Positions 1-64,000 of a stretch of DNA of 64,000 nucleotides are shown here, piece after piece. The stretch is from NCBI GenBank assembly GCA_037445715.1, contig JBBIJZ010000002.1, positions 30,269 to 94,268 of the forward strand. The letters are read 5' to 3'. This stretch comes from Verrucomicrobiales bacterium. Its GTDB lineage: Bacteria; Verrucomicrobiota; Verrucomicrobiia; Limisphaerales; J093. The notes under the pieces are model-generated. The model saw only the letters and a list, made by a program, of their open reading frames with translations, made no database searches and was not told the origin of the DNA. The translations under genes were made by a program, and so were the position numbers. The first letter of the stretch is position 1. Every line of letters begins with the position of its first letter.

Positions 1-2
1 CG

Positions 3-944
3 GAGCGCAAAGGGCTGTTGCAGTTGCCGGCCACCGAGCCCAAGGACGCCAGCATCCCGGGTTTTGTCCCGGCGGACGCCGTGGCCTTCTGGCGCTGGCG
101 GCTGGATGGGCAGCGGTTTTGGGCCACCCTCGAGGCCATGTTCGAGGAAATTTCACCGGGCATGTTGGGCTTTTTCACCGGCCAACTGGACGCGGCCCTG
201 AAAGAGAAAGACCCCAACCTGAACTTCCGTCGCAGCTTCCTCATGAACCTGGGCGACGACTTCATCAGCTACCAGAAAGCGCCCCGCAGCACCGCTCCGG
301 CGGACCTGCTGGCCCAACCGTCGCTGACGCTGATCGGTTCCCCCAACCCGGGCCAACTGCTGGGCGCGTTGCGCTCGGCCGTCAGCCTCCTGCCCGGGCC
401 CCTGGCCTCGATGGAAATCAAGGACCGCGAATTTCTGGGGCAGCGGATTTACTCGCTGACGATTCCGGACATGACGGGCGGGGGGAAACCGACGGCGTTG
501 CATTTCGTGGCCAGCGGCGGGTACCTGGCCATCTCGGCCGACACGGCCATCCTCGAAGAATACCTGCGCCGGGCCGAGAGCCGGCCCAAACCGCTGGCCG
601 AGTTCCCCGGCCTGCGCGAGGCCGCGGAGAAGGTGGGTGGCACTGGCACGGGGCTGTTCGGCTTCCAAAACGATGCCGAATCCCTGCGGGTGTTTTGGGA
701 GGCCCTGCGGTCCAACAAAAACCTGTTCCTGGACCTGGTCGCCGCCCAAAACCCGCTCCTCAAGGAGACCATGTCCGAGCACGGCGATTTCCAAAAGACG
801 CTCTCGGAATGGCTGGACTTTTCGCTGCTGCCGCCGTTCGAGCGCGTGGCCCGGTATTTCCACTTCACCGTCTTCGCCGGGCAGGCCTCGAACGCCGGGT
901 ACCTGCTGAAGTTTTTCAGCCCGATACCGCCGGGCCTGCGTTGA
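3..944 (+). CDS. hypothetical protein, C-terminal part (5' end outside window)
   Basis: Frame 3 is open from the first bases of the window; the listed ORF 18..944 starts at an internal TTG. TGA at 942-944 is followed by a hairpin/T-run terminator. The amino-acid composition looks like a real protein. No motif I recognise. Confidence 0.55.
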   Translation, partial: ERKGLLQLPATEPKDASIPGFVPADAVAFWRWRLDGQRFWATLEAMFEEISPGMLGFFTGQLDAALKEKDPNLNFRRSFLMNLGDDFISYQKAPRSTAPADLLAQPSLTLIGSPNPGQLLGALRSAVSLLPGPLASMEIKDREFLGQRIYSLTIPDMTGGGKPTALHFVASGGYLAISADTAILEEYLRRAESRPKPLAEFPGLREAAEKVGGTGTGLFGFQNDAESLRVFWEALRSNKNLFLDLVAAQNPLLKETMSEHGDFQKTLSEWLDFSLLPPFERVARYFHFTVFAGQASNAGYLLKFFSPIPPGLR

Positions 945-982
945 GGCGGGCGCGACAGTCCGGCCGGATTTGGCCGTGGCAT

Positions 983-1009
983 CCCGGGCGGAGGCCCGGG
1001 ACTTTTTTT
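983..1009 (+). terminator. Rho-independent terminator after the first CDS
   Basis: Perfect 7-bp stem cccgggc (983-989) / gcccggg (994-1000) with loop ggag, followed by a run of seven T at 1003-1009. Confidence 0.75.
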
Positions 1010-1061
1010 AAAGCGGCGGACCGGGAGGTGGAACCGGATACCGCCCCTCCAGGGCCGGAGC

Positions 1062-1101
1062 CTGTCACCGATTTGTAACTTCCGCGACGCCGGCTTGTCA
1101 C
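1062..1101 (+). promoter_or_regulatory. Pho-box-like direct repeats upstream of pstS
   Basis: CTGTCAC (1062-1068), cgat, TTGTAAC (1073-1079), with a third copy TTGTCAC at 1095-1101. The copies start 11 and 33 nt apart, so they are in 11-bp phase. This resembles the 7+4+7 PhoB-box layout CTGTCAT-N4-CTGTCAY. The site lies 150-190 nt upstream of the pstS ATG. Confidence 0.5.
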
Positions 1102-1252
1102 CCACCCCCGCGAGGTTCGGGGCATGGAAAACAACGTAGCCACCTCGTGGACCGGCCCGACCAGTGGGAACCCGACGATCCTCCGCCCCGCGCCGGGCCG
1201 CGCCGTGGGCCTCCCACCGGCCCCGGCCGCAAATCCGAAATCCCGGAAGACC

Positions 1253-2104
1253 ATGAAACCCCGTACCCTCCTGTTGCCCCTGCTCCTGTTCACCGCCGCG
1301 GCGAGTGCCGCCCTGCACGCGGCCACCATCACGGTCAAAGGCTCGGACACCATGGTCATCCTCGCCCAGAAATGGGCCGAGGTGTACATGAGCACGCACC
1401 CGGACGTGAAAATCCAGGTCACCGGCGGCGGCACCGGCACGGGCTTTGCCGCCCTGCAAAACCAGCAGACCGACCTGTGCAACGCCTCGCGCAAAATCCG
1501 GCCCAAGGAAATCGAGACCTGCATCAAGGCCTTCGGCCGCCGGCCCACCGAGTACCGCGTGGCCCTGGACGGGCTGTCGGTGTACGTCCACGCCGACAAT
1601 CCGATCGAGGAACTTTCGATCGAGCAGCTCGAGGCCATCTTCACCGGCAAGATTCGCAACTGGAAGGAAGTGGGCGGCCCGGACGCGCCGATCATCCTGT
1701 ACAGCCGCGAAAACAACTCCGGCACCTACGAGTTCTTCAAGGAACACGTCCTTCAGGGCAGGGACTTCGCCGCGCACGCGCAAACCATGCCGGGCACGGC
1801 TGCCGTGCTCCAGGCCGTGTCCCGCGCGCGCCACGGCATCGGCTACGGCGGCGCCGCCTACGGCGTGGGTGCCAAGCATCTGCGCATCCGCAAGACGGCC
1901 GCCGATCCGGCCATCGAGCCGACCGAGGAAAACGTCGTGAACGGCACCTATCCCATCTCCCGCTACCTGTACATCTACGTGAACCCGGCGCTCGACAAGG
2001 GCCCCGTGGCCGATTACCTGAAGTGGATTCGCAGCGACGCCGGCCAGGCGGTGGTCACGGAAGTGGGTTACTACCCCCTGCCGCGCGGGCAGCGCAGTCG
2101 TTGA
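1253..2104 (+). CDS. pstS: phosphate ABC transporter substrate-binding protein PstS
   Basis: ORF 1124..2104 trimmed to ATG 1253, where a signal peptide starts (MKPRTLLLPLLLFTAAASAALHA). PstS-type motifs: TITVKGSDTM, VTGGGTGTGFAAL, NASRKIRPKE. First gene of a pstSCAB-phoU series. Confidence 0.9.
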   Translation: MKPRTLLLPLLLFTAAASAALHAATITVKGSDTMVILAQKWAEVYMSTHPDVKIQVTGGGTGTGFAALQNQQTDLCNASRKIRPKEIETCIKAFGRRPTEYRVALDGLSVYVHADNPIEELSIEQLEAIFTGKIRNWKEVGGPDAPIILYSRENNSGTYEFFKEHVLQGRDFAAHAQTMPGTAAVLQAVSRARHGIGYGGAAYGVGAKHLRIRKTAADPAIEPTEENVVNGTYPISRYLYIYVNPALDKGPVADYLKWIRSDAGQAVVTEVGYYPLPRGQRSR

Positions 2105-2275
2105 TTTGGGTTGCACATGTTCAAAGCTCGGCGTCTATTTCAACCGATCTGCAGTTCCTCCTGCGATCATCCGGACGGGCGGGCGGCCGCTGGCTGCGAC
2201 AACGGTTGCCCCGCCCGTTCCCTTTGCGGAGACCTGATCCGCGGTCACCTTACGGCGCTTTAACCGCACGCGGCC

Positions 2276-3463
2276 ATGCCCAAGACACCTCCCGGCGCCC
2301 GGCGCAGTGCCGGTTGGATGGGCCTGGCCCGGGGCCACCGGGCCAAACCCTCCGAGTGGCTGGTCGAACAGGGCATCTTCCTGCTGTCCTGCACGGCCAT
2401 CGTGATGATCTTCCTGATCTTCCTGTTCGTCGGCCGCGAAGCCTGGCCCATCCTCACCGGCCAAATGGACAGCTCGCTGGCCCGCGAGTTGCAGGACATC
2501 ATCCCGGTCGAGGACCTCGAGAAAACCCCGCCCGAGCGGCTGCGCCAGTACCTGGGGCTGACCCGGGAACAGTTCCAGAGCATGGACCGGGAGACGCTGC
2601 GCGACCTGATGCAACTGCGCCTCGAAAGTCGCGCGCAGATGCCGGACGACAAGGACGCCCTGCTCAACACCCTGCGCTGGCGTTACGTGCTGGGACCGCA
2701 CCAGTGGACCGGCTACGACCGGCCGGTGTACATCTGGCAGCCGGTCTCCGCGATTCACAAGTACAACATCGTCCCGCTGATCGTGGGGAGCCTCAAAGCC
2801 ACGCTCGTGGCACTGCTCCTGGCCGTGCCGCTGGGCGTGGCGGCGGCCCTCTATGTTTCGCAACTGGCCCCGCCGCGCCTGCGCGAATGGCTCAAGCCGG
2901 CCATCGAACTGCTCGCCGGGATTCCCTCGGTGGTGCTGGGGTTTTTCGCCCTGATCGTGCTGGCCTCGGTCCTGCAAGCCCTCTTCGGTTACCCCTCGCG
3001 CCTGAACGCCTTCCTGGCGGGCCTCGCCCTGGGCCTGGCGGTCATTCCGGTGGTGTTCTCCATCGCCGAAGACGCGCTGACCAGCGTGCCGCGCAGTTAT
3101 TCGGAAGCGGCCCTGGCGCTGGGCTCGACCCGCTGGCAGGCCGCCTGGCAGATCGTGCTGCCGGCGGCGCTGCCGGGGGTCTTTGCCGCCGGGGTGCTGG
3201 GCTTTGGTCGGGCCATCGGCGAGACGATGATCGTGCTCATGGCCAGCGGCAACGCCAGCATCCTGTCCTGGAACCTGTTTGACTCGGTCCGCACGCTCAC
3301 CGCCACCATCGCCGCCGAGCTGGCCGAGACGGTGGTGGGCGGCCACCATTACCGGATGCTCTTCATGCTGGGGGTGCTGCTCTTCGCCGTGACCTTCCTC
3401 TCGAACCTGGCCGGGGAGCTCTTCATCCACCGGCTCAAAGCCCGCCTGGAGGGACGCCGATGA
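2276..3463 (+). CDS. pstC: phosphate ABC transporter permease PstC
   Basis: 395-aa polytopic protein. Permease EAA-type loop SYSEAALALGSTRWQ, and GETMIVLMASGN. ATGA start/stop overlap with the next gene at 3460-3463. Confidence 0.9.
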   Translation: MPKTPPGARRSAGWMGLARGHRAKPSEWLVEQGIFLLSCTAIVMIFLIFLFVGREAWPILTGQMDSSLARELQDIIPVEDLEKTPPERLRQYLGLTREQFQSMDRETLRDLMQLRLESRAQMPDDKDALLNTLRWRYVLGPHQWTGYDRPVYIWQPVSAIHKYNIVPLIVGSLKATLVALLLAVPLGVAAALYVSQLAPPRLREWLKPAIELLAGIPSVVLGFFALIVLASVLQALFGYPSRLNAFLAGLALGLAVIPVVFSIAEDALTSVPRSYSEAALALGSTRWQAAWQIVLPAALPGVFAAGVLGFGRAIGETMIVLMASGNASILSWNLFDSVRTLTATIAAELAETVVGGHHYRMLFMLGVLLFAVTFLSNLAGELFIHRLKARLEGRR

Positions 3464-4422
3464 ACCGTCCGCCCCAACCGATCGCCCGCGGTCCGTTCGG
3501 CGTGGGCCGTTTCGAGCCGGTGTCCTTTTTCTGCACCGGCCTGACCGGCGCGGCCACGTTCCTGATCCTGGCCCTCCTGGCGGTCATCCTGGGCAACCTC
3601 TTCTGGCACGGCGGGGCCGGTTTTTCCCCGCGGTTCATCTTCGGCAGCGCGGAGCGCGACATGTTCGACCCCGCCCGGGCCGGCGTGGGGCCCATGGTTT
3701 TTGGCACGGCGGCGCGGGTGATTTTGATGACCCTGTTCGTCCTGCCCGTCGGCGTGGCCACGGCGATTTACCTGACCGAGTACGCGCGGTCCGGGGCGCC
3801 GTTCACGCGCGTCATCCGCAGCGCGGTCAACAATCTGGCCGGCGTGCCCTCCATCGTGTTTGGCCTGTTCGGACTGGGCTTTTTCATCAGCGCGGTGGGC
3901 GGCAGCCTGGACGGCCTGTTGTCCCCGGACAACCCCAAGCCGGTGTGGGGCAAGCCGGCGCTGATCTGGGCCTCGCTGACCCTGGCGGTGATGACGTTGC
4001 CGGTGGTGATCGTGGCCACCGAGGAATCCCTGCGCGCCATTCCGCCGGGCCTGCGCGAGGCCAGTCTGGCCCTGGGCGCCACCAAGCTGCAGACCATCCT
4101 GCGCGTGGTCCTGCCCCAGGCCCTGCCCGGCATCCTCACCGGCGGCATCCTGGCGGTGAGCCGGGCGGCGGGCGAGGTGGCGCCCATTCTGTTCACCGGC
4201 GCGGCCTACTACATGGCCAGCCTCCCGCGCGCACTCACCGACCAGTTCATGGACCTGGCCTATCATGTGTTTGTGCTTTCGACCCAGGCGCCGGACATCG
4301 AAAAAAGCCGGCCCATCCTGTACGGCACCGTGGTGGTGCTGCTGCTGTTGACCTTCGCCCTGAACGTGGTGGCCATCCTCATCCGCACCCGGGTGCGCCG
4401 CCGCCTGCGGCAACTGGGCTGA
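3460..4422 (+). CDS. pstA: phosphate ABC transporter permease PstA
   Basis: 320-aa polytopic protein. Permease loop [15 protein letters not shown]. Translationally coupled to pstC. Confidence 0.9.
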
Positions 4423-4441
4423 CCGTCCCGCCCCTTCTGTC

Positions 4442-5263
4442 ATGGCCGTCTCCTCCCCCAACCTGAAAGTCCGCGCCGAGGTCCCCGCCGGCGCCAGCGT
4501 GGCCGAGGCCCCGGAGCTGATCACCATCGAGCGGCTCTCGCTGTGGTACGGCACGGCGCCGGCGCTTCGGGACATCAGCTTCGGCATCCGCGAGCGCCTG
4601 GTGACCGCGTTCATCGGTCCCTCCGGCTGCGGCAAGTCCACCCTCCTGCGCTGCCTCAACCGCATGAACGACCTCATTGACGGGGTGCGCCTCACCGGGC
4701 AGGTCCGCATCGCCGGGCAGGACATCTACGCGCCGGCGGTGGACGTGATCGAGTTGCGGCGCCGCGTGGGCATGGTGTTCCAGCGCTCGAACCCGTTCCC
4801 GAAATCCATCTACGACAACATCGCCTACGCCCTGCGCCTCCAGGGCATCCGCCGCAAGGCCGAGCTGGACGAAATCGTCGAGAAAAGCCTCCGCGCCGCC
4901 GCACTCTGGGACGAGGTCAAGGACCGCCTGCACGCCAGTGCGCTGGGCCTTTCCGGCGGGCAACAGCAGCGCCTGTGCATCGCCCGCGCCATCGCCGTGC
5001 AACCGGACATCCTGCTCATGGACGAACCGGCCTCGGCCCTGGACCCCATCGCCACCGCCCGGATCGAGGACCTCATCCTCGACTTGAAACGCGACTTCAC
5101 CATCGTCATCGTCACCCACAACATGCAGCAGGCCGCGCGCATCTCGGACTACACCGCCTTTTTCTACCTGGGCGAACTCATCGAGTACGACACCACCACC
5201 CGCATCTTCACCAACCCGGCCCGCAAGCAGACCGAGGACTACGTCACCGGCCGTTTCGGTTGA
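4442..5263 (+). CDS. pstB: phosphate ABC transporter ATP-binding protein PstB
   Basis: Walker [10 protein letters not shown], PstB-typical [13 protein letters not shown] signature LSGGQQQRL, Walker [13 protein letters not shown]. Confidence 0.93.
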
Positions 5264-5301
5264 GCCGCCGGCCCCGCCCCTCACCCACCGCCCGCGCCGC
5301 C

Positions 5302-6003
5302 ATGTCCGTGCACTTCGACCAACACCTGGACGAACTCAAACAACGGCTCCTCACCATGGCCAGCAAGGCGGCCACCGCGGTGGACCGGGCGCTCCGGGCC
5401 CTGGTCGAGCGCGAGGACGACCTCGCCCGCCAGGTCATCGCCGCCGACACCGAGCTGGACGACCTGGAAGTGGCCATTGACGAACTGGGCATCCAGCTCC
5501 TGAGCCAGGCCCCCCTGGCCGGAGACCTGCGCCTGATCACCGTGGCCATGAAGTTCGGCCAAAACCTCGAACGCGTCGGCGACGAGGCCACCACCATCGC
5601 CCGCCGCGCCATCGAACTGGGTCAGGAACCCCAGCTCAAACCCTACGTGGACATCCCCCGAATGGCCCGGCTGGCCCTGGACATGTTGCACGAGGCCCTG
5701 GAGGCCTTCATCCGCCACGAACCGGCCCGCGCCCTGGCCGTCATCCCCCGCGACAAAGAGGTGGACGCGCTCAACAAACAACTCCACCGCGAGCTGGCCA
5801 GCTACATGATTGAACGGCCCGACACCATCACCCGCTGCCTGAACCTGATGGTCATCTCGAAAGCCCTCGAACGGGTGGCCGACCACGCCAAAAACCTGGC
5901 CGAAGAGGTGGTGTACCTCTACGAGGGCCGGGACGTGCGCCACAAACTCAAGCCGGCCCCTCCACCCGACCTCGCCGAACCCGCCCCGCCCTCCGGCACC
6001 TGA
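5302..6003 (+). CDS. phoU: phosphate signalling regulator PhoU
   Basis: The listed ORF 4975..6003 has a 5' extension overlapping pstB. Trimmed to ATG 5302 (MSVHFDQHLDELKQRLL). Two PhoU repeats with NLERVGDEATTIA and ALERVADHAKNLAEE. Confidence 0.9.
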   Translation: MSVHFDQHLDELKQRLLTMASKAATAVDRALRALVEREDDLARQVIAADTELDDLEVAIDELGIQLLSQAPLAGDLRLITVAMKFGQNLERVGDEATTIARRAIELGQEPQLKPYVDIPRMARLALDMLHEALEAFIRHEPARALAVIPRDKEVDALNKQLHRELASYMIERPDTITRCLNLMVISKALERVADHAKNLAEEVVYLYEGRDVRHKLKPAPPPDLAEPAPPSGT

Positions 6004-6066
6004 CCCGCGCCCCGCCGGGGATTTGCCTTTCGCCCCGGCCGGCCTACCCTTGGCGAGCGCGCCGGT

Positions 6067-6708
6067 ATGAAAACGCCCGCCACCTTTGGACTGCTGGTTG
6101 CCCTGGGACTCGCCGGACTATCCCGCCCCGGCGCCGCTGCCGAACCCGTGAACCCCGACACTGCCCATTCCACCGCCACGCCTCCTCCGGCCCAACTCGA
6201 ACGCGCCACGCTCGGCGGCGGCTGTTTCTGGTGCCTCGAGGCGGTCTTTGAACTGGTGCCGGGCGTCCACGCCGTCACCAGCGGTTACGCCGGCGGCCAC
6301 GTCGAGAATCCCACGTACAAACAGGTCTGCAGCGGGACCACCGGACACGCCGAAGTGGTGCAAATCGAGTTCGACCCGGCGCGGGTCAGCTACGAGCGCC
6401 TGCTCGAAATCTTCTGGCAATGCCACGACCCCACCACCCTCAACCGCCAGGGCAACGACCTTGGGCCCCAGTACCGCTCGATCATCCTTTACCACAACCC
6501 CGCCCAAAAGGCGGCCGCCGAAAAGTCCCGCGCCACCGCCGCCGCGCAGTTCACCCGGCCCATCGTCACGGAGATCAAGCCGCTGACGCGCTTCTACCCG
6601 GCCGAGGCGTACCACCAAGACTACTTCCGCCGCAACCCCGACCAGGCCTACTGCCAGGCGGTCATCGCTCCCAAGGTGCGGAAGTTCAAAAAAGAACTCG
6701 CCCCGTAG
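6067..6708 (+). CDS. msrA: peptide-methionine (S)-S-oxide reductase MsrA, with N-terminal signal-like segment
   Basis: Active-site GGGCFWC, then GYAGG, HAEVVQIEFDP, YHQDYF. Confidence 0.9.
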   Translation: MKTPATFGLLVALGLAGLSRPGAAAEPVNPDTAHSTATPPPAQLERATLGGGCFWCLEAVFELVPGVHAVTSGYAGGHVENPTYKQVCSGTTGHAEVVQIEFDPARVSYERLLEIFWQCHDPTTLNRQGNDLGPQYRSIILYHNPAQKAAAEKSRATAAAQFTRPIVTEIKPLTRFYPAEAYHQDYFRRNPDQAYCQAVIAPKVRKFKKELAP

Positions 6709-6773
6709 CAGGCGACGACCGGCCGGCGCCCCTCACCCGAATCGCCCCCGCGGCGCGGGCTGGAAGCGCGACC

Positions 6774-8225
6774 TCAGGGAGCCTGCGGCGCCATGGGCAG
6801 GACCGCGTCCACCCGCCGCAATCCCAGCCCGCACGTGCCGAAATCCCGCCGCGGCGGTCGCTGACCGGACGTCGAAAAGATTGTGTCAAACGGCCGCGCG
6901 GGCGCGCGGTCGAACACGTAGCCGCATCCCTCCGCCAACACCAACCTCAGGGCATACGCGTGCACCGGCACCAACGCCTGCAACCGCACGCGGTACCCCC
7001 GTTCCGGCGCTTCCAACGCCGCCAGCGGCACTTCCCAGTACACCTCCACCGTGCCCGGCGGCGGCAACGGCCGCGGCCACCGCAACTCATACGTCCCCGC
7101 GCCCACCAGCCGGGGCTCGAACACTTCCCCGGCCAGCGTCACGCCCTGCAGCGTGGCCTCGGGATACGCCAGCGCCAGCACCCATGCCTCCGCGCGCGGC
7201 GGCCAGCGCTCGAACTCGATGCGCGAGCGCACCGAAATCACCGCGTTGGTGCCCAGGACCCATTCGTCCCGCTGCCGCACCTCCGGTCCGCCCGCCGCCG
7301 CCTCCCGGGCCGCCCGACTGGCCTTCCACTCCCCCACGGTCACCCAGCCCACCAGGACCGCCATCGCCGCGACGCCGATTCCCCACACCACCGCCGGCCC
7401 CGCCCCGCCCGGGGCACCGGGCGGCGGGTTGTTCGGGCCGAACAACGCCCAGCGCAGGTGCGCGCGCCAGTTCCAGCGGTGCGCCTCGGGCGGCGTCGGC
7501 CAGGACCACAGCAGCACCCCCACCGGCACCGCCAGCGCCAACCCGGTCACCGGGTGGAACAGCGTCGGGACGCGGGCCGCCAGCGACCAGAGCGCCGGTC
7601 CGGCCAGATTGGCCGCGGCATGAAAGAGCACGCACGCCCAGTAATTGCCGCATTTGAGGTACACCACGCCGTTGAGGAACCCCAGCAGGAACGTCTCGGG
7701 AAACCGCACGAAGCTGCCGTGGATCAGGCCGAACAACACCGCCGTGGCCGACACCGCCGCCGCGGGCCGCCAAAACGCGGCCAGCGTTCGCTGCATCACC
7801 GGCCGGAACATCAGCTCCTCGGCCAGCGGCGCCGGCAGGGCCAGGGCCAAAATCAACGGCCAGTCCGGCGCACGATTCGCCAACGGCAGGTCCAAACCCC
7901 GGCGCACCGCCACGCCCGTCACCACCGCCAGGCCGGCCGCCAATACCCCCAACAGCCCCGCCCGCACGGCGTCCACGCCCCGCGGCACCCGGAAATCCGG
8001 GCCCGGGCCCGGGCGGCGGCGACGGCTCAGCCAGAGCACCCCCCCGGCCGGCGCGGCAAAGAAAAGCAGTTCCGAGAGCACAAACCCGGGCGCGAACCGC
8101 CACACTTGCAGCAGCGCGCCCACGGTCCAACCGCCCAGCACGCAAAACGCAAAGGCCCCCACCACCCACACCGCCGGAAGGGCGGGCGGGCCCGGTGCGG
8201 GCGCCTTTTGGCCGGAATCGTGCAC
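6774..8225 (-). CDS. CPBP (CAAX-type) intramembrane protease family protein with C-terminal extension
   Basis: Multi-pass membrane protein. CPBP motifs EELMFR, FGLIHG and HAAANL appear in the expected order. A roughly 230-aa C-terminal soluble region is of unknown function. Convergent with msrA. Confidence 0.75.
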   Translation of the reverse strand: MHDSGQKAPAPGPPALPAVWVVGAFAFCVLGGWTVGALLQVWRFAPGFVLSELLFFAAPAGGVLWLSRRRRPGPGPDFRVPRGVDAVRAGLLGVLAAGLAVVTGVAVRRGLDLPLANRAPDWPLILALALPAPLAEELMFRPVMQRTLAAFWRPAAAVSATAVLFGLIHGSFVRFPETFLLGFLNGVVYLKCGNYWACVLFHAAANLAGPALWSLAARVPTLFHPVTGLALAVPVGVLLWSWPTPPEAHRWNWRAHLRWALFGPNNPPPGAPGGAGPAVVWGIGVAAMAVLVGWVTVGEWKASRAAREAAAGGPEVRQRDEWVLGTNAVISVRSRIEFERWPPRAEAWVLALAYPEATLQGVTLAGEVFEPRLVGAGTYELRWPRPLPPPGTVEVYWEVPLAALEAPERGYRVRLQALVPVHAYALRLVLAEGCGYVFDRAPARPFDTIFSTSGQRPPRRDFGTCGLGLRRVDAVLPMAPQAP

Positions 8226-8474
8226 GGCGGCGCAACTTTCAGCGCCGCCCGGCCCCTCGCAAGCACGGAGCCGGCCGCTTGCGGCCGGAGTCGCGGCCCT
8301 TCGTTATCGCGGCTGCGGGCGGTCTCGCGCCCGGCGTCCCGGGCAAACGCGCCCGCGGCTGCTTGACTTGGCGGGTGGTAACCCGACGCTTGGGCGCGGC
8401 ACGGCGGGTACCCCACCGGTCTGCGGCTTGGCGCGGGTTGAACTTCCCGTCCGTTCCCGGCGTCTTGCCCGAGC

Positions 8475-9938
8475 ATGAATTGCGGAATCACGGCTCCCCA
8501 ACCCCGCCTCTCCGACGCCCGGCCGCGCGCGTGCGCGTCCGGGTGGCGCAGCGCCCTGGCGGTGTTGCTCGCCGTCGGCTGTGTCGGCTGCCGGACCTAC
8601 ACCACGCAAAGCCGGGAAATGACCTCGGCGTGGGCGGCGGGCGATGCCCCGGCCGCGGCGCGCACCTTTGCGCGCGAAGCCGAGCGCAAGACCAGCTCGA
8701 AGGATGCGGTGATCTGGCATCTGGAGGCGGGTGCCGCCACGCGCGCGGCGGGGGATTTCGTCGCCAGCAACCGCCACTTCGACACCGCCGCCGCCCGCAT
8801 CGAGGCTTACGAAAACCGGCCCAAAGTGCGCCTGGGCAACGAGGCCGGCGCCCTTTTTTCCAACCAGCAAAACCTGCCCTACGAGGGCCGCGCCTACGAC
8901 AAAATCCTCCTCCACACCTACAAGGCGCTCAATTACCTCGCCCTGGGCGAGCCGGACCGGGCGCGGCCGGAATTGATCCGTGCCTACCAACGGCAACAGG
9001 ACGCCGTGGCCGAGAACCGCCGGCGTATCGAGGAGGCGCTCGAGGCCGAGCGCCAATCCGACCAGCGGGAAGTCATCGCCCGCACCCGGGCCGACCCGCA
9101 GTTCCAACAGGCGACCGCCAGCCTCACCCGTGGTCTGGAGGGTTTTCGCGCCTACGCCGACTACGTCAACCCCTTCACCGTGTACCTGGACGGCCTGTAC
9201 TTCCTGCACGCCGGCGCCGGCGGAGCGGACCTCGAACGCGCGCTCAAATCCCTGCGCCGCGTTGTGGAAGTGGCCGGCCCCAACCCGGCCGTGGCGGCGG
9301 ACCTGGCCCTGGCCGAGGCGCGGGCGGCCGGTCGCGCGAGCGCGAGCGGGCCGCTGACCTACGTCATTTTTGAGACCGGCCGCGCCGCCAGCCGCGAGCA
9401 GGTGCGCCTGGATATTCCCATTCTGGTGGTGGACGTCTCCTACATCGGCGCGGCGTTCCCGCAACTGGTCTTCCACGAGGAGGATTACGAACGTCACCTG
9501 ATCGTGGAGGCCGGCGGCACGCGCCAGAGCACGGTCCCGGTGGCCAGCGTGGACGCGATCATCGCCCAGGACTTCCGCAACGAACTGCCGGCCATCATCA
9601 CCAAGACCCTCATCGCCACGGCGGCCAAGGCCGCGGCCGGGTGGGCGGTCAGCGACGCCGCCCGCCGGCAGGACGAGGGATTGGGGTTGCTGGCGCGCCT
9701 GGTCACCGCCGCGGTGCAGGCGGCCGTGAACATCGCGGACACCCGCTCCTGGACCACGTTGCCCAAGGAATTTCAGGTCGCGCGGCTGACCCCGCCGGCC
9801 GACCGGACGTTGCGCCTGAGCACGCCGGGCCAGGTTGCCCGGCACGTGACGTTGATTGACGGTGAGGTGACCGTCGTCTATGTAAGGTCCATGCGGGCCG
9901 GAGGCCCGTTGTGGATCCATCAATTTCGCTTGCGATGA
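8475..9938 (+). CDS. lipoprotein, COG3014-like (TPR-like, function unknown)
   Basis: Lipobox LLAVGCVGC. The segment AYDKILLHTYKALNYLALGEPDRARPELIRAYQRQQDA matches what I recall of the COG3014 family that travels with YcfL/LpoB-like genes. Its stop overlaps the next ATG (ATGA at 9935-9938). Confidence 0.55.
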   Translation: MNCGITAPQPRLSDARPRACASGWRSALAVLLAVGCVGCRTYTTQSREMTSAWAAGDAPAAARTFAREAERKTSSKDAVIWHLEAGAATRAAGDFVASNRHFDTAAARIEAYENRPKVRLGNEAGALFSNQQNLPYEGRAYDKILLHTYKALNYLALGEPDRARPELIRAYQRQQDAVAENRRRIEEALEAERQSDQREVIARTRADPQFQQATASLTRGLEGFRAYADYVNPFTVYLDGLYFLHAGAGGADLERALKSLRRVVEVAGPNPAVAADLALAEARAAGRASASGPLTYVIFETGRAASREQVRLDIPILVVDVSYIGAAFPQLVFHEEDYERHLIVEAGGTRQSTVPVASVDAIIAQDFRNELPAIITKTLIATAAKAAAGWAVSDAARRQDEGLGLLARLVTAAVQAAVNIADTRSWTTLPKEFQVARLTPPADRTLRLSTPGQVARHVTLIDGEVTVVYVRSMRAGGPLWIHQFRLR

Positions 9939-10369
9939 ACCGAATACCGATGCTTGCCTGCTGCCTGCTGGGCGCCGCGTGGGGCCTGGGGTCCGGCTGC
10001 AGTTCCACCACCGTCAACACGGTTGAACCGGCCGTGCCCAGCGCGCACCGCGAGATGCTGGCGGACCAGCGGGTGCAAACCGACGCCTCGCTGGCCCGGG
10101 CCGTGCGCGTGCGCGGCGTCAACACCGCCACGGACGCGCAGGGCTTTCTGCGGGTGCAGGTCGAGATCGAAAACACCACCCGCAGCCGCAAGCAGATCAC
10201 CTACCGGGTGCAGTGGTTCGACGAGCAGGGGATGCTCATCTCCCTGCCCACGGCCACGGCCGTGCCGCGCGCGCTCGAAGGGCGCGAAGTGGCCTACATC
10301 ACCGCCACCGCCCCCACGCCAAGAGCCAAGGACTTCCGCATCCTGTTTCTCGAACCCGTGACCCAATAA
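9935..10369 (+). CDS. YcfL-like (DUF1425-type) lipoprotein
   Basis: Trimmed to ATG 9935 (MNRIPMLACCLLGAAWGLGSGCSS, with a lipobox). Core GFLRVQVEIENTTRSRKQITYRVQWFDEQG is typical of the YcfL family. Confidence 0.6.
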   Translation: MNRIPMLACCLLGAAWGLGSGCSSTTVNTVEPAVPSAHREMLADQRVQTDASLARAVRVRGVNTATDAQGFLRVQVEIENTTRSRKQITYRVQWFDEQGMLISLPTATAVPRALEGREVAYITATAPTPRAKDFRILFLEPVTQ

Positions 10370-10372
10370 GCC

Positions 10373-10978
10373 ATGAAGCCCCGTTCCCGTTTCCTCCTCC
10401 CGGCGGCTTTGGCGGCGCTGTTGCCCGCCTGCTCCAGTCCCAAGACCGCCTACGTCGAGCCCGGCAGTTCGCGCCTGATCACCAGCGTGGACCAGGTCAA
10501 CATTCAGGACTTCGCCCAGGCGGCGGACACAATGGTGGCCTCGCTCATTGACCACCTCATCAACCCCGGTCAACTCCGCAGCGGCGTGCCCGGCGAGCCG
10601 GCCCTGCTGGCCATCAGCCGCATCCAGAACAACACCGGCCAGCAGCTCGACACCGACCTCCTGGTGAAGAAAATCCGCGTCGCCCTGCTGCGCACCGGCA
10701 AGGTCTGGACCAGCACCACCATCGCCTTCGGCGGCCCCGAAGACCCGCTGGCCGCCGAGGAACAACAACTGCTGGGCAGGTCCGCCGCCGGGGTCAACCG
10801 CCGCCCCGACTACACCTTGTCGGGCAAAATCATTGAAGACCGGACCCGGGCGGGGAACCTCCGCCAGACAGCCTACGTTTTCCAGCTTTCGCTGACCAAA
10901 ACGCCGGAGGGCATCGCGGTGTGGGAAGACGAAAAGACCATCGTCAAGCAGGGCAGCCGGCCGGCGGTGGGTTTCTGA
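10373..10978 (+). CDS. LpoB-like (COG3417) lipoprotein
   Basis: Lipobox ALLPACSS. DFAQAADTMVASL...ALLAISRIQNNTGQQLDTDLLVKKIRVALLRTGKV parallels the E. coli LpoB core (LLVDSVNNRTNGSLN...LRNALANNGKF). Starts 3 nt after the preceding stop. Confidence 0.65.
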   Translation: MKPRSRFLLPAALAALLPACSSPKTAYVEPGSSRLITSVDQVNIQDFAQAADTMVASLIDHLINPGQLRSGVPGEPALLAISRIQNNTGQQLDTDLLVKKIRVALLRTGKVWTSTTIAFGGPEDPLAAEEQQLLGRSAAGVNRRPDYTLSGKIIEDRTRAGNLRQTAYVFQLSLTKTPEGIAVWEDEKTIVKQGSRPAVGF

Positions 10979-10997
10979 AAATTGGGCAAGCCGGACC

Positions 10998-11360
10998 ATG
11001 AAAAACCTGTTGAAAAACCCGTTGATCCTTCTGCCGCTGGCCGCCGTGGTGCTGGCCGGGTGCCGCAGTCCCGAGGCGCGCGTCACCAACCCGAAAGCCC
11101 CCGGCCCCGCCGTGGGCACCGTGGTGGGAAGCGGGGTGGGCGCCGTGGCCGGCAACGTGGCCGGAGCGGTCGTGGGGGTGGGTGAAGGGGCCGCGGCCGC
11201 AGCCAGCCAGCCGTTCAAATACGACCCCGCCAAACGGATCATCTGCCACTGGCACGAGGAAAAGACCCCCGACGGCCGCGTCATCCAGGTGCCCGAGTAC
11301 TACCTGGTGGACGCTCACGGCCGCATCCTGCGTCGCTTGTCGGAAGACGAAGTCCGTTGA
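10998..11360 (+). CDS. small lipoprotein with glycine-zipper segment
   Basis: Lipobox VVLAGCRS. Glycine-zipper stretch GTVVGSGVGAVAGNVAGAVVGVGEG. Fourth consecutive lipoprotein gene on the same strand. Confidence 0.5.
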   Translation: MKNLLKNPLILLPLAAVVLAGCRSPEARVTNPKAPGPAVGTVVGSGVGAVAGNVAGAVVGVGEGAAAAASQPFKYDPAKRIICHWHEEKTPDGRVIQVPEYYLVDAHGRILRRLSEDEVR

Positions 11361-11622
11361 GCGGAAGCGTCCCCGCGCGTCGAGGACGCACCGCCCCCTG
11401 GCCCGTTTTCCGGGATAAGGCCGTTCCACACCGGCCAATCACCGACCGGAGCGAAGGATGTCATTGCGTGTAGCGGTGAAATCTCCGAAGGGTCCGGTGC
11501 GCAGCGCGCCTGGGCCGGCCGGTTTGTGGCTCCCGGCCATCTGCGTGCCGAAAGCTTGCAGGAAAGCGGCGACGCGTTCCACAGTGCTCCCTGACGCGGC
11601 CGGTGTCCGCGTCGCCCTTCCG

Positions 11623-11710
11623 GCCGGTGTGGCGAAATGGCAGACGCAAGGGACTTAAAATCCCTTGGCCAGGATTGGCCGTGTGGGTTCGAGTCCCACC
11701 ACCGGCACCA
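11623..11710 (+). tRNA. tRNA-Leu (anticodon UAA), CCA encoded
   Basis: Hand-folded cloverleaf. Acceptor GCCGGTG/CACCGGC. D-arm region TGGCGAAATGGCAGACGC. Anticodon stem AGGGA/TCCCT with loop CTTAAAA. Long variable arm TGGCCAGGATTGGCCGT. T arm GTGGG-TTCGAGT-CCCAC. Discriminator A followed by CCA. Confidence 0.92.
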
Positions 11711-11853
11711 GATTTCGCGAGCATCCCGCGTTGCGGCGTGCCGAGCGAGTTTCGTCGGGGCCGGCGCGCCCCAAAGCAGGCCCGCGCTACGCAGAAAGCC
11801 TGTTGACGCAACCGCGGTCTTTGGTACCTTCACCGCTCTTTGTTCGGAGCTTG

Positions 11854-12288
11854 ATGAAGACGTACTTGCCCAAAGTGGACTTGAACGCCCGGCAATGGCG
11901 GGTGGTGGATGCCGACGGCATGGTGCTGGGCCGCCTGGCGGCCACCGTGGCCAACCTGCTACGCGGCAAAGACAAACCGATCTTCACCCCGCACCTGGAC
12001 ACCGGTGATTTTGTGATCGTGATCAACGCCGAGAAGGTCCGCCTGACCGGCAAAAAGGAAACCCAGAAGCGCTACATGACCTACTCGGGGTGGAAGGGTG
12101 GCGAGAAATTCCGCACCGTGGCCGAGGTGCGCGCCCGGCACCCCGAGCAGCTCATCCTGCACGCCGTGAAGGGCATGATCCCCAAAAACCGTCTGGGCGC
12201 CCGGATGCTCACCAAACTGAAGGTCTTCCGCGGCCCCCAGCATCCCCATCAGGCTCAAAAACCGATTCCCACTCCCCTCCCTGCCTAG
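11854..12288 (+). CDS. rplM: 50S ribosomal protein L13
   Basis: Listed ORF 11665..12288 trimmed to ATG 11854. WRVVDADGMVLGRLAATVANLLRGK, GDFVIVINAEK, YSGWKGG. Confidence 0.95.
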   Translation: MKTYLPKVDLNARQWRVVDADGMVLGRLAATVANLLRGKDKPIFTPHLDTGDFVIVINAEKVRLTGKKETQKRYMTYSGWKGGEKFRTVAEVRARHPEQLILHAVKGMIPKNRLGARMLTKLKVFRGPQHPHQAQKPIPTPLPA

Positions 12289-12294
12289 TCTCCC

Positions 12295-12690
12295 ATGACC
12301 CAGGTTGCTGAACTTCTCGGCACGGGCCGGCGCAAGGAAGCCGTGGCGCGCGTGCGTCTGGCCCCCGGCAGCGGCAAAATCACCATCAACGGCCGGCCGA
12401 TCGAAAACTACTTTGTCCTCGAATCCCAGCGCGTTTGGGCCACGCATCCCCTGGTGGTCACGGAAACGGCGGGCAAATTCGACGTGCGCGTCAACGTCAC
12501 CGGCGGCGGCCTCAGCGGCCAGGCCGGGGCGGTGCGCCTGGGCATCGCCCGCGCGTTGCTCAGTTCCGACCCCAACCTCCGTCCGCGGCTCAAGGCCGAA
12601 GGCCTGCTCACTCGCGACCCCCGCGTGAAGGAGCGTAAGAAGTACGGCCAGCCGGGCGCACGCAAGCGTTTCCAGTTCAGCAAACGCTAA
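12295..12690 (+). CDS. rpsI: 30S ribosomal protein S9
   Basis: [14 protein letters not shown] near the N-terminus. C-terminus [16 protein letters not shown]. Starts 6 nt after rplM. Confidence 0.95.
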
Positions 12691-12850
12691 AGCGGCATTG
12701 CCCACCGCTCCAGCGGGGGCCGACCTCCCTCCGCTTTGGGGTGGTGTGCGAGTCCCGACCCGGCGGACACCTGCCGCTCCTGCCCGGTGTCATCGCCCGC
12801 CGGGCAAGAAATCTCCGGCCCGGGCTCAACGACCGCCGCGGCTTTCAACA

Positions 12851-12878
12851 CCCCGCCGAAGCCTCGGCGGGGTTTTTT
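12851..12878 (+). terminator. Rho-independent terminator of the rplM-rpsI unit
   Basis: Perfect 9-bp stem ccccgccga (12851-12859) / tcggcgggg (12864-12872), loop agcc, then six T at 12873-12878. It sits 160 nt after the rpsI stop. Confidence 0.75.
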
Positions 12879-12967
12879 GTCGCTACTTGAAGGTGGTGTT
12901 GCTTGACACCTCAAGATTTTGTGGGCAACGTCCGCGCCAGCCACATTTAGCAGTAGGCCGAGCCCTT

Positions 12968-13453
12968 ATGCGTTGTCCCAAGTGCGGTTGCCGAGAAGAC
13001 AAGGTCATAGACTCCCGGGCCTCCCGGGAAGGGGCAACCATCCGGCGTCGCCGCGAGTGCCTGGCCTGTGGCCACCGCTTCACCACCTACGAGCAGGTGG
13101 AAACCCGCCCCTTGGCGGTCATCAAACGCGACGGCCGACGCGAACCGTTCTCGAAGGACAAGCTGCGCAGCGGCATCAGCCGCGCGTGCGACAAACGCCC
13201 CGTCAGCCCGGCCCAAATCGAGGAACTCGTCGAGCGGGTGAGCGGCGAGCTGCACAGCGAGTTCGACGGCGAGGTCCCGGCCACGGTGATCGGGGAACGG
13301 GTCATGAGCGAACTGCGCGGCCTGGACCCGGTGGCCTACGTGCGCTTTGCCAGTGTCTATCGCCGGTTCGAGGAGGCCACAGATTTCCTGCAAGCGGTCA
13401 AACATCTGGAGGTCCCGCATGATACGGCTACGTACCGACTGCCTGGTTTTTGA
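12968..13453 (+). CDS. nrdR: transcriptional repressor NrdR
   Basis: Listed ORF 12698..13453 trimmed to ATG 12968. Zinc ribbon CPKCGC...CLACGHRF. ATP-cone segment KRDGRREPFSKDKLRSGI. Confidence 0.9.
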   Translation: MRCPKCGCREDKVIDSRASREGATIRRRRECLACGHRFTTYEQVETRPLAVIKRDGRREPFSKDKLRSGISRACDKRPVSPAQIEELVERVSGELHSEFDGEVPATVIGERVMSELRGLDPVAYVRFASVYRRFEEATDFLQAVKHLEVPHDTATYRLPGF

Positions 13454-13973
13454 AACGGCCGCCGGCGGGGTGCCCTGCCCCGTGGAGTACGTGATCCACG
13501 AACTCCTGGGCGAGGCCTCCACGTGGGTGGACCCCGAGATTCTCCGACAGGCCGCCGCGGGCGTGTTGCGTTATTTCCGGGACGACCTGGAGCGCGACAC
13601 CGTGACCGTGGACGAATTTTCCCGCGTCCTGGCCCGGGTGTTGCGGAACTTTGGCGTGCAAGTGGTCACCGAAACGGCGCCCAAGGGCGGCGAAGAAGTT
13701 TTTCCGCTCGACCTCCGGGACCTGGTGCGCGAAGCGGGCGCGAACTTCGAACTGGCGTTTTTCACCCGCCTGCGGGGTGAACTGACCCAACGCCTGGCCC
13801 GCGCGCCGCGGGTGTTGCGCCTGCAGGGCCTGCGCCCCTGCGTCAAACACCTGGTCTCGGCGCAACGCTGGTGTCCGCGCTGCCGCCGGCTCAGTCACCA
13901 GATTCTGGATTTCCTGGACGAGTGCCTGCGGGAAGCCGCGCCGGGTGGCGGCTGCGCCCTGGTGGTGAGTTGA
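13419..13973 (+). CDS. hypothetical protein (184 aa), overlaps the nrdR 3' end by 35 nt
   Basis: ORF 13347..13973 trimmed to ATG 13419 (MIRLRTDCLVFE). Balanced composition, unlike the Arg/Gly-rich shadow ORFs. Contains CPRC. No family recognised. Confidence 0.45.
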   Translation: MIRLRTDCLVFETAAGGVPCPVEYVIHELLGEASTWVDPEILRQAAAGVLRYFRDDLERDTVTVDEFSRVLARVLRNFGVQVVTETAPKGGEEVFPLDLRDLVREAGANFELAFFTRLRGELTQRLARAPRVLRLQGLRPCVKHLVSAQRWCPRCRRLSHQILDFLDECLREAAPGGGCALVVS

Positions 13974-14039
13974 GCCGCGCTCCGGCCGGTTCCACCGCGG
14001 CGCCAATCCGTTCGCCGGCTTGGCGGCCCGCGCCGCGCC

Positions 14040-15248
14040 TCACAGCCGGTACTGCGGAATCTTCAGCCATTCCCCGCCCTTGAGGGCGGACTGGTGGGCC
14101 ACGATGCCGGCCACCGTCATGTTCAGGGCCAGCGCCACATCCACCCGCGGCCGGCGTCGCTCCAGGATGGCGGTCACAAACTCGTTCATCAAATACCCGT
14201 GCGAACCGCCGTGCCCGCCGGCCTCGACCCCCGGCGGCAACGGCGGCCGGCGCGTGTCGGGCAGGTTCTTCTCCAACCCCTCGAAGCGACCGTGAAAGCT
14301 GCCGCGCTGGCCCCGCACGCGGCCGCGTTCGCCCTCGTCGCCGGGTGTGTCCCAGCTCACGGCCATGCGGGACATGCCGCCCTCGCTGGTGCGGAACAGG
14401 GCGATCTCGGTGCCGAAGGGATTTCGGTAACGGTTGTGGGCGGGTTGGAGGTGTTCGATCCGGCTGGGCATGCCCAGGCAGGAAACCTCGGTAAAACTGC
14501 CGCCGGTGACGCCCAGGTGGTAGGCGTTCGAGTGCGTCGGGTACCATTGCGGCGGCAGGCCCACCCGCCAGTCCCGGAAGGACGGGATCGGCTGCTCCAT
14601 GTAGTGGTAGTACTCACCCTCCGAGTACACGATCTCCCCCAGCAACCCGGCGCGGTAAAGTGTGCGCATCGCGTGCAGGTCGGCATGGTAACAGGAGGTC
14701 TCGAACATCATGTAGGTCAGGCCGGACTTCTTCACCGCGGCGAAGAGCTGGTCCGCCTCTTCCAGCGAGCCGAACACCGCCGGCACCGCGCAGGCCACGT
14801 GTTTGCCGTGCTCGAGCGCCAGGATGCTGTGGCGCGAGTGGCTGGGGGCGTCCGTGGCCACAAACACCGCCTCGATGCGGTCGTCTTTGACCAATTCCTC
14901 CAGTGAAGGGTAGGTCTTCGCGCATCGGCACGCCCGCGCCAGCGCGGCGCAACGCTCCGGAATCAGGTCGCTCACCGCCACGACCTCGACATTCGGGTGG
15001 TCCTGGAAACCGAACACCGCCCCGAACTGGCACACCCCGTAGCCCACAATGCCCACGCGCAGGCGGCGGTCGGACACGGGCTTCCAACCCCGCGAGGCTT
15101 CCGGATCGGTGGGCGCCTTTTCAAACCCCGCGATCGGCACGTCCTGGGCGCGCGCCAGCAGGGCGACGGCGCTCCCGGCGCCGACGCTTTTCAGGAAGCT
15201 CCGGCGCGAGGCGCCCGCCGGCGGCAACGGCTTGCGAGGTGTCTTCAT
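14040..15248 (-). CDS. Gfo/Idh/MocA-family oxidoreductase with twin-arginine signal
   Basis: ORF trimmed to ATG 15248 (MKTPRKPL). Canonical Tat motif SRRSFLKSVGAGSAV. Rossmann start RVGIVGYGVCQFG. Confidence 0.85.
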   Translation of the reverse strand: MKTPRKPLPPAGASRRSFLKSVGAGSAVALLARAQDVPIAGFEKAPTDPEASRGWKPVSDRRLRVGIVGYGVCQFGAVFGFQDHPNVEVVAVSDLIPERCAALARACRCAKTYPSLEELVKDDRIEAVFVATDAPSHSRHSILALEHGKHVACAVPAVFGSLEEADQLFAAVKKSGLTYMMFETSCYHADLHAMRTLYRAGLLGEIVYSEGEYYHYMEQPIPSFRDWRVGLPPQWYPTHSNAYHLGVTGGSFTEVSCLGMPSRIEHLQPAHNRYRNPFGTEIALFRTSEGGMSRMAVSWDTPGDEGERGRVRGQRGSFHGRFEGLEKNLPDTRRPPLPPGVEAGGHGGSHGYLMNEFVTAILERRRPRVDVALALNMTVAGIVAHQSALKGGEWLKIPQYRL

Positions 15249-15379
15249 GCGCCTTGTGGTAACGCCCCGTCGGGCCGCTGTCACGTCTTCGCGCGACCAC
15301 GCCTCATCGCGCGCGGACGCGCTGCTGCCCGCCGCAAATCGGGCTTCCCAGCCGCGCCCGGCCTTTCCACCATCGCGCC

Positions 15380-16801
15380 ATGCGCACTCCTCGCCCCACC
15401 CCACTGCCAGGCCGCGCCCCGGTGTGGCGCTGCGGAGCGGCCGCGATCCTGGCGGCCCGGCTGCTCGCCGCCGAACCGCCCACGGCGGAGTCGCATTTGC
15501 TGGTGGACCTGCCACCGGCACCGTACCCGACCGCGCTGCTCACCAACTCGCCCTTCGGCATCAACAGCGCCCTGGACCCCGGCCAGCCCGACCTCGAGAC
15601 CCATTTTCAGGCCATGCAGGACCTGGGCGTGAAGTGGGTCCGGCAGGATTTCACCTGGCGCCAGATCGAACGGGCGCCGGGTCAATACCAGTGGCAGGCC
15701 TACGACCAACTGGTGGAAACCGCGCACGAGCACGGCATCCAACTGCTCGGCTGCCTGGCCTACGCGCCCAGTTTCCATGACCCCGCCACCCCCGCCGGCG
15801 CCGATGCCTACGCCAAATTCGCCGAGGCCGCCGCGCGCCGTTACGCCGGGCGGGTGGATTACTGGCAGATTTGGAACGAGCCCAACGGCGGATTCTGGAA
15901 GGGCAGTCCCGAGGATTACGCCCGCCTGCTCAGCGTGGCCGGCCCGGCCATTCGCCTGGTCAACCGTCAGGCCCGGGTCGTGGCCCTCAACATGGCCTTC
16001 TGCGATGTGCTCTGGGCCGGTCGCGTGCTCAAGCAGGTCTCCCCCGCCGCTTACGACATCGTGGCCTTCCACCCGTACCGCCCGCCCTCGGCGCCCGAGG
16101 AGCCCTTCGACTGGTGGATGCTCGACCAGTACGTGAAGTCCTGGCACGCCGGCGAACTGCCCACCAACTACTCGCAGGTGAACATGACGTTCCTCGAGCA
16201 AACCGCCGAACTGGCCCGCCTGCTCGAACGTCTCAACGCCCCCAAGCCGCTCTGGGTCACCGAAATCTGCTGGAACTCGCACCTCCACCCCTACGGCGTG
16301 AGCGAACTGCGCCAGGCCGACCTGCTGGTCCGCTTCCACGTCCTGGCCCTGGCCTCGCGCCGGATCGAAAAGGTCTTCTGGTGGGCGCTGCGCGACCAGG
16401 GCGTGCGCCAGTACGACCAGGCGGACATGGTGGGGCTGATGCGGTTTGACCGCTCGCCCAAGTACAGCTTCGCCGCGTACGCCTGGATGACCCGCCTGCT
16501 CGAGGGCAGGCGCTGGGTCCGCAACGACGCCTTCGGCCCGCGCGTGTTCGTGGTGGTCTTCAACGACCCCGAGAAAAAGCAGGACACCCTGGTCGCCTGG
16601 GCCACGCAGCCCGTGGCCTATCTGCGGGTAAACACCCCCGAAAGCGGGCTCGAGGTTTACGACGTCTTCGGCACCCGGCGCTTCGTCGAGCACGACCCCG
16701 TGCGCACCGCCAGCTTTTCCGTGCCCATCGGCGAAAGCCCGATCTACCTCGTCGGCGCCGAGGGGCTGCGCGCCACGGTCCGCGAACTGCCCGGCTGGTA
16801 G
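15380..16801 (+). CDS. secreted glycoside hydrolase, clan GH-A (family not assignable by eye)
   Basis: Signal peptide. VKWVRQDFTW. Acid/base-type NEP in YWQIWNEPN. Nucleophile-type TE in LWVTEICW. Confidence 0.7.
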   Translation: MRTPRPTPLPGRAPVWRCGAAAILAARLLAAEPPTAESHLLVDLPPAPYPTALLTNSPFGINSALDPGQPDLETHFQAMQDLGVKWVRQDFTWRQIERAPGQYQWQAYDQLVETAHEHGIQLLGCLAYAPSFHDPATPAGADAYAKFAEAAARRYAGRVDYWQIWNEPNGGFWKGSPEDYARLLSVAGPAIRLVNRQARVVALNMAFCDVLWAGRVLKQVSPAAYDIVAFHPYRPPSAPEEPFDWWMLDQYVKSWHAGELPTNYSQVNMTFLEQTAELARLLERLNAPKPLWVTEICWNSHLHPYGVSELRQADLLVRFHVLALASRRIEKVFWWALRDQGVRQYDQADMVGLMRFDRSPKYSFAAYAWMTRLLEGRRWVRNDAFGPRVFVVVFNDPEKKQDTLVAWATQPVAYLRVNTPESGLEVYDVFGTRRFVEHDPVRTASFSVPIGESPIYLVGAEGLRATVRELPGW

Positions 16802-16880
16802 CGCCGGAACGGAGCGCCGGAGCGAATTGCGCGCCCGGCCTGCACGCCCCGCACCAAACCAACACGGCCCCGACCGCGAC

Positions 16881-17975
16881 TCAACGCACCCGTTCGACCA
16901 CCACCTGCTTCAGGTCGCTGACGCCGATCTGGAGCAACTCGGCGTTCTGGTACAGGGCGAGGCTGGTCTTGACCGCCGGCCGGCCGGCCAGCTCGCGTTG
17001 GTGTTCCAGCTCGCGGATCGCCAGCACATCCAGCGCCACGGGGTCGGTGCCGAACCAGAGCTGATTCAGCACCGCCGAGTAGTGCAGGAGCGTGCGCTCC
17101 TCGCCGTAGTACTGCGCCAGCAGGGCGTCGGTCACGTTCAACACCACCCGGTCGCCCAGCAACGGCAGCGCGCAGATTTCCGGCACTGCCACCGCCAGCC
17201 GGCCGGCGTCGCCGGTGAACCGGAGCGTGTTGTCCACGCTGCCCAACGCCAGCCCGGCCAGGTGTCCGGACACGCCGCTGTGGTTGTGGTTGAGCAGCGG
17301 GACCACGCTGATGATCCGGGTCAACTCCCGGCTGACCAACCGGCTCACGTACGAGCGCCGGCTCAGGGATTGCCCCTGCTGGTCGAAGTCCACGTCGCCA
17401 TGCACCACCTGCCCGAGGATCGAGTTTTCGTAAAACTCGTTGGTGTCGTAGCCCGCCTCGAGCGCCGCCGCCACGCGCACCCCCTGCCGGGCCGCCAGGT
17501 CCACAAAACCGGCCTGCCGCAAAGGCGCCATTTGCTTGTCCCAGATCACCACCCGCTCCGGCGGATGGCCCGCGGTGAGCAGGCTCGAGACCAGCGCCTC
17601 GACCACCGCCGGCCGGGTCCCGCTCAACGCACCCGGCGCGGCGTGGACCTTGATGCCCACCACCTCCTGGGTGCTCAAGAGGCTGCGCCAGGCCGCCTCG
17701 GGTGTGGGCTGACCGGTGAAATGGGTCAACCCGCGGTCCACCATGCGCCGCAGGACCTCGCGCTGGGGCTGGTAAGCCACCATGGCGGCCGGGTCTTCCA
17801 CCACCACCACCCGGGCCCGGGCCGGGGCCGGAAGGGGGAACATCGGCGCCGACATCGCCGGAGCCGGGGCCGAAATCGGGGGGGGCGTTTCGGGGAAGGG
17901 CTCCGCGCCAATCGCCAGCCAACCTCCCAGCAGGACCGCGGCAATCCCGCCCGGGTTCCTTGACGTGCCAGACAT
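16881..17975 (-). CDS. DUF362-like exported protein
   Basis: N-terminal hydrophobic signal. VVGIKVHAAPG and VVPLLNHNHSGVSGHLAG resemble the DUF362 family as I recall it. Confidence 0.55.
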   Translation of the reverse strand: MSGTSRNPGGIAAVLLGGWLAIGAEPFPETPPPISAPAPAMSAPMFPLPAPARARVVVVEDPAAMVAYQPQREVLRRMVDRGLTHFTGQPTPEAAWRSLLSTQEVVGIKVHAAPGALSGTRPAVVEALVSSLLTAGHPPERVVIWDKQMAPLRQAGFVDLAARQGVRVAAALEAGYDTNEFYENSILGQVVHGDVDFDQQGQSLSRRSYVSRLVSRELTRIISVVPLLNHNHSGVSGHLAGLALGSVDNTLRFTGDAGRLAVAVPEICALPLLGDRVVLNVTDALLAQYYGEERTLLHYSAVLNQLWFGTDPVALDVLAIRELEHQRELAGRPAVKTSLALYQNAELLQIGVSDLKQVVVERVR

Positions 17976-17978
17976 GAG

Positions 17979-20216
17979 GTGTTACCACCGGGCGACATGT
18001 GGGCCGCCCAACATCGGGGGCTGTTATCGGACTTCGCCCGGGCCTTTGGCAAGCCTGCACGCCACCCGGCGGCCGCGCCTTCGCAGGGGGCGGAGCAGCC
18101 CGGGAAAGGTGCGTGGCGGGCCGGTCTCTTTTGGGGTCTGTTCTTGTTCGTGGCGGGCTGCGGCGTCCAAGGGCGCGACCACCTGCTGCTGGGCCAGCGG
18201 TTGCTCCGGGAAGGCCGTCCGGCCGAGGCCATCGAGCCGCTCCAGGCCGCGATTCAAGCCCTCCAAACCAACGCCCCTGCCGCGGCCCAGGCCTGGAACT
18301 ACCTCGGCCTGGCCTACCATCGGGCGGGACAACCCGCCGAGGCCGCCCGGGCTTACAAGGTGGCGCTGGACCGCGACTTCAACCTCTTCACCGCCCGCTA
18401 CAACCTGGGCGCGCTGCTCTTCGAGCAGGGCAACTACGCCGCCGCCATCAACGAACTGACCACCTACACCGCCCACCAGCCCAAAGACCCGGCCGGCTGG
18501 CTCCTGCTCGGCCGGGCGCAACTGCGCGCCGGCCTGCTCGACGCCGCCGACCGCAACCTGCTCCAGGCCCTGCGCCTGAACCCCGATCCTCTCCCGCAGG
18601 CCGAAGCCCTCAACGCCCTCGGCCTGGGCCAGGCCCAACGCCGCCGACCCCGCGAGGCCTTCCAGTACTTCGAGGCCGCCCTCAATCGCGTCACCAACTA
18701 CCCGCCCGCCCTGCTCAACCAGGCCATCCTTTCCCAGCAGGTGCACGACCACCGCTTCGCCCTCCAGAAATACGCCGCCTACCTCGCCGCGGCCGGCCAG
18801 GCCGCTGAGGCCGAGACCATCCGCCGCCTGACCAACCGCCTGGGCGAGCAAATCGCCCAGACGCTCAAGCCCACACCGGCACCGGTTGCCCCGCCACCCG
18901 CGACCAACCTGCTGGCCAATCTCCGCACCGCAACTCCGCCTGCAGTGAGCGCTCCAACCCCGAGCCCGCTCCGCACCACGGTGCCTCCGGCCAAGCCGTC
19001 CGTCACCGCGCCGCCGGGGATCGCGCAAACCTCACCCCCCCCGGCCCCGGTCGCCACCACCGCACCCCCACCCGTCGTAGCCGCCGCCCCACCGCCGGTC
19101 CGGACGCCGCCGGACACCACACCTGCGCCGCCCCAGGTCGCCGCGGTCACACCGCGCGCCGCCCCCCCCGGCCCCCGCGGAGCCGAAAAACCACCACCAA
19201 GCACGCCCGGCCCCGCACCGGCGCCCGTTGCCGCCGCGCCCAAGCCAGAGCCGCCCCCGGCGCCGACCGTGGAAACGGTGGAGCTCGAGACCGAACCGGA
19301 CGTCAAACCCGCCGTGGACGTGGCGCTCGCCCCGGCCGCGACGCCGCTCCCGCCTTCCGTCGCCACGTCCCCTCCACCCGCCGCGCCCGCTCGCGAACCA
19401 GCGGCGGGTCCCACCCCGGCCCGACCCGCCGCCACGCCGGCATTGTCCTCCGCGGCCCCGGGCAGCGAAGCCAAGGAACCCGAACCGCCCCGCAAACGCT
19501 CCTTCCTCGCCCGACTCAACCCGCTCAACCTCATCCGCGGCGAGGAGGACCCGGAAAAAATCCGCGAGCGCGAGGCGAAAAAAGCCGCCGAGCAGGCCCG
19601 CAAGGCGGCAAAAGAGGCCGCCAAAAAACGGCCCACACCCGTCGAACGCAAGACGGCCGCCGCCCCGGCCCCGCCTCCCGAGCCGCCCCGCCCCGTTTTT
19701 CCCCGGTACCGCTACGCGGCACCGGCCCCGCCCGCGCCCGGAAATCGCGCGGAGGCCGAGCGCCTGGTGGCCGAAGGCCTGGCCGCGCACCGCGCCGGGC
19801 GGTTGGGCGAGGCGTTGACGGCGTACCAGCGGGCCACGCGCGCCGACCCGGCGCACTTCCCGGCCCAGTTCAACCTGGCCGTGGCCGCCTACGAGCAACG
19901 CGACTGGCCGCGTGCCCTGGCCGCTTACGAGACCGCGCTGGCCCTGGACCCCGCCCATGCCGACGCCCGCTACGGCCTGGCCCTCACCCTGGAACGCGCC
20001 GGTTACCCGCTCGACGCGGCGGCGGAACTGGAAAAATTGCTCGCCCGCGACCCGCGCCACGTCGAAGCGCACCTGGCCCTGGCCAATCTTTGCGCCACGA
20101 CGCTGGCCGAGCGCGACCGCGCGCGGGAGCATTACCTCAAGGTGCTCGAGCTCCAGCCCCACCACCCCCAGGCCGGGCTGATCAAGCGCTGGCTGGGGCC
20201 GGCCCGGCGGCCCTGA
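17979..20216 (+). CDS. TPR-repeat protein with a roughly 300-aa Pro/Ala-rich linker
   Basis: GTG 17979, with an alternative ATG at 17997. Membrane or lipobox-like segment LFLFVAGCG. TPR blocks lie on both sides of a low-complexity Pro/Ala/Thr region (about 18861-19745), e.g. AWNYLGLAYHRAGQPAEAARAYKVAL and ARYGLALTLERAGYPLDAAAELEKLL. Confidence 0.75.
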   Translation: MLPPGDMWAAQHRGLLSDFARAFGKPARHPAAAPSQGAEQPGKGAWRAGLFWGLFLFVAGCGVQGRDHLLLGQRLLREGRPAEAIEPLQAAIQALQTNAPAAAQAWNYLGLAYHRAGQPAEAARAYKVALDRDFNLFTARYNLGALLFEQGNYAAAINELTTYTAHQPKDPAGWLLLGRAQLRAGLLDAADRNLLQALRLNPDPLPQAEALNALGLGQAQRRRPREAFQYFEAALNRVTNYPPALLNQAILSQQVHDHRFALQKYAAYLAAAGQAAEAETIRRLTNRLGEQIAQTLKPTPAPVAPPPATNLLANLRTATPPAVSAPTPSPLRTTVPPAKPSVTAPPGIAQTSPPPAPVATTAPPPVVAAAPPPVRTPPDTTPAPPQVAAVTPRAAPPGPRGAEKPPPSTPGPAPAPVAAAPKPEPPPAPTVETVELETEPDVKPAVDVALAPAATPLPPSVATSPPPAAPAREPAAGPTPARPAATPALSSAAPGSEAKEPEPPRKRSFLARLNPLNLIRGEEDPEKIREREAKKAAEQARKAAKEAAKKRPTPVERKTAAAPAPPPEPPRPVFPRYRYAAPAPPAPGNRAEAERLVAEGLAAHRAGRLGEALTAYQRATRADPAHFPAQFNLAVAAYEQRDWPRALAAYETALALDPAHADARYGLALTLERAGYPLDAAAELEKLLARDPRHVEAHLALANLCATTLAERDRAREHYLKVLELQPHHPQAGLIKRWLGPARRP

Positions 20217-20246
20217 AGCCGGATCGAAGCCGGATTCGGGGGCGTG

Positions 20247-23200
20247 TCACCCGACGCGGCCCGGCTTGGCGGGTGACCGCGCAAGGCGCAGGACCATCCA
20301 ACCGGCCAGGAACAGGCCTGCCAGCAGGGCCAGTCGGCCCACGCCCGAAACCTCCGCCCGCACGGCCGCGACGCGGAGGGCGATTTTCAACTCGGCCCAC
20401 GGCTCCACCGCCAGCGGGCGGGTGAAGGTCAACACCCGGCCCTGCTCGGGCAGCGCCACCCGCAACGCCGTGGGGCTGGCCGCCGCCGCTTCCTGCTGTT
20501 GAATGAGGCGCTGGGCCAGTTTCAACGGCACCGCCTCGTCCTCGGGGGCGCCGCGCTCAAGCTGTTGCCCTGCCCGGGGAGGCGTCGCCGGCGCCGCGGC
20601 CGGGGAGGGGACCTGGCCGGCCACGCGGCTCTGACTGAGGCTCAACCCCCGGAGGGCCTGCTGCATCTTGAGGTTTTGGAGCTGGACGCGCGCGTCCTCG
20701 TTGAACGCCGCGTCGCGGCTTGAAAGTTGAAAGGCGTTCTTGAAGGCCAGCCGGGCGCGCTCGGCGTCGCCGGCCTCGAGCAGGCGGTTGCCCAGGGAGA
20801 GAAATTGTTCGGCCTGCTGATTCTGCTCGCGTTGCCGGGTCCGTTCCGCGGTCAGGTAGGCCTCCAGGTCCGGCGGGGCCACGGCGCGGGTGGCCGCCTC
20901 CTGCAATTGCAGGGTGCCGGACCAGTCCTTCAGGCGCCAGCGCTCGTGCAGGAAGACCTGCCAGGAGACGTTTTCCAGGGGCAGGTCCAGGCGCGGCCCG
21001 ACCAGCGTCAGGTCGAGCGTCTCCGGTCGCGCGCGGCCCGCCGGGCTGGTGTGGTAGAACTCGATGGTGACCGGTTCGCTGCCGCCGGCGTGTTGCTCGA
21101 GCGGGATGAGCACCTGGTCGCCGTCGTTCCAGGGCCAGACGCTGTTCTGGTTGACGAAGGCGAACCAGAAACGCGCCCCGGCCGGCAGCCGCAGGTGCAA
21201 CAGGCGCTTGTCGCCCGGAACCAGTTCGACCCGCGTGCGGGTGAGCATCCCGCCGTCGTCGGCCACGACGGATTGGAGTTCGACGCGGTTGACGCGCGCG
21301 GGCAGGAGGCTGGCGGCCTGGTGACGCTCCAGACGCACGGTCAGGCGCGCGTCCGGCTCGATGAGGCGGAAGGTGTAGTTGGCCGCCGCCGCCGGGATGT
21401 CCCGCAGCAACGCGCGCGGGATGACCTGCCATTCGGTGGGTTGCAGGCTCGGCGGCACCTCCGCCACCCGCGCCTGGAGCCGGCCGGCGGCCTGCACGGT
21501 GAGGAAGCCGCGTTGCAGATTCACCTCGAGCGCCTGCACGCCGAGGATTTCGGCCGCGGTCGCCTCCCCGGCCACGGGCAGGGTGTAGCTGACCTGAAGC
21601 AGATGCCGGCCGAGCACGCGCCGGTGCAGCTTCACTTCCCAGACGCGCGCGACGGCGTTGGTGGCGTCCTCGCGCGGGGCGAAATCGGCCACCGATTCGC
21701 CGCGGAAGCGGACGTTCTCCGCCGCGGCGGGCAGGCGCACCCGGAGGGTTTTGACGCCGGTGTTTTCGATCTCGTACTGGAGGTTGGCCTGCACCTGGAG
21801 GCGGGCGTCGCCCACGGTCACGTGCTGGAGGCTGGTGACCTGCAACCAGGCGTCCACCGATTCGAGGTCCAGCGTCAGCCGCCAGGGACTTTGCAGGAGC
21901 CGGAAGGCCAGCACGCCCCGGGGCCGCGCCCCGGCCTCGGCCGGGTCAAACGGCACCACGCCCTCGCGCGCGGCCACGCGCACCCGCAGGCCCTGCTCGG
22001 GCGCCACGAACAACTGCCCCCGCTCCCGGGCCGCCTCTCGCACCCGCAGCACGGGCACCGTCCAGCCCTGCGCCGCGCGCACGCCCGGCCCGGCCAGCGT
22101 CAGCGCAAAGGTCTGTGGTCCCAGCGTGCGGCCCTTGAGATGGAGCGTGATCACGCGGTGGGTGGCGTCGGTCCGCAGTTCCGTCCAGTGGCTCAACGCC
22201 GCGCCGCTGAGCGTCTCCACCTCCAGACCCGGTGGCAGCGAAAAGCTCAGCCGGAAAATGCCCGCCCGCGTGATGTCCACCGTCCACGTCGCCGCCAGCA
22301 GGACGCGGTCCTCGCCCAGCGAGAGGGTTTGCTGCGACTCGACCCGCACCTCGGGTTCGACCGGCGCGGCCCGCAGGCGCAACGCGGCCTCCGTGTTCGC
22401 GTACCGGAAGGCCCGGCGCACGGCCAGGCCCGGCACCGCCCCGACCAGCGGTTCGAGCACCGCGACCGGGAAATCCTCCAGGTTGATCGGCGCCAGCGGT
22501 CCGGCGTCCACCGCCTCCAACTGCACCTCGCCCCCCGTGGCCACGCCCACCACGCCCACCTCGCTGGCGGCGCCGCGCAGCCGCACCAGGCCCACGCGGG
22601 TCTCCGCGGGCAAGGTGCCGGCGGGCGATTGCGAGCGGATTTGCACCGCAAACGGCCGGGCCTGCGCGGGGCTGAGCCGGGCGCGCAACTGCCGCGTGTC
22701 CGGGTCAAACCGCCAACCCGCCAACCCCGGCGCGGTCACGTCGGTGACCGCCGCCCCCGGCGGCACGTCGAACACCAGTTCGGCCAGCTCGCCCCGGGCC
22801 GGGCGCACCTGCGCCGCGTGCAACCCTTCCACCGCCCCACTGGCCGGGACGTACACCTGCGTCCATTCCGCGTAAAAGACCGCCGCTTCGCGCCGCGGGT
22901 CGCGTTGCCGCGGCCGCCAGCCCAGCCACGTCTCGCCCACGGGCCGCAACACCAGCTCAATTACCGTGTTGGTCGCGTCCGCCGCCGAGCGCCGCTGCGC
23001 GGACACGGCCTGTTCGGCGACCACGTCCACGTCCTGGCCCGCGACGGTCAACGTGAGGCGGTTGACCAGCCCCGGCGGCACCGGCACCCGGAAGCCGCGG
23101 ACTTCGCCCTGCGGCTCGACCCGGGTTTGGTAACGGATCACGGCCTCGATCCAGCCGTTGGTCTCGGCCAGGAGCCCGCGTTGCGGCCGCTCCGGCGGGC

Positions 23201-26200
23201 CGCCCTGGACGAGGCGGGCGGCACCGGTGACCAGCTCGAACCCGGTGAGCACGCCGGGCGCTTCGAGCACGGGCAGCGTCTGGCCCGGGGCGGCCTGCCA
23301 GCGCAGCCGCACCTCACCCAGCACGTGGTCGTCCTCTGCCCGCACTTCCTGGACGATCTGCGCGGCCACGGGAGCCGCGGGGCCGGCCGCCCGGGCCGGC
23401 AGCCCCCACGCGCCGACACCCAACCCCAGACCGAGCCACCCCACCACCGCGGCCGTGACCGGGCCGGTCGCGGCACCGGGCGCCACCGGCGCGCGCCACC
23501 ACCGCCGCCACAGCGGCACCAGCACCTGGACCACCAGGAACAAGCCCACCACGCCGGCAAAGGACGCGCCACCGTCCGGTTGTCGCAAGGCCGCCCAGGC
23601 CAGTGCCGTCCAGCCCAGCGCGCCCCACACGACGACGCGCCGCGGTTGGGTGGAACCGCGGCCCACGGCCCAGGCCACCAGCGCCAGGGCGGCCGGCCAA
23701 AAACTCCACACCCGTCCCCACACCGGCACCGTCAGCGGCACGTGCAGCACTTCGGCCCGGAGCACGCCGCCGGGTGGGAGCACCGGCGCCACAAAGCGCA
23801 GCCCGGCATCTTCCGCGCCGGGCGGTGGCGTGGCGACCCACTCCCGGAGCATCTGCGCGGCCAGGAACAGGGCCAGCAAGCCCGCCGCCAGCGCGGCGAG
23901 GCGCCGGGGCGCGAACCGGCCACCGGGCGTGTCCGCCAGCCAGCGCAGCGCCAGTGCGGCCAGCAGCACCATTCCCAACAGCACCAGCCACCGGCCGGCG
24001 GTTTTCGCGCGGTCCGGTCCGGTGAAGATGCGGGCCAGCGCGGTCCAGCCGGTATGGGCGGCGACGGCCGGGGCGGGGGGCAACGTGGCGGAGCGCAGCA
24101 CCAGGCGACGGTCCCGCTCGGTCTCCAGGCGCCAATCGGCCAGCAGCACCGGGGCGGTCACCGCCGGGGTGGCCACGGTGAGTCGGCGCGGCCCGACGTT
24201 GGTGGCCGCCAGTTTGACCACCACCTCGTTGAGCGTGTTCGGGTCGCTGTGCTGCGGCAAGCGGATGAGATTGGTTGGGCCGTCGCGGACGGGCACAACC
24301 GCGTTGCTGTTGACCAGCACCGACCAGAGGGTGGTGTTGGGCGGCAGGACCAGTTGCAGATGCGGCGTGCCCTTGTTCTTCACGAAATAGCGCGCCTCGG
24401 TCACCACCTGGCCCTCGCGGGCAATCCGGGTGGTGAGCGCCGCCCGGTCCACCACCTGGCTGAGCATCTCGCCCTGGGCCAGCGGCTGAAGGGCCAGTTC
24501 GAGGTTGAAGGGCCGGGCGGTGTACCGGAAGGCGGCCAGCACCGGCGCGTCGAACAGCAGCCGGTACTCCGGCGGCAACTCGCCCGGCTCGAGCGCGACC
24601 AGGGCGGGCGAGACCTGCACCGGCCGGACCTGGAACTGGTAGGTGCTGACCACCACGGTGTAGCCCTGTTCGCTCTGCACCTCGAGCGGGCGCGCACCGG
24701 TGAAGGCCAGTTGGTCGCCCGGCGCCTTGAACGGCCGGTCATAGGTGACCAGCAACGTGTACGGACCGCTCACCGGCTGGCCGAGCTCGACCCGGTAGCC
24801 GTTGGGGGTCTGATGCGCCCCCCGGACGTGCCGGCCGGTGAACTCGACATTGGCCACCTCCGCCGGCAACTCGACCGTCCAGGCCGAGACCGGCGCGCCG
24901 CTGACCAGGTAGTTCAACACCGAACTGCCGTAGGCCACGCCCTCGCCCACCGAGAAGAGGTGGAAGGCGTCCACCTGCACCGTCTGCGGCAGCCGCTCCA
25001 CCGCCAGCGTGGCCGACCACCCGGCCTCCGTGATCCGGAACGCCGCCTGCAAGCCCGCGCGCGGTTTGGGGAAAAACGCCGTGGCCAGCTCCGTCAGGCC
25101 CGCGGTCGCCGCCGGCGTGAGCCGGAAACCCGCGTCGGCGGAGACGCCCACGTGGCCGCGGGTGGACCGGGCGCGCAACACCTCCAGGCGCGGCAGGGTC
25201 CAGCGCGGCTCGCGGAAAGCCTCGTTGCGCTCCAGTCGCAGGGTGATCAGTTGCCGGCCCAGCACCGGCGCCCCGTAAAGCACCCGCACCACCGGCTCGG
25301 CTTCGCCGGCGGGCGGCACCGTGTACTCGCTCATCCCCGCCGCCTGCACCGCGACCACGGTGAACCCGGTCGGCACCCGCACCTGGACTTCGCGCAGCGC
25401 CGCCTCGCGCACGTCCACCTCGAACTCCGCTTCGATCCCCAGCTCGGACTCGCCCAGGTAATAGGCCAGGACGGCCGACACGGCCAGCTCCGGCAGGACG
25501 TCGTCCGCCTGCAGGCGCAACCGCTGTTCGGGGCCGGCATACCGGTAGGCAAACACCGGGCGGGCCGCCGGCGGCGCCAGCGCGCGCGCGGTGTCGCTCC
25601 CCGGAAACTGTTCCGGCGAAATCTGCGCCAGGCCCGCGGCCTCGAGCACATCCAGCCGCACCGCGCCCTGCGTGGCCACGCGCAGGTGCCCGGCGAAGCG
25701 CGTGGCGCCCGCGGGCGCCAGCCGCGTCACCTCCACGGTTTGCGGGAAGGCGTCCAGCGCCTGCTCGAGGTGCACGCTCAGCGCGAAGGTGTCCTTTTGC
25801 GGGGCGTTCAACTGCACCTGCAACCGCCGGCGGCCCTCGCGGTCGGCGGGCAACACCTCCCACGACAACACCGCCCCGCCCTGCACGCGTGTGACCGCCG
25901 CCCCGCCGGCCAGCGCCAGCTCCACGCGCTGCATCTCCCCCTGCATCACGCGAAACTCCAGCGCCGCCGCCTGCCGCATCAGGCCGGGGCTGAGCGTCAC
26001 CTGCTCGAGCGCCTCGGCCGCGAAGAACAGGCGCCCCTCGGCTTCCGGCCGGCCTTCCTGCCAGGCCAGGCGCACCCGGCCATCCGGCGGCAAGTGGCTC
26101 ACAAACCCCTCGCCCCGCCGTTCGGGGCGGGCCGCGCCTGCGAAGCGAAACTGCGTGTCCGCGGGCAGGCCGGCGAGCGTGATCGGGGCCACGACCGCCG

Positions 26201-27275
26201 GCGCCACGGTGAAGTTCACCTCGCGCCAGCCGTTGGTGTGGCGCACCGCGGCGTCGAACTCGAACGCCAGCGGGAACTCACCCGCACGGTCAAATTCCGC
26301 CACGTAGGTCTCGCGCTCGAACCGCAGCCGCACGCCTTCCGGCGCCGTGAACCCGGCCAGCGCCGCTTCGCCGCCGAGCACCTCGAGCCGGCCGCCGCGG
26401 GGCAGCGGCACGCGCGCCCGCGCGGTGAGCCGGAAACGCGCCCGGTCCTCGCTCAGTTCGCCGCGCAGTTGGAAATCGCGCCAAGTAACCAGGCGCGCCT
26501 CCGGGTCGGCCGGGGCGATTTTCAACGGGAGCACGCCCGGGGCGCCCTGAAACCGGAAGGCCAGCGGCGCGGGCGCGCTCGCCGGCGCGTCCGGGCGCAG
26601 ACCCGGGGGCAGAAACCGCGGTTCGATGGGCACCAGCCCGGCCAGCCCCTCGCCCGGTTCGACCGCCAGTTCGCCCGGCGCGTCCACGCGCAGATAACCG
26701 GCCGCGAGCAGGGCCGGCTCGGTGGCGAAGGTCAGCGGCTGCACCGTGCGGGGCAGCTCCGGCACCGAGGTGACGGCCTGGATCGTGGTGGTGAATCGTT
26801 TCCGCGGCGGGTCCGCGCGGTTCAAGCGCAACACCAGTTGCCGGCCCGACGCGGTCTGGCGCACTGCCCAGTCCTCGAGGCCCTCGCCGTGGACCTCGCG
26901 CACCTCGCCCTCGCCGGCGAGCGCCAAGACCAGCTCGCGCAATTCGCCCTGCAACGCCTCGGCCTGCACCTGGACGCGCTGGCGGATTTCTTCGCGGCCG
27001 ACCTCGAGGTGTTGCTCGAAGTGGGCGCCGTACAGGGCGGGCCGTGCCGCCGCGCCCAGACCGCTCAGGTCCGCCTCGATGACCAGTCGCGCCTTCTCGC
27101 CATCAAGCTGGCCGTTGACCGTGGCTCGCCGGACCTCGACCGCGGTCGGTTCGGCGCCCCGGCCCAGCAGCGCAACGGCCAGGCCGAGCGCGCCGAGCAC
27201 GCAGCGCGGTCCGCCGGGCCGCGGGTGCGGCCGGGGGCGGGAAAGGAGCAAGGGAGTCGGCGGCAGTGTGTTCAT
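20247..27275 (-). CDS. giant polytopic envelope protein (2,342 aa), internally duplicated, no recognisable domain
   Basis: ORF 20247..27818 trimmed to ATG 27275 (MNTLPPTPLLL..., signal-like GALGLAVALLG). The upstream part of the ORF is an out-of-frame overlap with the vWA gene. A central block of about six hydrophobic helices lies at about 23385-24000. There is a C-terminal TM segment (LALLAGLFLAGWMVL). The beta-rich composition contrasts with the Arg/Gly/His-rich antisense ORF. Confidence 0.8.
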   Translation of the reverse strand: MNTLPPTPLLLSRPRPHPRPGGPRCVLGALGLAVALLGRGAEPTAVEVRRATVNGQLDGEKARLVIEADLSGLGAAARPALYGAHFEQHLEVGREEIRQRVQVQAEALQGELRELVLALAGEGEVREVHGEGLEDWAVRQTASGRQLVLRLNRADPPRKRFTTTIQAVTSVPELPRTVQPLTFATEPALLAAGYLRVDAPGELAVEPGEGLAGLVPIEPRFLPPGLRPDAPASAPAPLAFRFQGAPGVLPLKIAPADPEARLVTWRDFQLRGELSEDRARFRLTARARVPLPRGGRLEVLGGEAALAGFTAPEGVRLRFERETYVAEFDRAGEFPLAFEFDAAVRHTNGWREVNFTVAPAVVAPITLAGLPADTQFRFAGAARPERRGEGFVSHLPPDGRVRLAWQEGRPEAEGRLFFAAEALEQVTLSPGLMRQAAALEFRVMQGEMQRVELALAGGAAVTRVQGGAVLSWEVLPADREGRRRLQVQLNAPQKDTFALSVHLEQALDAFPQTVEVTRLAPAGATRFAGHLRVATQGAVRLDVLEAAGLAQISPEQFPGSDTARALAPPAARPVFAYRYAGPEQRLRLQADDVLPELAVSAVLAYYLGESELGIEAEFEVDVREAALREVQVRVPTGFTVVAVQAAGMSEYTVPPAGEAEPVVRVLYGAPVLGRQLITLRLERNEAFREPRWTLPRLEVLRARSTRGHVGVSADAGFRLTPAATAGLTELATAFFPKPRAGLQAAFRITEAGWSATLAVERLPQTVQVDAFHLFSVGEGVAYGSSVLNYLVSGAPVSAWTVELPAEVANVEFTGRHVRGAHQTPNGYRVELGQPVSGPYTLLVTYDRPFKAPGDQLAFTGARPLEVQSEQGYTVVVSTYQFQVRPVQVSPALVALEPGELPPEYRLLFDAPVLAAFRYTARPFNLELALQPLAQGEMLSQVVDRAALTTRIAREGQVVTEARYFVKNKGTPHLQLVLPPNTTLWSVLVNSNAVVPVRDGPTNLIRLPQHSDPNTLNEVVVKLAATNVGPRRLTVATPAVTAPVLLADWRLETERDRRLVLRSATLPPAPAVAAHTGWTALARIFTGPDRAKTAGRWLVLLGMVLLAALALRWLADTPGGRFAPRRLAALAAGLLALFLAAQMLREWVATPPPGAEDAGLRFVAPVLPPGGVLRAEVLHVPLTVPVWGRVWSFWPAALALVAWAVGRGSTQPRRVVVWGALGWTALAWAALRQPDGGASFAGVVGLFLVVQVLVPLWRRWWRAPVAPGAATGPVTAAVVGWLGLGLGVGAWGLPARAAGPAAPVAAQIVQEVRAEDDHVLGEVRLRWQAAPGQTLPVLEAPGVLTGFELVTGAARLVQGGPPERPQRGLLAETNGWIEAVIRYQTRVEPQGEVRGFRVPVPPGLVNRLTLTVAGQDVDVVAEQAVSAQRRSAADATNTVIELVLRPVGETWLGWRPRQRDPRREAAVFYAEWTQVYVPASGAVEGLHAAQVRPARGELAELVFDVPPGAAVTDVTAPGLAGWRFDPDTRQLRARLSPAQARPFAVQIRSQSPAGTLPAETRVGLVRLRGAASEVGVVGVATGGEVQLEAVDAGPLAPINLEDFPVAVLEPLVGAVPGLAVRRAFRYANTEAALRLRAAPVEPEVRVESQQTLSLGEDRVLLAATWTVDITRAGIFRLSFSLPPGLEVETLSGAALSHWTELRTDATHRVITLHLKGRTLGPQTFALTLAGPGVRAAQGWTVPVLRVREAARERGQLFVAPEQGLRVRVAAREGVVPFDPAEAGARPRGVLAFRLLQSPWRLTLDLESVDAWLQVTSLQHVTVGDARLQVQANLQYEIENTGVKTLRVRLPAAAENVRFRGESVADFAPREDATNAVARVWEVKLHRRVLGRHLLQVSYTLPVAGEATAAEILGVQALEVNLQRGFLTVQAAGRLQARVAEVPPSLQPTEWQVIPRALLRDIPAAAANYTFRLIEPDARLTVRLERHQAASLLPARVNRVELQSVVADDGGMLTRTRVELVPGDKRLLHLRLPAGARFWFAFVNQNSVWPWNDGDQVLIPLEQHAGGSEPVTIEFYHTSPAGRARPETLDLTLVGPRLDLPLENVSWQVFLHERWRLKDWSGTLQLQEAATRAVAPPDLEAYLTAERTRQREQNQQAEQFLSLGNRLLEAGDAERARLAFKNAFQLSSRDAAFNEDARVQLQNLKMQQALRGLSLSQSRVAGQVPSPAAAPATPPRAGQQLERGAPEDEAVPLKLAQRLIQQQEAAAASPTALRVALPEQGRVLTFTRPLAVEPWAELKIALRVAAVRAEVSGVGRLALLAGLFLAGWMVLRLARSPAKPGRVG
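23385..24000 (-). other. central six-helix membrane block of the giant protein
   Basis: Hydrophobic segments: WLVLLGMVLLAALALRWLA, LAALAAGLLALFLAAQML, VWSFWPAALALVAWAVG, VVVWGALGWTALAWAAL, FAGVVGLFLVVQVLVPLW, VTAAVVGWLGLGLGVGAWGL. Confidence 0.6.
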
Positions 27276-27291
27276 GGTCAAAAGGCCGGAT

Positions 27292-29709
27292 TCAACGCCC
27301 GGCCAGGCGGTGGGCTTGTTCGAGCATTTGGGCCAGCCGGGCCGGCCGGGGATCGGGCGCGAAGGCCTCGGGCACGCCGGCCAACAACGGTTGCAGGCGT
27401 TCGGGGGAGACGTCGCCGGCAAAGGGGCTTTGCGCCAGCCATTCGGCGAACAACGCCGCGGTCGCGGCCAGCCGCAGGGCGGGGCCGGCATCCGCAAGCT
27501 CCGGAGCCGGGCCGCGATAGTCCAGCGTCCAGGCCAGCTCGCGGTACCGGCCGGAGGCGGGCTCGCGATAGCGCACGCGGAAGGTGCCCAGGGGCCCCTG
27601 CCCGTCGGGGTGGACCTCCAGCGCGTACAGCGCGGTGCCGGTCTCGGCCGCGCCGAGCTCGGCAGCGTCCACGGTGTCGTCCCGGAACTGCTCGGCGGTG
27701 AGTTGGTGGCGCGCATAGCCGAGCTGCCGCCAGCGGAGAACGCGGGCCGGGTTGAACTCGACCTGCACCTTGACGTCGGCCGCGGCGACCTGGAGCGCGC
27801 CGGCCAGTTGCGCGGCAAAGCCGGCCGCGGCTTCGTCCGGAGTGTTGAGGAAGCCGTAGCGGCCGTCGCCGTGGCGGGTGAGCACTTCGAGCAGTTCGTC
27901 GTTGAAGTCCTCCCAGCCCACGCCGAAGGCGTCCAACGCCACGCCGCGGCGGCGGTGGTCTTCGACCAGGTGTTGCAACGAGTCCGGCATGACCTCTCCC
28001 AGGTTGGCGGCGCCGTCCGTGATCAGGATCACGCGGTTAACCCCGCCGGGCAGGAAATGTCGCAGGGCGACCTCGTAGCCCAGGCGCAGGGCGTCTTCGA
28101 GATGGGTGCCGCCCTCCGGAGTGAGGGCGGCGGCCGCTTCGAGCACCGGGCCGGCCTGCTCGCCCGACACGCCCTCGGCAAACAGCCGCGCGGTGCGGGC
28201 GAAGGTGACCACGCTGAGGCGGTCGGCGGGTTGGAGTTGTTCGGCAAGCAACCGCAACATCTCGCGGCACGTGGCCACGCGGTCGGCGCGCTCCATCGAA
28301 CCGGAGCGGTCCAGCACCAGCACGAGGTTCAAGGCGCGGCCCGGCTCGCGGCCCCGCGCGGCGGTCTGGACCCGGAAACGGACCAGCTCGCGGTGGTGAG
28401 CGAAGGGATGGCGCGCGCGGTCCCAGTGAAAGGCCAGGGGCGCACCCTGGGCCGGAGCGGGGTCGCGGTAATCGAAGGCGTTGACGAACTCCTCGACCCG
28501 CACGCCACTCGGCGGGGGCAACTGCCCGGCGTCGAGGCTGGCAGCCGCCAGGCGGAACGACACATCGGCGACGTTCAGCGAGAAGGTCGAAAACGGATTC
28601 TCGGCGGTGGCGACCTCGGGTGGGTGAACCGGCAGGGCCGGCGCAGGCGCGGCGGTGAGCGCGACCTCCCGGGCCTCCTTGCTTTCCAGCCGGAGCGCGT
28701 CCGTGGCCGGGCTTTCGGCGAGTCTTTCTTCGAACGCATCGCGTGCCAGGGTCTCCTGGGCGCGGCGGGTTTCTCCTCCTGCCCGGCCGGCGGCGGCCAC
28801 GGCGCCACCGCCCTGCACGCCCAGGTCCAGCGCAAACACATCGCCGGCCGCCGGGAGGGCGGCTTCCGGGGGCACGGGCGTGACCGACGCGGGAACTTTG
28901 GCCGGCTCTGCTTGAGCCACTTCCGGGGTGCCCGCGGCCGACCGGCCCTCCGAGCGAGCCAGGCCGTAACGCAGCATCCTGCGGAGGTCCTCGGTTCGGG
29001 GGGGTGCCGCGGCAGAAGGGGCGGCGAGATCGCGCGGCCGACCCGGAGCCGGAACCGCGGGCATCGGCGCTACGGTGGGCGCGGCGGTGGGCGCGGGTGG
29101 CGGGGCCTGGACCAACTTGCGACCGAGCGTGGGCACGCGCCGGTCGCCGGCTTCCGCTACCGTCCCGGCCGCTGCGGCGGGCGGCGGGGGCGGGGCGGCG
29201 GTTTCGGCTGCGGCCAGTTGCCGCTCCAGTTCGGCCTGCTTTTCCCGGGCACGTTGGCTGACCAGTTGGGCCTTGGCCTTGGCCCGGGAAAGGGCCGGCA
29301 ACATCAGGCCCGCCCCCAGCGCCAGGAGCAGGGTCACAACCGCCGCCAGGGCGAGCCAGTGGGTGCGCCGGGAGCCAGCCGCCGCGCGAGCGGGGGCAAA
29401 GGCGGGCGGCGAGGCGGTGTTGAACGCGGCCACCAATGCCCGGCGTCGCTCGGGGGAAAGCCGGAGCGGAGCCGGGGCGGGCGTGGCAGGGGAGTTATCC
29501 GCGCCGCTCTTGGCGTCGGCCCCGCGCAACGCCTCGCGCACCAGGGGCAGGGTGCGGGCCAGGCGGGCCAGCAGTTGGACCTGGTCCGGCCGGGCGGCCA
29601 GCTCGGCGTACACGGCGGTGGTTTCCTCGGGCGAAAGTTCGCCCAGCAACAGCGCCGTGAGCCGGGCTTCCGGGTCGGGAGCGGGAGGCGGAGGCGGAAC
29701 AGGGTTCAT
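27292..29709 (-). CDS. anti-sigma factor fused to a YfbK-like von Willebrand factor A ectodomain
   Basis: N-terminal helical anti-sigma-like segment LTALLLGELSPEETTAVYAELA. One TM (HWLALAAVVTLLLALGAGLML). Pro/Ala linker. NPFSTFSLNVADVSF...EEFVNAFDY segment. vWA domain with MIDAS DRSGS (28297-28311) and ILITDGAANLG. The start codon overlaps the sigma stop (ATGA at 29706-29709). Confidence 0.8.
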   Translation of the reverse strand: MNPVPPPPPAPDPEARLTALLLGELSPEETTAVYAELAARPDQVQLLARLARTLPLVREALRGADAKSGADNSPATPAPAPLRLSPERRRALVAAFNTASPPAFAPARAAAGSRRTHWLALAAVVTLLLALGAGLMLPALSRAKAKAQLVSQRAREKQAELERQLAAAETAAPPPPPAAAAGTVAEAGDRRVPTLGRKLVQAPPPAPTAAPTVAPMPAVPAPGRPRDLAAPSAAAPPRTEDLRRMLRYGLARSEGRSAAGTPEVAQAEPAKVPASVTPVPPEAALPAAGDVFALDLGVQGGGAVAAAGRAGGETRRAQETLARDAFEERLAESPATDALRLESKEAREVALTAAPAPALPVHPPEVATAENPFSTFSLNVADVSFRLAAASLDAGQLPPPSGVRVEEFVNAFDYRDPAPAQGAPLAFHWDRARHPFAHHRELVRFRVQTAARGREPGRALNLVLVLDRSGSMERADRVATCREMLRLLAEQLQPADRLSVVTFARTARLFAEGVSGEQAGPVLEAAAALTPEGGTHLEDALRLGYEVALRHFLPGGVNRVILITDGAANLGEVMPDSLQHLVEDHRRRGVALDAFGVGWEDFNDELLEVLTRHGDGRYGFLNTPDEAAAGFAAQLAGALQVAAADVKVQVEFNPARVLRWRQLGYARHQLTAEQFRDDTVDAAELGAAETGTALYALEVHPDGQGPLGTFRVRYREPASGRYRELAWTLDYRGPAPELADAGPALRLAATAALFAEWLAQSPFAGDVSPERLQPLLAGVPEAFAPDPRPARLAQMLEQAHRLAGR

Positions 29710-30254
29710 GACACGAGGCCGGCTTTGGCCAGTTCGGCCGCCAGGGCTTTGAGGGCATGGTGCAGGAGGTAACCCACGTGGCCCACGCTCAGGCCGGTGC
29801 GAGCGCTGATCTCCCGGTAGGAAAGGTCGTGGGCGAATTTGAGTTCGAGCAGCTCGCGGCTGCGGGGATCGAGCTTTTGCAGGCCGAGCCGAACCAGACC
29901 CACCGCCTCCCAGCGGGCGAGCAATTCATCCGGCGGCGGCCGGGGGTCCGGCGCTTCTTCCGGGGGCTGCGGGCGGCCGGCCGCGTCGGCCAGGGACACG
30001 ACCGGCCCGGCGTCCCGCCGGTGATTGAGGGCGAGGTTGTGCACGGTGCGGAAGAGCCAACGGCGGGGGTCGCGCACCTCGGCGAAGTGCGCGTGCAACC
30101 GAAGGAACGCTTCCTGGACAATCTCCTGGGCCATGTCGGGGTCGGCCAGCAGGCGCAGGGCATAGGCCAGCAACGGTGCCTCCAGCACCTCGAACCACCC
30201 CAGCAGGGCGGCGGGCGGCGGACCGGCGGAAGGAGCGGAGTCGGCCGTGGCCAT
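29706..30254 (-). CDS. ECF-type RNA polymerase sigma factor
   Basis: Region 2 (EIVQEAFLRLH, WLFRTVHNLALNHRR) and region 4 HTH (LSYREISARTGLSVGHVGYLLHHALKAL). 182 aa. Confidence 0.85.
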   Translation of the reverse strand: MATADSAPSAGPPPAALLGWFEVLEAPLLAYALRLLADPDMAQEIVQEAFLRLHAHFAEVRDPRRWLFRTVHNLALNHRRDAGPVVSLADAAGRPQPPEEAPDPRPPPDELLARWEAVGLVRLGLQKLDPRSRELLELKFAHDLSYREISARTGLSVGHVGYLLHHALKALAAELAKAGLVS

Positions 30255-30397
30255 GCCGGATCAGGTTGGCCGGGCGGACCGGGTGTCGCGCGCGGCGGTC
30301 TTGGGCTGCGCTTGCATGAGCTTCCCCCAGTATGACACGCGGCCCGGGGTTTTCTTAGGGAAAAATCGCGAGGGGAAAGCGGCACCGCTTGGGCACT

Positions 30398-30433
30398 GCG
30401 GCAAGGTAGGGTGCCGCGGCAAGGTAGGGTGCC
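30398..30433. repeat. perfect 2 x 18-bp tandem repeat gcggcaaggtagggtgcc in the sigma/korA divergent region
   Basis: Copy 1 is 30398-30415 and copy 2 is 30416-30433, with identical bases. The second copy runs into gctgcgccggcgcc, the same core as the GGTAGGGC palindromic module at 35.6 and 41.2 kb. Confidence 0.9.
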
Positions 30434-30687
30434 GCTGCGCCGGCGCCAGATGGGGTCCCCTCGCCGTCCGCGCCGCCGCGCAGCCCTCCCGCCCCCGGGG
30501 TCAGGGCCCACCCGGCTTTTCCCGCACTGGCCGCTGGATTTTGGCTTTACAGCGCGGCGCGGGCGGCGCACAAGCGGGGTCAGCGAATTGATGACGCCGA
30601 AGTCAACTAACCCCGCGCCGGCCAGGGGGCCGTGTAACCCCGGAGCGGTGTCGGGGCTCGGTGTCCGCGTAAATCGGAGTTTTCCAC

Positions 30688-32544
30688 ATGGACCCTTGTT
30701 GTTCTGACCCCGGCCCGGAGTTGCGGGAGCTGCGCCAGTCCACCGTGCGGTTTGCCGGGGATTCCGGCGACGGCATGCAACTGGTGGGCAGCCAGTTCGC
30801 GGACCTGGCGTCGCTTTCCGGCTGTTCCATCCGGACCATCCCGGACTTCCCGTCCGAAATCCGCGCCCCGGCCGGCACGCTGGCGGGGGTGAGCGGGTAC
30901 CAGTTGTGCTTCGGGGGGGAGGAAGTGCTGACGCCGGGCGACGCCCCGTTTGTGCTGGTGGCCATGAACCCCGCCGCGCTCAAGGTCAGCCTGCCGGAGC
31001 TGCAACCCGGCGGCATCATCATCGTGGACACGGACGAGTTCACGCCCGAGAACCTGGCCAAGGCCCGCTACCGCACCAACCCGCTGGAGGACGGCTCCCT
31101 GGCCGATTACCGCGTGGTCCCCGTGGCGATGACCCGCCTGACCGAAGAGGCCACCAAGGCCACCGGCCTGCCGGCCAGCGCCCGGGCGCGGTGCAAGAAC
31201 TTCTTCGCCCTGGGCATGACGCTCTGGCTGTACGACCAGCCCATGCAGCCCCTGCTGGAATGGCTCATGCGCAAGTTCCGCAAGGACCGGGCCGTGATGG
31301 CCGCCAACGGCGCCAGCCTGCGCGCCGGCTACAATTACGCCAACACCACCGAACTGCTGCGCGTCCACTACCGCGTGGCCCCGGGCCGGCTCCCGCCCGG
31401 CCGTTACCGGCGCGTGACCGGCAACGAGGCCATGGCCCTGGGCCTGATCGCCGCCGCGCACCGCGCCGGCCGGCCGCTGGTCTATGCCAGCTACCCCATC
31501 ACCCCGGCCAGCGAGATTCTGCACGAACTCTCGGCCCGCAAGGAATTCGACGTGCGCGTGATCCAGTGCGAGGACGAGATTGCCGCCGCCGGCGCCGCCC
31601 TGGGCGCGTCGTTTGCCGGGGCCATCGGCGCCACCGGCACCAGCGGCCCGGGACTGTCCCTGAAAACCGAAACCCTCGGCCTGGCGGTGATGACCGAACT
31701 GCCGTTGGTGGTCATTGACGTCCAGCGCGCCGGCCCCAGCACGGGCATGCCCACCAAGACCGAACAGGCCGACCTGCTCATGGCCCTCTACGGCCGGCAC
31801 GGGGAGGCGCCCCTGCCCGTGCTGGCCCCGGCCACGCCGGCGGATTGCTTCTCCATCGCCTTCGAGGCCGTGCGCCTGGCCACGCGATACATGACCCCGG
31901 TGCTGGTGCTCTCGGACGGTTTCCTGGCCAACAGCGCCGAGGCCTTCCGCCTCCCGGATGTCACCCAGTTGCCGGACCTGCGCCCGCCCGACCCCCTGCC
32001 CAAACCCGGCGACTTCGCGCCCTACCGGCGCCACCCCCGCACACTGGCGCGGCCCTGGGTGCCGCCCGGCACGCCGGGGCTGGAACATCGCATCGGCGGC
32101 CTGGAGAAACAGGACGTCACCGGCCTGGTCACCTACGACTCGGAGAACCACCGGCGCATGGTGGAACTGCGGGCGCGCAAGGTTGCCGGCATTGCCGACG
32201 ACATCCCGCCGGCCGAATTGAACGGAGCACCGCAGGGCGAGCTGCTGGTGGTGGGCTGGGGCAGCACCTATGGCGCGATTGCCGCCGCCGTGCGCCAGGC
32301 CCGGCTCGAGGGCCATGCCGTGGCGCACCTGCACCTGCGGCATCTCCATCCGCTGCCGCACAACGTCGAGCCCCTGTTGCGCGCCTTCCGCAAGGTGCTG
32401 GTCCCCGAAAACAACACCGGCCACCTGGCCACGCTCCTGCGCAGCCGGTTCCTGGTGCCCGTGGACTCGCTGCCCAAGGTCGAGGGCCGCCCGTTTTTGA
32501 TTCGCGAAATCCGCAACGCCATCGAAACCCACATCCGCTCATGA
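30688..32544 (+). CDS. korA: 2-oxoglutarate/2-oxoacid:ferredoxin oxidoreductase subunit alpha
   Basis: N-terminal VRFAGDSGDGMQ, YPITPASEI, GTSGPGLSLK. ATGA overlap with the beta subunit at 32541-32544. Confidence 0.9.
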   Translation: MDPCCSDPGPELRELRQSTVRFAGDSGDGMQLVGSQFADLASLSGCSIRTIPDFPSEIRAPAGTLAGVSGYQLCFGGEEVLTPGDAPFVLVAMNPAALKVSLPELQPGGIIIVDTDEFTPENLAKARYRTNPLEDGSLADYRVVPVAMTRLTEEATKATGLPASARARCKNFFALGMTLWLYDQPMQPLLEWLMRKFRKDRAVMAANGASLRAGYNYANTTELLRVHYRVAPGRLPPGRYRRVTGNEAMALGLIAAAHRAGRPLVYASYPITPASEILHELSARKEFDVRVIQCEDEIAAAGAALGASFAGAIGATGTSGPGLSLKTETLGLAVMTELPLVVIDVQRAGPSTGMPTKTEQADLLMALYGRHGEAPLPVLAPATPADCFSIAFEAVRLATRYMTPVLVLSDGFLANSAEAFRLPDVTQLPDLRPPDPLPKPGDFAPYRRHPRTLARPWVPPGTPGLEHRIGGLEKQDVTGLVTYDSENHRRMVELRARKVAGIADDIPPAELNGAPQGELLVVGWGSTYGAIAAAVRQARLEGHAVAHLHLRHLHPLPHNVEPLLRAFRKVLVPENNTGHLATLLRSRFLVPVDSLPKVEGRPFLIREIRNAIETHIRS

Positions 32545-33605
32545 GCACGACCGCCTTTCTTGCCCCGGAAGCCCCGCCGCCGCCCGCCGGCGACTGCCTG
32601 CGCCAACTGACCCGCAAGGACTTTCAGACCGACCAGGAAGTGCGCTGGTGCCCGGGCTGCGGCGATTACGCCATCCTGGCGCAGGTCCAGAAGATCCTGG
32701 CCGGGCTGGGCCGGCCGCGGCACGAGTTTGTGTTCGTCTCCGGCATCGGCTGTTCCTCGCGCTTTCCGTACTACGTGAACACTTACGGGTTCCACGGCAT
32801 TCACGGCCGCGCCCCCGCCATCGCCACCGGCGTCAAGTGCGCCAACCCCGCGCTCTCGGTCTGGGTCGTCACCGGCGACGGCGACGGCCTGTCCATCGGC
32901 ACCAACCACCTCATCCATGCCCTGCGGCGCAACGTGGACCTGAAGATTCTGCTCTTCAACAACCGCATCTACGGCCTCACCAAGGGCCAGTACTCGCCCA
33001 CCTCCGAATTCGGCAAACGCACCAAGTCCAGCCCGCTGGGCACCATCGAGCAGCCCATCCGCCCCCTCCAAACCGCGCTCGCCGCCCAGGCCACGTTCGT
33101 GGCGCGCACCCTTTACGCCGACCCCGCCCACCTGGCGGCCACGCTCGAGGCGGCGGCCCGGCACCGCGGCGCGGCGTTTGTCGAAATTCTCCAAAACTGC
33201 CGCATCTTCAACGACGGCACGTTTGACGACGTGGCCGACCGCGCCCGGGCCGAGGAAGCACGCGTGCTGTTGCGTCACGGCCAGCCGTTGCGCTTCGGCC
33301 AGGGCGGTCGGTTCGGGCTGGTGGTGCGCGACCTGGAGCCGGCGGTGGTGGACCTGGAAGCCGAGCCGGCGCGCGCGGCCGAGGTGATTGTGCACAACGC
33401 CCGCAGCACCTCGCCCGCCCTGGCCGCGCTGCTGGCCGAACTGGAGCCGCCCCAATTCCCCACCGCCCTGGGCATCTTCCGCCAGGTCGAACGCCCGACC
33501 TACGACGAACTGTTGCTGGGCCAGATCCGCGAGGCCGTGGCCCGGCGCGGACCGCCGAATCTCCAGGCCCTGCTCGAATCCGGCACCACCTGGGTGGTCG
33601 AATGA
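32541..33605 (+). CDS. korB: 2-oxoglutarate/2-oxoacid:ferredoxin oxidoreductase subunit beta
   Basis: Listed ORF 31845..33605 trimmed to ATG 32541 (MSTTAFLAPE). WCPGCGDY, GIGCSSR, TPP-type GDGDGLSIG. Confidence 0.9.
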   Translation: MSTTAFLAPEAPPPPAGDCLRQLTRKDFQTDQEVRWCPGCGDYAILAQVQKILAGLGRPRHEFVFVSGIGCSSRFPYYVNTYGFHGIHGRAPAIATGVKCANPALSVWVVTGDGDGLSIGTNHLIHALRRNVDLKILLFNNRIYGLTKGQYSPTSEFGKRTKSSPLGTIEQPIRPLQTALAAQATFVARTLYADPAHLAATLEAAARHRGAAFVEILQNCRIFNDGTFDDVADRARAEEARVLLRHGQPLRFGQGGRFGLVVRDLEPAVVDLEAEPARAAEVIVHNARSTSPALAALLAELEPPQFPTALGIFRQVERPTYDELLLGQIREAVARRGPPNLQALLESGTTWVVE

Positions 33606-33611
33606 CCGCGC

Positions 33612-35129
33612 ATGAACGGCACCGCCGACCCGGTTGCGCCCCCGACGCGCTACCGCCTGGCGCCGGGGCCCGAGGCGCCGGCCGAGGTGCCCCGGGCCGA
33701 GGCCGGCAGCGAGGCGGCGTGGATCGAACCGGTGCTGCGCGCCAATGCCGTCTGGTTCTGCCAACTGCGCTGGCTGGTGGTGGCGGTGCTGCTGGCCGTG
33801 GCGGTGGCCGGCCTGGTACCCGCGCTGCCGACGGCTCTGGGGTTGCGGATTCAACCCCTCTGGCCCGCGCTGACGGCCGGCGTGCTGGCGGCGTTGAATC
33901 TGGCGTTCGTGCGCCGGTCCCGGCCAGCGGGCGGGCCGGGCACGCGCGGCTCCATTCGGGCGGTGTTGTGGGCCCAAATCGTCAGCGACCTGGTGATCCT
34001 CACGGCCGTGGTTTACTGGGTGGGACCGGACTGGCCGGCGGCGCCGTTCATGTACCTGTTCCACATCATCCTGGCCTGTCTGGTGTTTTCCCCGGGCCAG
34101 AGCCTGGCCGTGCTGGGACTGGCCGCGGGGTTGTACGGGCTTTCCCTCGGGGCCGTGAGCCGGGGCTGGTTGCCGGCGTCCACCCTCCGGCTGGAAGGAA
34201 CCGGGTCCGCCGGCCTGCCCCACCCGGGCCAGGCCGGGGCCGGACTGGTGCCGATGCTTCTGGTGTGGGGCGTGATCTGGTACCTGGTCTCGCGCCTGGC
34301 CGCGACGCTGCGACGACGCGAACTCGAACTGGCCGAGACCAACCGTCGCCTGGCCGCCAGCAGTGAAGAACGCGCCCAGCACATGCTCCAGACCACCCAC
34401 CAGTTGAAGGCGCCCTTCGCGGCCATCCACGCCATGACCCAGGTCCTGCTGGCCGGTTACGCGGGCGAGTTGCCGCCGGCGGCCCGCGAGGTGGCGGGCA
34501 AGATGGCCGACCGTTGCCTGGCCCTGTCCCGGCAGATTCAGGAGATGCTGCAACTGGCCAACCTCCGCTCCCGCGCCCAGACCGCCCCGCCCGGGCGCCC
34601 GCTGGACCTGGCCGGCGTGGTGCGCGAGGTCCTCGGCCGCCTCGAGCCGGCGGCGCGCCAGCGGCGCATCCGCTTCCACGCCACCCTCGAACCCGCCCCC
34701 GTGCAGGCCGCGCCGGACCACCTGACCATGCTCGTGGACAACCTGGTGGTGAACGCCGTGACCTACTCCCACGAGGGCGGGGTGGTCGAAGTCACTTGCA
34801 CCCCCGAACCGGGGCCGGCCGGCGGCGCGCGCCTGACGGTGCGCGACCACGGCATCGGCATCGCGCCGGAGAAATTGCCGCGCATCTTCGACGACTACTA
34901 CCGCACCGAAGAAGCGGTGGCCCACAACCGGGCCTCGACCGGCCTGGGCCTGGCCATTGTCCGTCAGGTGGCCCGGGCCACCGGCGCCACCATCGAGGTC
35001 GAGAGCGCCCCCGGCCGGGGCAGCACGTTCACGGTGATTTTTCCCGGCACTCCCCCGGCGGCAGGGTCGGCGCCAAACCTTTCCGCGGCTCAACCTCAAA
35101 CCCACCATGGCCTACCTGCTGATCGTTGA
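33612..35129 (+). CDS. membrane sensor histidine kinase
   Basis: About six N-terminal TM helices. H-box TTHQLKAPFAAIHAMTQ. N-box LVVNAVTYSHEGG. G-boxes DHGIGI and GLGLAIV. Starts 6 nt after the korB stop. Confidence 0.85.
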   Translation: MNGTADPVAPPTRYRLAPGPEAPAEVPRAEAGSEAAWIEPVLRANAVWFCQLRWLVVAVLLAVAVAGLVPALPTALGLRIQPLWPALTAGVLAALNLAFVRRSRPAGGPGTRGSIRAVLWAQIVSDLVILTAVVYWVGPDWPAAPFMYLFHIILACLVFSPGQSLAVLGLAAGLYGLSLGAVSRGWLPASTLRLEGTGSAGLPHPGQAGAGLVPMLLVWGVIWYLVSRLAATLRRRELELAETNRRLAASSEERAQHMLQTTHQLKAPFAAIHAMTQVLLAGYAGELPPAAREVAGKMADRCLALSRQIQEMLQLANLRSRAQTAPPGRPLDLAGVVREVLGRLEPAARQRRIRFHATLEPAPVQAAPDHLTMLVDNLVVNAVTYSHEGGVVEVTCTPEPGPAGGARLTVRDHGIGIAPEKLPRIFDDYYRTEEAVAHNRASTGLGLAIVRQVARATGATIEVESAPGRGSTFTVIFPGTPPAAGSAPNLSAAQPQTHHGLPADR

Positions 35130-35511
35130 TGACGACGCCGACTTCGCCAACGCCGTCGCCACCGTGTGTCGGGCGATGGGACACGAAACACAAATCGTGT
35201 CCACCCCGGGCGAAACCCTCCCCCGCGTGGCCGAGCGCCAACCCGACGCGGTGATCCTGGACGTGATGTTTCCCGAAGACCCGGCGGCAGGCTTCCAGGT
35301 GGCGCGCGAACTGCGACGGCAGGCCCCGGACCTGCCCATCCTGATGCTCACCGCCGTCAACCAGCAGTTCCCCCTGGGCTTCAGCAACCGGGACATTGAC
35401 CCCAAATGGCTGCCGGTGACCGATTTTGTGGAGAAACCGGTGGACTTCGGGGTGCTGCAAACCCGCATCGAGCGCCTGCTGGCCGGAACGCGGGGCGAAG
35501 CGGCCCCCTGA
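35107..35511 (+). CDS. single-domain response regulator (receiver only)
   Basis: LLIVDDD, acceptor Asp in AVILDVMFP, MLTA, VEKP. 134 aa with no output domain. Overlaps the kinase gene by 23 nt. Confidence 0.85.
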   Translation: MAYLLIVDDDADFANAVATVCRAMGHETQIVSTPGETLPRVAERQPDAVILDVMFPEDPAAGFQVARELRRQAPDLPILMLTAVNQQFPLGFSNRDIDPKWLPVTDFVEKPVDFGVLQTRIERLLAGTRGEAAP

Positions 35512-35583
35512 GCTCCCGGCCGTGCCGCCGTGCGGCCCGACCGAATCCAGGGACCCGCGCAACCTCGATCCACTGCCTCCGCC

Positions 35584-35643
35584 CCGGTAGGGCGCTGCAG
35601 CGCCGGCGCCGCTTTCCCGGCCGTACCGCAGCACGGCCCTACC
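35584..35643. repeat. palindromic GC-rich module P (cGGTAGGGC ... GCCCTACCg)
   Basis: Arms cggtagggc (35584-35592) and gccctaccg (35635-35643). The interior closely matches the reverse complement of 41163-41220. A partial third copy, cccggtagggcgcc, lies at about 35682-35695. Confidence 0.8.
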
Positions 35644-35762
35644 GAATCCCAAGACCGGCACCCCGGCCCCAACCGCACCCTCCCGGTAGGGCGCCGAACA
35701 GAAAGCGGCAGCAAGCTGTCGCACTCCAAACGCTGGCGCGAAGGGTGAGCGCCCTGCGAATT

Positions 35763-35866
35763 CGCGAAGCGCCTGGAGTGCCTACCCGTCCTCGAAGGCG
35801 GGCGCCGGCGCTGTGCACGGCGTAGCGCAGACCTCCGGTCTGCCGTACCGCGGGTTTCCAACCCGC
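35763..35866. repeat. shortened copy of interspersed module Q
   Basis: It keeps the two ends of the 165-bp module, cgcgaagcgcctggagtgc and gtctgccgtaccgcgggtttccaacccgc, with a shorter middle. Confidence 0.7.
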
Positions 35867-35930
35867 AGGCCGTGCCGCTGCATCTGCGCCGCTCCCCCGG
35901 CAGTGCCGCAGCGCGGCCCGGCGCCACGCC

Positions 35931-35978
35931 GCCGGGCGGGTAGCCGGGCGGAACGGCCAGGTTGGCCGTACCACCCGG
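35931..35978. repeat. interspersed module R
   Basis: gccgggcgggtagccgggcggaacggccaggttggccgtaccacccgg here, against cccgggcgggtagcccggcggaacgggcaggttgcccgctccacccgg at 46541-46588. Confidence 0.75.
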
Positions 35979-36145
35979 GGCCAAAGCACACGCACCCCAA
36001 TCGCCAGCGCGCGTTGCATTTTCCCCCAACTTGCGGGATAGTGGTCCACACGGGCGGAAGCCCGGCGAAGCTGCGATAGGATCGGGGCTTCCGCCCACCG
36101 CCCGGCAGGTCCGGGCAAACCCTGAGCCAGGATGGTGCAGACACG

Positions 36146-39100
36146 ATGAGACCCAACGCTGTCCGATTGTTCATCACCTCGGCCCTCGCGGTCCTGGGCG
36201 CGGTGCTGCTGTGCTCGACGCGGGCGGCCGGACCGGAACGCCCCCGCATCGAAACCATCTCGGTCTCCGGTCAAACCGTGGTGGTCACCGTCCGGGTCCC
36301 GGCCGGGGTCCGCAAGGTGACCCTCGAGTCGCGCTCGCGGGTGGACGCCGGTGCGTGGGTGCCCCGGGCCGTCGAGCGCCTCGACGGCGCCGGCGGCACG
36401 GTCGCCTTCCGCCTGCCCCTCTCGGCGCAGATCGAGTTGTTGCGCGTGCGCGGCGACGCATCCGAACCGCTGCCCGCCGCGTTTTACACCGGCACCAACG
36501 AGTTCGGCGGCGCGGTTTCCACGGCCCCCCTCACCGATCCGTTCCGCAGGGACTCCTTCGACGACCTCACCGGCGCACCGGCCACCGAAGTCGGGGGCGA
36601 CGGCAACCGCACCGTGGTGGAGTCCGACATCTGGCAACTCCGCGGCGACACCCTCTACTTCTTCAACCAGTACCGCGGCTTGCAGGTGATCCGCCTGACG
36701 CCGCCCGACGCGCCCCGCGTGCTGGGCACCCTGCCCCTGGCCGCCGCCGGCGAGCAGTTGTACGTGGTGACCGACCCGAAAACCGGCGCGGACCGCGTGG
36801 TCTTGCTGGCCCGCAACGGCTGCGGTTGGGGCAATGACAACAACAGTCAGATTGTGATCGTGGACCCCGCGCCGGCGGGGGACGCCGACCCGACCGTTTT
36901 GACCCGGGTGGAGTTGCCCGGGTACATCCAGGAAAGCCGTCTGGTGGGCACGGCCCTGTACGTGGCCACGCAGCACTACCGTCCCGTCCCCGTGCGGCCC
37001 GGCCCGGACCAGGGCGGCGAAATCTGGCAATGGGAATACGGCACCCAGATCACGTCCCTTGACCTGGCCGACCCGGATGCGCCGCAGCGCCGCGATTCGC
37101 TCTGGTTCCCGGGCTACGGCAACGTCATCCACGCCACAGACCGGTTCCTGTTCGTGGTCCTGAACGACCCGGCCAACTGGTGGCAAAGCCAGGTCCAGCT
37201 CCTGGATTGCTCCGCCCCCGACGGCACGTTGCGGCTGGCCGGCACCCTCCGCGCGGCCGGACACGTGGCGGACAAGTTCAAACTCAACCTCGACGGCGAC
37301 GTGTTCACGGTGATCTCCGAGGTCAACCGTTGGTCACCCTCCGGCCGGGCCGTGAGCGTCCTGGAAACCTTCTCGCTGGCCGATCCCGCCCGGCCGCGCA
37401 AGCTCGGGCAACTCGAGGTCGGCCACGGCGAGGGCCTCTACGCCACCCGATTCGACGGCCCGCGCGCCTACCTGGTCACCTTCCTGCGCGTGGACCCGTT
37501 GTGGGTGGTGGACCTGCGCGACCCCGAGCACCCCCGGGTCTTCGGTGAGCTCGAAGTCCCCGGCTGGTCCACCTACATCCAGCCCCTGGGCGACCGCCTG
37601 GTGACCATCGGCCTGGACAACGCCAACGGCTGGCGCGTGGCCGTGTCGCTCTTCGACGTGCGCGACCCCGCCCGCCCGGCCCTGCTCGCCCGCGTGCCCC
37701 TGGGCGAAAGCCACTCCTGGAGCGAGGCCACCTGGGACGAAAAGGCCTTCGCCGTCCTGCCCGAGGCCGGGCTCATCCTCGTGCCCTACCAGAGCTGGAG
37801 CGACAGCGGTCAGGGCGCGCGTGTTCAACTGATTGACCTGGGGTCGGACTCGCTCAAACCGCGCGGCGTCATCGAGCACGCCTTCCAACCCCGCCGCGCC
37901 ACCGTCCACGGCGAACGCATCGTCTCGGTCTCGGGCCGCGAGTTGCTCAGCGTGGACGCCGCCGACCGCGATCAACCGCGCGTGGCGGCGCGCCTCGAAC
38001 TGTCCTGGCCGGTGGACGCCGTGTGGCCCGCGGGCGAGCACCTGATCGAGGTCTCCGGCACGGGGAACTGGTTGGACCCCGCCGCCTCGAGCGTGGTCCG
38101 GGTGGTCCGCGCCGCCGCGCCGGACGAGGTGTTGGCGCAATTGACCTTGCCTGACGGTGAACGCCTGTTGGCCGCCGCCCGCAACGACACCGCGCTTTTC
38201 GTCATCCAGGCCGACACGATGGAAAGCCCGGTGCCCGGCAAGGAAGAAGCCCCCGCGGAGCCGAAGAGTCGTGTGCGGGTGACTGCATTCAATCTCGCGG
38301 CCCTGCCGGCCCTCGAGGTCCTGGGCCGCTCGGAAGCCGAGGTGCCGGTGCTGGGCTGGGGTCAGCGTTTCCAGGCCCTCTGGCCGCGGCCCGGACTGCT
38401 GGTCCTGGCCAGCCAGGGCGGCGGCTGGAGTTGGTGGGGCGGTCCGGTGGGACCGGGGCTTGAAATCGGGATGGGCGATGCCGCCGTCCCGGGTCGGGGC
38501 CTGTGGTGGCCGGGCGGCTCCGGTGGGCGGTTGCTCGCTTTTCAAGTCGCGGACGCCACCGCGCCGGCACTGGTCTCCGACCTCGATCTGGGCGCCGGGC
38601 AAAACGGGTGGTTTGCGCCGGAGTCCTTCACCGCCGGCGGACTCGTTTTCCTGAGCCACCAGGCCAGCGAATTCCGCGAAGGGGTCCGCCTCCCCGGCCA
38701 GCCGGACCCGCAACCCTACGAGATTGTCCTCCCGGACGGCACCCGCGAGATCATCAACCCCCCGGTGGGCGTCTGGGTGACACGCCATTTCCTGGACGTG
38801 GTGGACTACGCCGACCCCGCCAACCCCACCGTGCGGCCGCCGGTGAACCTGCCCGGCCAACTGGTCGGCGTGACCGCCGAGGGCGCCCTGCTCTTCACCC
38901 GCGGCCCGCACTGGGACGCCCAGGGACAAAGCGACGGCGCAGAGTACCTTGACGCCTGCGCTTACGACGGCGTGACGGTCTCCCTGGTCGCCTCGCTCAA
39001 ACAACCCGCCGAATGGCCGCGCGCCTCCGCTGTGAACGACGCCGGCCTGGTCTGCCTGGCGCGGCCCGCGGCCTCCCCGGCCGAGGGTGGTGTGATCGAG

Positions 39101-39388
39101 GCCTGGCAACTGAACGCCGACGGCGCCTTCGAGTTGCGCGCCAGCGCCCCGCTGAAACAACCGGCCGATCAGCTCCAGGCACTCGGCCCCTTGCTGGCCG
39201 CCCGCACCGGCTCGGGAGTCACGGTCCTCCAAACCACCGATGCCGGCCTGACCCCGGTGGGACAAACCCTCGTCGCCGGTTGCTACTGGCCGGACCTGAC
39301 CCGCGCCGTGGCCGAGTCCGGCCGGACGCTATGGCTGCCGCTGGGCGAATACGGCCTGCTGACCGTGCCGCTGGCGCCGGCGCCCTGA
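36146..39388 (+). CDS. secreted beta-propeller-domain protein (PF09826-like), 1,080 aa
   Basis: Signal peptide. SDIWQLRGDTLYFFN, GYIQESRLVGTALYVAT, ATRFDGPRAYLVTFLRVDPLWVVDL and GWSTYIQPLGDRLVTIG match my recollection of the secreted Beta_propel family. Confidence 0.7.
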   Translation: MRPNAVRLFITSALAVLGAVLLCSTRAAGPERPRIETISVSGQTVVVTVRVPAGVRKVTLESRSRVDAGAWVPRAVERLDGAGGTVAFRLPLSAQIELLRVRGDASEPLPAAFYTGTNEFGGAVSTAPLTDPFRRDSFDDLTGAPATEVGGDGNRTVVESDIWQLRGDTLYFFNQYRGLQVIRLTPPDAPRVLGTLPLAAAGEQLYVVTDPKTGADRVVLLARNGCGWGNDNNSQIVIVDPAPAGDADPTVLTRVELPGYIQESRLVGTALYVATQHYRPVPVRPGPDQGGEIWQWEYGTQITSLDLADPDAPQRRDSLWFPGYGNVIHATDRFLFVVLNDPANWWQSQVQLLDCSAPDGTLRLAGTLRAAGHVADKFKLNLDGDVFTVISEVNRWSPSGRAVSVLETFSLADPARPRKLGQLEVGHGEGLYATRFDGPRAYLVTFLRVDPLWVVDLRDPEHPRVFGELEVPGWSTYIQPLGDRLVTIGLDNANGWRVAVSLFDVRDPARPALLARVPLGESHSWSEATWDEKAFAVLPEAGLILVPYQSWSDSGQGARVQLIDLGSDSLKPRGVIEHAFQPRRATVHGERIVSVSGRELLSVDAADRDQPRVAARLELSWPVDAVWPAGEHLIEVSGTGNWLDPAASSVVRVVRAAAPDEVLAQLTLPDGERLLAAARNDTALFVIQADTMESPVPGKEEAPAEPKSRVRVTAFNLAALPALEVLGRSEAEVPVLGWGQRFQALWPRPGLLVLASQGGGWSWWGGPVGPGLEIGMGDAAVPGRGLWWPGGSGGRLLAFQVADATAPALVSDLDLGAGQNGWFAPESFTAGGLVFLSHQASEFREGVRLPGQPDPQPYEIVLPDGTREIINPPVGVWVTRHFLDVVDYADPANPTVRPPVNLPGQLVGVTAEGALLFTRGPHWDAQGQSDGAEYLDACAYDGVTVSLVASLKQPAEWPRASAVNDAGLVCLARPAASPAEGGVIEAWQLNADGAFELRASAPLKQPADQLQALGPLLAARTGSGVTVLQTTDAGLTPVGQTLVAGCYWPDLTRAVAESGRTLWLPLGEYGLLTVPLAPAP

Positions 39389-39439
39389 ACACCGGCCCGC
39401 TTCATTGACAACCCGCGGCCCGGCCCGCACAACGGGCGC

Positions 39440-40123
39440 ATGCACCGCACCGCCCTGATCACCGGGGCCACCCGCGGCATCGGCCGTGAAGTGGCCCGCC
39501 AACTCCGCGCCGCCGGGTTCACCGTGTTCGTCACCGGCCGCGATACCGCGGCCCTGGCCGCGTTGCAGCGCGAGCTGGATTGCCCCGGCCGTCCCGCCGA
39601 CCTGGCCGACGCCGGCGCCGTCCCCGACCTGTATGCCGCCGCGCGCGCCGCCCTCGGCCAGGTGGACGTGCTGGTGAACAACGCCGGCTTCAACAAGGCC
39701 CGGGAACCCATCCCGCAAATCACCGCCGCCGACCTCGACGCCGCGTACGCCGTGAACGTCCGCGCCCCCATCCTCCTGGCCCGCGAGGCGCTCCGCGACA
39801 TGGCCGCCCGGCGCACCGGCCACATCGTCAACGTCCTCAGCAGCATCGTGCACGTGAAGATGGAGAACTACGCCATCTACACCGCCATGAAGCACGCCCT
39901 GCACGGCTTCACCGGCTGCCTCCTCAAGGAGGCCCGCGCCGCCGGCGTGAAGGTCACCGCCGTCTATCCCGGCGGCGTCAACACCACCTTCCGGCCCCAG
40001 CCGCGCCCGGACTACCTGCGCCCGGAGTCCGCCGCGCACATGATCGTCCGGTGCATTACCGCCCCCGAGGACGTGGTGGTGCACGAACTGACCTTTCGCC
40101 CGATGGTCGAAACCAATTTCTAG
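39440..40123 (+). CDS. SDR-family oxidoreductase
   Basis: TGATRGIGREVA, NNAG, catalytic Y-x3-K in YTAMKHAL. Confidence 0.85.
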   Translation: MHRTALITGATRGIGREVARQLRAAGFTVFVTGRDTAALAALQRELDCPGRPADLADAGAVPDLYAAARAALGQVDVLVNNAGFNKAREPIPQITAADLDAAYAVNVRAPILLAREALRDMAARRTGHIVNVLSSIVHVKMENYAIYTAMKHALHGFTGCLLKEARAAGVKVTAVYPGGVNTTFRPQPRPDYLRPESAAHMIVRCITAPEDVVVHELTFRPMVETNF

Positions 40124-40128
40124 CCCGC

Positions 40129-41064
40129 ATGATCCTCTGCCTCGGCCCCACGCCGGCCGTCCAGCGCGTGATGGTCTTTCCCCGCCTCACCCTGGACGCC
40201 GTCAACCGCGCCGCGACCACCCTCGACGGCGCGGCCGGCAAGGCGATCAACGTGGCCAAGGTGCTGCACGCCCTGGGCGAGCGCCCGCTGGCCACCGGCT
40301 TTCTGGGCGGCGACCGCGGCGAGTACTTGCGCGCCGTGCTGCGCGAACGCGGCATCGCGCAGGATTTCGTCACCGTGCCCGAGCGCACCCGGCAGTGCGT
40401 GACCGTGATTGATGAGACCGGCGGCACCGTGACCGAACTGGTCGAGGAAAGCCGCGCGGTCGCGCCCGCCGCCTACGCGGAACTGGCCGCGGTGCTGGAA
40501 CGCCACCTGCCCGAATGCCGCGCCGTGATCCTGTCCGGCACCCTCACTCCCGGCGGACCGGTGGACTTTTACCGGCGCTGCGTGGCCCTGGCCCGCGCCG
40601 CCGGGCGGTTCACCGGGGTGGACGCCCAGGGGCCGCCGCTGGTGGAAGCCCTCGCCGCCCGGCCCGGCCTGGTGAAACCCAACCGGGCCGAGCTGGCCGC
40701 CACCACCGGCCGCGCGCTGCCGGATGAAGCCGCCGTGCTGGCCGCCGCGCGTGCGTTGCGCGAGCGCGGCGCAGAGCGCGTGGTTGTCACCGCCGGGGCT
40801 TCCCCCACCCTCGCCTGCGATGACCGCACGGCCTGGCGCATTCACCCGCCGCGCCTCCGCCCGGTCAACCCCATCGGCTCGGGCGACGCCTTCACGGCCG
40901 CGCTGGTCGCCCGATTGTTGCGGGGCGATGACCTGGGCGAGGCCTGTCGCTGGGGCGCGGCCGCCGGCGCGGCCAACGCCCTGCACCTCATGGCCGGCGA
41001 AGTCGAAGCCGCTCGGGTCGAGACCCTGGCCCGCGAAGTCCGGGTCGAGCCGCTGCCGCTCTGA
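40129..41064 (+). CDS. PfkB-family sugar kinase (1-phosphofructokinase/tagatose-6-P kinase-like)
   Basis: Listed ORF 39580..41064 trimmed to ATG 40129 (MILCLGPTPAVQRV). GKAINVAKVL. C-terminal NPIGSGDAFTAAL. Confidence 0.8.
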   Translation: MILCLGPTPAVQRVMVFPRLTLDAVNRAATTLDGAAGKAINVAKVLHALGERPLATGFLGGDRGEYLRAVLRERGIAQDFVTVPERTRQCVTVIDETGGTVTELVEESRAVAPAAYAELAAVLERHLPECRAVILSGTLTPGGPVDFYRRCVALARAAGRFTGVDAQGPPLVEALAARPGLVKPNRAELAATTGRALPDEAAVLAAARALRERGAERVVVTAGASPTLACDDRTAWRIHPPRLRPVNPIGSGDAFTAALVARLLRGDDLGEACRWGAAAGAANALHLMAGEVEAARVETLAREVRVEPLPL

Positions 41065-41162
41065 GCCGGGACCCTACCGCCTTCGCGAGGGTGAAATGCG
41101 CCGCCGGCCCGTGGCGAGAGGCCGTCCGCCCACCGCAGCCGCACCTGGTGACACCGCGTCCC

Positions 41163-41220
41163 CGGTAGGGCCGCGCTGCGACGCGGCCGGGAGCGGCGCC
41201 GGCGCAGCGGCGCCCTACCG
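41163..41220. repeat. palindromic module P, inverted relative to the 35.6-kb copy
   Basis: cggtagggc (41163-41171) ... gccctaccg (41212-41220). Its reverse complement, ggtagggcgccgctgcgccggcgccgctcccggccgcgtcgcagcgcggccctacc, aligns with 35585-35642. Confidence 0.8.
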
Positions 41221-41244
41221 CGGGTGCGAGGGATGGCGGCTCCC

Positions 41245-41409
41245 GAAGTCCGCGAAGCGCCTGGAGTCGCCAGCTTGCTGGCGCTGTCAGAGCGACGCCA
41301 AGAGGCTCCGGCGGCCGGCAGAGCGCATCTCCATTTCCTGCCGTGACCGGTTTGGGTCGGAGCGGCAGACTTCCTCGTCTGCCGTAGCGCGGGTTTCCCA
41401 ACCCGCCGG
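41245..41409. repeat. interspersed module Q (165 bp)
   Basis: Aligns end to end with 46304-46469, roughly four-fifths identical by eye. Contains hairpins cgccagc-ttg-ctggcg and gcgggtt-tccc-aacccgc. Confidence 0.85.
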
Positions 41410-41450
41410 TCCCTGGCTTCCCCCGCGCCGCTAGTGGGGAAACCGGCGCG

Positions 41451-42422
41451 ATGACCGTGGCAACCAAAGGGAACGCGCCGGGCATCGGCGCGCGTGAAAT
41501 CGCCTTGGAAACTCCCGGCGACCGGGCTACCTTCCGCGCCATGCTCGGCCGAAGTCCTGGCCAACCTGTCCTTGCCCGCCCCACTCCGGAGCGTGGCCGG
41601 CGGCGGGGTCCGTGTCGGGCCGGGGGGTTCACGCTCATCGAGTTGTTGGTGGTGCTGGCCGTGATTGCGGTGCTGGTCGGGCTGTTGCTGCCGGTGCTGA
41701 GCCGGTCGAAGGAGGAAGCCCGTAGCATCGCCTGCCGCAACCACCTCAAGCAGCTTCAGATTTGCGTCCACCTCTATGCCGTGGACCACGCGGACACCCT
41801 TCCCCCCAACAATTACGTGTACAACCTCGAGACCGAGGCGCCCGACCCGGTGGCCTTCAGTACCAACATGACCTGGTGCCCCGGCAACACCCGCCTGGAC
41901 CTGACCCCGGCCAACATCGAGCGCGGCCTGCTCTTCCCCTACAACCGCTCGACCGCCATTTACCACTGCCCCTCGGACCGCTCCTACGTCGAGACCGAGG
42001 AGGGCCGCCGCCTGCGCCGGTTGCGCACCCGCAGCTACAACATGAGCCAGGCCATCAACGGCGCCCCGGTCGAGGAGGACTATTACGGCCCGCCCGGCTT
42101 CGCCAAGGAATCCCAGATTGACCGCCCCGCCCCCACCGAGCTGTTCGTGTTTCTGGACGTGCACGAAGACGGCATCCTCGACTCCCTCTTCGGCATCCCC
42201 CCGCCGGGCTGGGAACGCTTCATGGACCTGACCTGGTGGGACCTGCCGGCGGACCGCCACAACCGCGGCTGCAATCTGTCCTTCGCCGACGGCCACGTCG
42301 AGCGCTGGCGCTGGCTGGCGCCAAAGATTTTCGTGACGCTCGGGCAGGCGCCCGCCAGCCCGGAGGAGTGGCGGGACTTCGAGCGCCTCCGCGCCCGGGT
42401 CAAACCCGAGACGCGCTTTTGA
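41451..42422 (+). CDS. prepilin-leader / H-X9-DG (DUF1559-like) protein
   Basis: Type IV pilin-like N-terminus GFTLIELLVVLAVIAVLVGLLLP. H-X9-DG motif HNRGCNLSFADGH near the C-terminus. An alternative start at ATG 41541 is possible. Confidence 0.8.
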   Translation: MTVATKGNAPGIGAREIALETPGDRATFRAMLGRSPGQPVLARPTPERGRRRGPCRAGGFTLIELLVVLAVIAVLVGLLLPVLSRSKEEARSIACRNHLKQLQICVHLYAVDHADTLPPNNYVYNLETEAPDPVAFSTNMTWCPGNTRLDLTPANIERGLLFPYNRSTAIYHCPSDRSYVETEEGRRLRRLRTRSYNMSQAINGAPVEEDYYGPPGFAKESQIDRPAPTELFVFLDVHEDGILDSLFGIPPPGWERFMDLTWWDLPADRHNRGCNLSFADGHVERWRWLAPKIFVTLGQAPASPEEWRDFERLRARVKPETRF

Positions 42423-42480
42423 CGGGTGCGCGGACGCCTGCACGCTTGCCCGTGCGGCCCGACGGCTTACCCTGCCGGCG

Positions 42481-43167
42481 ATGTTCAAACCGGCCGACCT
42501 GTTCGACCTGACCCAGACCGCCCACGCGGGCTTGTTTGAGGGCTGCGAATACGCCTGGGAGGCCCTGGCTCGCCTGCGCGCCCACCTCGAACAACACCTC
42601 CGGCCCGCGCGGCTGGGCCGGTGCGCCGCCGGGGCGTGGATCGGGGCCGACGTGTTCCTGGGCGAGGGCACGGTGGTCGAGGACGGCGCCACCATCAAGG
42701 GCCCGGCCTGGATCGGCCGCGACTGTACCATCCGTCAGGGCGCGTACATCCGCGAGCATGTCATCGTGGGCGATGGTTGCCTGGTGGGCCACGCCTGCGA
42801 GATCAAACACTCCGTCCTGTTTAACCGCTGCGAAGTGCCGCACTTCAACTACGTGGGCGACGCGATCCTGGGCTTCCGGGCCCACCTGGGCGCGGGCGTG
42901 ATCGTCTCGAACCTCAAGCTCGCCCCGGGCAACGTCACCGTGGAAGTGGACGGCCGGCCGCTGGACACCGGCCTGCGCAAGTTCGGCGCGCTGGTGGGCG
43001 ACCACGCCCAGGTCGGCTGCAACGCCGTGCTCAACCCCGGCAGCATCCTGGGCCGGGGCGCCCTGATCTATCCGGGGGTGAACTGGCGCGGCTTCCTGCC
43101 GGCCAACCTGATCGCCAAAAACAAGAGCGCAGTGGAGGTGGTCCCCCGCCGGCCGCGCGCGAACTGA
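42481..43167 (+). CDS. hexapeptide-repeat (left-handed beta-helix) transferase, GlmU C-terminal-like
   Basis: Continuous hexapeptide periodicity, e.g. IGADVFLGEGTVVEDGATIKGPAWIGRDCTIRQGAYIREHVIVGDGCLVG. Confidence 0.65.
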   Translation: MFKPADLFDLTQTAHAGLFEGCEYAWEALARLRAHLEQHLRPARLGRCAAGAWIGADVFLGEGTVVEDGATIKGPAWIGRDCTIRQGAYIREHVIVGDGCLVGHACEIKHSVLFNRCEVPHFNYVGDAILGFRAHLGAGVIVSNLKLAPGNVTVEVDGRPLDTGLRKFGALVGDHAQVGCNAVLNPGSILGRGALIYPGVNWRGFLPANLIAKNKSAVEVVPRRPRAN

Positions 43168-43200
43168 ACATCCCCCCGACCCGGGCAGTCCGGACCCGCC

Positions 43201-45336
43201 ATGATCGGCACCCTTGAAACTCCGCCCACCGGCGCCGCCGACTTGGCGGCGTTTACCCGGCATTTTTTCTCGCCCGAGGGCGTGCTGGCGCGGGCCAAAA
43301 ACTTCGAGTACCGCCCCCAGCAGCAGCAGATGGCCGTGGCCGTGGCCGAGGCCCTGACCCGCGGTGAACACCTCATCGTCGAGGCCGGCACGGGCGTGGG
43401 CAAGAGCCTCGCCTACCTGGTGCCCGCCATTCTGTACGCGGTCGAGCATCAAAAGAAGGCCATTGTCTCGACCCACACCATCAACCTCCAGGAGCAGCTC
43501 ACCGAGAAGGACCTGCCCCTGCTCGAGCGCATCCTGCCGGTGAAGTTCACCTACACCATGCTCAAGGGCCGGGCCAATTACCTCTGCACCCGCCGCCTCC
43601 ACAAGGCGCTCCAACAGGCGCCCCAGCTCTTCACCTCCACCGAACAGCAGGAGCTGGCCCGCATCCTCGAATGGTCCCGCACCACCCGGGACGGCAGCCT
43701 GTCCGACTTCGACGAGGAACCCGACCCCAAGGTCTGGGCGCAAGTCTGCTCCGAGCGCGGGCTGTGTTCGCCCCGGCTCTGCGGCGCCGGCTCGGAGTTC
43801 GTCAAGGCCGGTGGTGAACCGTGCTTCTTCCAGCGGGTGCGCAGCCGCATCCTCTCGGCCGACGTGCTGGTGCTCAACCACACCCTGTTCTTCATGCACC
43901 TGGGCGGGATCGAGGAAAGCGTCGAGGACGGCGTGCTGTTCAAAAACGACTTTGTCATCTTCGACGAGGCCCACACCCTCGAGGCGGTGGCCTCCAAACA
44001 CATCGGCGTGAGCGTCTCGAGCAGCCAGTTGCGCTTCGCCCTCCAACGGCTCTGGAACCCGCGCACGCAAAAGGGCCTCCTGGCCCTCCTCCGCCAGGGC
44101 CGCGCCGTCGAACTGGTCGCCGAGGTCTTCAAACAGAGCGACGAGTTCTTCGCCGCGGTCGAGGCCGCCTGCGATGCCCTGCACGCGCAGGCCCGCGACA
44201 CCGCGCGCGCGGCCGGCCGGGGCAACGGCGAGTCGGCCGAGGGCGGTCCGTCCGGCGCGCGCCGGAGCTGGGGGGAGTTGCGCATCCGCCGACCCGAGCT
44301 GGTGCCGGACACGCTCACCCTGCCGCTGCGGCGGGTTTCCGAGGCGGTGCGCGAGTTGATTGACCTGGCCGAGGACAAGGACACCGCCAGCGAGCTGCTC
44401 GAGTGCAACCGCCGCCTGGGCGAGTTGCGCGAGGCCCTGGGCGTGTTCCTCAACCAGAGCGCCGCCGACCACGTGTACTGGGTCGAGCGCGCCGGCAAGG
44501 CCCAGAAAAACCTGGCCCTCAACGCCGCTCCGGTGGACGTGGCCGACTTCCTGCGCCGCCGGCTCTTCGCCAGCGACACCTCGGTCATCCTCACCAGCGC
44601 CACGCTGGCGATGGACACCAAACACCTCGGCCAGCCCACCCAACCCCGCCCCGGCAGCCGCGAGGGCCTCAACTACATCGCCCACCGCGTGGGGGCCGAC
44701 GACGCCACGCTGCTGCAGGTCGGCTCGCCCTTCGACTTCGCGCGGCAGATGCGCGTGTACGTGGCGGGCAAGATGCCCGATCCGCGGGACGCCGGTTATC
44801 GCCCGGCGCTGGTCAAGTGGATCAAACACTTCATCCGGCTCACCCACGGCAAGGCGTTCGTGCTCTTCACCAACACCCGGCTGATGCAGGAACTGGCCGA
44901 GGAACTGGAACCTTTCTTCGCGGAGCTGGGCGTGCAGTGCTTCGTGCAGGGCACCGGCATGCCGCGCTCGACCATGCTCGAACGCTTCAAGGCGGATGTG
45001 GACTCGGTCCTCTTCGGCACCGACAGCTTCTGGCAGGGCGTGGACGTGCCCGGCGAGGCCCTCAGCAACGTGATCATCACCCGCCTGCCCTTCGCCGTGC
45101 CCGACCACCCCTTGATCGAGGCCCGGCTCGAACGCATCGAGGCCGCCGGCGGCAACGCCTTCATGGACCTCTCCCTGCCCGAGGCCGTGCTCAAGTTCCG
45201 CCAGGGCGTGGGCCGGCTCATCCGCACCAAGACCGACACCGGCATCGTGGCGGTGCTCGACAACCGCGTCCTGACCAAACGCTACGGCCGCGCCTTCCTG
45301 GACGCCCTGCCCCAATGCCCCGTGGAAATCGTCTGA
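43201..45336 (+). CDS. dinG: DinG/Rad3-family ATP-dependent DNA helicase with Fe-S cluster domain
   Basis: Walker A EAGTGVGKS. DEAH box in IFDEAHTLE. Four-Cys cluster VCSERGLCSPRLCG...EPCFF. C-terminal helicase motifs GVDVPGE and FRQGVGRLIR. Confidence 0.85.
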   Translation: MIGTLETPPTGAADLAAFTRHFFSPEGVLARAKNFEYRPQQQQMAVAVAEALTRGEHLIVEAGTGVGKSLAYLVPAILYAVEHQKKAIVSTHTINLQEQLTEKDLPLLERILPVKFTYTMLKGRANYLCTRRLHKALQQAPQLFTSTEQQELARILEWSRTTRDGSLSDFDEEPDPKVWAQVCSERGLCSPRLCGAGSEFVKAGGEPCFFQRVRSRILSADVLVLNHTLFFMHLGGIEESVEDGVLFKNDFVIFDEAHTLEAVASKHIGVSVSSSQLRFALQRLWNPRTQKGLLALLRQGRAVELVAEVFKQSDEFFAAVEAACDALHAQARDTARAAGRGNGESAEGGPSGARRSWGELRIRRPELVPDTLTLPLRRVSEAVRELIDLAEDKDTASELLECNRRLGELREALGVFLNQSAADHVYWVERAGKAQKNLALNAAPVDVADFLRRRLFASDTSVILTSATLAMDTKHLGQPTQPRPGSREGLNYIAHRVGADDATLLQVGSPFDFARQMRVYVAGKMPDPRDAGYRPALVKWIKHFIRLTHGKAFVLFTNTRLMQELAEELEPFFAELGVQCFVQGTGMPRSTMLERFKADVDSVLFGTDSFWQGVDVPGEALSNVIITRLPFAVPDHPLIEARLERIEAAGGNAFMDLSLPEAVLKFRQGVGRLIRTKTDTGIVAVLDNRVLTKRYGRAFLDALPQCPVEIV

Positions 45337-45430
45337 ACCGGCCCCCAGCCGCCGCCCACCTGCCCCGACCCCGGCGCCGCGACGCCTCCGGGCTTGCAAA
45401 TCACCACCCGCCGGTTAAACCGGCTCCGCC

Positions 45431-46156
45431 ATGACAACACCCTGCCCGATTTGCCCCCGGCGTCCCGCTGTTGCCCCGCGCGCGCTCCGGCGTCTTTGCT
45501 CCCGGGCTGCCCGCGGGCTGCTGGCCCTGGCCTTCGCTGCCGGGCTGTGGGCCCAGACGCCCCGCCCCGAGCCGCCCTCCGCCACGCCCGCGGCCGAAAC
45601 CCAGGACAAGGAAAAGCGCGAGCCGGACGTGGTGTTCGTGCCCACGCCCCACCCGGTGGTGGAGAAAATGCTCGAACTGGCCGAGATCAAACCGGGCGAC
45701 GTCGTGTACGACCTGGGCTGCGGCGACGGGCGCATCGTGGTGACGGCGGCCAAAAAGTACGGCGTGAAGGCCTACGGGTTCGACATTGACCCGAAGCGGG
45801 TCGAGGAATCGCTGGCCAACGTCAAATCCAACAAGGTCGAACACCTGGTCACCATCAAGCAGGCCGACATCTTCAAACTCGACCTGCGCGAGGCCACGGT
45901 GGTGACGCTTTACCTCCTGCCCGAACTGAACGTGCGCCTGATGCCCCAGCTCGAAAAACTCAGGCCCGGCTCGCGCATCCTCTCTCATGACTTCGACATG
46001 CGCGGCGCCAAACCCGTGCTCGTGCACCGCATGAAGGTGCCGGCGCGCGGCTCGACGGCCGAGGACCTCGGCTACGGCAGCGACCGTGAGCACACCATCT
46101 ACAAATGGGTCGTGCCCTGGGAAAAGGACCCCAACCCGCCGCCGCGCGGTTTCTGA
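45431..46156 (+). CDS. class I SAM-dependent methyltransferase with N-terminal signal-like segment
   Basis: Motif I VVYDLGCGDGRI, then YGFDID. N-terminal RRLCSRAARGLLALAFAAGLWAQ. Confidence 0.75.
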   Translation: MTTPCPICPRRPAVAPRALRRLCSRAARGLLALAFAAGLWAQTPRPEPPSATPAAETQDKEKREPDVVFVPTPHPVVEKMLELAEIKPGDVVYDLGCGDGRIVVTAAKKYGVKAYGFDIDPKRVEESLANVKSNKVEHLVTIKQADIFKLDLREATVVTLYLLPELNVRLMPQLEKLRPGSRILSHDFDMRGAKPVLVHRMKVPARGSTAEDLGYGSDREHTIYKWVVPWEKDPNPPPRGF

Positions 46157-46303
46157 ACCACCGTTCTACCGTTGGCCGGGGTGCCGCGGGGTGACGTCAC
46201 TTGCCGCGGCCAGCGGGCAAGTTGCCGCCGCAACCAGGCCGGCGGCTTAACGCGGCTGCCAGCCGCCGCACTCCAGACGCGGGCGGGAGGGACGGCGGTT
46301 TGC

Positions 46304-46469
46304 GAAGTCCGCAAAGCAGCGCCTGGAGTGCGCCCGCTTGCTGGCGCTGTAGAAGTGACGCCAAGGAGCCCGGCGACCGGCGGAGCGCATCTCGCTTTCC
46401 TGCCGTGGCCGGGTTGGCCGGAGCGACGTACCTCCCGGTGTGCCGTGGCGCGGGTTTCCAACCCGCCGG
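46304..46469. repeat. interspersed module Q (166 bp)
   Basis: Same orientation and extent as 41245-41409. Ends in gcgggtt-tcc-aacccgc. Confidence 0.85.
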
Positions 46470-46540
46470 GCCTCCGCGTTCCCCCGCGGAGCCGATTGGG
46501 AAATCGGCACCACAACCGGTTGGCAACCCGCTGCTGCACC

Positions 46541-46588
46541 CCCGGGCGGGTAGCCCGGCGGAACGGGCAGGTTGCCCGCTCCACCCGG
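46541..46588. repeat. interspersed module R
   Basis: Matches 35931-35978 (see that entry). Confidence 0.75.
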
Positions 46589-46670
46589 ACCGGCAAAGCC
46601 GCCGCACGCGGCCGCACTCCAGACGCCGGCGCGGGACGCCGACACCCGGCGAAGTGCGCCACACCTCGAA

Positions 46671-49600
46671 CTACGGCACGGTCACCACGCGGTAGAAGCG
46701 ATTGCCCGCCTCGATCGGCAAGGTCACCAGGATCGTCCCCGTGGTGTTCGGATGGGTCGAACGGCGCGTCCAGGCCGCCAGGTCCGCGCTTTCCTCGACC
46801 GCATAGGTGAGGCCGATCCGGCCGGTGATCCAGAGCTGGAGTCCGGCGGGCACGCGCACCAGGCGGAGCTGGGCGGCCTCACTGCCCGGCGGCGGGGCCG
46901 TCACGGGCAGGTAGAGGTTGTCCAGGAACATCGCGTCCAGGCCGCTGGAGAAGTTGCTGTCCTTGACGTAACGCCAGGTCAGCGTGTGGGTGCCCGGGGC
47001 GAGGTTGAACAGGTAGGTTTGCCACGGCACCTCCCCGGTCCAACGCTCGATCCGGAGGCCGTCCACGTAGAATTCGGCGAAGTCCCAGTTGGCCTCGCTG
47101 CTGACGCGGAGGTCGAAGGCCGCCGCGCCGCCGCGGGATTCCACCGTGAGGCTCAGCACACTTTCCTGGCTGTCCCCGATGGCGCCCGAGCGGAGGGCGT
47201 AACGGCCGCCGGCCGCGGTGGCGGACTGCACCTGCCAGGGTTGTACCGAACCGCTCTGCCAGGGCGGCTGCCGCAGGCTGGTGGCGTTGAAGGGCGGCTC
47301 GAAGGTGTAGGTGTAGGCCAGGGGCCGGAACTGCGCGGTGAGGACGTAATTGCGGTCCATGACCAGGAACAACGGATTGGCACCCGAGGTCACCGTGCCC
47401 TGCCAGCCGGCGAAGAAGAAGCCCGGCTCCGGCAGCGCGGTCACCGCCTGGGTCGAGCCGGCCGGATACAGGCCCGCCGGTGGCGTCACCGTGCCGCCCA
47501 CCGGCGGGGTGATGTTGAGCGCGTAGTTCGCGACGCGGTCGTCGTCGAGGATGGTGAGCGTGGCCGTGCTGACGCGGCCCAGCACGGCGCCGCCCTGCGG
47601 GTTGGCCAGCAGCAGCCGCAGGGCGCGGTCCGGCTGCGCGTCGCGGTTGTCGAGCACGGGCACCGGGAAGCTTTGCTCGGTCACGCCCTCGGCAAAGGTG
47701 AGGGTGCCGGCGGCGGCCTGGTAATCCCGCCCGGCCACGGCCGTGGCGTCGGCGGTGGTGTAATCCACCAGCACCACGGTGTTGGTCGGCCCGGTCCGGC
47801 GCACGGTGATGCTGGCCGCGCCGTCGGACTCGCGCACCGACCAGTCGCTTTGGGCGAAGGCCACGGCGCTTTCGTTGTCCACGATGGTCAGAACGGCGTT
47901 GAGCCGGGCGGTCAGGGAGTAACCCGGCGGGAGGTCCGTCAGGTGCAGGTTCACCGTGAGGTCACCCTCGCCCAGGTCGTCATCGCGGATGCGCACCGGG
48001 AAGGTCTTGACCGTCTCGCCCGGCTCGAAGGTGAGGGTGCCCCGGGCCGCGTCGTAATCCTGTCCGGCAATGGCGGTGCCGTCGCTGGTGTGGTAACTGA
48101 CCTGTGCCGGCAGGGAGAGGTCACCGGCGCGGACCACGGTGATGGTGGCCACGCGGCCGTCTTCGGGCACGGTGTAGGTGGCGGCGCTGTATTGGAGCGT
48201 GCTGAGGCGGAACCGCTCATCGCCGTGGAGGCGGGCAATGCGGTTGCGCGGCAGGCCGTCCACCTCGGTGAAATCCCCGCCGATGAGCACGGCCGAGTTG
48301 GGCTGCACCACCAGCGCATACACGGTGTCGTTGGCGCCGGTGCCCACGTCGAAGACCGTGTCGAGCGTGCCGTCCGGGTTGAGCCGCGCCACGCGGCCGC
48401 GGTCTTGCCCGTCGTATTGAGTAAAGGCGCCGCCGATCAGAACCTTGCCATCCGCCGCCAGACCCACGGCGTGAACGGTGCCGTTGGCGCCGGAAAGCGG
48501 GACGAAGGTGTCATCGAGCCCGCCGTCGGCCAGGAGGCGGGCGATGCCGCCGCGCGGCTGGCTGGCGACGCGGCCAAATTCGCCGGCGATGAGGATGCGG
48601 CCATCCGGCTGGAGGGCCAGGGCACGGACCGGTTTGTCGGGACCGCCGCCGGTGTTGAAGGTGCCGTCCGGGCGGCCGTCCGCCTCGAGGCGGGCCAGGT
48701 AGGGCCGGGACTGGTTGGCGGCGGTGGTGAAGGCGCCGGCGACCAGGATGCGGCCGTCGGGCTGGACGGCCAGGGCGTACACGTTGCCGTTGAACTGCGG
48801 CGTGAAGCTGGTGTCCAGCGTGCCGTCGGCCCGGAGGCGGGCCAGGCGGGCGCGCGGCGTGTCGTTGAGGGTGTTGAATTCCCCGCCCACGAGCAAGGTG
48901 CCGGAAGGCTCGACCGCCACAGCGCGCACCGGGCCATCCGCGCCGTTGCCGATGTTGAAATCCTGGTCCGCCGCGCCGTCGGCGTTGAGGCGGATGAGCC
49001 GGTTGCGGCTCAGGGTGTTGAACAGCGTGAAGTCGCCGCCGACGCCGATGCGGCCGTCGGCCTGCACGGCCAGCCCGCGGACGGTGTTGTTGAAGCCCTC
49101 GCCGGGGTTGAAGAAGGTGTCGAGGTACCCGTCATCGTGCACCCGGGCAAGGCGGGCGAGGGTGACCTGGTCCAGCTCGGTGAACCGGCCGCCGAGGAGG
49201 ATGCGCCCGTCCGGTTGCAGGGCCAGGGTCAGCACCGTGTCGTTCGCGCCCTGGCCGGGGTTGAACTCGAAGTCCACGCTGCCGGGGGTTTCGTTGTCCA
49301 CGATGGTCACGGTGGCGTTGGTGTTGGCTCCCAGAATGACGGTGCCCGGCAGGCCGCCGCCGGCGGTCAAGCGCGCGTTGGTGAGGCTGAGGTAAAAGAC
49401 CTCGTTGCCCTCGCCCTGCACGTCGTCGAGGATGCGCAGGGTGAAGGTCCGGTTGGTGTCACCGGGCTGGAGGACCACCACGCCGGTGCCGTCCTGGGCC
49501 CGGAGGAGGTCCGCGCCGAGGAAATTCACCGTGCCGCGGGCACCCACATAATCCTGGGTGGCGCGCGCGGTGCCGTCGGCGGTCTCGAAGTCCACGCTCA

Positions 49601-52600
49601 CCGCGTGGAGGGTGCTGCCTGTGCGGTGCACGCTGACCTGGAGGGTCTTGGCATACTCGCGCACGGTGTACTCGGTCGCGACAAACTCCACGGCGCACTC
49701 GTCGTCGAGCACGGTGAGGGTGCCGTTGGTGACGGCACCGTAGGTGGCGCTGGCCGCGAGGTTGGTCAGGGCGACGGTGATGGTCTTGTCGCCGTCGAAC
49801 TCGACATCGTCCAGCAGGGCCACCTGGGCCACCACGGCGGTCTGGCCGGGTTGGAAGACCAGGGTGTAGTTGGTGGCGATGAAGTCCAGGCCGTCCACGG
49901 CGGTGCCGTTGGTGGTGGCGGCCAGCTCGACCTGGAGGAGGTTGGTGATGACGCCGTACCGGGTGACGGTGAAGGCGGCCGAGGGATCGTTTTCGAGGGC
50001 CTGCACGGCCGGGGTGAGCAGTTCGACCACGGTGTCGTCGTCGAGGAGGGTCAGCACGGCCTCGGTCTGGCCGCCCAGGGGCACGCCGTCGCTGAGGTTG
50101 CGCAGGGTGAGGTTGACGGTTTTTTCGGGCTCGACCGCCCGGTCGTCGAGCAGGTCCACAAAGAAGGACTTGAGCTCCTCGCCGGGGGCGAAGGTGACGA
50201 TGCCGTTGGTGGGCACGAAGTCGGCGGCGGTGGCCGTACCGGCCGTGGCCTGCCAGGCCACGGAGGCCGTGCCGTTGGTGTCGCTGGTACGGCGCAGCAC
50301 GATTTCGGCGCGCCCGGCGCTTTCGTAGGCCGCGTAGCGCGGGCTGCGGAACTCGACCGTGCCGTCGTTGTCAATGAGGTTCACCGTAACCGGACCGGCG
50401 TTGGTCAGGGTGGCGCCCGGCGCGTCCACGATGGAGATGCGCACCTCCTCCATGAACTCCTGGATGGGGTCGTCCACGGGGATGATCGGCAGGGGCAGTT
50501 CGGCCTCGCCGGACGGGATCACCACCTCGGGCGGGATGATCTCGTAGTCGCTGCCGTTGCCGGCGCTGCCGGTCACGGCCAGTTTCACCACCTGATCGCG
50601 GTCGGTGGAACCGGTACGGCGGAGGATGACCAGGCCGCGTTTGCGGTCGGCTTCCATCGCCACGGCGTCGGCCAGTTCGAGGCTGATCACGCTCGAGTCG
50701 TCATCCAGCAGGGTCAGGGTGTGGGAGCGGTAGGCCTCGAGCACGGCGTTGAGCGGCACCGGGGTGATGATGGTGTTGGTGACCAGCACGTTGGTGGTGC
50801 CGATGGGCTCGCCGAGGTCGTTGGTCAGGGTCACCTCGTTGGTGACCACCTCGTTGCTGACCAGCGGCGCCGGCTCGACCAGGGTGAAGACGATGGTCTT
50901 GTCGGGCTCGGCGTTGGTGTCGTCGAGGATGGGGAAGGCGATGAGCTGGACGCGGTTGCTGATGGCCGGATCGGGCACGTTGGTGAAGAGCAGACGCCCG
51001 GAGACGTTGGTGGCGGGGTAGTCCAGGTCGGGCACGGCGGTGCCCCCGGTGATGCGCCAGTCCACGGTCACGTCGTCGCTGGGATTGGCGCTCACCGAGA
51101 CGGCCACCAGGCCGGTGCGGGCCCCTTCCACGACGGTCGAGCCCAGGAAGGTAAAGCCGACCCCGGGCACGCCGCTGTCGTCGTCGTCAATGGTCACGGT
51201 GGCCTGCAACGAGGCGCCGACGTTGTAGTTGGTGCCGGGCAGGATTTCGCAGATGACCGTTTCGGTGTCCTCGCGAATGGTGTCGTTGACCGGGGTGACG
51301 CGCAGGACCACGGAGGCGGCGTTGGCCGGGATGCGGCCGGCCGCGGTGATGGGGGCGTAGTCGGCCACGGGGCGGGCGGTGCCGCCGACCTTGAGGTTGA
51401 CCACCAGTTCGTTGCGGAGGTCGCCCTGGCGGGTGATCAGGAACTCGCCCGGGGTGTTCGGCTCGGCGGCGTTGGTCACCGTCGCGCGGATGGTCACGGT
51501 GGGCTGGGCGCCGTCCTGGAGGAAGACCGTGGCCACGCCGGGCGTGCCCACGTTGTAGAGCGGGCTGTCGGACAGGATGATCTCGAGGGTGTTGCCGCCG
51601 TCGTTGAGCCCGTTGTTGCGGGGTTGGATGTCCAGATTGACCGTGGGCTGGCCGGCGGGGATGACGATGGTGCCCGGCAACGCGCGGTAGTCCCGGCCGC
51701 TGACGGCGGAGCCGCCGGCCAGGTAGTTGACGCGCAGGTCGCGGGTGAGGTCGCCGAGGCGCGTGAAGACCACCGTGGCGGTGTCGGCGCCGGTTTCCGA
51801 AGCCACGGGGTCGGTGGCGGTGACGAGGACCGTGGGCAGGTCGTTGTCGCCGATGGTCAACTCGGCCCGCGGGTTGCCGATGCGATAATCCGTGGAGGGC
51901 TGGACGGTGAGGGAAACCGTTTCGTTGCCCTCGAGGTACAGGTCGGGAATGGCGTAAAGCAATAGCGGGACCACGGTCACGCCGGCCGGCAGGCGGATCA
52001 GGTCCGGCAGGGGGCGATAGTCCTCGCCGTAGGTGGCCGTGCCGCCAAAGGCGAGGCGGACGTTGACCTCCACGTTGGTCAGCCCGGCGCGGGTGAGCAG
52101 GAACAGGCCGGAGTCGCCGCTGTTTTCGCTCAGGGCCTTGCCCACGGCCACGATCGAGATCACCGGGTTGGTGGCGGGCGCGGCCCGGAACTGCATCGTG
52201 GTCTCGCCGGGAGCGCCCACGATGTAATCGCCGTAGGTCTGGAACCAGGTGTCCTCGCCGTTGAAGGTGATGACTTCCCAGCCGGTGAGCAGGGTGTAGT
52301 TGGTGGCCATGCCGTTGGTCTGGCCGCCCTGACCGTCATCAATGTTGGTCTGGTACACCGCTTCCTTTTGCAGCGCGTACATGACCGCGGCGGAGAGATA
52401 TTTGTCGTCCACCGCGTTGGTATTGGTGGCGGTCTGGATGACCACGTTGGTCACAAACACGCCGGTCTGGAAGTCCACCACGTAGAAGGGCACCCTGAGG
52501 TTCACCGGCGCCAGGAGAGTCTGCAGGGGGTTGGTGTGCGTGGTGGTGTTGGTCAGGCGCGTGAAGTCCGTGCCCTCCCGGGCCGTGCCCCCGAGGGTGA

Positions 52601-55265
52601 AGACCGCGCGCAATTGCGTGTTCGTATCGCCCGTGCGACGGAACTCGAACACGCCGGGCCGGCCGCGCACCAGGTCCGCGTGGGTCGCCGTGCGCACCGT
52701 CACGCGGGGTTGCTCCTCGGCCAGGAACTCCAGCCCGCTCACGTCCTGGTCGGCCACGGTGACGATGGTGTTGAAGTTCAACGGCGCGGTCTTGTAGCCG
52801 TGCTTGAAGGCGGTCACCGCCCAGTCCCCCGGGGTCTGGTTGATGAGCGTGAAAAACCCGTCGCTGTCGGTGAACGTGGCCTGGAAGTTGTCCGCCAGTT
52901 CGGTGGTGTTGGTCAGCGCGCCGTTGGCCACGCGGGCCCCGGGCACCGGCCGGCCGAAGTTGTCCGTGACCTGGCCGCTGATGCGGAAGCCGGTGCGGTT
53001 GCCCACCTGCACCACCACGTGGCGGCTGACCACGTGCCCGCGCATGTCGCTGACCTCGACCCGCACGCGGTAATCCCCGGGCACCACCCACGACCGGGTG
53101 AGGGTGGGGCTGTTGGGGCCGAACGTGCCGTCGCTGATGTCCCAGTAGTACGCCAGCGTGTCGCCGTCCGGGTCCACCGCGGTGACCGTAAAGGTGACCG
53201 GCCGGCCGGGGGCTGCGCGGTTGGTGCTCACGGTGAGGGTCACCTCCGGGGCGCCGTTGCCGGGGAACGGCCCGCGGTTGACCACCACGTCAAACCACGT
53301 GTCCAGGCCGCTGCCGCCCCGGGCCACCGGCGTGATGTGGAGATTGACCTCGGGGTCGGTGAAGGTGCGGCCGATCACCAGCGGCGCGTCCACGCGGCCG
53401 GTCGGGGTGCCGGGCGTGGTGTCAATGAGCGTGCTGTAACCGAGCAGTTGCGGCCAGGGCCCCCAGTGAATCATCACGCCGTTGGACACCCAGGGGTTGT
53501 CGGGAATCTTGGCGCGCGCGCTCACCCAGTAGGAACGCTGCTCGTCCTTGCGCAGCTTCAGCGCGTAGGCGCGGTCCTCCACCAGCGTGGGCGTGTCGAA
53601 GACGTAAATCCGGTTGGTGCGGTTCTCGGCCCCTTGGGCGATGGCCGAGTCGGGCAGCCAGCCCAGGAGATTTTTCCCGATGGGGTTGAAGTGGCCGGCG
53701 AAGCGGCTGATGGGCTGGTTGGTCACCGGCCCGCGGCCGCCCTGGTATTCCCCGCCGCCGCTGCCCATCACGTCAAACAGGTCGCCGTACTCGATGTCGT
53801 CGCCCGCGCCGATCATGCTGTCGTGGCCGATGAGCGAATCGGTGTCCCAGCGGTCGGGCGGCGGCTGGGGCAGCGGGGCGCGGCGGGTCTCCCAGAAATT
53901 CGCGTGGCCCAGGCCGTAGCAGTGACCGATCTCGTGGATGGCCAGGCCCACGCCGTTGTACTGGAGCCAGGCCTGTTTGCCGCCACCCAGGCCGCCCCAG
54001 TTGTACCCGGGCACGGGCGTGAACCGGGCCAGCAGCAACTCGAAGTTGTCCGCGGCGTAGCCGGCCCGGGCCGCCTCGGCCAGGGCATCGGCCATGAGGG
54101 CGCCGGGACCCTGCTTCGAGTACCAGGCCTTGGGATGCGGCAGGGTCAAAATGGGCGTCACCGTGGTGATGAGGGCGGTCTTGCTGTACGAGGCCTCGAT
54201 GTAGAACTGGTTGACCTGCTGCATTTCGTCGGCCGCCTGGGCCTCGCTGATCGGGATGGTCGTGTCGTCGCGGAAAACCAGCCGCATGTAGAGTGTGCGC
54301 CGCGGGCCGTAGGTGGGCAGGGGCGGTTTGGGCGGGGCGTTGGTCCAGACCGGCAGGGCGGCGGCCGCAGCGGCCAGTTGCGGGGCGCCCAGGCCCTGGA
54401 GGGCGCGGTTCAACACCGCGGCGTCGGAGGCATTGCAGACCTCGAGGTAGCTGCCCGCCACGTCGAGCACCTGGCCGGCCGCCGTCGCCTGCCCGCACAC
54501 CGCGCAGGCACCGGCGGGCGTCCACCGGCCCGTCGCCCGCACGGCGGCGCTTTCCTCCGCGTCGAGCAGGCGCGCCGGTTCTTCGTGCACGGCCAGCGCG
54601 TTGTCCACGGCGATGCCGTGCAACGGCAGACGCTCGTGGGTCATCTGGCTCAGGCGCGCGCCGTACACGTAAGCCCGGTAGGTCCGGCCGTCCACGGTGG
54701 CGTAACGGTAGGTGGCGCACTTGAACCGGGTGTAGTCCGCGCCCGGCACCGGTGAGGCCATGAAGACCTCGTACCGGGCCAGGCCGCTCACCACTTCCTC
54801 GAAGTGCCGGGTGATCTCGGCAGGCAGCCGTTGCCGCCAGCGCCAGGGTGCGGCGTGTTCGAGGGCGGCGCGCGGGTTTTCCTCGATTTCCCGGGCCAGA
54901 TATTCGCGGCGAGCGCGGGCCAGGGTCTCGCCCTCGGCCAGCAGGGCGGCCGGGTTGCCGCTCCACGCCTCGTTGAAGAACCGCTCCACCCAGTCGGCAA
55001 ATTGCTCGTGCGGCGTGCCGGCAGCGGCACCCGGCGCCGGTGCGTTCCCGGAAACCGGGGGAACCTCCGCGGCCGGCAGGAGCGCGTCCTGCTTGGCCGC
55101 CACGTACGAAAGCAGCCCGGTGGGAGCCGGTGCGCCGGCCTTCGCGAGGGGGCGGGAGGGGGGCGCGGCCGGCGGCGGCGCGGAAGGCTTCGTTCCGCGC
55201 GGCCAGAAGGACAAGGCCACCAGCAGGAGGGCAAGGAGCGCCAGGAACCGTTGGAAGACTTTCAT
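46671..55265 (-). CDS. giant secreted multidomain protein (2,864 aa): metzincin-type protease region, PKD, CarboxypepD_reg-like, about 11 Calx-beta, 7-blade delta-60 propeller, shared C-terminal cassette
   Basis: ORF 46671..55496 trimmed to ATG 55265 (MKVFQRFLALLALLLVALSF signal). HEIGHCYGLGH at 53904-53936. PKD-like VTAVDPDGDTLAYYWDISDG. Repeated Calx-beta pattern (...GTA..G.DY......F.PG.....F.V.I.DD...E.......L.....) ending in IDDDD, LLDDD or ILDDD. Seven roughly 50-aa delta-60 repeats. Confidence 0.85.
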   Translation of the reverse strand: MKVFQRFLALLALLLVALSFWPRGTKPSAPPPAAPPSRPLAKAGAPAPTGLLSYVAAKQDALLPAAEVPPVSGNAPAPGAAAGTPHEQFADWVERFFNEAWSGNPAALLAEGETLARARREYLAREIEENPRAALEHAAPWRWRQRLPAEITRHFEEVVSGLARYEVFMASPVPGADYTRFKCATYRYATVDGRTYRAYVYGARLSQMTHERLPLHGIAVDNALAVHEEPARLLDAEESAAVRATGRWTPAGACAVCGQATAAGQVLDVAGSYLEVCNASDAAVLNRALQGLGAPQLAAAAAALPVWTNAPPKPPLPTYGPRRTLYMRLVFRDDTTIPISEAQAADEMQQVNQFYIEASYSKTALITTVTPILTLPHPKAWYSKQGPGALMADALAEAARAGYAADNFELLLARFTPVPGYNWGGLGGGKQAWLQYNGVGLAIHEIGHCYGLGHANFWETRRAPLPQPPPDRWDTDSLIGHDSMIGAGDDIEYGDLFDVMGSGGGEYQGGRGPVTNQPISRFAGHFNPIGKNLLGWLPDSAIAQGAENRTNRIYVFDTPTLVEDRAYALKLRKDEQRSYWVSARAKIPDNPWVSNGVMIHWGPWPQLLGYSTLIDTTPGTPTGRVDAPLVIGRTFTDPEVNLHITPVARGGSGLDTWFDVVVNRGPFPGNGAPEVTLTVSTNRAAPGRPVTFTVTAVDPDGDTLAYYWDISDGTFGPNSPTLTRSWVVPGDYRVRVEVSDMRGHVVSRHVVVQVGNRTGFRISGQVTDNFGRPVPGARVANGALTNTTELADNFQATFTDSDGFFTLINQTPGDWAVTAFKHGYKTAPLNFNTIVTVADQDVSGLEFLAEEQPRVTVRTATHADLVRGRPGVFEFRRTGDTNTQLRAVFTLGGTAREGTDFTRLTNTTTHTNPLQTLLAPVNLRVPFYVVDFQTGVFVTNVVIQTATNTNAVDDKYLSAAVMYALQKEAVYQTNIDDGQGGQTNGMATNYTLLTGWEVITFNGEDTWFQTYGDYIVGAPGETTMQFRAAPATNPVISIVAVGKALSENSGDSGLFLLTRAGLTNVEVNVRLAFGGTATYGEDYRPLPDLIRLPAGVTVVPLLLYAIPDLYLEGNETVSLTVQPSTDYRIGNPRAELTIGDNDLPTVLVTATDPVASETGADTATVVFTRLGDLTRDLRVNYLAGGSAVSGRDYRALPGTIVIPAGQPTVNLDIQPRNNGLNDGGNTLEIILSDSPLYNVGTPGVATVFLQDGAQPTVTIRATVTNAAEPNTPGEFLITRQGDLRNELVVNLKVGGTARPVADYAPITAAGRIPANAASVVLRVTPVNDTIREDTETVICEILPGTNYNVGASLQATVTIDDDDSGVPGVGFTFLGSTVVEGARTGLVAVSVSANPSDDVTVDWRITGGTAVPDLDYPATNVSGRLLFTNVPDPAISNRVQLIAFPILDDTNAEPDKTIVFTLVEPAPLVSNEVVTNEVTLTNDLGEPIGTTNVLVTNTIITPVPLNAVLEAYRSHTLTLLDDDSSVISLELADAVAMEADRKRGLVILRRTGSTDRDQVVKLAVTGSAGNGSDYEIIPPEVVIPSGEAELPLPIIPVDDPIQEFMEEVRISIVDAPGATLTNAGPVTVNLIDNDGTVEFRSPRYAAYESAGRAEIVLRRTSDTNGTASVAWQATAGTATAADFVPTNGIVTFAPGEELKSFFVDLLDDRAVEPEKTVNLTLRNLSDGVPLGGQTEAVLTLLDDDTVVELLTPAVQALENDPSAAFTVTRYGVITNLLQVELAATTNGTAVDGLDFIATNYTLVFQPGQTAVVAQVALLDDVEFDGDKTITVALTNLAASATYGAVTNGTLTVLDDECAVEFVATEYTVREYAKTLQVSVHRTGSTLHAVSVDFETADGTARATQDYVGARGTVNFLGADLLRAQDGTGVVVLQPGDTNRTFTLRILDDVQGEGNEVFYLSLTNARLTAGGGLPGTVILGANTNATVTIVDNETPGSVDFEFNPGQGANDTVLTLALQPDGRILLGGRFTELDQVTLARLARVHDDGYLDTFFNPGEGFNNTVRGLAVQADGRIGVGGDFTLFNTLSRNRLIRLNADGAADQDFNIGNGADGPVRAVAVEPSGTLLVGGEFNTLNDTPRARLARLRADGTLDTSFTPQFNGNVYALAVQPDGRILVAGAFTTAANQSRPYLARLEADGRPDGTFNTGGGPDKPVRALALQPDGRILIAGEFGRVASQPRGGIARLLADGGLDDTFVPLSGANGTVHAVGLAADGKVLIGGAFTQYDGQDRGRVARLNPDGTLDTVFDVGTGANDTVYALVVQPNSAVLIGGDFTEVDGLPRNRIARLHGDERFRLSTLQYSAATYTVPEDGRVATITVVRAGDLSLPAQVSYHTSDGTAIAGQDYDAARGTLTFEPGETVKTFPVRIRDDDLGEGDLTVNLHLTDLPPGYSLTARLNAVLTIVDNESAVAFAQSDWSVRESDGAASITVRRTGPTNTVVLVDYTTADATAVAGRDYQAAAGTLTFAEGVTEQSFPVPVLDNRDAQPDRALRLLLANPQGGAVLGRVSTATLTILDDDRVANYALNITPPVGGTVTPPAGLYPAGSTQAVTALPEPGFFFAGWQGTVTSGANPLFLVMDRNYVLTAQFRPLAYTYTFEPPFNATSLRQPPWQSGSVQPWQVQSATAAGGRYALRSGAIGDSQESVLSLTVESRGGAAAFDLRVSSEANWDFAEFYVDGLRIERWTGEVPWQTYLFNLAPGTHTLTWRYVKDSNFSSGLDAMFLDNLYLPVTAPPPGSEAAQLRLVRVPAGLQLWITGRIGLTYAVEESADLAAWTRRSTHPNTTGTILVTLPIEAGNRFYRVVTVP
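48215..49280 (-). other. seven tandem delta-60-type repeats (predicted 7-bladed beta-propeller) inside the giant protein
   Basis: Seven units of the form FNPGxGANxxVxALAxQPDGRILxGGxFTxxxxxxRxxLARLxxDGxLDxx, running from FNPGQGANDTVLTLALQPDGRILLGG to FDVGTGANDTVYALVVQPNSAVLIGG. Confidence 0.75.
53904..53936 (-). other. zinc-binding HExxHxxGxxH motif (HEIGHCYGLGH)
   Basis: Read directly on the minus strand: cac gag atc ggt cac tgc tac ggc ctg ggc cac. Confidence 0.8.
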
Positions 55266-55353
55266 GACGAATTCAGTTGCAGCGACTGTAGGTAACGCAA
55301 AAGGGCGTCGCAAGGGCATTCGCCCCCGGGACCGGCGAACCCGAAAAAGCAGG

Positions 55354-55995
55354 TCACAAGCCAGCTCCGGCCGTCGGCGCCGCCGCGGACCCGACCGGCA
55401 GCCCGGCGAGTCCCAGTTCCGCGAGAATCCGGTCGAGCTGGGCCGCCGTGTTGGCCAGGCCGCCCTCGGCCCAAAGTACGTAATCCGCGGCGGCAATCTT
55501 GCGTTCGATCGGCCATTGCGCGGCCAAACGAAGCGCGATTTCCTCCTCCGACCAGCCGCGCGCGATCAGGCGCTCCCGCTGGCTGGCGGCCGAGCAGGCC
55601 ACGCAGATCGTGGCGTCGAACTGCCCGGCCGCGTCGGTCTCGAACAGGAGGGGGATGACCACCACCGCCGCGGGGCGGCCCTCGTGTTGCCAGGCCTCGA
55701 GCTGCGCCTGCCAAGCCGCCCGGATGCGCGGGTGGAGAATGGCCTCCAACTGGCGGCGCCGGGCGACGTCGGGAAAAACCAGGCGGGCCAGGGCGGACCG
55801 GTGCAGGCGGCCCCGGGCGTCCAGGACGTCCGGACCAAAGGCAGCCACGATTTCCGCCAGGGCCGGCTGGCCGGGTTCCACCAGCTCGCGGGCCAGTTGG
55901 TCCGTGTCCACCACCGGCAGGCCGCGGCGCTGGAGGTAATCGGCAGCGGCAGTTTTTCCCATGCCAATGCCACCGGTGAGGCCGAGGCGTTTCAT
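55354..55995 (-). CDS. coaE: dephospho-CoA kinase
   Basis: LGLTGGIGMGKT P-loop, VVDTD, VVIPLLFE. 213 aa. Confidence 0.9.
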   Translation of the reverse strand: MKRLGLTGGIGMGKTAAADYLQRRGLPVVDTDQLARELVEPGQPALAEIVAAFGPDVLDARGRLHRSALARLVFPDVARRRQLEAILHPRIRAAWQAQLEAWQHEGRPAAVVVIPLLFETDAAGQFDATICVACSAASQRERLIARGWSEEEIALRLAAQWPIERKIAAADYVLWAEGGLANTAAQLDRILAELGLAGLPVGSAAAPTAGAGL

Positions 55996-56018
55996 GAGCC
56001 ACCGCCTGGCTAGTCAGT

Positions 56019-56063
56019 GGATCAGACGGATCGGTCGGATCAGTCGGATCGGCCGGATCATCA
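56019..56063. repeat. 5 x 9-bp tandem repeat GGATCNNNC (five GATC sites at 9-bp spacing)
   Basis: ggatcagac (56019-56027), ggatcggtc, ggatcagtc, ggatcggcc, ggatcatca (56055-56063). The last unit contains the subtilase stop codon. The array ends 23 nt upstream of the coaE ATG. Confidence 0.9.
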
Positions 56064-59000
56064 CGGCCGCACGCCGCGGTAGAACCGATACGGCACCGTG
56101 ACCGATTCGGGGTCCAGGAAGATCACTTCGCCGCCCGTGGCCACGTTGGTGTGCACGGCGCGCCAGCGCGGCGGCAACGAGTCCGCCGCCTGGATGACGT
56201 AGAGCTGGTTGGTCTGGCCCCGCAGTTTCACCTGTACGCCTCCGCCCAGGGCCGGGGCGATGCTCAGGCGCGGCACCGTGCCGTCGTCCGGCACCACCAG
56301 CGGCAACACCACATTGTCCAGCCACGCCGCATCCTGACCGGCGCTCTGGGCAGCGTCCTTGACGTACCGCCATTCCAGAGTGTGGGTGCCCGCTGTCACG
56401 GTGAACTCGTGACGGGTCCAATCCTGTTCGCCGGACCACTTCTGGACCAGCCGACCGTCCAGCCAGAACTCGAGGAAATCCCAGCCGGATTCGGAACTGA
56501 CCTTGAAGTCAAAGCTGGCCCGGCCCTCGCGCAGGGCATGGGTGAGGCGGAGCGCGGATGTCTGGCTGTGCCCGATGGCCCCCGAGCGGGCACTGTAGCG
56601 ACCGGCCGCGGCTGCCTGGTCGGTCACGGTCCACGGCGCAGCTCCTTCCGTCACCCACGGCAGGCGGGACAGGTTGCCGGTCTCAAAGTCATCCGCCACC
56701 GGCAACGGCCGGAAGACCGCGCGCACCTGGAGGTCGTGCGACACGACCACCGAGACGGGGTTTTCCACCGTGTTCACGTCCCCCTCCCAGCGGGCAAACT
56801 CGTAAGCCGGCTGCGGCACGGCGCGGAGCTGGGCCGCGGACTGCGCCAGCACGTCCACCCGCCCGGCCGGCGGCACGGTCGAGCCCCCCTCGGTGTGGTC
56901 CACGTTCAGACTGAAGACCTGGCCCGGGGTGAAGGTGTAGGCCAGTTGGACCGCCCCGTTGGCGCCGGCGTAGCCGTCCACAGCGATGGCATAAACAGTC
57001 CCGGCGCGGACGGCGTGCTGGAGCTTGCTGAAGCCGGAGGACTCGAAGGCGTCGTCGTTGGCCGCCACGGGGGTGAGGGTGTTGACCAGGTCGCCGGTGT
57101 AGAGGCCCAGCAGGGTGTCAAAGCTGCTGCCTTCGGTGGTGAGCAGGAGCGAACCGTTGGCCGGCGCCTCCCATTTCCACCAGAGCGAACGGCCGCCGGG
57201 CTGCCCGGCATGGAGCGGTTCGCCGGGCTGGACCGTGGCCTGGGTGTTGGTGCCGGTGACCGAGCCGGAACTGCCCATCAACAGAGCTGCTTGGGAAAAG
57301 TCATCGTTCGGCGGCCGCACGGTCAGGAAATGCAGGTCCAAGGTCTGCGTCTCAGAGAACAAGCCGGCGGCGTTGACCGCCCGAACGCGGACGCGGTTGG
57401 CGCCGGGCTGCAAGCGCAGGGTCCGGCTCCACGTGGTGGTGCCGTTGGCCGGGGAAGCGATACCGTTGTTCAGGCTCACCAACACCTCGGTCACTTCGGT
57501 GGCGTTGGGGCCGGTGTCGGCTGCCGTGCCGGACACCGTCACGAGCGGGTCGGTCACCCGCAGGCCGCTGCGCGGGCTGGTGATGACCACCTGCGGCGGC
57601 TCGGTCTGCAGGCGTCCGCCCGGGGCGATGCGCAGGCGGACCGAGCCCACGGCGTTGGAGCGGACGCCGGCCAGGACCATGGCATAGGTGCGGCCGGCCT
57701 GGGCCTCGAAGAACAGGTAGGCGCGGCGGCCCGAGACGTTGGTGGTGGTGGTAACGCGCTGAAGGTTGGTCAACACGTTGCCGGTGTAAACGGCCAGCAC
57801 GCTTTCAAAGGTCGTGCCCGTGGCGTCCACCAGGACATTGGTGCTGGCCGGGGCGGTCCAGGACCACCAGAGCGAGGCCGCACGGTTGGTGAAGCCCCCG
57901 TGGGCGGGCTCCCCGACCTCGATGGTCGCAAAGCGGTTGTTGGAAAGGTATTTCGAGCCCGCCGCGGACACCTTGGTCGGCGTGGCGAAATCGTCGTTGA
58001 GCGGGCGCGGAGCCAGCGAATAGCGCACGGTGTTGGTCAGGCTCTCCCGACCCGGGGCGGAAACTTCCAGGGTCATCTCCAGGGAATCCCCCGTGGCCGG
58101 CACCGGCAGGAAGGCGGAGTAACGCGCGTCGCCGGCTGCATCATCGGGCGGTTGACCGTTGTTGAGGAAGATCAGGTCGCCCCCGCCCTGCACCCGTCCG
58201 AGCACGGTGGCGTCGCGCACGCCGAAGCGGTCCCGCACCCGGACCACCACCGGCTGCTGGGAACCGTTGAGGAGCACCGAGCCGGGGGGCGGGTCCACAC
58301 TGATCTGCAGCAGGCCCTCACCGGTGACCGTCAGCGCTCCGTAGGCGTTGAGCCGACCGCCGGTGGTGGTGGTCCGGCTCAACGAGGCGGTGGGAACGGT
58401 ACCGGCCAGGATGCGGTCGCGCACCTCCTCGAGGTCCGCTTCGGGGTACAGGCTCCAGACCAGCGCGGCCACGCCGCTGACGTGCGGGGCGGCCATGCTG
58501 GTGCCGTCGAGGAACTCGTAGTTGTTATCAAACCCCGCGAAGCAGGAGAAGATTTCCACGCCCGGCGCGCCCAGGTGCACCGTATTGTCCCCGTAGTTGG
58601 AAAAGTCGGCCAGGCGCCCGGTCCGGTCTATGGCCGCCACGGAGATGATGTTGTCCAACGGGTAGTTGGCCGGGTAGAACGGGTTTTCGTCATTGTCGTT
58701 GCTCTCGTTGCCGGCGGCCGCCACGAAGAGCACGCCCTGGTCACGGGCGCGGCTGATGGCGTCGAACAACGCCATCGAGAAAGCGCCGCCGCCCCAACTG
58801 TTGTTCAAGATGCGCGCGCCGTGCTGGACAGTGTAATCAATGCAGGTGATCGCATCGGAGGTGCTGCCAAAGCCCGCATCGCCGATGAAGCGGGCAGCCA
58901 TGATGCGGACCCGCCAGGCGACGCCAACGTGGGGGTTGGGGTCGTTGGCTGCCGCGCCGATCGTGCCAGCCACGTGGGTGCCGTGGCCGTCGGTGTCCAT

Positions 59001-59750
59001 GGGGTCGCCGGTCCCCTGGGTGGCATCAATACCGTAGATGTCGTCCACATAGCCGTTGCCATCGTCGTCCAGCCCGTTGGCCGGGATTTCGTTGGGGTTG
59101 ACCCACATTTGCGTCACCAGGTCCCGGTGGGTGTAGCGGACTCCGGTGTCAATCACGCCCACGATCACGTTGGTCGAGCCGGTGGTCAGGTCCCAGGCAG
59201 CCGGGGCGGAGATGTCCACGCCGGGCAGGCCGCCGTCCTGGCCCAGGTTCTGGAGGCCCCAGAGCCGGCCATCCACAAAGGCGGCATCGCGGGGTGTGAG
59301 CAAAGGGCGATAGAGGTAGTCGGGCTCGACGTATTCGAACAGGCCGGAGGCCTTGAGGGTCTGGATGCGGTTCCAAAGACGTTGTCGCTGCGCCTCTTCG
59401 TCCGGTCGGGCAATGCTGGCCGGTGCGCGAGGTGCGGGGTCTTCCAGCAACACCAGCCCCGGCACCAGGGCGTAACGGCGTTCGAGGCGCGAGCTGCTCG
59501 CCGTGACCGCGGCCAGAGCGGGGCCCTCGGCCTGGGAAGGATCGGCCAGTTTGGCCAGAATGCGCGTGGGATGGACCAGATGGCCCTCCCAGGTAACGGG
59601 GTCGGTCTGGGCCAGGAGGGCCCATGACCCGAGGACGAGGGCCAGCACGCCGCCAAGGATCAGGCCGGGCAGGGCGGTGGCACGGAACCCCTGCCCCGGG
59701 CGCGGGGCTTTGGCCGCCGGGGAGCGGGAGGCAAACGGCTCACGGCTCAT
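56061..59750 (-). CDS. secreted S8 (subtilisin-family) serine peptidase with C-terminal accessory domains (1,229 aa)
   Basis: Catalytic Asp in VGVIDTGV (codon 59148-59150), His in HGTHVAG (58983-58985), Ser in GTSMAAPHVSG (58497-58499). Start ATG 59750 (MSREPF..., TM/signal LILGGVLALVLGSWALLA), with an alternative ATG at 59777. Either start overlaps the upstream gene's stop at 59740. Two roughly 115-aa NDDF...GEP...WW.W.AP repeats, followed by the cassette shared with the 2,864-aa protein. Confidence 0.9.
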   Translation of the reverse strand: MSREPFASRSPAAKAPRPGQGFRATALPGLILGGVLALVLGSWALLAQTDPVTWEGHLVHPTRILAKLADPSQAEGPALAAVTASSSRLERRYALVPGLVLLEDPAPRAPASIARPDEEAQRQRLWNRIQTLKASGLFEYVEPDYLYRPLLTPRDAAFVDGRLWGLQNLGQDGGLPGVDISAPAAWDLTTGSTNVIVGVIDTGVRYTHRDLVTQMWVNPNEIPANGLDDDGNGYVDDIYGIDATQGTGDPMDTDGHGTHVAGTIGAAANDPNPHVGVAWRVRIMAARFIGDAGFGSTSDAITCIDYTVQHGARILNNSWGGGAFSMALFDAISRARDQGVLFVAAAGNESNDNDENPFYPANYPLDNIISVAAIDRTGRLADFSNYGDNTVHLGAPGVEIFSCFAGFDNNYEFLDGTSMAAPHVSGVAALVWSLYPEADLEEVRDRILAGTVPTASLSRTTTTGGRLNAYGALTVTGEGLLQISVDPPPGSVLLNGSQQPVVVRVRDRFGVRDATVLGRVQGGGDLIFLNNGQPPDDAAGDARYSAFLPVPATGDSLEMTLEVSAPGRESLTNTVRYSLAPRPLNDDFATPTKVSAAGSKYLSNNRFATIEVGEPAHGGFTNRAASLWWSWTAPASTNVLVDATGTTFESVLAVYTGNVLTNLQRVTTTTNVSGRRAYLFFEAQAGRTYAMVLAGVRSNAVGSVRLRIAPGGRLQTEPPQVVITSPRSGLRVTDPLVTVSGTAADTGPNATEVTEVLVSLNNGIASPANGTTTWSRTLRLQPGANRVRVRAVNAAGLFSETQTLDLHFLTVRPPNDDFSQAALLMGSSGSVTGTNTQATVQPGEPLHAGQPGGRSLWWKWEAPANGSLLLTTEGSSFDTLLGLYTGDLVNTLTPVAANDDAFESSGFSKLQHAVRAGTVYAIAVDGYAGANGAVQLAYTFTPGQVFSLNVDHTEGGSTVPPAGRVDVLAQSAAQLRAVPQPAYEFARWEGDVNTVENPVSVVVSHDLQVRAVFRPLPVADDFETGNLSRLPWVTEGAAPWTVTDQAAAAGRYSARSGAIGHSQTSALRLTHALREGRASFDFKVSSESGWDFLEFWLDGRLVQKWSGEQDWTRHEFTVTAGTHTLEWRYVKDAAQSAGQDAAWLDNVVLPLVVPDDGTVPRLSIAPALGGGVQVKLRGQTNQLYVIQAADSLPPRWRAVHTNVATGGEVIFLDPESVTVPYRFYRGVRP

Positions 59751-62700
59751 AGCTGACTCGGTAGTAACGCTGCGCATCCTGGAGCGGCACGCCGCCCGTC
59801 GGCCGGTGGGTCAGGGTCAGGATTTGCACCGACGGGTTGGGATTGGACATGCGGGCGGCCAACTGCCAGTTGGGGTTGAGGAGATTGGTGGTGTACCAAA
59901 CGGCGTAGTCGGTCCGCGCCGCCGCCCGCCAGGACAATTCCACTTCCGGCGGGTTGACACTCGTGACCCGGAACCGGGTGATCAGCAGGTCGTCAAAGGG
60001 CGAGAGGTCCAGGCCGTTGACCACGCCGTCGCCATCGGAATCCAGGGTCAGACTTTGGAGCAGGCCGAGATTGACCCGCAGCACCCGGCCGTCCTTGAGG
60101 GCCACATCGGCGCCGCTGTTGGGGCCGGCGTAGCTCTTGACCCAGCGGAGCCGGTTGTTGAAGCGCCCGTCCAGCGAGTCCGGATCGAGGTTGGACATGG
60201 CGAAGTACACCGTCAGCCCGGGCTCGATGACCAGGTAGTTCTCCGGGTCCTCGGCCACGGTGGTGGCCGCGCCGATGTAGCGGTTGGTACTGAACTCCAG
60301 GAAATCCACGTACAGGGCGTATTGGCCGGGCAAGGGCTGACCGAAGTCGTCCACCGGCGGGCCCAGACGCAGTTCACCGAACGCCTGGCTGTCCAGGAAC
60401 AAGTGCCCGAGGGCGACGTTGTTCGAGAAACCGGCCGGTGAAGGCCCGCGGTCTGCCGCCGCCCAGGTGTGGGCCACACTGACAAACCGCGGGGCGGTGG
60501 TCTCGACACGGGTGCCCAGGAGGTCACCTGCCGCCGGGGCCCGCAACAGGTGGAACCCATCCGAAAGCTCGAGGCTGTTGCCGGAGTCCGGCCCGGCGTC
60601 GGCCAGGCTGTTGGTCACGTTGATCAAGAGGCTGCGGCCAGCCACCAGGCGATGATTGCGCAATTTGAAGCTGCCGCCGGCATAGTGGGCCGAGCCGCCG
60701 ATGTCGTGAAAGCTGCCTTCCAAGATGGCCTCGTCCGCAGTCAGACGCAGGTCGTAGGTGTTTTGGACCACGCCGGAGTCCTGATACTGGGTGGCGAGGA
60801 TTTCGTGCCCTTCCGCCTCCAGGCGGCCGGTGTTGACAAAGCGCTCGAGCCGCCGGCCGGCCGGAAAATCCGCCCCGTAGTAGCCCACGTTCCATGGCCG
60901 GAGGGTGCCGTGGTTGGTCAGGAAACGCAGCCGCGGCGTCATGCTGGCTTTCCAATCGGGGATGGCGTTGGTCAGGGCGATACGGCCGTTGACGGTGAGG
61001 CTCTCGGCGTTGATGAGGAGGCGGTCGCTGACCAGGTACGGGTCGTCCACAACCACGTTGGTGCTGTTGAGGGTAAGGGTGTGGGTGATGACCTGCTGGG
61101 TGCGGGTGAGGAAATCCGCGCTCAGGATCAGGCAGTAAAGGTTGATGTCAATCGGGTTGGTGACCGGGTTGAAATAGTTGGTGTTGGGGTCAATGAACCA
61201 GTTGGACAGGACCACGGCGAACTGGTTGGACCAGATGCCGGTCCAGGCCCGCAACTCGCCCCGGACGGCATGGAAACTGTCCTTGGCCAGGTTGCGGACG
61301 GTCAGCAGCCCGTTGGTCGAGCTGAGGTCATAGACCAGGTTCTCAACGTCTACCAGGGCCCCCTCGGAATTCTGCAGGTGGGCGGTCTTGATTTGGACCA
61401 GGGTCTCGCCCCGAATCCGGGTCCGGCTCAGGTCCAGTGTGTCCGCAGTGATTTCGATCCGGCCCGGCGTGTTGGTGGGCGACACGCCGGGGACCAGGGG
61501 GGGCCGGGACTGGAGACTGTCAATGCTGGCCGCGTAGCCGGCGTACATGTTCGTGGCAAAAACGTTGGAGAAAGTGGTGTTGTACAAAAAGCCGCCCACC
61601 AGCGAGGTGTTCCCGAGCGAACCCAGGGCATCGAAGAAGGGTAAAGAGCGGTAAATCTCGTAGGCCAAAGGCCGGCCGGTGGGCGTCCAAACTCCCCGGT
61701 TGGTCACGATTACGGTGTTGGTGTCGTAACCCAGGTAGTCGAGGAAGTAGAGCGTGTCCCGCTGTGGCGCGCCCTGGGCGACGTTGGTGGTCTGGGAGGC
61801 GATTTCGACCGCCACGATACCGAAGCCCAGTCCGGCCGGGCCGGGCGGACCGAAACGGGCCTGCACGGTGAAGTTGGTGTCGTTGACCCCCACCACCACG
61901 GCCTGCCGGAAGATGTTGGTCGGCAGCGTGATGTTGGTCACGGAGCCATCCTGGTTGGTTAGGGTGAGGAAGGTGGACGCCACCACGCCCGTGTTGGCAA
62001 AGGCGGTGAAATACTCGGCCGGGACAAAGGTACTGACGCTGGCGAAACCGTTGGCCCAGTTCGGGCCACTTTGGACCACATGAAGCCCGCTGCTGGCCAG
62101 CAGGTCGGTCCCAATGAAACGCAGCACGTTGGCCGTGTTGAGCGGGCCGGGGTTGGGAACCTGCTGGATGCCGGCCCCCCAGTAGAGGTCATAGATGGCG
62201 TTGTCGCCCAAAAAGCTGTCAAGGATGTTGTCGCCGGTTTCCTCAAAATACACGTTGGCAGTCGGGGAACCTTCAATGGGCAGCACTTCCAGCCCGCCGC
62301 GGCTGAGGTTGACCTGTTTACCCTCGATGCGGATGGTGCCGTTGTTGCCCACCTGAAGGTAGCCCGGACTCAGCACATTGGTGGCCGAAATATCGAGCAT
62401 GGTCTGGAAATAGACATTGCTGTACCCACCGTATTGGTTGGCATCGAGGGCGAAGATGCCACCAGAAGCCTCGTTGACGAAGCGGGCGGCCGGCCGGCGG
62501 ATGCCGAAGTCGTCCGTGTAATCAAACCGGAATCCGGGGGCTCCCTGCATGGTGCCCCGGTTGGTGTAGTACAGGGTGTTCTGGAAGTCGTAGGGCAGGA
62601 GCGTTAGCACCCCAAAGGTGCCCAGGTTCAGGAAAGCGGTGGCGTTGATCTGGGGCGGGTTGGTGAAGGTGACCGCTCCCGGATTGATGAAAATGGGGTC

Positions 62701-62877
62701 CACCTGGGGGGTGGGGAGAATCCGGTTGGGCACCCAGTCGTACCGCCCCACCGCGTTGAACGGCGTGGCGTAGGTGGTTCGTCCCGAGTTGACGTACACC
62801 GGCTGGGTGCCCGCCGCGGCCGCTCCGCTGCTCAGGAGCAACATCACCACCACACGCGTTCTGAAAAGCCAGTCCAT
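59740..62877 (-). CDS. secreted hypothetical protein (1,045 aa), Asn/Thr/Tyr-rich, beta-helix-like, with shared C-terminal domain
   Basis: ORF 59740..63054 trimmed to ATG 62877 (MDWLFRTRVVVMLLLSSGAAAAG signal). Calcium-binding-like LDSDGDGVVNGLD near the C-terminus. The last roughly 75 aa end in QRYYRVSYEP. No family recognised. Confidence 0.7.
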   Translation of the reverse strand: MDWLFRTRVVVMLLLSSGAAAAGTQPVYVNSGRTTYATPFNAVGRYDWVPNRILPTPQVDPIFINPGAVTFTNPPQINATAFLNLGTFGVLTLLPYDFQNTLYYTNRGTMQGAPGFRFDYTDDFGIRRPAARFVNEASGGIFALDANQYGGYSNVYFQTMLDISATNVLSPGYLQVGNNGTIRIEGKQVNLSRGGLEVLPIEGSPTANVYFEETGDNILDSFLGDNAIYDLYWGAGIQQVPNPGPLNTANVLRFIGTDLLASSGLHVVQSGPNWANGFASVSTFVPAEYFTAFANTGVVASTFLTLTNQDGSVTNITLPTNIFRQAVVVGVNDTNFTVQARFGPPGPAGLGFGIVAVEIASQTTNVAQGAPQRDTLYFLDYLGYDTNTVIVTNRGVWTPTGRPLAYEIYRSLPFFDALGSLGNTSLVGGFLYNTTFSNVFATNMYAGYAASIDSLQSRPPLVPGVSPTNTPGRIEITADTLDLSRTRIRGETLVQIKTAHLQNSEGALVDVENLVYDLSSTNGLLTVRNLAKDSFHAVRGELRAWTGIWSNQFAVVLSNWFIDPNTNYFNPVTNPIDINLYCLILSADFLTRTQQVITHTLTLNSTNVVVDDPYLVSDRLLINAESLTVNGRIALTNAIPDWKASMTPRLRFLTNHGTLRPWNVGYYGADFPAGRRLERFVNTGRLEAEGHEILATQYQDSGVVQNTYDLRLTADEAILEGSFHDIGGSAHYAGGSFKLRNHRLVAGRSLLINVTNSLADAGPDSGNSLELSDGFHLLRAPAAGDLLGTRVETTAPRFVSVAHTWAAADRGPSPAGFSNNVALGHLFLDSQAFGELRLGPPVDDFGQPLPGQYALYVDFLEFSTNRYIGAATTVAEDPENYLVIEPGLTVYFAMSNLDPDSLDGRFNNRLRWVKSYAGPNSGADVALKDGRVLRVNLGLLQSLTLDSDGDGVVNGLDLSPFDDLLITRFRVTSVNPPEVELSWRAAARTDYAVWYTTNLLNPNWQLAARMSNPNPSVQILTLTHRPTGGVPLQDAQRYYRVSYEP

Positions 62878-62926
62878 AAAGCTGCTCTCAAGTTCGTCTC
62901 GCCTGCCCCCCGGGTCAATCTCCCGC

Positions 62927-64000
62927 TCAGGGCGTGGTCCCGCCTCCCCCACCGAATCCGCCGGTGCCCGTTTGCCCTCCCTGCGTGGTTCCCGCCCCCA
63001 CGATGATGAAGGGTGACAGCCAAGGGTTCTCGTCCCGGTCCCGGACCTTCCCATCGAAAATCAGCCGCTCCAAAGCCCGAATGCTGGCGCCCTGCGGGAA
63101 CACCACCGGCTCGTTGGTGGTGCCGTCGTAGGCGCCCCACAAGACGCCAAGAAAACCATCTGCCTGGCCGCCGCCCGGGCTGTTGATCAGGTACTCGCCC
63201 AGCTTGCTGAAAGAAATGACGTGGGGCCCGGAGATGGTGCCCGGACCGGACAGGACCGTGCTTCCGTTGAGGGCGTCCTGGCTGGTCAACACCATGCTTT
63301 TGGCAAAAAAGATTGGATCGCCAGCAGGGGTAATTCCCAAATCCGCGGCCTCGAACAGGATGTCGGGCGCCGCCAGGGTCCGCTGCAGGAGCTGGGTACG
63401 CTGGACGAAGTTCGAAATGTACCGGTCCACGTACACGTTGGTCATGGCCACCCAGTTGCCCACCAGCGAGTCGTAGTTCACCCGCACGAAGGTGACCTTG
63501 TCCACCCCGGGGCGCAGGGCGATGTTCACCGGCGGGAGGTTGGTCCCCGCCACCACATTGGTGAATCCCGGCGGCGCGCCCCAGCCGTTTACCTTGCCCT
63601 GCGAATCCACCCCGACGATGTAGTTGCCGCGCTGGGTCCCCAGCGGCGCCTGCACCACGTTGGTCTCCAGGGGCTCGACGTTGAAATTGTCCGGGCGATA
63701 GACGTAGCGGAGCATGCCGACATCGTCCCGGGTCAGCCCGGTGAAAAACATGCCGGGCGACAGGGTGGCAAACATGCCGCTCGCCTGCACCGTCCCTCCC
63801 CACACGTTGAACGCGGAAACCGAACTCACACTGGGCCGGCTGGGGTCCACTTCAAATTCCACCGCCTCCCAAGTCGGGGTCGTGTAGGTCTGGATGATTT
63901 GGTACGTGTACAGCGCGCCGTTGACGTAGCTGGAAGGCTCGAAGGTGACGGGATCGAAATTGCGCTTGATGACCGCGTACACCGGGATGTTGTTGATCAC
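62927..64000 (-). CDS. hypothetical secreted protein, C-terminal part (5' end outside window), Gly-rich tail
   Basis: The frame is open to the window edge. Ends in GGQTGTGGFGGGGGTTP. Located 49 nt upstream of the next gene on the same strand. No family recognised. Confidence 0.6.
   Translation of the reverse strand: MINNIPVYAVIKRNFDPVTFEPSSYVNGALYTYQIIQTYTTPTWEAVEFEVDPSRPSVSSVSAFNVWGGTVQASGMFATLSPGMFFTGLTRDDVGMLRYVYRPDNFNVEPLETNVVQAPLGTQRGNYIVGVDSQGKVNGWGAPPGFTNVVAGTNLPPVNIALRPGVDKVTFVRVNYDSLVGNWVAMTNVYVDRYISNFVQRTQLLQRTLAAPDILFEAADLGITPAGDPIFFAKSMVLTSQDALNGSTVLSGPGTISGPHVISFSKLGEYLINSPGGGQADGFLGVLWGAYDGTTNEPVVFPQGASIRALERLIFDGKVRDRDENPWLSPFIIVGAGTTQGGQTGTGGFGGGGGTTP

What the first reader, a model, noticed from the sequence alone, without database searches (positions are those of the whole stretch)
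20247..30254. Self-contained operon of ECF sigma, anti-sigma-vWA fusion and a 2,342-aa polytopic giant of unknown function
Three co-directional minus-strand genes form a tight unit.

Seen in the sequence:
- The sigma stop and anti-sigma start share ATGA at 29706-29709.
- Only 16 nt separate the anti-sigma stop (27292) from the giant's ATG (27275).
- The unit is bounded by a convergent TPR gene on one side and the divergent korAB operon on the other.
- The sigma factor has clear regions 2 and 4.
- Its partner has an anti-sigma-like N-terminus, one TM helix, and a periplasmic vWA domain with an intact MIDAS motif (DRSGS).
- The third gene takes 7 kb and has no domain I can name.
- No MoxR or DUF58 gene of the classical vWA/Bat-type clusters lies nearby.

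Inference: this is a sigma-controlled envelope module. The vWA ectodomain may sense either the state of the giant protein or a ligand bound by it. I regard this as the best candidate in the window for an undescribed system.
Basis: partly seen in the sequence, partly recalled or inferred. Interest (0 to 1): 0.8.

Follow-up and report, generated by a model that had tools for sequence, protein, structure and literature searches.

The report
Sigma, vWA anti-sigma and giant operon
A three-gene unit (a stress-type sigma factor, its membrane anti-sigma partner with a metal-site vWA sensor domain, and a 2,342-residue membrane protein of unknown function) is real and is kept together across hundreds of Verrucomicrobiota species, so it is a good but untested candidate for an undescribed cell-envelope sensing system.

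Summary
Three minus-strand genes sit at the stated coordinates: an ECF sigma (29706-30254), an anti-sigma/vWA/YfbK_C fusion (27292-29709) and a 2,342-aa giant (20247-27275).

New findings:
- The giant is an internal tandem duplication of a ~720-aa all-beta module.
- Its predicted topology is signal peptide, periplasmic arm A, about 6 TM helices, periplasmic arm B, a TPR-like helical region and a C-terminal TM anchor.
- It matches no Pfam, NCBIfam, PADLOC or PDB sequence family. Fold hits are generic beta-sandwich arrays.
- It defines a large family: 551 clusters at E<=1e-30. All named members and top genome hits are Verrucomicrobiota.
- The order sigma, anti-sigma, giant is kept in all 52 loci with enough upstream DNA, and in 4 of 5 relatives at 24-27% identity. 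Flanking genes differ.
- A conserved ECF-type promoter lies upstream of the sigma gene in 44 loci. It is the only match in the 64-kb window, which argues for an autoregulated, self-contained operon.
- The sigma/anti-sigma architecture matches the published, uncharacterised group ECF289. I found no description of the giant or of the trio in the searchable literature.

The function, and any contact between vWA and the giant, remain inference.

The parts
30331..30362 (-). Predicted ECF-type autoregulated promoter (TTCCCTAAGAAAACCCCGGGCCGCGTGTCATA). The -35-like element is CTAAGA, followed by a 16-nt spacer and the -10-like element GTCA.
   Evidence: The motif TAA[G/T/C][A/G]A-N14-[C/G/T]GTC lies upstream of the sigma gene in 44 of 52 loci at fixed geometry. 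A PWM built from these instances scores 30.4 bits here, and this is the only hit of at least 10 bits in the 64-kb window. The exact consensus match is at 30334-30358.
30261..30317 (-). Short leader uORF of 18 codons (MQAQPKTAARDTRSARPT). It ends 6 nt before the sigma ATG. Its significance is uncertain.
   Evidence: Comparable uORFs of 11-26 codons occur in roughly 25 of 44 loci, but the peptide sequence is not conserved.
29706..30254 (-). ECF (group IV) sigma factor, 182 aa.
   Evidence: Pfam Sigma70_r2 (1.2e-10) and Sigma70_r4_2 (3.1e-12). TIGR02937 scores 65.8 bits against a cutoff of 42.9. Orthologues are 51-92% identical in 52 loci.
29440..29709 (-). Cytoplasmic N-terminal anti-sigma domain of the 805-aa protein (aa 1 to about 90). 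It is of the non-zinc type.
   Evidence: The ATGA overlap with the sigma stop is present here and in 34 of 52 loci. The conserved motif is ARLTALLLGELSPEE. zf-HC2 is the top hit in 9 of 10 orthologues but is sub-threshold, and weak precomputed hits occur in L087 and L088.
29299..29355 (-). Single transmembrane helix of the anti-sigma factor (aa 119-137).
   Evidence: Hydropathy 2.54 over 19 residues.
28612..29298 (-). Pro/Ala-rich periplasmic linker (aa 138-366). This region is hypervariable in length among orthologues.
   Evidence: Whole-protein length ranges from 796 to 1,808 aa among orthologues. Some orthologues carry PATR repeats here.
27295..28611 (-). Periplasmic sensor module: vWF_A N-domain (aa 367-444), VWA with MIDAS (aa 461-618) and YfbK_C/DUF3520 (aa 638-805).
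   Evidence: Pfam PF12450 6.7e-16, PF00092 9.1e-13 and PF12034 4.7e-28. The MIDAS residues D467, S469, S471, T535 and D565 are invariant in 52 sequences. This module is 60-92% identical across loci.
27156..27275 (-). N-terminal signal-peptide-like segment of the giant (aa 1-40).
   Evidence: An Arg-rich n-region is followed by a hydrophobic helix at aa 24-36 in the AF2 model.
24120..27038 (-). Giant, periplasmic arm A (aa ~80-1052). It is an all-beta chain of sandwich domains. The first ~250 aa are a partial extra copy of the start of the module.
   Evidence: AF2 mean pLDDT 81. hhalign finds internal repeats aa 70-250 ~ 405-590 and 320-1060 ~ 1360-2100. BLASTP of the two halves gives 28% identity, E 4e-45.
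23403..24011 (-). Giant, transmembrane cluster (aa ~1089-1291, about six helices). This is the least conserved part of the protein.
   Evidence: Hydropathy and reading of the sequence under the positive-inside rule. AF2 places helices at 1089-1115 and 1123-1147. Conservation profile.
20886..23366 (-). Giant, periplasmic arm B (aa ~1304-2130). It is an all-beta chain of about seven sandwich domains and is paralogous to arm A.
   Evidence: AF2 mean pLDDT 84. Repeat evidence.
20481..20867 (-). Giant, helical TPR-like region (aa ~2137-2265) with the invariant motif AFNEDARVQL.
   Evidence: AF2 helices at model residues 848-976. Invariant columns. Weak TPR hits.
20289..20345 (-). Giant, C-terminal transmembrane anchor (aa 2311-2329), followed by a basic cytoplasmic tail.

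Best explanation
This is a self-contained, autoregulated ECF signalling operon of Verrucomicrobiota whose output is its own third gene.

Shown or strongly supported by comparison:
- The sigma gene is preceded by a conserved ECF-type promoter.
- Sigma and anti-sigma are translationally coupled.
- The giant follows after 16 nt with no promoter of its own, so one transcript most likely carries all three genes.
- The anti-sigma is a single-pass membrane protein. It has a cytoplasmic sigma-binding N-terminus, a long variable spacer and a periplasmic vWA(MIDAS)-YfbK_C head.
- The giant is an inner-membrane protein. It displays two paralogous ~720-1,000-aa chains of beta-sandwich domains in the periplasm, joined by about six TM helices and closed by a TPR-like region and a C-terminal anchor.

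Inferred:
- In the resting state the anti-sigma holds the sigma at the membrane.
- A change at the vWA head frees the sigma. Most simply this would be loss or gain of a MIDAS-mediated contact with an acidic residue of the giant's highly conserved ectodomain, or of something the giant binds.
- The freed sigma then raises transcription of the whole operon, and so of the giant. The giant would be both the effector and the feedback partner, as an envelope scaffold or sensor arm long enough to reach the peptidoglycan or outer membrane.

My rough probabilities are:

| Step | Probability |
|---|---|
| Co-transcribed, sigma-autoregulated unit | ~0.85 |
| Topology of the giant as described | ~0.8 |
| Giant is the main regulated output | ~0.7 |
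| vWA head contacts the giant directly | ~0.35 |
For: Conservation of the trio:
- Sigma, anti-sigma/vWA and giant keep the same order and strand in all 52 loci with enough upstream DNA, while the flanking genes differ.
- The same trio appears in 4 of 5 relatives that are only 24-27% identical.

Promoter and coupling:
- The promoter consensus TCGTCTAAGAAA-N13-GTGTCAT is present upstream of sigma in 44 loci.
- It is essentially the only PWM hit per 13-23 kb locus, and the only one in the 64-kb window.
- In L052, where a gap separates anti-sigma and giant, a second copy lies directly before the giant.
- The ATGA overlap is kept in 34 of 52 loci.

Conserved features:
- The MIDAS residues are invariant.
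- The ectodomains of the giant are its most conserved parts and the TM cluster is the least conserved.

Structure of the giant:
- AF2 models have mean pLDDT 84 and 81 and are all-beta, with TM helices where hydropathy predicts them.
- The charged loops follow the positive-inside rule, which places both arms in the periplasm (reading of the sequence).
- One homologue carries a LysM insert in arm A, which fits a location next to peptidoglycan.
Against: - There are no expression or interaction data. The promoter is a motif inference only.
- The vWA-giant contact could not be modelled.
- One distant homologue (P0175, on an 8.8-Mb contig) has no sigma or vWA gene within 9 kb upstream.
- Most loci with a long gap before the giant show no second promoter copy.
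- The anti-sigma domain assignment is sub-threshold.
- Inter-domain geometry in the AF2 models is uncertain (pTM 0.38-0.42).
Confidence: 0.6

Rival explanations
1. The vWA head senses an external cue that has nothing to do with the giant, for example a divalent metal at the MIDAS site or a foreign protein or polysaccharide ligand. The giant is only the downstream effector, a protective or adhesive envelope structure.
For: - ECF289 was split from the old group ECF20, together with the metal-stress groups ECF281, ECF290 and ECF291 (CnrH) (PMC7826278).
- MIDAS sites bind divalent cations (established knowledge of vWA domains).
- The linker that carries the vWA head varies from about 230 to more than 1,000 aa and sometimes contains PATR repeats. 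That suggests a head reaching outward rather than docking on a fixed partner.
Against: - The paper singles out ECF289 as the one group of the four without a heavy-metal resistance gene in its neighbourhood.
- No metal-efflux or resistance genes are linked in any locus examined.
- Strict co-inheritance of the vWA anti-sigma with the giant down to 24% identity is what a physical partnership would predict.
Confidence: 0.25
2. The anti-sigma's vWA head and the giant form a stable integrin-like or Bat-like structural complex in the envelope. Sigma sequestration is then a secondary checkpoint that reports whether assembly succeeded, rather than a sensor of the environment.
For: - The best Foldseek hits for both arms are integrin alpha leg domains (E 5e-9 and 2e-8) and ribophorin I/Ost1 (E 8e-9).
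- Integrins pair such legs with a MIDAS vWA-like subunit (established knowledge).
- Bat clusters pair vWA membrane proteins with TPR proteins and large TM-anchored proteins (established knowledge).
- The giant ends in a TPR-like region followed by a TM helix.
Against: - TM-scores are only 0.1-0.34 with RMSD of 20-40 Å, so the similarity amounts to 'tandem beta-sandwiches' and nothing more specific.
- There is no beta-propeller, and no BatD, MoxR or DUF58.
- No complex could be modelled here.
Confidence: 0.12
3. The three genes are merely neighbours, and the giant is functionally unrelated to the sigma/anti-sigma pair.
For: One distant homologue of the giant stands without the pair.
Against: - The trio is retained in 52 of 52 close loci and 4 of 5 distant loci, with unrelated flanks.
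- The intergenic gap is 16 nt, and gaps in other loci are mostly short.
- A second promoter copy lies before the giant in L052.
Confidence: 0.03

Closest known systems
ECF sigma group ECF289 (ECF classification 2.0, Casas-Pastor et al. 2021, PMC7826278)
   Same: [quoted passage not shown] That is exactly the architecture found here.
   Different: - ECF289 is defined only by computation and has no assigned signal or regulon.
- The passages of the paper I could read do not mention a giant +2 gene.
- Whether this sigma falls inside the ECF289 clade could not be tested, because neither the group HMMs nor the supplement are held.
Cell-surface signalling (FecI/FecR/FecA type)
   Same: An ECF sigma is paired with a single-pass anti-sigma or sigma regulator. 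The periplasmic domain of that regulator reads the state of a large envelope protein encoded at the same locus.
   Different: - The sensor here is vWA-YfbK_C, not a FecR domain.
- The partner is a polytopic inner-membrane beta-sandwich protein, not a TonB-dependent outer-membrane transducer.
- The contact is hypothetical.
Bat (Bacteroides aerotolerance) / MoxR-vWA clusters
   Same: Membrane-anchored vWA proteins are encoded next to TPR-containing proteins and large TM-anchored periplasmic proteins of unknown function.
   Different: - There is no MoxR ATPase, no DUF58 and no BatD or BatA_N Pfam match.
- The unit is regulated by a dedicated sigma, which the Bat clusters lack.
Integrin alpha/beta heterodimer (and ribophorin I/Ost1)
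   Same: - Both arms of the giant give their best fold matches to integrin alpha thigh/calf legs and to ribophorin I.
- Integrins combine such legs with a MIDAS-bearing vWA-like head, and both subunits are membrane-anchored.
   Different: - TM-scores are very low (0.1-0.34).
- There is no beta-propeller and no sequence similarity.
- This is a resemblance of fold class, not evidence of homology or of a heterodimer.
Bacterial alpha-2-macroglobulins (ECAM/YfhM)
   Same: They are very large, inner-membrane-anchored, periplasmic chains of beta-sandwich domains. Weak Foldseek hits to CD109, A2M and C5 were found.
   Different: - There is no thioester CxEQ motif, and the protein has a single Cys, in the signal peptide.
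- There are no A2M or MG Pfam hits.
- The giant is polytopic and internally duplicated.

Membership tests
ECF (group IV) sigma-70 factors | Regions 2 and 4 only, about 180-200 aa, matching the ECF superfamily model | tested here: met
   Sigma70_r2 and Sigma70_r4_2 match. TIGR02937 scores 65.8 bits against a cutoff of 42.9. The protein is 182 aa.
ECF289-type sigma/anti-sigma pair | Anti-sigma at +1 containing DUF3520 fused to a von Willebrand domain | tested here: met
   PF12450, PF00092 and PF12034 match the gene that overlaps the sigma stop. Definition taken from PMC7826278.
ECF289-type sigma/anti-sigma pair | The sigma protein falls in the ECF289 clade or matches its group HMM | not testable with these tools
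   ECF Hub HMMs are not available, and no supplementary files are held for the paper.
Class I anti-sigma domain (zf-HC2 / ZAS type) | N-terminal helical anti-sigma domain recognised by PF13490 | tested here: inconclusive
   PF13490 is the top hit in 9 of 10 orthologue N-termini at the same position, but at 13-19.6 bits against a cutoff of 22.2. The window copy has E 0.092. Weak precomputed hits occur in L087 and L088.
Class I anti-sigma domain (zf-HC2 / ZAS type) | HxxxCxxC zinc-binding motif | tested here: not met
   There is no Cys or His in aa 1-110 of the window protein. If it is an anti-sigma domain, it is a non-zinc one.
vWA domain with functional MIDAS | DxSxS ... T ... D metal-ion-dependent adhesion site | tested here: met
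   D467-R-S469-G-S471, T535 and D565 are invariant in 52 orthologues.
Bat / MoxR-vWA aerotolerance-type cluster | Linked MoxR AAA+ ATPase, DUF58 protein and BatD-type protein | tested here: not met
   None of the 21 flanking ORFs scanned between about 6.8 and 60 kb of the window hit these models, and they are absent from the related loci. No BatD hit appears in 20 giants.
Alpha-2-macroglobulin / thioester proteins | CxEQ thioester motif and A2M/MG domain models | tested here: not met
   No CxEQ motif and only one Cys in the whole protein. No Pfam hits. The Foldseek probability to CD109 is 0.28-0.47.
Integrin alpha-like | FG-GAP beta-propeller head plus thigh/calf legs | tested here: not met
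   No FG-GAP or propeller hit. The leg similarity is limited to fold class, with TM-scores of 0.1-0.17.
FecIR-type cell-surface signalling | FecR domain in the regulator and a TonB-dependent transducer partner | tested here: not met
   No FecR or TonB_dep_Rec hits in the three proteins.
Known anti-phage defence systems | Match to any PADLOC model | tested here: not met
   No hit for any of the three proteins.

The most novel reading that the evidence does not exclude
The anti-sigma's MIDAS-bearing vWA head and the giant's two beta-sandwich arms form a bacterial, integrin-like outside-in receptor. The arms would span the periplasm to the peptidoglycan or outer membrane. Mechanical change or ligand binding at the arms would be read through the MIDAS contact, and that would release the sigma. 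This would be a new class of envelope-state sensor that couples a giant structural protein directly to transcription, and it appears confined to Verrucomicrobiota.
Probability: 0.15. Interest if true: 0.8.

Novelty: new variant of a known kind. Interest (0 to 1): 0.55.

Why it matters
ECF sigma/anti-sigma pairs are the third major mode of bacterial signalling, yet most groups have no known input or output. This unit offers both in one place:
- a sigma whose only nearby predicted target is its own operon;
- a sensor domain (vWA-YfbK_C) whose role in any anti-sigma factor is untested;
- a conserved 2,300-aa protein family, with hundreds of sequence clusters and no annotation, as the likely output and partner.

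Verrucomicrobiota are abundant in soil and freshwater and are poorly studied genetically. A defined promoter motif, clear topology predictions and specific MIDAS residues make the system directly testable in cultured relatives, for example Chthoniobacter or Pedosphaera if they carry it. If the vWA-giant contact is real, it would be a new way for bacteria to monitor the envelope.

Tried and rejected
- **Sequence families for the giant.** Pfam, NCBIfam and PADLOC scans, including 20 diverse family members scanned one by one, found only weak TPR hits and a single LysM insert.
- **Solved structures by sequence.** A profile search of PDB sequences found only marginal hits to designed TPR proteins.
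- **Fold search.** Foldseek of both AF2 models against the PDB gave significant E-values but TM-scores of 0.1-0.34. I treat these as fold class only.
- **Alpha-2-macroglobulin idea.** Rejected: no thioester motif and no MG models.
- **Bat/MoxR idea.** Rejected: no MoxR, DUF58 or BatD.
- **Split-gene (single-module) versions.** The ~1,100-aa hits are ORFs cut by contig ends. For example, P0158 starts at base 47 of a 5-kb contig.
- **Extra genes between anti-sigma and giant.** They are lineage-specific. L041 has a REP-associated transposase, L042 has two small secreted ORFs and L003 has a 162-aa ORF. None belongs to the core.
- **Sigma-70 promoters, terminators, Rfam and tandem repeats.** The scans gave nothing relevant inside the unit.
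- **Literature.** Searches for DUF3520, ECF289, YfbK, 'VWA domain' with anti-sigma, and giant genes in Verrucomicrobia returned only the ECF classification paper as relevant.
- **Considered but not run.** A mirror-tree or rate-covariation test between the vWA head and the giant. Shared phylogeny would confound it, so it would not be decisive.
Full report
**1. Observation.**
The three minus-strand ORFs exist exactly as described:

| Gene | Coordinates | Length |
|---|---|---|
| Sigma | 29706-30254 | 182 aa |
| Anti-sigma/vWA | 27292-29709 | 805 aa |
| Giant | 20247-27275 | 2,342 aa |

The region is 72-75% G+C, so long shadow ORFs are expected. One is present, a 2,324-aa plus-strand ORF. Third-position G+C is 0.91, 0.85 and 0.84 in the minus-strand frames, which identifies those as the coding frames. 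The ATGA overlap between sigma and anti-sigma, and the 16-nt gap before the giant's ATG, were read directly. The flanks are a convergent TPR gene and a divergent korA/korB-like pair. None of the 21 flanking ORFs scanned between about 6.8 and 60 kb of the window hit a MoxR or DUF58 model.

**2. The two regulators.**
- The sigma has regions 2 and 4 and passes the ECF superfamily model.
- The 805-aa protein has a conserved N-terminus (ARLTALLLGELSPEE...), one TM helix at aa 119-137 and a Pro/Ala-rich spacer.
- After the spacer come vWF_A (PF12450), VWA and YfbK_C/DUF3520, all above their Pfam cutoffs.
- The N-terminus gives zf-HC2 as top hit in 9 of 10 orthologues. Every one of these hits is below the gathering score. 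Two distant orthologues carry weak precomputed zf-HC2 hits.
- There are no Cys or His ligands. I therefore read it as a non-zinc class-I-like anti-sigma domain, supported mainly by position and translational coupling. The ATGA overlap is kept in 34 of 52 loci.
- The MIDAS residues D467, S469, S471, T535 and D565 are invariant in 52 orthologues.
- The spacer is the variable part. Orthologues range from 796 to 1,808 aa, and some carry PATR repeats.

**3. The giant.**
- It has no Pfam, NCBIfam or PADLOC match. This holds for the window protein and for 20 diverse relatives scanned one by one. It also has no profile match to PDB sequences.
- It is an internal duplication. Residues 357-1051 align with 1399-2116 at 28% identity, E 4e-45.
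- Profile-profile windows show the collinear repeat 320-1060 ~ 1360-2100, and an extra partial copy 70-250 ~ 405-590.
- Hydropathy and the positive-inside rule give this order: signal-like N-terminus, arm A outside, about six TM helices (aa 1089-1291), arm B outside, C-terminal TM (2311-2329), basic tail inside.
- AF2 with a 52-sequence alignment gives confident all-beta models for both halves, with mean pLDDT 84 and 81. Helices appear exactly at the predicted TM segments. A long helical, TPR-like region (aa ~2137-2265) carries the invariant motif AFNEDARVQL.
- pTM is low (0.38-0.42), so the arrangement of the domains relative to one another is unknown.
- Foldseek against the PDB returns integrin alpha legs, ribophorin I/Ost1 and, more weakly, C5, A2M and CD109. 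TM-scores are 0.1-0.34 and RMSD is 20-40 Å. This identifies a fold class (tandem beta-sandwiches), not a family.
- There is no thioester motif, and the only Cys lies in the signal peptide.
- The ectodomains are the best conserved parts and the TM cluster is the least conserved. The function therefore most likely resides in the periplasm.

**4. Distribution and synteny.**
- The word-indexed search found at least 427 clusters. The 120 listed are nearly all full-length, about 2,350 aa and about 50% identical. All are annotated as hypothetical, and the named sources are Verrucomicrobia, Pedosphaera and Chthoniobacter.
- The exhaustive HMMER search with arm B found 551 representatives at E<=1e-30 and 2,476 at E<=1e-3. 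Among the best 150, most are double-module proteins of 2,000-2,450 aa, with identity down to 24%. The shorter ones are consistent with truncated ORFs.
- In GTDB species genomes, at least 428 stretches encode a relative. The 80 best are mostly labelled Verrucomicrobiota. A few MAG records carry other labels (Candidatus Sulfotelmatobacter, Candidatus Acidoferrum, Chitinophaga pinensis, Bifidobacteriaceae, Akkermansia muciniphila), which I suspect are mislabelled.
- I mapped the window's sigma, anti-sigma N-terminus, vWA head and both arms onto 83 loci. Every one of the 52 loci with enough upstream DNA has the order sigma, anti-sigma/vWA, giant on one strand. The loci without a sigma hit are those cut by contig or locus ends.
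- The genes flanking the trio differ between loci.
- Of five relatives at 24-27% identity, four keep the trio. One, on an 8.8-Mb contig, has toxin-antitoxin genes upstream instead.
- Where a gap separates anti-sigma and giant, it holds lineage-specific inserts.
- Apparent half-size homologues are ORFs truncated by contig ends.

**5. Promoter.**
- K-mer enrichment in the 250 nt upstream of the sigma genes revealed a two-part motif with the consensus TCGTCTAAGAAA-N13-GTGTCAT. Read as an ECF promoter it is CTAAGA, 16 nt, GTCA. It keeps the same geometry in 44 loci.
- The window copy is at 30334-30358, about 80 nt upstream of the sigma ATG.
- On the window alone this is not significant. With up to 2 mismatches, 1.4 matches are expected by chance. 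The weight comes from its recurrence at the same place in diverged genomes.
- A PWM built from the instances finds, at 14 bits or more, only the site upstream of sigma in each 13-23 kb locus. The exceptions are a second site directly before the giant in L052 and one weak intragenic hit in L053. It finds a single site of 10 bits or more in the whole 64-kb window.
- The PWM is circular for the training sites. The absence of other hits is still informative.
- This is the signature of an autoregulated ECF sigma whose local regulon is its own operon.

**6. Mechanism.**
- Shown or strongly supported:
  - a co-directional, tightly packed, deeply co-inherited operon with a conserved ECF-type promoter;
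  - a single-pass anti-sigma with a periplasmic MIDAS vWA-YfbK_C head on a variable spacer;
  - a giant inner-membrane protein with two paralogous periplasmic beta-sandwich arms.
- Inferred:
  - the anti-sigma sequesters the sigma;
  - a change at the vWA head releases it;
  - the operon, and thus the giant, is induced.
- The most economical ligand for the MIDAS site is an acidic residue of the giant's conserved ectodomain or TPR-like region. That would make the giant both output and feedback partner. I put this sub-claim at about 0.35.
- The main rival is an external ligand or metal sensed independently of the giant.
- A single LysM insert in arm A of one homologue hints at proximity to peptidoglycan.

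**7. Comparison with what is known.**
- The sigma/anti-sigma architecture matches the published description of ECF289. [quoted passage not shown]
- Clade membership of the sigma could not be tested.
- The system works most like cell-surface signalling of the FecIR type, or like envelope-stress ECF systems. It meets none of the defining features of FecIR systems, Bat/MoxR clusters, alpha-2-macroglobulins or integrins.
- I found no paper describing the giant family or the trio. The library is incomplete, so this is absence of evidence only.

**8. Verdict.**
This is a real, conserved and well-delimited three-gene module. It is a new variant of a known kind: a catalogued but uncharacterised ECF pair, joined to a previously unrecognised giant partner family. 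Function is unknown, but the system is now precisely testable. Interest 0.55.

Noticed in passing
window 46671-55496 (-), with 56061-59777 (-) next to it: A second, unrelated giant ORF of 2,941 aa. It has six Calx-beta domains, DUF5122 propeller repeats, a PKD domain and a weak Peptidase_M66 hit. It lies beside a 1,238-aa subtilase.
   Followed up: partly
window 30261-30317 (-): An 18-codon uORF lies between the predicted ECF promoter and the sigma ATG, and ends 6 nt before that ATG. uORFs of 11-26 codons sit at the same place in roughly 25 of 44 related loci. The peptide is not conserved, so a regulatory role is uncertain.
   Followed up: partly
window 30398-30435: A perfect 18-bp tandem repeat (GCGGCAAGGTAGGGTGCC, 2.1 copies) lies about 40 nt upstream of the promoter's -35 element, in the divergent sigma/korA intergenic region. 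It could be an operator or a chance repeat.
   Followed up: no
window 29260-29300 (-), anti-sigma aa ~137-150, and orthologues: The anti-sigma TM helix is followed by LPALS(K/R)AKxKAQ. From my own knowledge, this is the juxtamembrane motif of pilin-like (N_methyl/DUF1559) proteins of Verrucomicrobia and Planctomycetes. The G|FTLIE cleavage site is absent, and Pfam N_methyl gave no hit.
   Followed up: partly
protein P0122, aa ~312-360 (homologue of the giant): One family member carries a LysM peptidoglycan-binding domain inserted in arm A (Pfam E 3.8e-14).
   Followed up: partly
L041 4548-5900 and inside its giant: A REP-associated tyrosine-transposase-like ORF and REP-like repeats are inserted between anti-sigma and giant. 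A REP-derived in-frame insert (…RNAEFHSAVSPTF…) also lies in the giant's linker after the TM cluster.
   Followed up: no
loci L027, L043, L050, L052, L054, L056, L057, L065, L076, L083: A sub-clade has giants about 150-200 aa shorter at the N-terminus (2,128-2,271 aa), so part of the extra N-terminal copy of the module is missing or diverged. Several of these loci also lack the ATGA overlap between sigma and anti-sigma.
   Followed up: no
window 10373-10978 (+) and 41451-42422 (+): An LpoB-like lipoprotein (peptidoglycan-synthase activator family, E 4.9e-20) and a pilin-like N_methyl/DUF1559 protein lie elsewhere in the window.
   Followed up: no

What the first reader, a model, noticed from the sequence alone, without database searches (positions are those of the whole stretch)
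20247..27275. The giant protein is an ancient internal tandem duplication: two roughly 1,000-aa ectodomains flanking a six-helix membrane core
The regions before and after the hydrophobic block (about 23385-24000) align with each other at an offset of roughly 3.1-3.2 kb.

Aligned segments:
- FRITEAGWSATLAVERLPQTVQVDAF...LNYLVSGAPVSAWTVELPAEVANVEFTGRHV (about 24965-25040 and downstream) matches FRLLQSPWRLTLDLESVDAWLQVTSL...LQYEIENTGVKTLRVRLPAAAENVRFRGESV (about 21835-21910 and downstream).
- TEARYFVKNKGTPHLQLVLPPNTTLWSVLVNSNAVVPVRDGPTNLIRLPQ (about 24301-24360) matches TRTRVELVPGDKRLLHLRLPAGARFWFAFVNQNSVWPWNDGDQVLIPLEQ (about 21121-21200).
- FAYRYAGPEQRLRLQADDVLPEL... matches RAFRYANTEAALRLRAAPVEPEV...

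Within each half the same roughly 200-aa beta-rich unit appears to recur.

Inference on topology: a signal-like N-terminus, an even number of central helices and one C-terminal TM helix would place both large halves outside the cytoplasmic membrane. The C-terminal region also has a helical, TPR-like stretch (FLSLGNRLLEAGDAERARLAFKNAFQL) before the final TM helix.
Basis: seen in the sequence. Interest (0 to 1): 0.7.

Follow-up and report, generated by a model that had tools for sequence, protein, structure and literature searches.

The report
Duplicated giant membrane protein, sigma-factor linked
The 2,342-residue protein really is two diverged copies of one ~800-residue beta-sandwich module on either side of a six-helix membrane block, and it belongs to an unannotated Verrucomicrobiota family that always sits behind an ECF sigma factor and a vWA-type anti-sigma factor; its function is unknown.

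Summary
Observation confirmed. The gene is on the minus strand (27275..20247, 2,342 aa). Residues ~264-1066 align colinearly with ~1307-2123: BLASTP E 5e-45, profile-profile probability 99.9 %, Smith-Waterman z = 65 against shuffles.

AlphaFold2 gives all-beta ectodomains and six helices at aa 1089-1290. Loop charges across 121 homologues follow the positive-inside rule, which places both halves outside the cytoplasmic membrane.

- The recurring unit is ~170 aa, not ~200 aa.
- The N half carries one extra unit.
- The "TPR-like" stretch is not a significant TPR.

New findings:
- The family is very large (7,206 clusters at 50 % identity) and has no Pfam or NCBIfam model.
- In every related locus with enough upstream DNA, the gene is third in a cassette of ECF sigma, vWA/YfbK anti-sigma and giant protein. 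A conserved ECF-type promoter motif lies upstream.
- Half-length single-module homologues (1,100-1,340 aa) exist in Planctomycetota.

Function is inferred only: a periplasmic scaffold or sensor partner of the vWA anti-sigma factor. The architecture is solid and the mechanism is speculative. Moderately interesting.

The parts
30334..30359 (-). ECF-type promoter-like motif CCTAAGAAA-N12-CGTGTC, about 80-105 nt upstream of the sigma gene's ATG
   Evidence: A motif of the form TCTAAGAAA-N12-13-CGTGTCAT lies upstream of the sigma gene in 35 of 50 loci. It occurs once in the 64-kb window and 38 times in 1.39 Mb of related loci. L030 and L071 have a second copy 127-173 nt upstream of the giant gene.
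29706..30254 (-). ECF sigma factor, 182 aa
   Evidence: Pfam Sigma70_r2, Sigma70_r4_2 and Sigma70_r4. TIGR02937 sigma70-ECF scores 65.8 bits against a cut-off of 42.9. Its stop overlaps the next gene's start (ATGA).
27292..29709 (-). Putative anti-sigma factor, 805 aa. Order of parts: N-terminal anti-sigma-like helix, one TM segment, Pro/Ala-rich linker, then vWF_A, VWA and YfbK_C (DUF3520). The MIDAS motif DRSGS is present.
   Evidence: Pfam YfbK_C 4.7e-28, vWF_A 6.7e-16, VWA_2 2.4e-13, VWA 9.1e-13. A weak zf-HC2 match covers aa 15-33, E 0.089. The gene ends 16 nt before the giant gene's ATG.
20247..27275 (-). The giant protein, 2,342 aa: signal/TM0, N ectodomain, 6 TM helices, C ectodomain, helical region, TM7
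27162..27212 (-). N-terminal hydrophobic helix (aa 22-38), either a signal peptide or a membrane anchor, preceded by an Arg-rich n-region
   Evidence: AF2 helix 22-37. Mean net charge of the N-terminus across the family is +2.0.
26496..27044 (-). N1 (aa 78-260): an extra copy of the ~170-aa unit, absent from the 2,100-2,200-aa homologues
   Evidence: hhalign N1~N3 E 7.8e-24. In the shorter homologues the C module starts about 200 aa earlier. L030 and L071 proteins begin at the N2 domain.
24108..26495 (-). N module (aa 261-1056), domains N2, N3, N4, N5, N6
   Evidence: Aligns colinearly with the C module. All-beta, pLDDT 75-93 in blocks.
23406..24011 (-). Six-helix membrane core. Helices at aa 1089-1115, 1123-1148, 1185-1207, 1211-1231, 1235-1261 and 1274-1290, with a ~45-aa acidic loop after helix 2
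   Evidence: AF2; Kyte-Doolittle peaks; loop charges. This is the least conserved part of the protein, with column conservation 0.42-0.54 against 0.7-0.86 in the ectodomains.
20910..23369 (-). C module (aa 1303-2122), domains C2, C3, C4, C5, C6
   Evidence: Cognate pairs from hhalign: N3~C3 1.6e-14, N4~C4 4.9e-11, N5~C5 1.3e-9, N6~C6 1.5e-13, N2~C2 2.4e-4. All-beta, pLDDT mostly 85-93.
20463..20867 (-). Extracytoplasmic helical region (aa 2137-2271).
   Evidence: AF2 helices at aa 2137-2167, 2171-2184, 2189-2218 and 2244-2271. Pfam TPR_CcmH_CycH E 0.51, not significant.
20679..20708 (-). AFNEDARVQL (aa 2190-2199), the longest run of invariant residues in the protein
   Evidence: Invariant in 81- and 33-sequence alignments. 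The tool chose it as the search pattern that recovered relatives in genome contigs.
20289..20345 (-). C-terminal TM helix (aa 2311-2329), followed by a basic tail
   Evidence: Kyte-Doolittle peak 1.81. Mean net charge of the tail is +2.3. In 83 of 102 representatives exactly one hydrophobic peak follows C6.

Best explanation
SHOWN:
- The gene encodes a polytopic cytoplasmic-membrane protein. A five-domain beta-sandwich module of ~800 aa was duplicated en bloc, and the two diverged copies (27 % identity) flank a six-helix membrane block. Both copies face the periplasm.
- An extra N-terminal unit, an extracytoplasmic helical region carrying the invariant AFNEDARVQL motif, and a final TM helix complete the protein.
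- The family is large, unannotated, and seen here in Verrucomicrobiota.
- The gene is always third in a cassette of ECF sigma factor, membrane-anchored anti-sigma-like protein with periplasmic vWA/YfbK_C domains, and giant protein. A conserved ECF-type promoter-like motif lies upstream of the cassette.
- Free-standing single-module relatives (signal, one module, 2-3 hydrophobic peaks consistent with TM helices) exist in Planctomycetota, sometimes as several adjacent paralogues.

INFERRED:
- The giant arose by duplication of a single-module gene followed by fusion. It therefore behaves as a covalent pseudo-heterodimer of two modules that elsewhere would be separate subunits.
- It does not look like a transporter. 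It looks like a periplasmic scaffold whose strongly conserved ectodomain surfaces make specific protein contacts.
- The most likely contact is the MIDAS-bearing vWA domain of the co-encoded anti-sigma factor. A change at that contact would control release of the sigma factor, which would then drive its own three-gene operon.
For: Duplication.

Fold and six helices.

Topology.

Family size and lack of annotation:
- All 120 listed homologues are about 1,900-2,650 aa (most 2,310-2,500), have no Pfam domain, and are named only 'hypothetical'.
- 7,206 clusters at E<=1e-3 and 2,300 at E<=1e-30.
- No Pfam or NCBIfam hit for the whole protein or for 22 separate modules.
- No PDB sequence hit.
- 376 stretches in the species-representative genome collection encode a relative. 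The 80 kept are labelled Verrucomicrobiota, apart from about a dozen under other taxon names that I take to be mislabelled MAGs.

Cassette:
- The sigma and vWA genes lie directly upstream in essentially every locus with enough upstream DNA, about 50 loci. L022 showed the vWA gene only.
- No other neighbour is conserved; the most widely shared flanking ORF is seen in 7 of 57 loci.
- Promoter motif. Two genomes carry a second copy in front of the giant gene.
- An anti-sigma factor with DUF3520 fused to a vWF domain is described for group ECF289 (PMC7826278).

Single-module relatives.

Against a transporter: the TM core is the least conserved part.

Residues invariant in both modules are mostly G, P, W, L, V and F, i.e. 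fold determinants. Each module separately has many invariant charged residues.
Against: - There is no experimental or co-evolutionary evidence for a contact between the giant protein and the vWA domain. Operon linkage is equally compatible with the giant being only the output of the sigma factor.
- The inter-domain arrangement is not known: pTM is 0.36-0.37 and the halves were modelled separately.
- Topology rests on the positive-inside rule, not on a dedicated predictor or on experiment.
- The anti-sigma assignment of the vWA protein rests on gene position, a sub-threshold zf-HC2 match (E 0.089), and a published group description that I could not test with that group's model.
- Distant two-module relatives in a Planctomycetota-like locus have no sigma or vWA neighbours. 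The sigma link is therefore lineage-specific and not intrinsic to the fold.
- The phylogeny is a neighbour-joining tree with modest support (62 % for Verrucomicrobial N and C modules being sisters).
Confidence: 0.6

Rival explanations
1. The giant protein is only the regulated product (effector) of the ECF sigma factor. It would be an envelope scaffold or protective structure induced under some envelope stress, with no part in sensing.
For: It is co-transcribed from the sigma-type promoter: the gap to the upstream gene is 16 nt and the motif lies upstream of the cassette. Two genomes place an extra copy of the motif directly in front of the giant gene. Many ECF operons carry their main target downstream. 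Related two-module proteins exist without any sigma or vWA partner.
Against: The sigma and vWA genes accompany the giant gene in essentially every informative locus across the whole family. This strict, long-lived linkage resembles that of a signalling partner. An anti-sigma factor with a protein-binding vWA/MIDAS domain needs a ligand, and the giant is the only other conserved gene.
Confidence: 0.3
2. The six-helix core is a channel or transporter, and the two ectodomains are its periplasmic domains. This would parallel the internally duplicated RND/MmpL transporters with two large periplasmic loops.
For: The layout is pseudo-symmetric, with two large extracytoplasmic domains and a polytopic core.
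Against: - The TM core is the least conserved region, at 0.42-0.54.
- Only W1222 and L1230 are invariant there, with no conserved charged or polar intramembrane residues.
- The duplication does not include the TM helices.
- The core has six helices in a single set, not two repeated bundles.
- No transporter family matched in Pfam or NCBIfam.
Confidence: 0.05
3. The N/C similarity is not an en-bloc duplication. It would result from independent amplification of the same ~170-aa unit in each half.
For: The unit does recur, and shifted alignments exist, for example N1~C5 E 5e-9 and N1~C4 E 2e-7.
Against: - One colinear alignment spans five domains, with 756-783 columns.
- The cognate pairs N3-C3, N4-C4, N5-C5 and N6-C6 are the best cross-half matches.
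- The two non-unit domain types (N2/C2 and N6/C6) occupy the same positions in both halves.
- Free-standing proteins carry exactly one such module.
Confidence: 0.04

Closest known systems
Ribophorin I / Ost1 subunit of eukaryotic oligosaccharyltransferase (e.g. PDB 6s7t_E, 8b6l_O, 6ezn_A)
   Same: These are the best Foldseek matches for both halves (E 2e-9 to 2e-10, about 430 aligned columns). They share tandem beta-sandwich domains on the non-cytoplasmic side followed by a membrane anchor, and a non-catalytic scaffold role.
   Different: Identity is 9-12 %, TM-scores are low (0.23-0.31 on the target), and there is no Pfam Ribophorin_I match. Ribophorin I has two domains and one TM helix, against eleven domains and eight helices here. 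It is eukaryotic ER machinery. The resemblance is at fold level only.
Integrin alpha-subunit legs (thigh, calf-1, calf-2) working with the vWA-like beta-I domain of the beta subunit
   Same: A membrane-anchored array of beta-sandwich domains appears among the top Foldseek hits (E 1e-8 to 1e-9). It is encoded next to a membrane-anchored MIDAS-bearing vWA protein whose cytoplasmic end would transmit a signal.
   Different: There is no beta-propeller head and no demonstrated homology or contact. The partner here is an anti-sigma-like protein. This is an analogy to be tested, not a family assignment.
ECF sigma / anti-sigma systems of group ECF289, whose anti-sigma factor carries DUF3520 fused to a vWF domain (Casas-Pastor et al. 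2021, PMC7826278)
   Same: The upstream genes are an ECF sigma factor and, at position +1, a protein with VWA and YfbK_C (DUF3520) domains.
   Different: The passages of that paper I could retrieve (keyword look-ups; no supplement held) do not mention a conserved giant membrane protein at +2. Assignment of this sigma factor to ECF289 could not be tested because no group model was available.
Bacterial alpha-2-macroglobulins (inner-membrane-anchored periplasmic MG-domain arrays)
   Same: A long periplasmic array of beta-sandwich domains tethered to the cytoplasmic membrane. A2M and C5 entries appear among weaker Foldseek hits.
   Different: There is no thioester motif; the protein has a single Cys, at residue 25. 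There is no A2M or MG Pfam match. The anchoring also differs: 8 TM helices and two modules.
Single-module relatives in Planctomycetota (e.g. L085 4516-8004 and 16346-20317; P0307-P0336, 1,095-1,340 aa)
   Same: True homologues. They have one X-U-U-U-T type module (A5 profile iE 3e-26 to 7.5e-47), an N-terminal signal, and a C-terminal TM cluster.
   Different: They have one module instead of two, 2-3 C-terminal hydrophobic peaks plus an acidic tail, and occur as several adjacent paralogues without sigma or vWA genes. They too are annotated only as hypothetical proteins.

Membership tests
Internally duplicated protein (the claim itself) | A significant, colinear off-diagonal self-alignment | tested here: met
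   BLASTP E 5e-45. Smith-Waterman z = 65 against shuffles. hhalign probability 99.9 %, 783 columns.
Internally duplicated protein (the claim itself) | Existence of single-copy (half-length) homologues | tested here: met
   Proteins of 1,095-1,340 aa with one module in Planctomycetota. None appeared among the 150 best representatives of the Verrucomicrobial family, where every short entry was a fragment.
Polytopic membrane protein with both halves extracytoplasmic | An even number of central TM helices, and positive-inside charge alternation | tested here: met
   Six AF2 helices. Family-wide net loop charges +2.0 / -1.7 / +1.4 / +0.8 / +2.8, N-terminus +2.0, C-tail +2.3.
Polytopic membrane protein with both halves extracytoplasmic | Experimental or dedicated-predictor topology (PhoA/GFP fusions, DeepTMHMM) | not testable with these tools
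TPR repeat proteins | A match to a TPR profile above its gathering score | tested here: not met
   Best hit is PF23914 TPR_CcmH_CycH, E 0.51, 10.6 bits against a cut-off of 42. AF2 shows one short hairpin plus helices of about 30 residues.
Ribophorin I / Ost1 (PF04597) | A sequence-profile match | tested here: not met
   No Pfam hit at E<=1 for the protein, nor at E<=0.1 for 22 modules.
Ribophorin I / Ost1 (PF04597) | Fold similarity of the lumenal beta-sandwich pair | tested here: inconclusive
   These are the top Foldseek hits (E ~1e-9 to 1e-10), but the TM-score is 0.23-0.31 on the target and identity is 9-12 %. Generic beta-sandwich arrays such as integrin legs and A2M score similarly.
Alpha-2-macroglobulin / thioester proteins | A CxEQ thioester motif and A2M/MG domain profiles | tested here: not met
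   The only Cys is residue 25, in the signal region. There are no A2M or MG Pfam matches.
ECF sigma factor (upstream gene 29706-30254) | Sigma70 regions 2 and 4 only, passing the ECF superfamily model | tested here: met
   Pfam r2 and r4. TIGR02937 scores 65.8 bits, above the cut-off of 42.9.
ECF289-type sigma / anti-sigma pair | An anti-sigma factor at +1 carrying DUF3520 (YfbK_C) fused to a vWF/VWA domain | tested here: met
   YfbK_C 4.7e-28 and VWA 9e-13 in the +1 gene. The feature is as described in PMC7826278.
ECF289-type sigma / anti-sigma pair | The sigma factor scoring with the ECF289 group model, and a recognisable anti-sigma domain | tested here: inconclusive
   The group HMM is not available. 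The N-terminus of the +1 protein gives only zf-HC2 E 0.089.
Known anti-phage defence systems (PADLOC) | A match of any of the three cassette proteins | tested here: not met
   No hits.

The most novel reading that the evidence does not exclude
Verrucomicrobiota carry a phylum-wide, undescribed three-part envelope signalling device. A 2,300-residue pseudo-heterodimeric beta-sandwich membrane protein (built like integrin-alpha legs or ribophorin) pairs in the periplasm with the MIDAS/vWA domain of an anti-sigma factor. This would give integrin-like outside-in signalling that releases an ECF sigma factor. The wider superfamily (single-module paralogue arrays, pilin-like and secretin-N fusions in Planctomycetota) would be a new class of PVC envelope scaffold.
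Probability: 0.15. Interest if true: 0.8.

Novelty: new variant of a known kind. Interest (0 to 1): 0.5.

Why it matters
This is among the largest conserved genes in these genomes. It is found in several hundred species-representative genomes labelled Verrucomicrobiota, yet it has no domain model, no name and, as far as I could find, no literature.

Three results turn a "hypothetical protein" into a defined object that can be tested:
- It is a fused pair of modules.
- It is locked to an ECF sigma / vWA anti-sigma pair and a recognisable promoter motif.
- Single-module ancestors survive in Planctomycetota.

If the vWA-giant contact is real, it would identify the missing ligand or co-sensor for vWA-type anti-sigma factors. 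It would also give a handle on envelope organisation in the PVC superphylum. If not, the finding remains a clean example of gene duplication and fusion producing a pseudo-symmetric membrane protein.

Tried and rejected
1. Plus-strand ORF 20727..27701 (2,324 aa). Rejected as an antisense high-GC artefact on codon-position GC and absence of homologues.
2. Upstream TTG start at 27818. Rejected because that region lies inside the vWA gene's frame signal and homologues of 2,340-2,350 aa align from the ATG at 27275.
3. Pfam, NCBIfam and PADLOC scans of the whole protein, and a Pfam scan of 22 isolated modules. Nothing found.
4. Profile search of PDB sequences. No hits at E<=10.
It was repeated with 32, so the alignment depth is shallow.
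6. The search for related loci with the mixed N+C alignment failed for lack of a conserved stretch. It was repeated with the C-part alignment.
7. A crude hydrophobicity-based count of TM helices in 102 representatives over-counted and was discarded. Only the core-length distribution (median 257 aa) was kept.
8. Search for other conserved neighbours around the cassette. None found. The convergent TPR gene 17979-20216 is not conserved.
9. Literature searches gave no description of this protein. Terms used: ECF, Verrucomicrobia, von Willebrand, DUF3520, YfbK, giant protein, Akkermansia.
10. A first bootstrap run timed out and was redone with a faster distance calculation.
11. Transporter, thioester-protein and independent-unit-amplification readings were considered and rejected. 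See the rival explanations and membership tests.
Full report
**Gene model**

The window is ~70 % G+C, so long spurious ORFs occur on both strands. Codon-position GC picks the minus-strand frame, with GC1/2/3 of 0.76/0.55/0.90. The upstream region 27300-29700 belongs to a different minus-strand gene. The giant gene therefore runs from the ATG at 27275 to the stop at 20247, which is 2,342 aa. This matches homologues of 2,340-2,350 aa at up to 90 % identity.

**The observation**

The duplication is real and far beyond chance.
- BLASTP of the part before the hydrophobic block against the part after it aligns aa 346-1051 with aa 1371-2116. Identity is 27.5 % over 756 columns, E 5e-45.
- The Smith-Waterman score is 559, against 56 +/- 8 for residue shuffles and 61 +/- 8 for block shuffles (z about 60-65). 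The offset is 1,023-1,057 aa, or 3.07-3.17 kb.
- With family profiles, hhalign aligns N 264-1066 with aa 1307-2123 at probability 99.9 %, E 8e-36, 783 columns.

**Anatomy**

AlphaFold2 was run on aa 1-1100 and on aa 1085-2284, each with 32 diverse homologues. Mean pLDDT was 78 for both. pTM was only 0.36-0.37, so the domains are reliable but their mutual arrangement is not.
- Both ectodomains are entirely beta.
- The central block forms six helices, at aa 1089-1115, 1123-1148, 1185-1207, 1211-1231, 1235-1261 and 1274-1290.
- After the second beta region come long helices (aa 2137-2271).
- The C-terminal hydrophobic segment at aa 2311-2329 was outside the modelled range and is identified from the Kyte-Doolittle peak.

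I cut the protein at the secondary-structure breaks and compared family profiles of the pieces.
- A ~170-aa unit recurs seven times: N1, N3, N4, N5, C3, C4 and C5.
- There are two other domain types. One is N2/C2. The other is a ~120-aa terminal domain, N6/C6.
- The cognate pairs N3-C3, N4-C4, N5-C5 and N6-C6 are the best cross-half matches.
- What was duplicated is therefore a five-domain module, X-U-U-U-T.
- N1 is an extra unit, closest to N3 (E 8e-24). It is missing from the 2,100-2,200-aa members of the family.

**Topology**

Mean net loop charges over 121 aligned homologues are as follows.

| Segment | Mean net charge |
|---|---|
| N-terminus | +2.0 |
| Loop 1 | +2.0 |
| Loop 2 (46 aa) | -1.7 |
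| Loop 3 | +1.4 |
| Loop 4 | +0.8 |
| Loop 5 | +2.8 |
| After helix 6 | -0.3 |
| C-terminal tail | +2.3 |

This is the alternation the positive-inside rule predicts if both large halves lie outside the cytoplasmic membrane. No dedicated predictor was available. I treat the topology as well supported but not proven.

**The "TPR-like" stretch**

It is not a significant TPR (Pfam E 0.51). The model shows one short helix-turn-helix followed by helices of about 30 residues. This region does hold AFNEDARVQL (aa 2190-2199), the longest invariant run in the whole protein.

**Fold comparison**

For both halves the best PDB matches are ribophorin I/Ost1 of oligosaccharyltransferase (E about 1e-9 to 1e-10, ~430 columns). 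Next come integrin alpha legs, then alpha-2-macroglobulin/C5 arrays and PIG-T. Identities are 8-13 % and TM-scores are low. This shows membrane-anchored beta-sandwich arrays, not family membership.

No Pfam, NCBIfam, PADLOC or PDB sequence match exists. The single Cys rules out a thioester protein.

**Family**

All 120 listed homologues from the word-index search are about 1,900-2,650 aa long (most 2,310-2,500), carry no Pfam domain, and are named only "hypothetical protein". Source labels include Pedosphaera and Chthoniobacter.

A profile of mixed N and C modules found 7,206 clusters (50 % identity) at E<=1e-3 and 2,300 at E<=1e-30. Among the best 150, every complete protein has two modules, and every short entry is a contig-edge fragment. 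Two-module members reach down to 25-30 % identity with the window protein.

Exact-motif scanning of species-representative genomes found 376 stretches that encode a relative. The 80 loci kept are labelled Verrucomicrobiota, apart from about a dozen under other taxon names that I take to be mislabelled MAGs.

Within the family, the ectodomains are more conserved (0.7-0.86) than the membrane core (0.42-0.54).

**Genomic context**

Immediately upstream on the same strand are two genes.
- An ECF sigma factor (29706-30254).
- An 805-aa protein (27292-29709) that overlaps the sigma gene's stop codon. It has an anti-sigma-like N-terminus (zf-HC2 E 0.089, sub-threshold), one TM segment, and periplasmic vWF_A, VWA (MIDAS DRSGS) and YfbK_C domains.

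The giant's ATG follows 16 nt after this gene's stop.

The same sigma-vWA-giant order is found in essentially every related locus with enough upstream sequence, about 50 loci; L022 showed the vWA gene only. No other flanking gene is conserved.

A motif, TCTAAGAAA-N12-13-CGTGTCAT, lies upstream of the sigma gene in 35 of 50 loci (the scan hit starts 89-178 nt upstream of the ATG, mostly 100-129). The window copy at 30359..30334 is unique in the 64 kb. Two genomes have a second copy 127-173 nt upstream of the giant gene.

I read this as an autoregulated ECF promoter that drives all three genes. That reading is inferred from the pattern, not shown.

An anti-sigma factor with DUF3520 fused to a vWF domain is the published hallmark of group ECF289 (PMC7826278). 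I could not test the sigma factor against that group's model.

**Half-length homologues and origin**

I walked outward from a distant representative, P0268. This found three things.
- A 2,575-2,811-aa subfamily that still has two modules, a central TM block and C-terminal TM helices.
- A Phycisphaerae protein with only the last unit and terminal domain of a module, followed by TPR and secretin-N domains. A 677-aa secreted protein with a shortened module sits next to it.
- A Planctomycetota-like operon, L085. There a two-module protein is flanked by three single-module paralogues of 1,162, 1,323 and 1,478 aa. Each has its own signal sequence and one module; the 1,162- and 1,323-aa proteins show a C-terminal cluster of 2-3 hydrophobic peaks, the 1,478-aa one a single peak. 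Two of the three junctions overlap by 4 nt and the third abuts directly.

The 1,323-aa protein defines a family of 30 proteins of 1,095-1,340 aa. The only names they carry are "hypothetical protein [Planctomycetota bacterium]".

A neighbour-joining tree of modules gave these bootstrap values over 200 replicates.

| Grouping | Support |
|---|---|
| Verrucomicrobial N modules | 70 % |
| Verrucomicrobial C modules | 38 % |
| Verrucomicrobial N + C modules as sister groups | 62 % |
| Verrucomicrobial N modules with Planctomycete-type N modules | 0 % |

This modestly favours a duplication, followed by fusion, within the verrucomicrobial lineage and before its radiation. It argues against fusion of much older paralogues. 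A proper likelihood analysis is still needed.

**How it most likely works**

The following are shown:
- the architecture;
- the topology, by rule;
- the conservation pattern;
- the operon and the promoter motif;
- the existence of single-module relatives.

The rest is inferred. The protein is a covalent pseudo-heterodimer of two modules that in relatives are separate, adjacent gene products. It forms a periplasmic scaffold anchored by poorly conserved helices. Its many invariant charged ectodomain residues point to specific protein contacts.

The only other conserved genes encode a sigma factor and an anti-sigma-like protein whose periplasmic part is a protein-binding vWA/MIDAS domain. My best guess is therefore that the giant is the ligand or co-sensor of that domain and gates sigma release. 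Its being simply the sigma factor's main output is nearly as likely. A transporter role is unlikely.

**Verdict**

The family appears undescribed. The mechanism remains open.

Noticed in passing
window 30398-30433 (minus strand), between the sigma gene and the divergent pyruvate:ferredoxin oxidoreductase gene: A perfect tandem direct repeat of 18 bp, GGCACCCTACCTTGCCGC x2, lies about 40 nt upstream of the ECF-type promoter motif. It could be a regulator binding site.
   Followed up: no
window 46671-55565 (minus strand): A second giant ORF of ~2,960 aa, unrelated to the finding. It has six Calx-beta domains, DUF5122 beta-propeller repeats, PKD and CarboxypepD_reg domains, and looks like a secreted or surface protein. 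Upstream of it on the minus strand lie a dephospho-CoA kinase gene (55354-56013), then a 1,249-aa S8 subtilase (56061-59810) and a 1,106-aa protein with no Pfam match (59740-63060).
   Followed up: partly
window 17979-20216 (plus strand): A 745-aa TPR-rich protein convergent with the giant gene (TPR_2 1e-28; weak resemblance to MamA, PilW and BatC). It is not conserved next to the cassette in related loci.
   Followed up: partly
window 20727-27701 (plus strand): A 2,324-aa open reading frame antisense to the giant gene. It is an artefact of 72 % G+C and of codon bias on the coding strand, not a gene.
   Followed up: yes
L085 2612-24349 (Planctomycetota-like metagenome contig): An operon of at least four adjacent paralogues of the module (1,162 aa, 2,782 aa with two modules, 1,323 aa, 1,478 aa). 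Two junctions overlap by 4 nt and the third abuts. There are no sigma or vWA genes. A PilZ-domain gene lies nearby. This looks like a multi-subunit version of the same scaffold.
   Followed up: partly
L083 8737-16463 (Phycisphaerae MAG); P0287, P0288, P0302: The last unit and terminal domain of the module occur in a 1,898-aa protein (P0305) together with TPR and secretin-N domains. Some distant two-module proteins carry DUF1559 (pilin-like) or PATR domains according to precomputed Pfam. This hints at a link with envelope or secretion machinery.
   Followed up: partly
L001 4376-7771 and L002 4016-7495: The vWA anti-sigma-like protein is 1,131-1,159 aa in other members and carries PATR repeats between the TM segment and the vWA domain. 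The window's version is 805 aa with a Pro/Ala-rich linker instead. L002 also has an extra 162-aa ORF between the vWA and giant genes.
   Followed up: no
window 41388-42422 (plus strand): A protein with a prepilin-type N-terminal methylation motif and a DUF1559 domain. I recall this type as typical of Planctomycetota and Verrucomicrobiota, which fits the taxonomic placement of the window.
   Followed up: no
L017, L028, L033, L062, L068, L070 and others: Several MAG records carrying close homologues are titled Akkermansia muciniphila, Bifidobacteriaceae, Chitinophaga pinensis or Candidatus Acidoferrum. Given 46-53 % identity to a verrucomicrobial protein together with the full sigma-vWA cassette, these titles look like mislabelled bins.
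   Followed up: no

Follow-up and report, generated by a model that had tools for sequence, protein, structure and literature searches.

The conserved unit at this locus, as judged by gene order in related genomes, is a block that runs from a PilM gene to a pilus-type secretin gene and on through three further genes, here termed X, A and B, and it does not have a protease as part of its core. By the same measure X, A and B make up a trio, so far uncharacterised, located behind a pilus-type secretin cluster. The best explanation, which we give about an even chance of being correct, is that a pilus-like secretin machine of the Akkermansia MUL2 type has X, A and B as exported add-ons that face the surface, and that the S8 peptidase encoded next to B is interchangeable secreted cargo; the role proposed for A and B is read from their genomic context. 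A first-pass annotation of the window (the whole stretch of 64,000 nucleotides analysed) had described A, B and the peptidase as a secreted three-gene module. The larger unit was not seen there because it extends beyond the window edge.

The three genes lie consecutively on the minus strand (Table 1), and the open reading frame (ORF) list and the sequence agree with the coordinates and the 49-nt spacing first reported for them: the TGA stop of A (62927-62929) is followed after 49 nt by the ATG of B. Gene A is open at the window edge, with its start outside the window, and a 100-N scaffold gap (window coordinates 64273-64372) covers its N-terminus as well as the final few residues encoded by X, the gene upstream. 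A 94%-identical orthologue of A has the N-terminus MRACLKRLLLVVALLCGLPRAQA/FALLG, with an ordinary Sec-type signal peptide (AxA then F). The N-terminus of B, MDWLFRTRVVVMLLLSSGAAAAG, is likewise an ordinary Sec signal peptide (AAA then G), and in the peptidase a hydrophobic segment starts after about 25 residues, which bears out the earlier statement that the complete members carry signal peptides. The expectation that the module continues past the window edge was also correct, as the contig runs on for 4 kb to X and the secretin gene; contig C88, which abuts the end of contig C2, holds PilM, the two small genes g405 and g264, and the start of the secretin gene.

Table 1. Features of the locus in window coordinates (all on the minus strand)
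Feature	Position	Basis
coaE (dephospho-CoA kinase), conserved downstream boundary of the block	55354..55995 (-)	PF01121, E 7e-50
S8 subtilase, 1,229 aa (ATG 59750) or 1,238 aa (ATG 59777)	56061..59750 or 59777 (-)	Pfam, NCBIfam, translation
S8 tail, ~700-730 aa	56064..58253 (-)	tblastn of tail
S8 catalytic domain, residues 193-451	58398..59174 (-)	PF00082, E 3e-54
Overlap of B stop with S8 start, ATGAGCCGTGA	59740..59750 (-)	sequence read
Gene B, 1,045 aa, ATG 62877	59740..62877 (-)	ORF list, AlphaFold
B C-terminal domain, end ...RYYRVSYEP	59743..59988 (-)	genome profile search
B TSP3-like calcium-binding loop, LDSDGDGVVNGLDLSPF, residues 944-960	59998..60048 (-)	alignment of 44 homologues
Gene A, C-terminal 357 of ~510 codons	62927..64000 (-), continues to ~64,450	ORF list; family alignment
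A Gly/Thr-rich C-terminal tail, GAGTTQGGQTGTGGFGGGGGTTP	62930..62998 (-)	ORF translation

The source genome is placed in Verrucomicrobiota, in the order Pedosphaerales/Limisphaerales, and the extent of the unit was established from 80 species-level loci of related soil and water Verrucomicrobia of that order. The gene order PilM, two small genes, secretin of the TPR-PilQ type, propeller protein X, A and B is kept in 80/80 loci, and all seven genes are present in 47, the loci that extend far enough upstream. No exception was encountered in 80 species from at least 29 families, down to protein identities of about 35-45%, and across the same span the position after B is freely reshuffled. The genes are tightly packed, with median gaps of 4 nt between X and A and of 24 nt between A and B. 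Whole-genome searches of 61 genomes of the order recovered B in 56, A in 58 (adjoining B) and X in 57 (between the secretin gene and A), and the secretin gene precedes A by 2-5 kb. Nearly every genome of the order has A and B, each as a single copy. Among 150 genomes from other orders of the phylum A was found in none, and the body of B is likewise missing there. The upstream genes match PilM_2 (E 2e-33) and, on one protein of 962 aa, Secretin (E 1e-28) together with TPR, so that the genes that define a type IV pilus-like, MUL2-type cluster (a PilM-like actin-fold protein, two small envelope proteins and a TPR-secretin) are all found here in that order.

The secretin is split into two genes, and hence two chains, in the family of the source genome. 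The two pieces share a frame in three genomes, and their frames differ among species. Read-through or selenocysteine insertion at the in-frame stop was considered and rejected, as the stop is TAA, TGA or TAG depending on the species and the frames vary, and the second piece is equipped with a separate ribosome-binding site, ATG and signal peptide.

An alternative that we regard as unlikely is that X, A and B are secreted or surface proteins of an ordinary kind (nutrient-scavenging binders, say) that have no mechanistic tie to the secretin, their gene order being simply operon structure inherited within one order. All of the evidence for a link is synteny within one order, which is weaker than independent re-association would be, and this also counts against the preferred reading; moreover, neighbouring genes likewise encode large tagged exoproteins. 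The secretin gene and X-A-B are perhaps not always one transcript, because a 5'-3' exonuclease gene separates the secretin gene from X in at least one species (G015) and a gap of about 1 kb is present there in some 20 species. A scan for promoters and terminators returned no terminator-like site between the genes, a result that is uninformative at 70% G+C. Against the alternative stands the order itself, exceptionless over a span in which the adjoining position is reshuffled, as does the single-copy, nearly universal occurrence of the genes, which is unlike that of typical adhesins or cargo. The composition of the Gly/Thr-rich tail of A also recalls that of the gate-loop tail of the secretin, the Gly-rich end of its N-terminal piece, in the same species.

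The position after B behaves differently. In 67 evaluable loci the gene that follows B encodes an S8 peptidase in 22, an M36 peptidase in 12 and another head on the same tail in five (one of them S53); in nine B is followed directly by coaE, and in 19 by other genes. A peptidase on the shared tail is thus present in 39/67 species, with the S8 form in several families of the order, and no such peptidase occurs in 28/67. In other species the slot may be empty, or may contain a giant adhesin-like protein or a peptidase from a different catalytic class on the same tail, and coaE closes the block in most loci. In this genome a gene for an M66-like (StcE-type) giant protein comes directly after coaE.

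The peptidase itself is, from its predicted domains, an ordinary multidomain secreted Peptidase S8 that is expected to be active. Its layout comprises a signal or anchor segment, a propeptide region, the catalytic domain, PPC, Ig, PPC, InlB-B-repeat and jelly-roll domains and a C-terminal tag, and the Asp, His and Ser motifs are intact and in the order D, H, S (VIDTG, HGTHVAG and GTSMAAPH; NNSWGG is also present). The tail scores 400-750 bits in tblastn against M36-headed proteins of other species, and an S53 head (with a Pro-kumamolisin domain) occurs on the same tail in another locus (L075). One tail has thus received both serine (S8, S53) and metallo (M36) heads by exchange, and this within a single genus as well, which makes the slot a natural case of domain exchange at a fixed locus.

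The first-pass annotation had taken A and B for a structural or adhesive component of the surface, made together with its own maturation protease through translational coupling. The overlap on which this idea drew is real: the TGA of B (59740-59742) lies within the start of the S8 gene, which overlaps it by 11 nt (ATG 59750) or 38 nt (ATG 59777) here and in the closest relatives. The recurrence of an orthologous S8 gene, or at least of some peptidase with the same tail, after B would also suit a dedicated protease. The overlap is, however, kept in close relatives only and cannot occur in about half of the loci with an S8 gene, and A and B are retained where no such peptidase follows, including the nine species with coaE directly after B. 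An exchange of serine for metallo heads is hard to reconcile with recognition of a specific processing site, and the tag and accessory domains of the S8 protein are the same as those on dozens of exported proteins of the genome. A protease dedicated to A and B is decidedly improbable on these grounds, and the processing role is not supported, given M36, S53 or coaE in the S8 position of other species. What stands of the earlier proposal is that A and B are exported, tightly packed and conserved together, for which a surface or structural role is plausible; the trio as a unit falls with the variable membership of S8. The S8 gene is better described, from its distribution, as an optional, swappable neighbour in a variable slot with no fixed member, and its product here is most probably a co-expressed, secreted cargo enzyme that breaks down protein outside the cell.

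Gene A is predicted to encode an exported two-domain protein of a family without known relatives. The family comprises 1,603 clusters at 50% identity. No match to A was obtained in Pfam or NCBIfam scans, a profile search of PDB sequences had no match under E 0.1, and its AlphaFold model (pLDDT 80.4, pTM 0.79) has no PDB match in Foldseek at E <= 0.001, the best TM-scores for the A and B models being about 0.1-0.15. The N-terminal part of A was considered as a degenerate metzincin from the pattern YRWN..ITYGFD. Metzincins are recognised by an HExxHxxGxxH zinc site and a Met-turn on the metzincin fold, and this candidate was rejected, since A has no HExxH and its Foldseek resemblance to MMP catalytic domains is limited to 34-44 aligned residues (E > 2). 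In other species long variants of A carry a DUF5122 propeller, a PPC or galactose-binding-like domain or a He_PIG domain between its two domains. The conserved mature N-terminus of A reads FSLLGP.

Gene B encodes a signal peptide followed by a disordered stretch of about 35 residues, then a body of about 900 residues that is all-beta, a calcium-loop-like segment with the sequence DSDGDG and a C-terminal beta-sandwich tag. The absence of a recognised family for A and B, reported at first reading, was borne out for B as well: it has no match in Pfam (E <= 0.01) or NCBIfam scans, none below E 0.1 in a profile search against PDB sequences, and none for its model in PDB and BFVD with Foldseek at E <= 0.001, while the AlphaFold models of both proteins are confident. 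The initial description of B as beta-helix-like agrees with the all-beta model (pLDDT 88.4, pTM 0.73). The best Foldseek neighbours, which are beta-helix passengers, are weak and non-significant (E >= 0.16, TM <= 0.14). Relationship to tailspikes, pectate lyases or autotransporters was dropped, there being no significant Foldseek match. The DSDGDG loop noted from the letters alone is present, with five residues (D946, G951, N954, D957 and P960) invariant in 44 homologues. It fits the pattern DxDxDGxxDxxD, and B itself has no Pfam TSP3_bac match at E <= 0.01; at the same position an X orthologue matches TSP3_bac at 22.3 bits, under the curated cut-off of 25.

The C-terminal domain of B, about 80 aa long, is grouped by Foldseek with FN3-like sandwiches. 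A profile search found it in 69 ORFs of the genome, and 56 of 72 matches end 2-12 residues before the stop. The domain is typical of the large exoproteins of the genome, and products of neighbouring genes have it as well. Outside the order only the last ~95 profile positions of B find matches, so this domain is the only part of B that occurs elsewhere in the phylum.

These features bear on whether A and B might instead be structural components built into the secretin machine, in the periplasm or the outer membrane (as an assembly factor, plug or periplasmic ring, for instance), and not surface binders. Both are conserved at a housekeeping level, and A lacks the C-terminal tag present on B and X. 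The missing tag also counts against the preferred reading, as does the possibility that the secretin gene and X-A-B are not always one transcript. The clade in which the secretin is in two chains also has A with a Gly-rich tail, a feature limited to part of the clade and whose correlation with the split is partial only and confounded by phylogeny. B and X bear the tag typical of the genome's large exoproteins, however, and A accommodates propeller, PPC and Ig domains inserted as stretches of 200-1,100 aa, as would suit an exposed loop. In the model B has an elongated body that would be fibre- or passenger-like. A role of this kind is an improbable alternative.

Under the preferred reading of X-A-B as surface-facing add-ons, the three genes would have been added between the secretin gene and coaE in Pedosphaerales/Limisphaerales only, and their products would work on the outer side of the secretin machine as a module, specific to the order, for attachment or substrate capture. 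B would be a long beta-helical stalk ending in a calcium loop and a phylum-wide C-terminal tag, A a two-domain scaffold whose inter-domain loop accepts whole binding domains in other species, and X a propeller-FN3 protein with the same tag as B. A more specific version, which is tentative and somewhat doubtful, holds that X, A and B are outer working parts that make the PilM-PilQ apparatus a device for capturing polymers or for displaying or exporting ...YYRV-tagged proteins. A would then dock on the secretin, its Gly/Thr tail mirroring the gate-loop tail in the split-secretin clade, and the slot would provide swappable degradative heads, each on a shared docking tail.

Soil and freshwater harbour abundant Pedosphaerales/Limisphaerales, almost none of which have been cultured. 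What the verrucomicrobial pilus-like secretin cluster does is only beginning to emerge, from Akkermansia, in which it has been linked to mucin uptake. The three families X, A and B, nearly universal in the order and specific to it, have confident predicted structures, two of them without a known structural relative, and they offer a lead to the role of the secretin machine outside the gut. A fitting annotation of the locus is a PilM-to-secretin cluster followed by X-A-B and a variable cargo slot, and not a trio centred on a protease.

Several known systems resemble parts of this locus. Substrate genes lie beside type II secretion (T2SS) clusters, such as that for the pullulanase PulA with the pul genes and those for SslE or StcE with their T2SS. 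The likeness is that large exported hydrolases or binding proteins are encoded directly beside secretin machinery genes; the differences are that the machinery here is of the PilM/PilQ and not the Gsp type and that conservation of X, A and B far exceeds that of typical cargo. Like the passengers of autotransporter and two-partner secretion systems (Pet, Hbp, EspP, HxuA), B is long, all-beta, Asn/Thr-rich and exported; it has no C-terminal beta-barrel translocator, TPS domain or TpsB partner in Pfam or among its neighbours (X, A and the peptidase), and ends instead in a small FN3-like tag. The S8 protein shares its full triad and accessory domains with multidomain secreted subtilases (Peptidase_S8 with PPC and Ig), and differs in that its tail is common to M36- and S53-headed peptidases at the same locus position in sister species. 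No T9SS cargo signal (Por_Secre_tail, TIGR04183-type) was matched in A, B or S8 (NCBIfam, E <= 0.1). Comparison of A and B with type IV pilus and T2SS accessory proteins (PilN/O/P, PilY1, TsaP, pilotins, pseudopilins) gave no Pfam, NCBIfam, PDB profile or fold match, and in Foldseek their models resemble no pilus, secretin-associated or adhesin protein of known structure, a point against the preferred reading. Pilins are recognised by a prepilin leader with G/F cleavage and then a hydrophobic helix; A and B have Sec signal peptides instead.

The closest counterpart is the Akkermansia muciniphila PilQ Amuc_1098 with MUL2 (Amuc_1099-1102), which has the same upstream make-up and order: the gene for a PilM-like protein comes first, those for two small proteins follow, and last is that for a secretin of about 900-1,000 aa with TPRs at its N-terminus. 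Judged by composition and order, the verrucomicrobial PilM/two small proteins/TPR-PilQ cluster is a homologue of Amuc_1098-1101, that is of PilQ and three of the four MUL2 genes. A gene for the pilin-like MUL2A was not seen beside PilM in the loci inspected, which counts against the preferred reading. The small proteins g405 and g264, which have no match among PDB sequences, would be equivalent to Amuc_1100 and Amuc_1099 by position only. Amuc_1098 also combines Secretin and TPR on one protein, in the architecture found here (PMC4960237), and the secretin in two genes in the present family is a difference from the Akkermansia cluster. Published work treats MUL2 as a type IV-like pilus locus that serves attachment and uptake and is syntenic with the channel protein and dephospho-CoA kinase (PMC13174399, PMC12418764), and in Akkermansiaceae coaE lies beside the secretin gene (PMC13174399). 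In three outgroup genomes the two genes are adjacent (G123) or near each other (G108, G209). Nothing stands between the secretin gene and coaE in Akkermansiaceae, whereas here X, A and B occupy that interval along with a fourth gene that varies.

A block of seven genes followed by a variable eighth position is firmly established as conserved in the order (Pedosphaerales/Limisphaerales) to which this genome belongs. The block runs from a PilM-like gene through two small genes and a secretin gene to X, a propeller protein gene, and then to A and B, the minus-strand genes for the Gly-tailed and the 1,045-aa protein at the edge of the window. In full searches of 61 genomes from the order, A occurs in 58, directly upstream of B every time, X in 57, always in the interval between the secretin gene and A, and B in 56, as a single copy; upstream of A, at a distance of 2-5 kb, comes the secretin orthologue. 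When species-representative genomes were scanned with the profile of A, 367 relatives emerged, and the best 80 of these 367, all from MAGs of Verrucomicrobiota that bear the label Pedosphaerales, Limisphaerales, Pedosphaera or subdivision 3, were compared as loci. Among these best 80 the genes are collinear and contiguous in every case, with all seven present in 47 loci and the remainder shortened solely by contig ends. The median gap is 4 nt between X and A (75 loci) and 24 nt between A and B (73 loci). Outside the order, the A profile found no match in 150 genomes of the phylum, and matches of the B profile are restricted to the last ~95 positions (calcium loop and C-terminal domain). The A family forms 1,603 clusters at 50% identity in a library of 1.84 billion proteins, and homologues of A and B are, among the matches listed, all named 'hypothetical protein' at source. 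A and B are, on firm evidence, new exported protein families limited to the order. That X, A and B are unrelated exoproteins, their shared gene order being inherited synteny only, is a possible but rather doubtful reading of this collinearity.

The assembly of the window's genome comprises 4.17 Mb in 188 contigs, the window being positions 30269-94268 of contig C2. The ORF listing places A, B and the subtilase gene (S8) as consecutive minus-strand genes, as the first-pass annotation had drawn them, and the junction sequences bear out its 49-nt gap between A and B and its overlap of the S8 start with the B stop, which amounts to 11 nt (ATGAGCCGTGA), or 38 nt with the upstream ATG. No terminator-like sites were seen between the genes in an intergenic scan. 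Neither A nor B has a match in Pfam or NCBIfam scans. S8 matches its Pfam family at E 3e-54 with all triad motifs intact and is an ordinary active subtilase; past the catalytic domain lie PPC, Ig-like, InlB-B-repeat and jelly-roll domains and a short C-terminal domain (Pfam, NCBIfam, translation). The G+C content is 63-64% across A and B versus ~70% in the remaining window, which fits the Asn/Thr/Tyr-rich make-up of both proteins. The space between the S8 stop and the start of coaE, the dephospho-CoA kinase gene that closes the block downstream, is taken up by five GATC-containing 9-bp units (GATCCGNNN).

The module was also said to continue past the window edge, and C2 indeed extends 4 kb further, with the remainder of A, then X, then the secretin gene upstream of X. 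A 100-N scaffold gap masks the ~60 first codons of A, including its start codon and signal peptide, and removes the ~11 last codons of X; read across it, the two genes form one false 1,121-codon frame. A 94%-identical sister genome gives a full-length A of ~510 aa with a signal peptide (...PRAQA, then FALLG). X encodes ~650 aa with a signal peptide, a repeat propeller, an FN3-like domain, a TSP3-like loop and the C-terminal domain of B. A second contig (C88), which carries PilM, the two small genes and the secretin start, adjoins the end of C2.

Coordinates of features at the locus and in compared loci (window numbering unless a locus is named)
Feature	Position	Strand	Remarks
A	62927 to window edge (64000)	minus	ORF listing
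B	59740-62877	minus	1,045 aa; ORF listing
S8 subtilase	56061-59750 or 59777	minus	1,229 or 1,238 aa; ORF listing
S8 tail	56064-58253		~700-730 aa
C-terminal domain copies	59743-59988, 56064-56288, 46674-46900		
Gly-rich tail of A	62930-62998		
Lower-G+C region	59740-64000		
GATC-containing units	56019-56063		
100-N scaffold gap	64273-64372 (window-equivalent)		
Split secretin, two genes	66344-68005 (window-equivalent; C2 past window)	minus	sequence and Pfam Secretin
5'-3' exonuclease gene	L040 15446-16381		G015
Exosortase (EpsH) and sugar-transferase genes	L043 10859-14302		G009

The gene that follows B is variable. Among 67 loci with sufficient sequence past B, it is S8 in 22, an M36 fungalysin in 12, another head on the same tail in 5 (one an S53 sedolisin) and an M66-like giant in 1; coaE follows directly in 9, and other genes (Calx-beta/DUF5122 giants, a PIG-L deacetylase and others) in 18. 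Even inside the window's genus, S8 alternates with M36. The S8 tail scores 400-750 bits on M36-headed proteins, and therefore the catalytic head has been swapped on a conserved tail, which consists of PPC, Ig, PPC, InlB-B, jelly-roll and a C-terminal tag. Sister species carry S8, M36 or S53 heads on this one tail at a fixed locus position (including L049, L052-L054 and L075). Of the 22 S8 loci, 10 have, ahead of the S8 ORF, an in-frame stop that falls past the stop of B, so that no overlap is possible there. S8 is not a fixed part of the block. The proposal of the first-pass annotation, that S8 is the dedicated processing protease of A and B, is now very improbable, as slot variability, the interchangeable heads and the impossible overlap all count against it and argue for an interchangeable, co-located secreted enzyme.

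AlphaFold models of A and B were built with 44-45 homologues each. The model of B (pLDDT 88.4, pTM 0.73) begins with a signal helix and ~35 disordered residues, continues as an all-beta body and ends in a C-terminal sandwich; that of A (pLDDT 80.4, pTM 0.79) has two domains with a low-confidence linking loop at about residues 290-305. With Foldseek against the PDB, neither model gave a match below E 0.1; at E of at least 0.1, beta-helix passengers and small FN3 domains come nearest to B, and A shows a sole echo, over 40 residues of MMP catalytic domains. A BFVD search with B gave nothing further. Where members of the A family are long (650-1,630 aa), their match to the A profile falls into two stretches, separated in some by a seven-blade DUF5122 propeller, a PPC/galactose-binding-like domain or a He_PIG domain. 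These inserts fit an exposed loop facing outward, and the alternative that A and B are periplasmic parts of the secretin machine, with which such a loop agrees poorly, is unlikely.

The tails of X, B, S8 and a neighbouring giant were combined into a profile, which detects the C-terminal domain (~57-80 aa, ending ...(F/Y)YR..) in 69 ORFs of this genome; 56 of 72 matches stop 2-12 residues short of the stop codon, the distance being 2-7 residues in nearly every ORF. The domain has no Pfam or NCBIfam model, is absent from A and, in other orders of the phylum, likewise sits at the end of large proteins. It is accordingly a tag that large exoproteins share throughout this genome and, by the matches in other orders, throughout the phylum, and is no mark of X-A-B in particular. 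Sorting or anchoring would be its candidate function.

The secretin itself is split in this genome. Its N-terminal piece has a Gly-rich end and a TAA stop, and 39 nt on (GAAGGAA and ATG) begins a second piece of ~200 aa, which has its own signal peptide and spans Pfam Secretin positions 43-169. Of 53 species in which this could be determined, 22 have the split. They differ in stop codon and in the frame relation of the two pieces, which makes the split a gene fission and rules out read-through of the stop. The tail of A, here and among L048-L064, is Gly/Thr(/Tyr)-rich, ends GGTTP and is confined to part of the split-secretin clade; its composition mirrors the Gly-rich end of the N-terminal secretin piece species by species, a correlation that is partial and phylogeny-confounded.

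One relative (G015) has a 5'-3' exonuclease gene between the secretin gene and X; a secretin-X gap of ~0.9-1.3 kb in ~20 of 51 loci would fit the same insert, the gene being annotated in G015 only. Another relative (G009) has exosortase (EpsH) and sugar-transferase genes just upstream of the PilM-secretin cluster.

The 633-aa upstream protein is PilM-like (Pfam E 2e-33), and the 962-aa protein combines TPR and Secretin domains (Pfam), the same architecture as Akkermansia PilQ (Amuc_1098), a 907-aa protein with N-terminal TPRs that is the organism's most abundant outer-membrane protein (PMC4960237). The adjoining Amuc_1099-1102 are now named MUL2, which two papers describe as a type IV-like pilus locus with a role in attachment and mucin transport, syntenic with a 'secretion system channel protein' and a dephospho-CoA kinase (PMC13174399; PMC12418764, citing a transposon study). 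The secretin gene and coaE lie close together in the outgroups (162 nt apart in G123, 1.2 kb in G108 and 3.1 kb in G209) and in the Akkermansia synteny; X-A-B and the gene after B thus look like an order-specific insertion between the two. We infer, at about an even chance, that attachment or substrate capture is the task of X, A and B at the outer face of the MUL2-type secretin machine, and that the peptidase is cargo.
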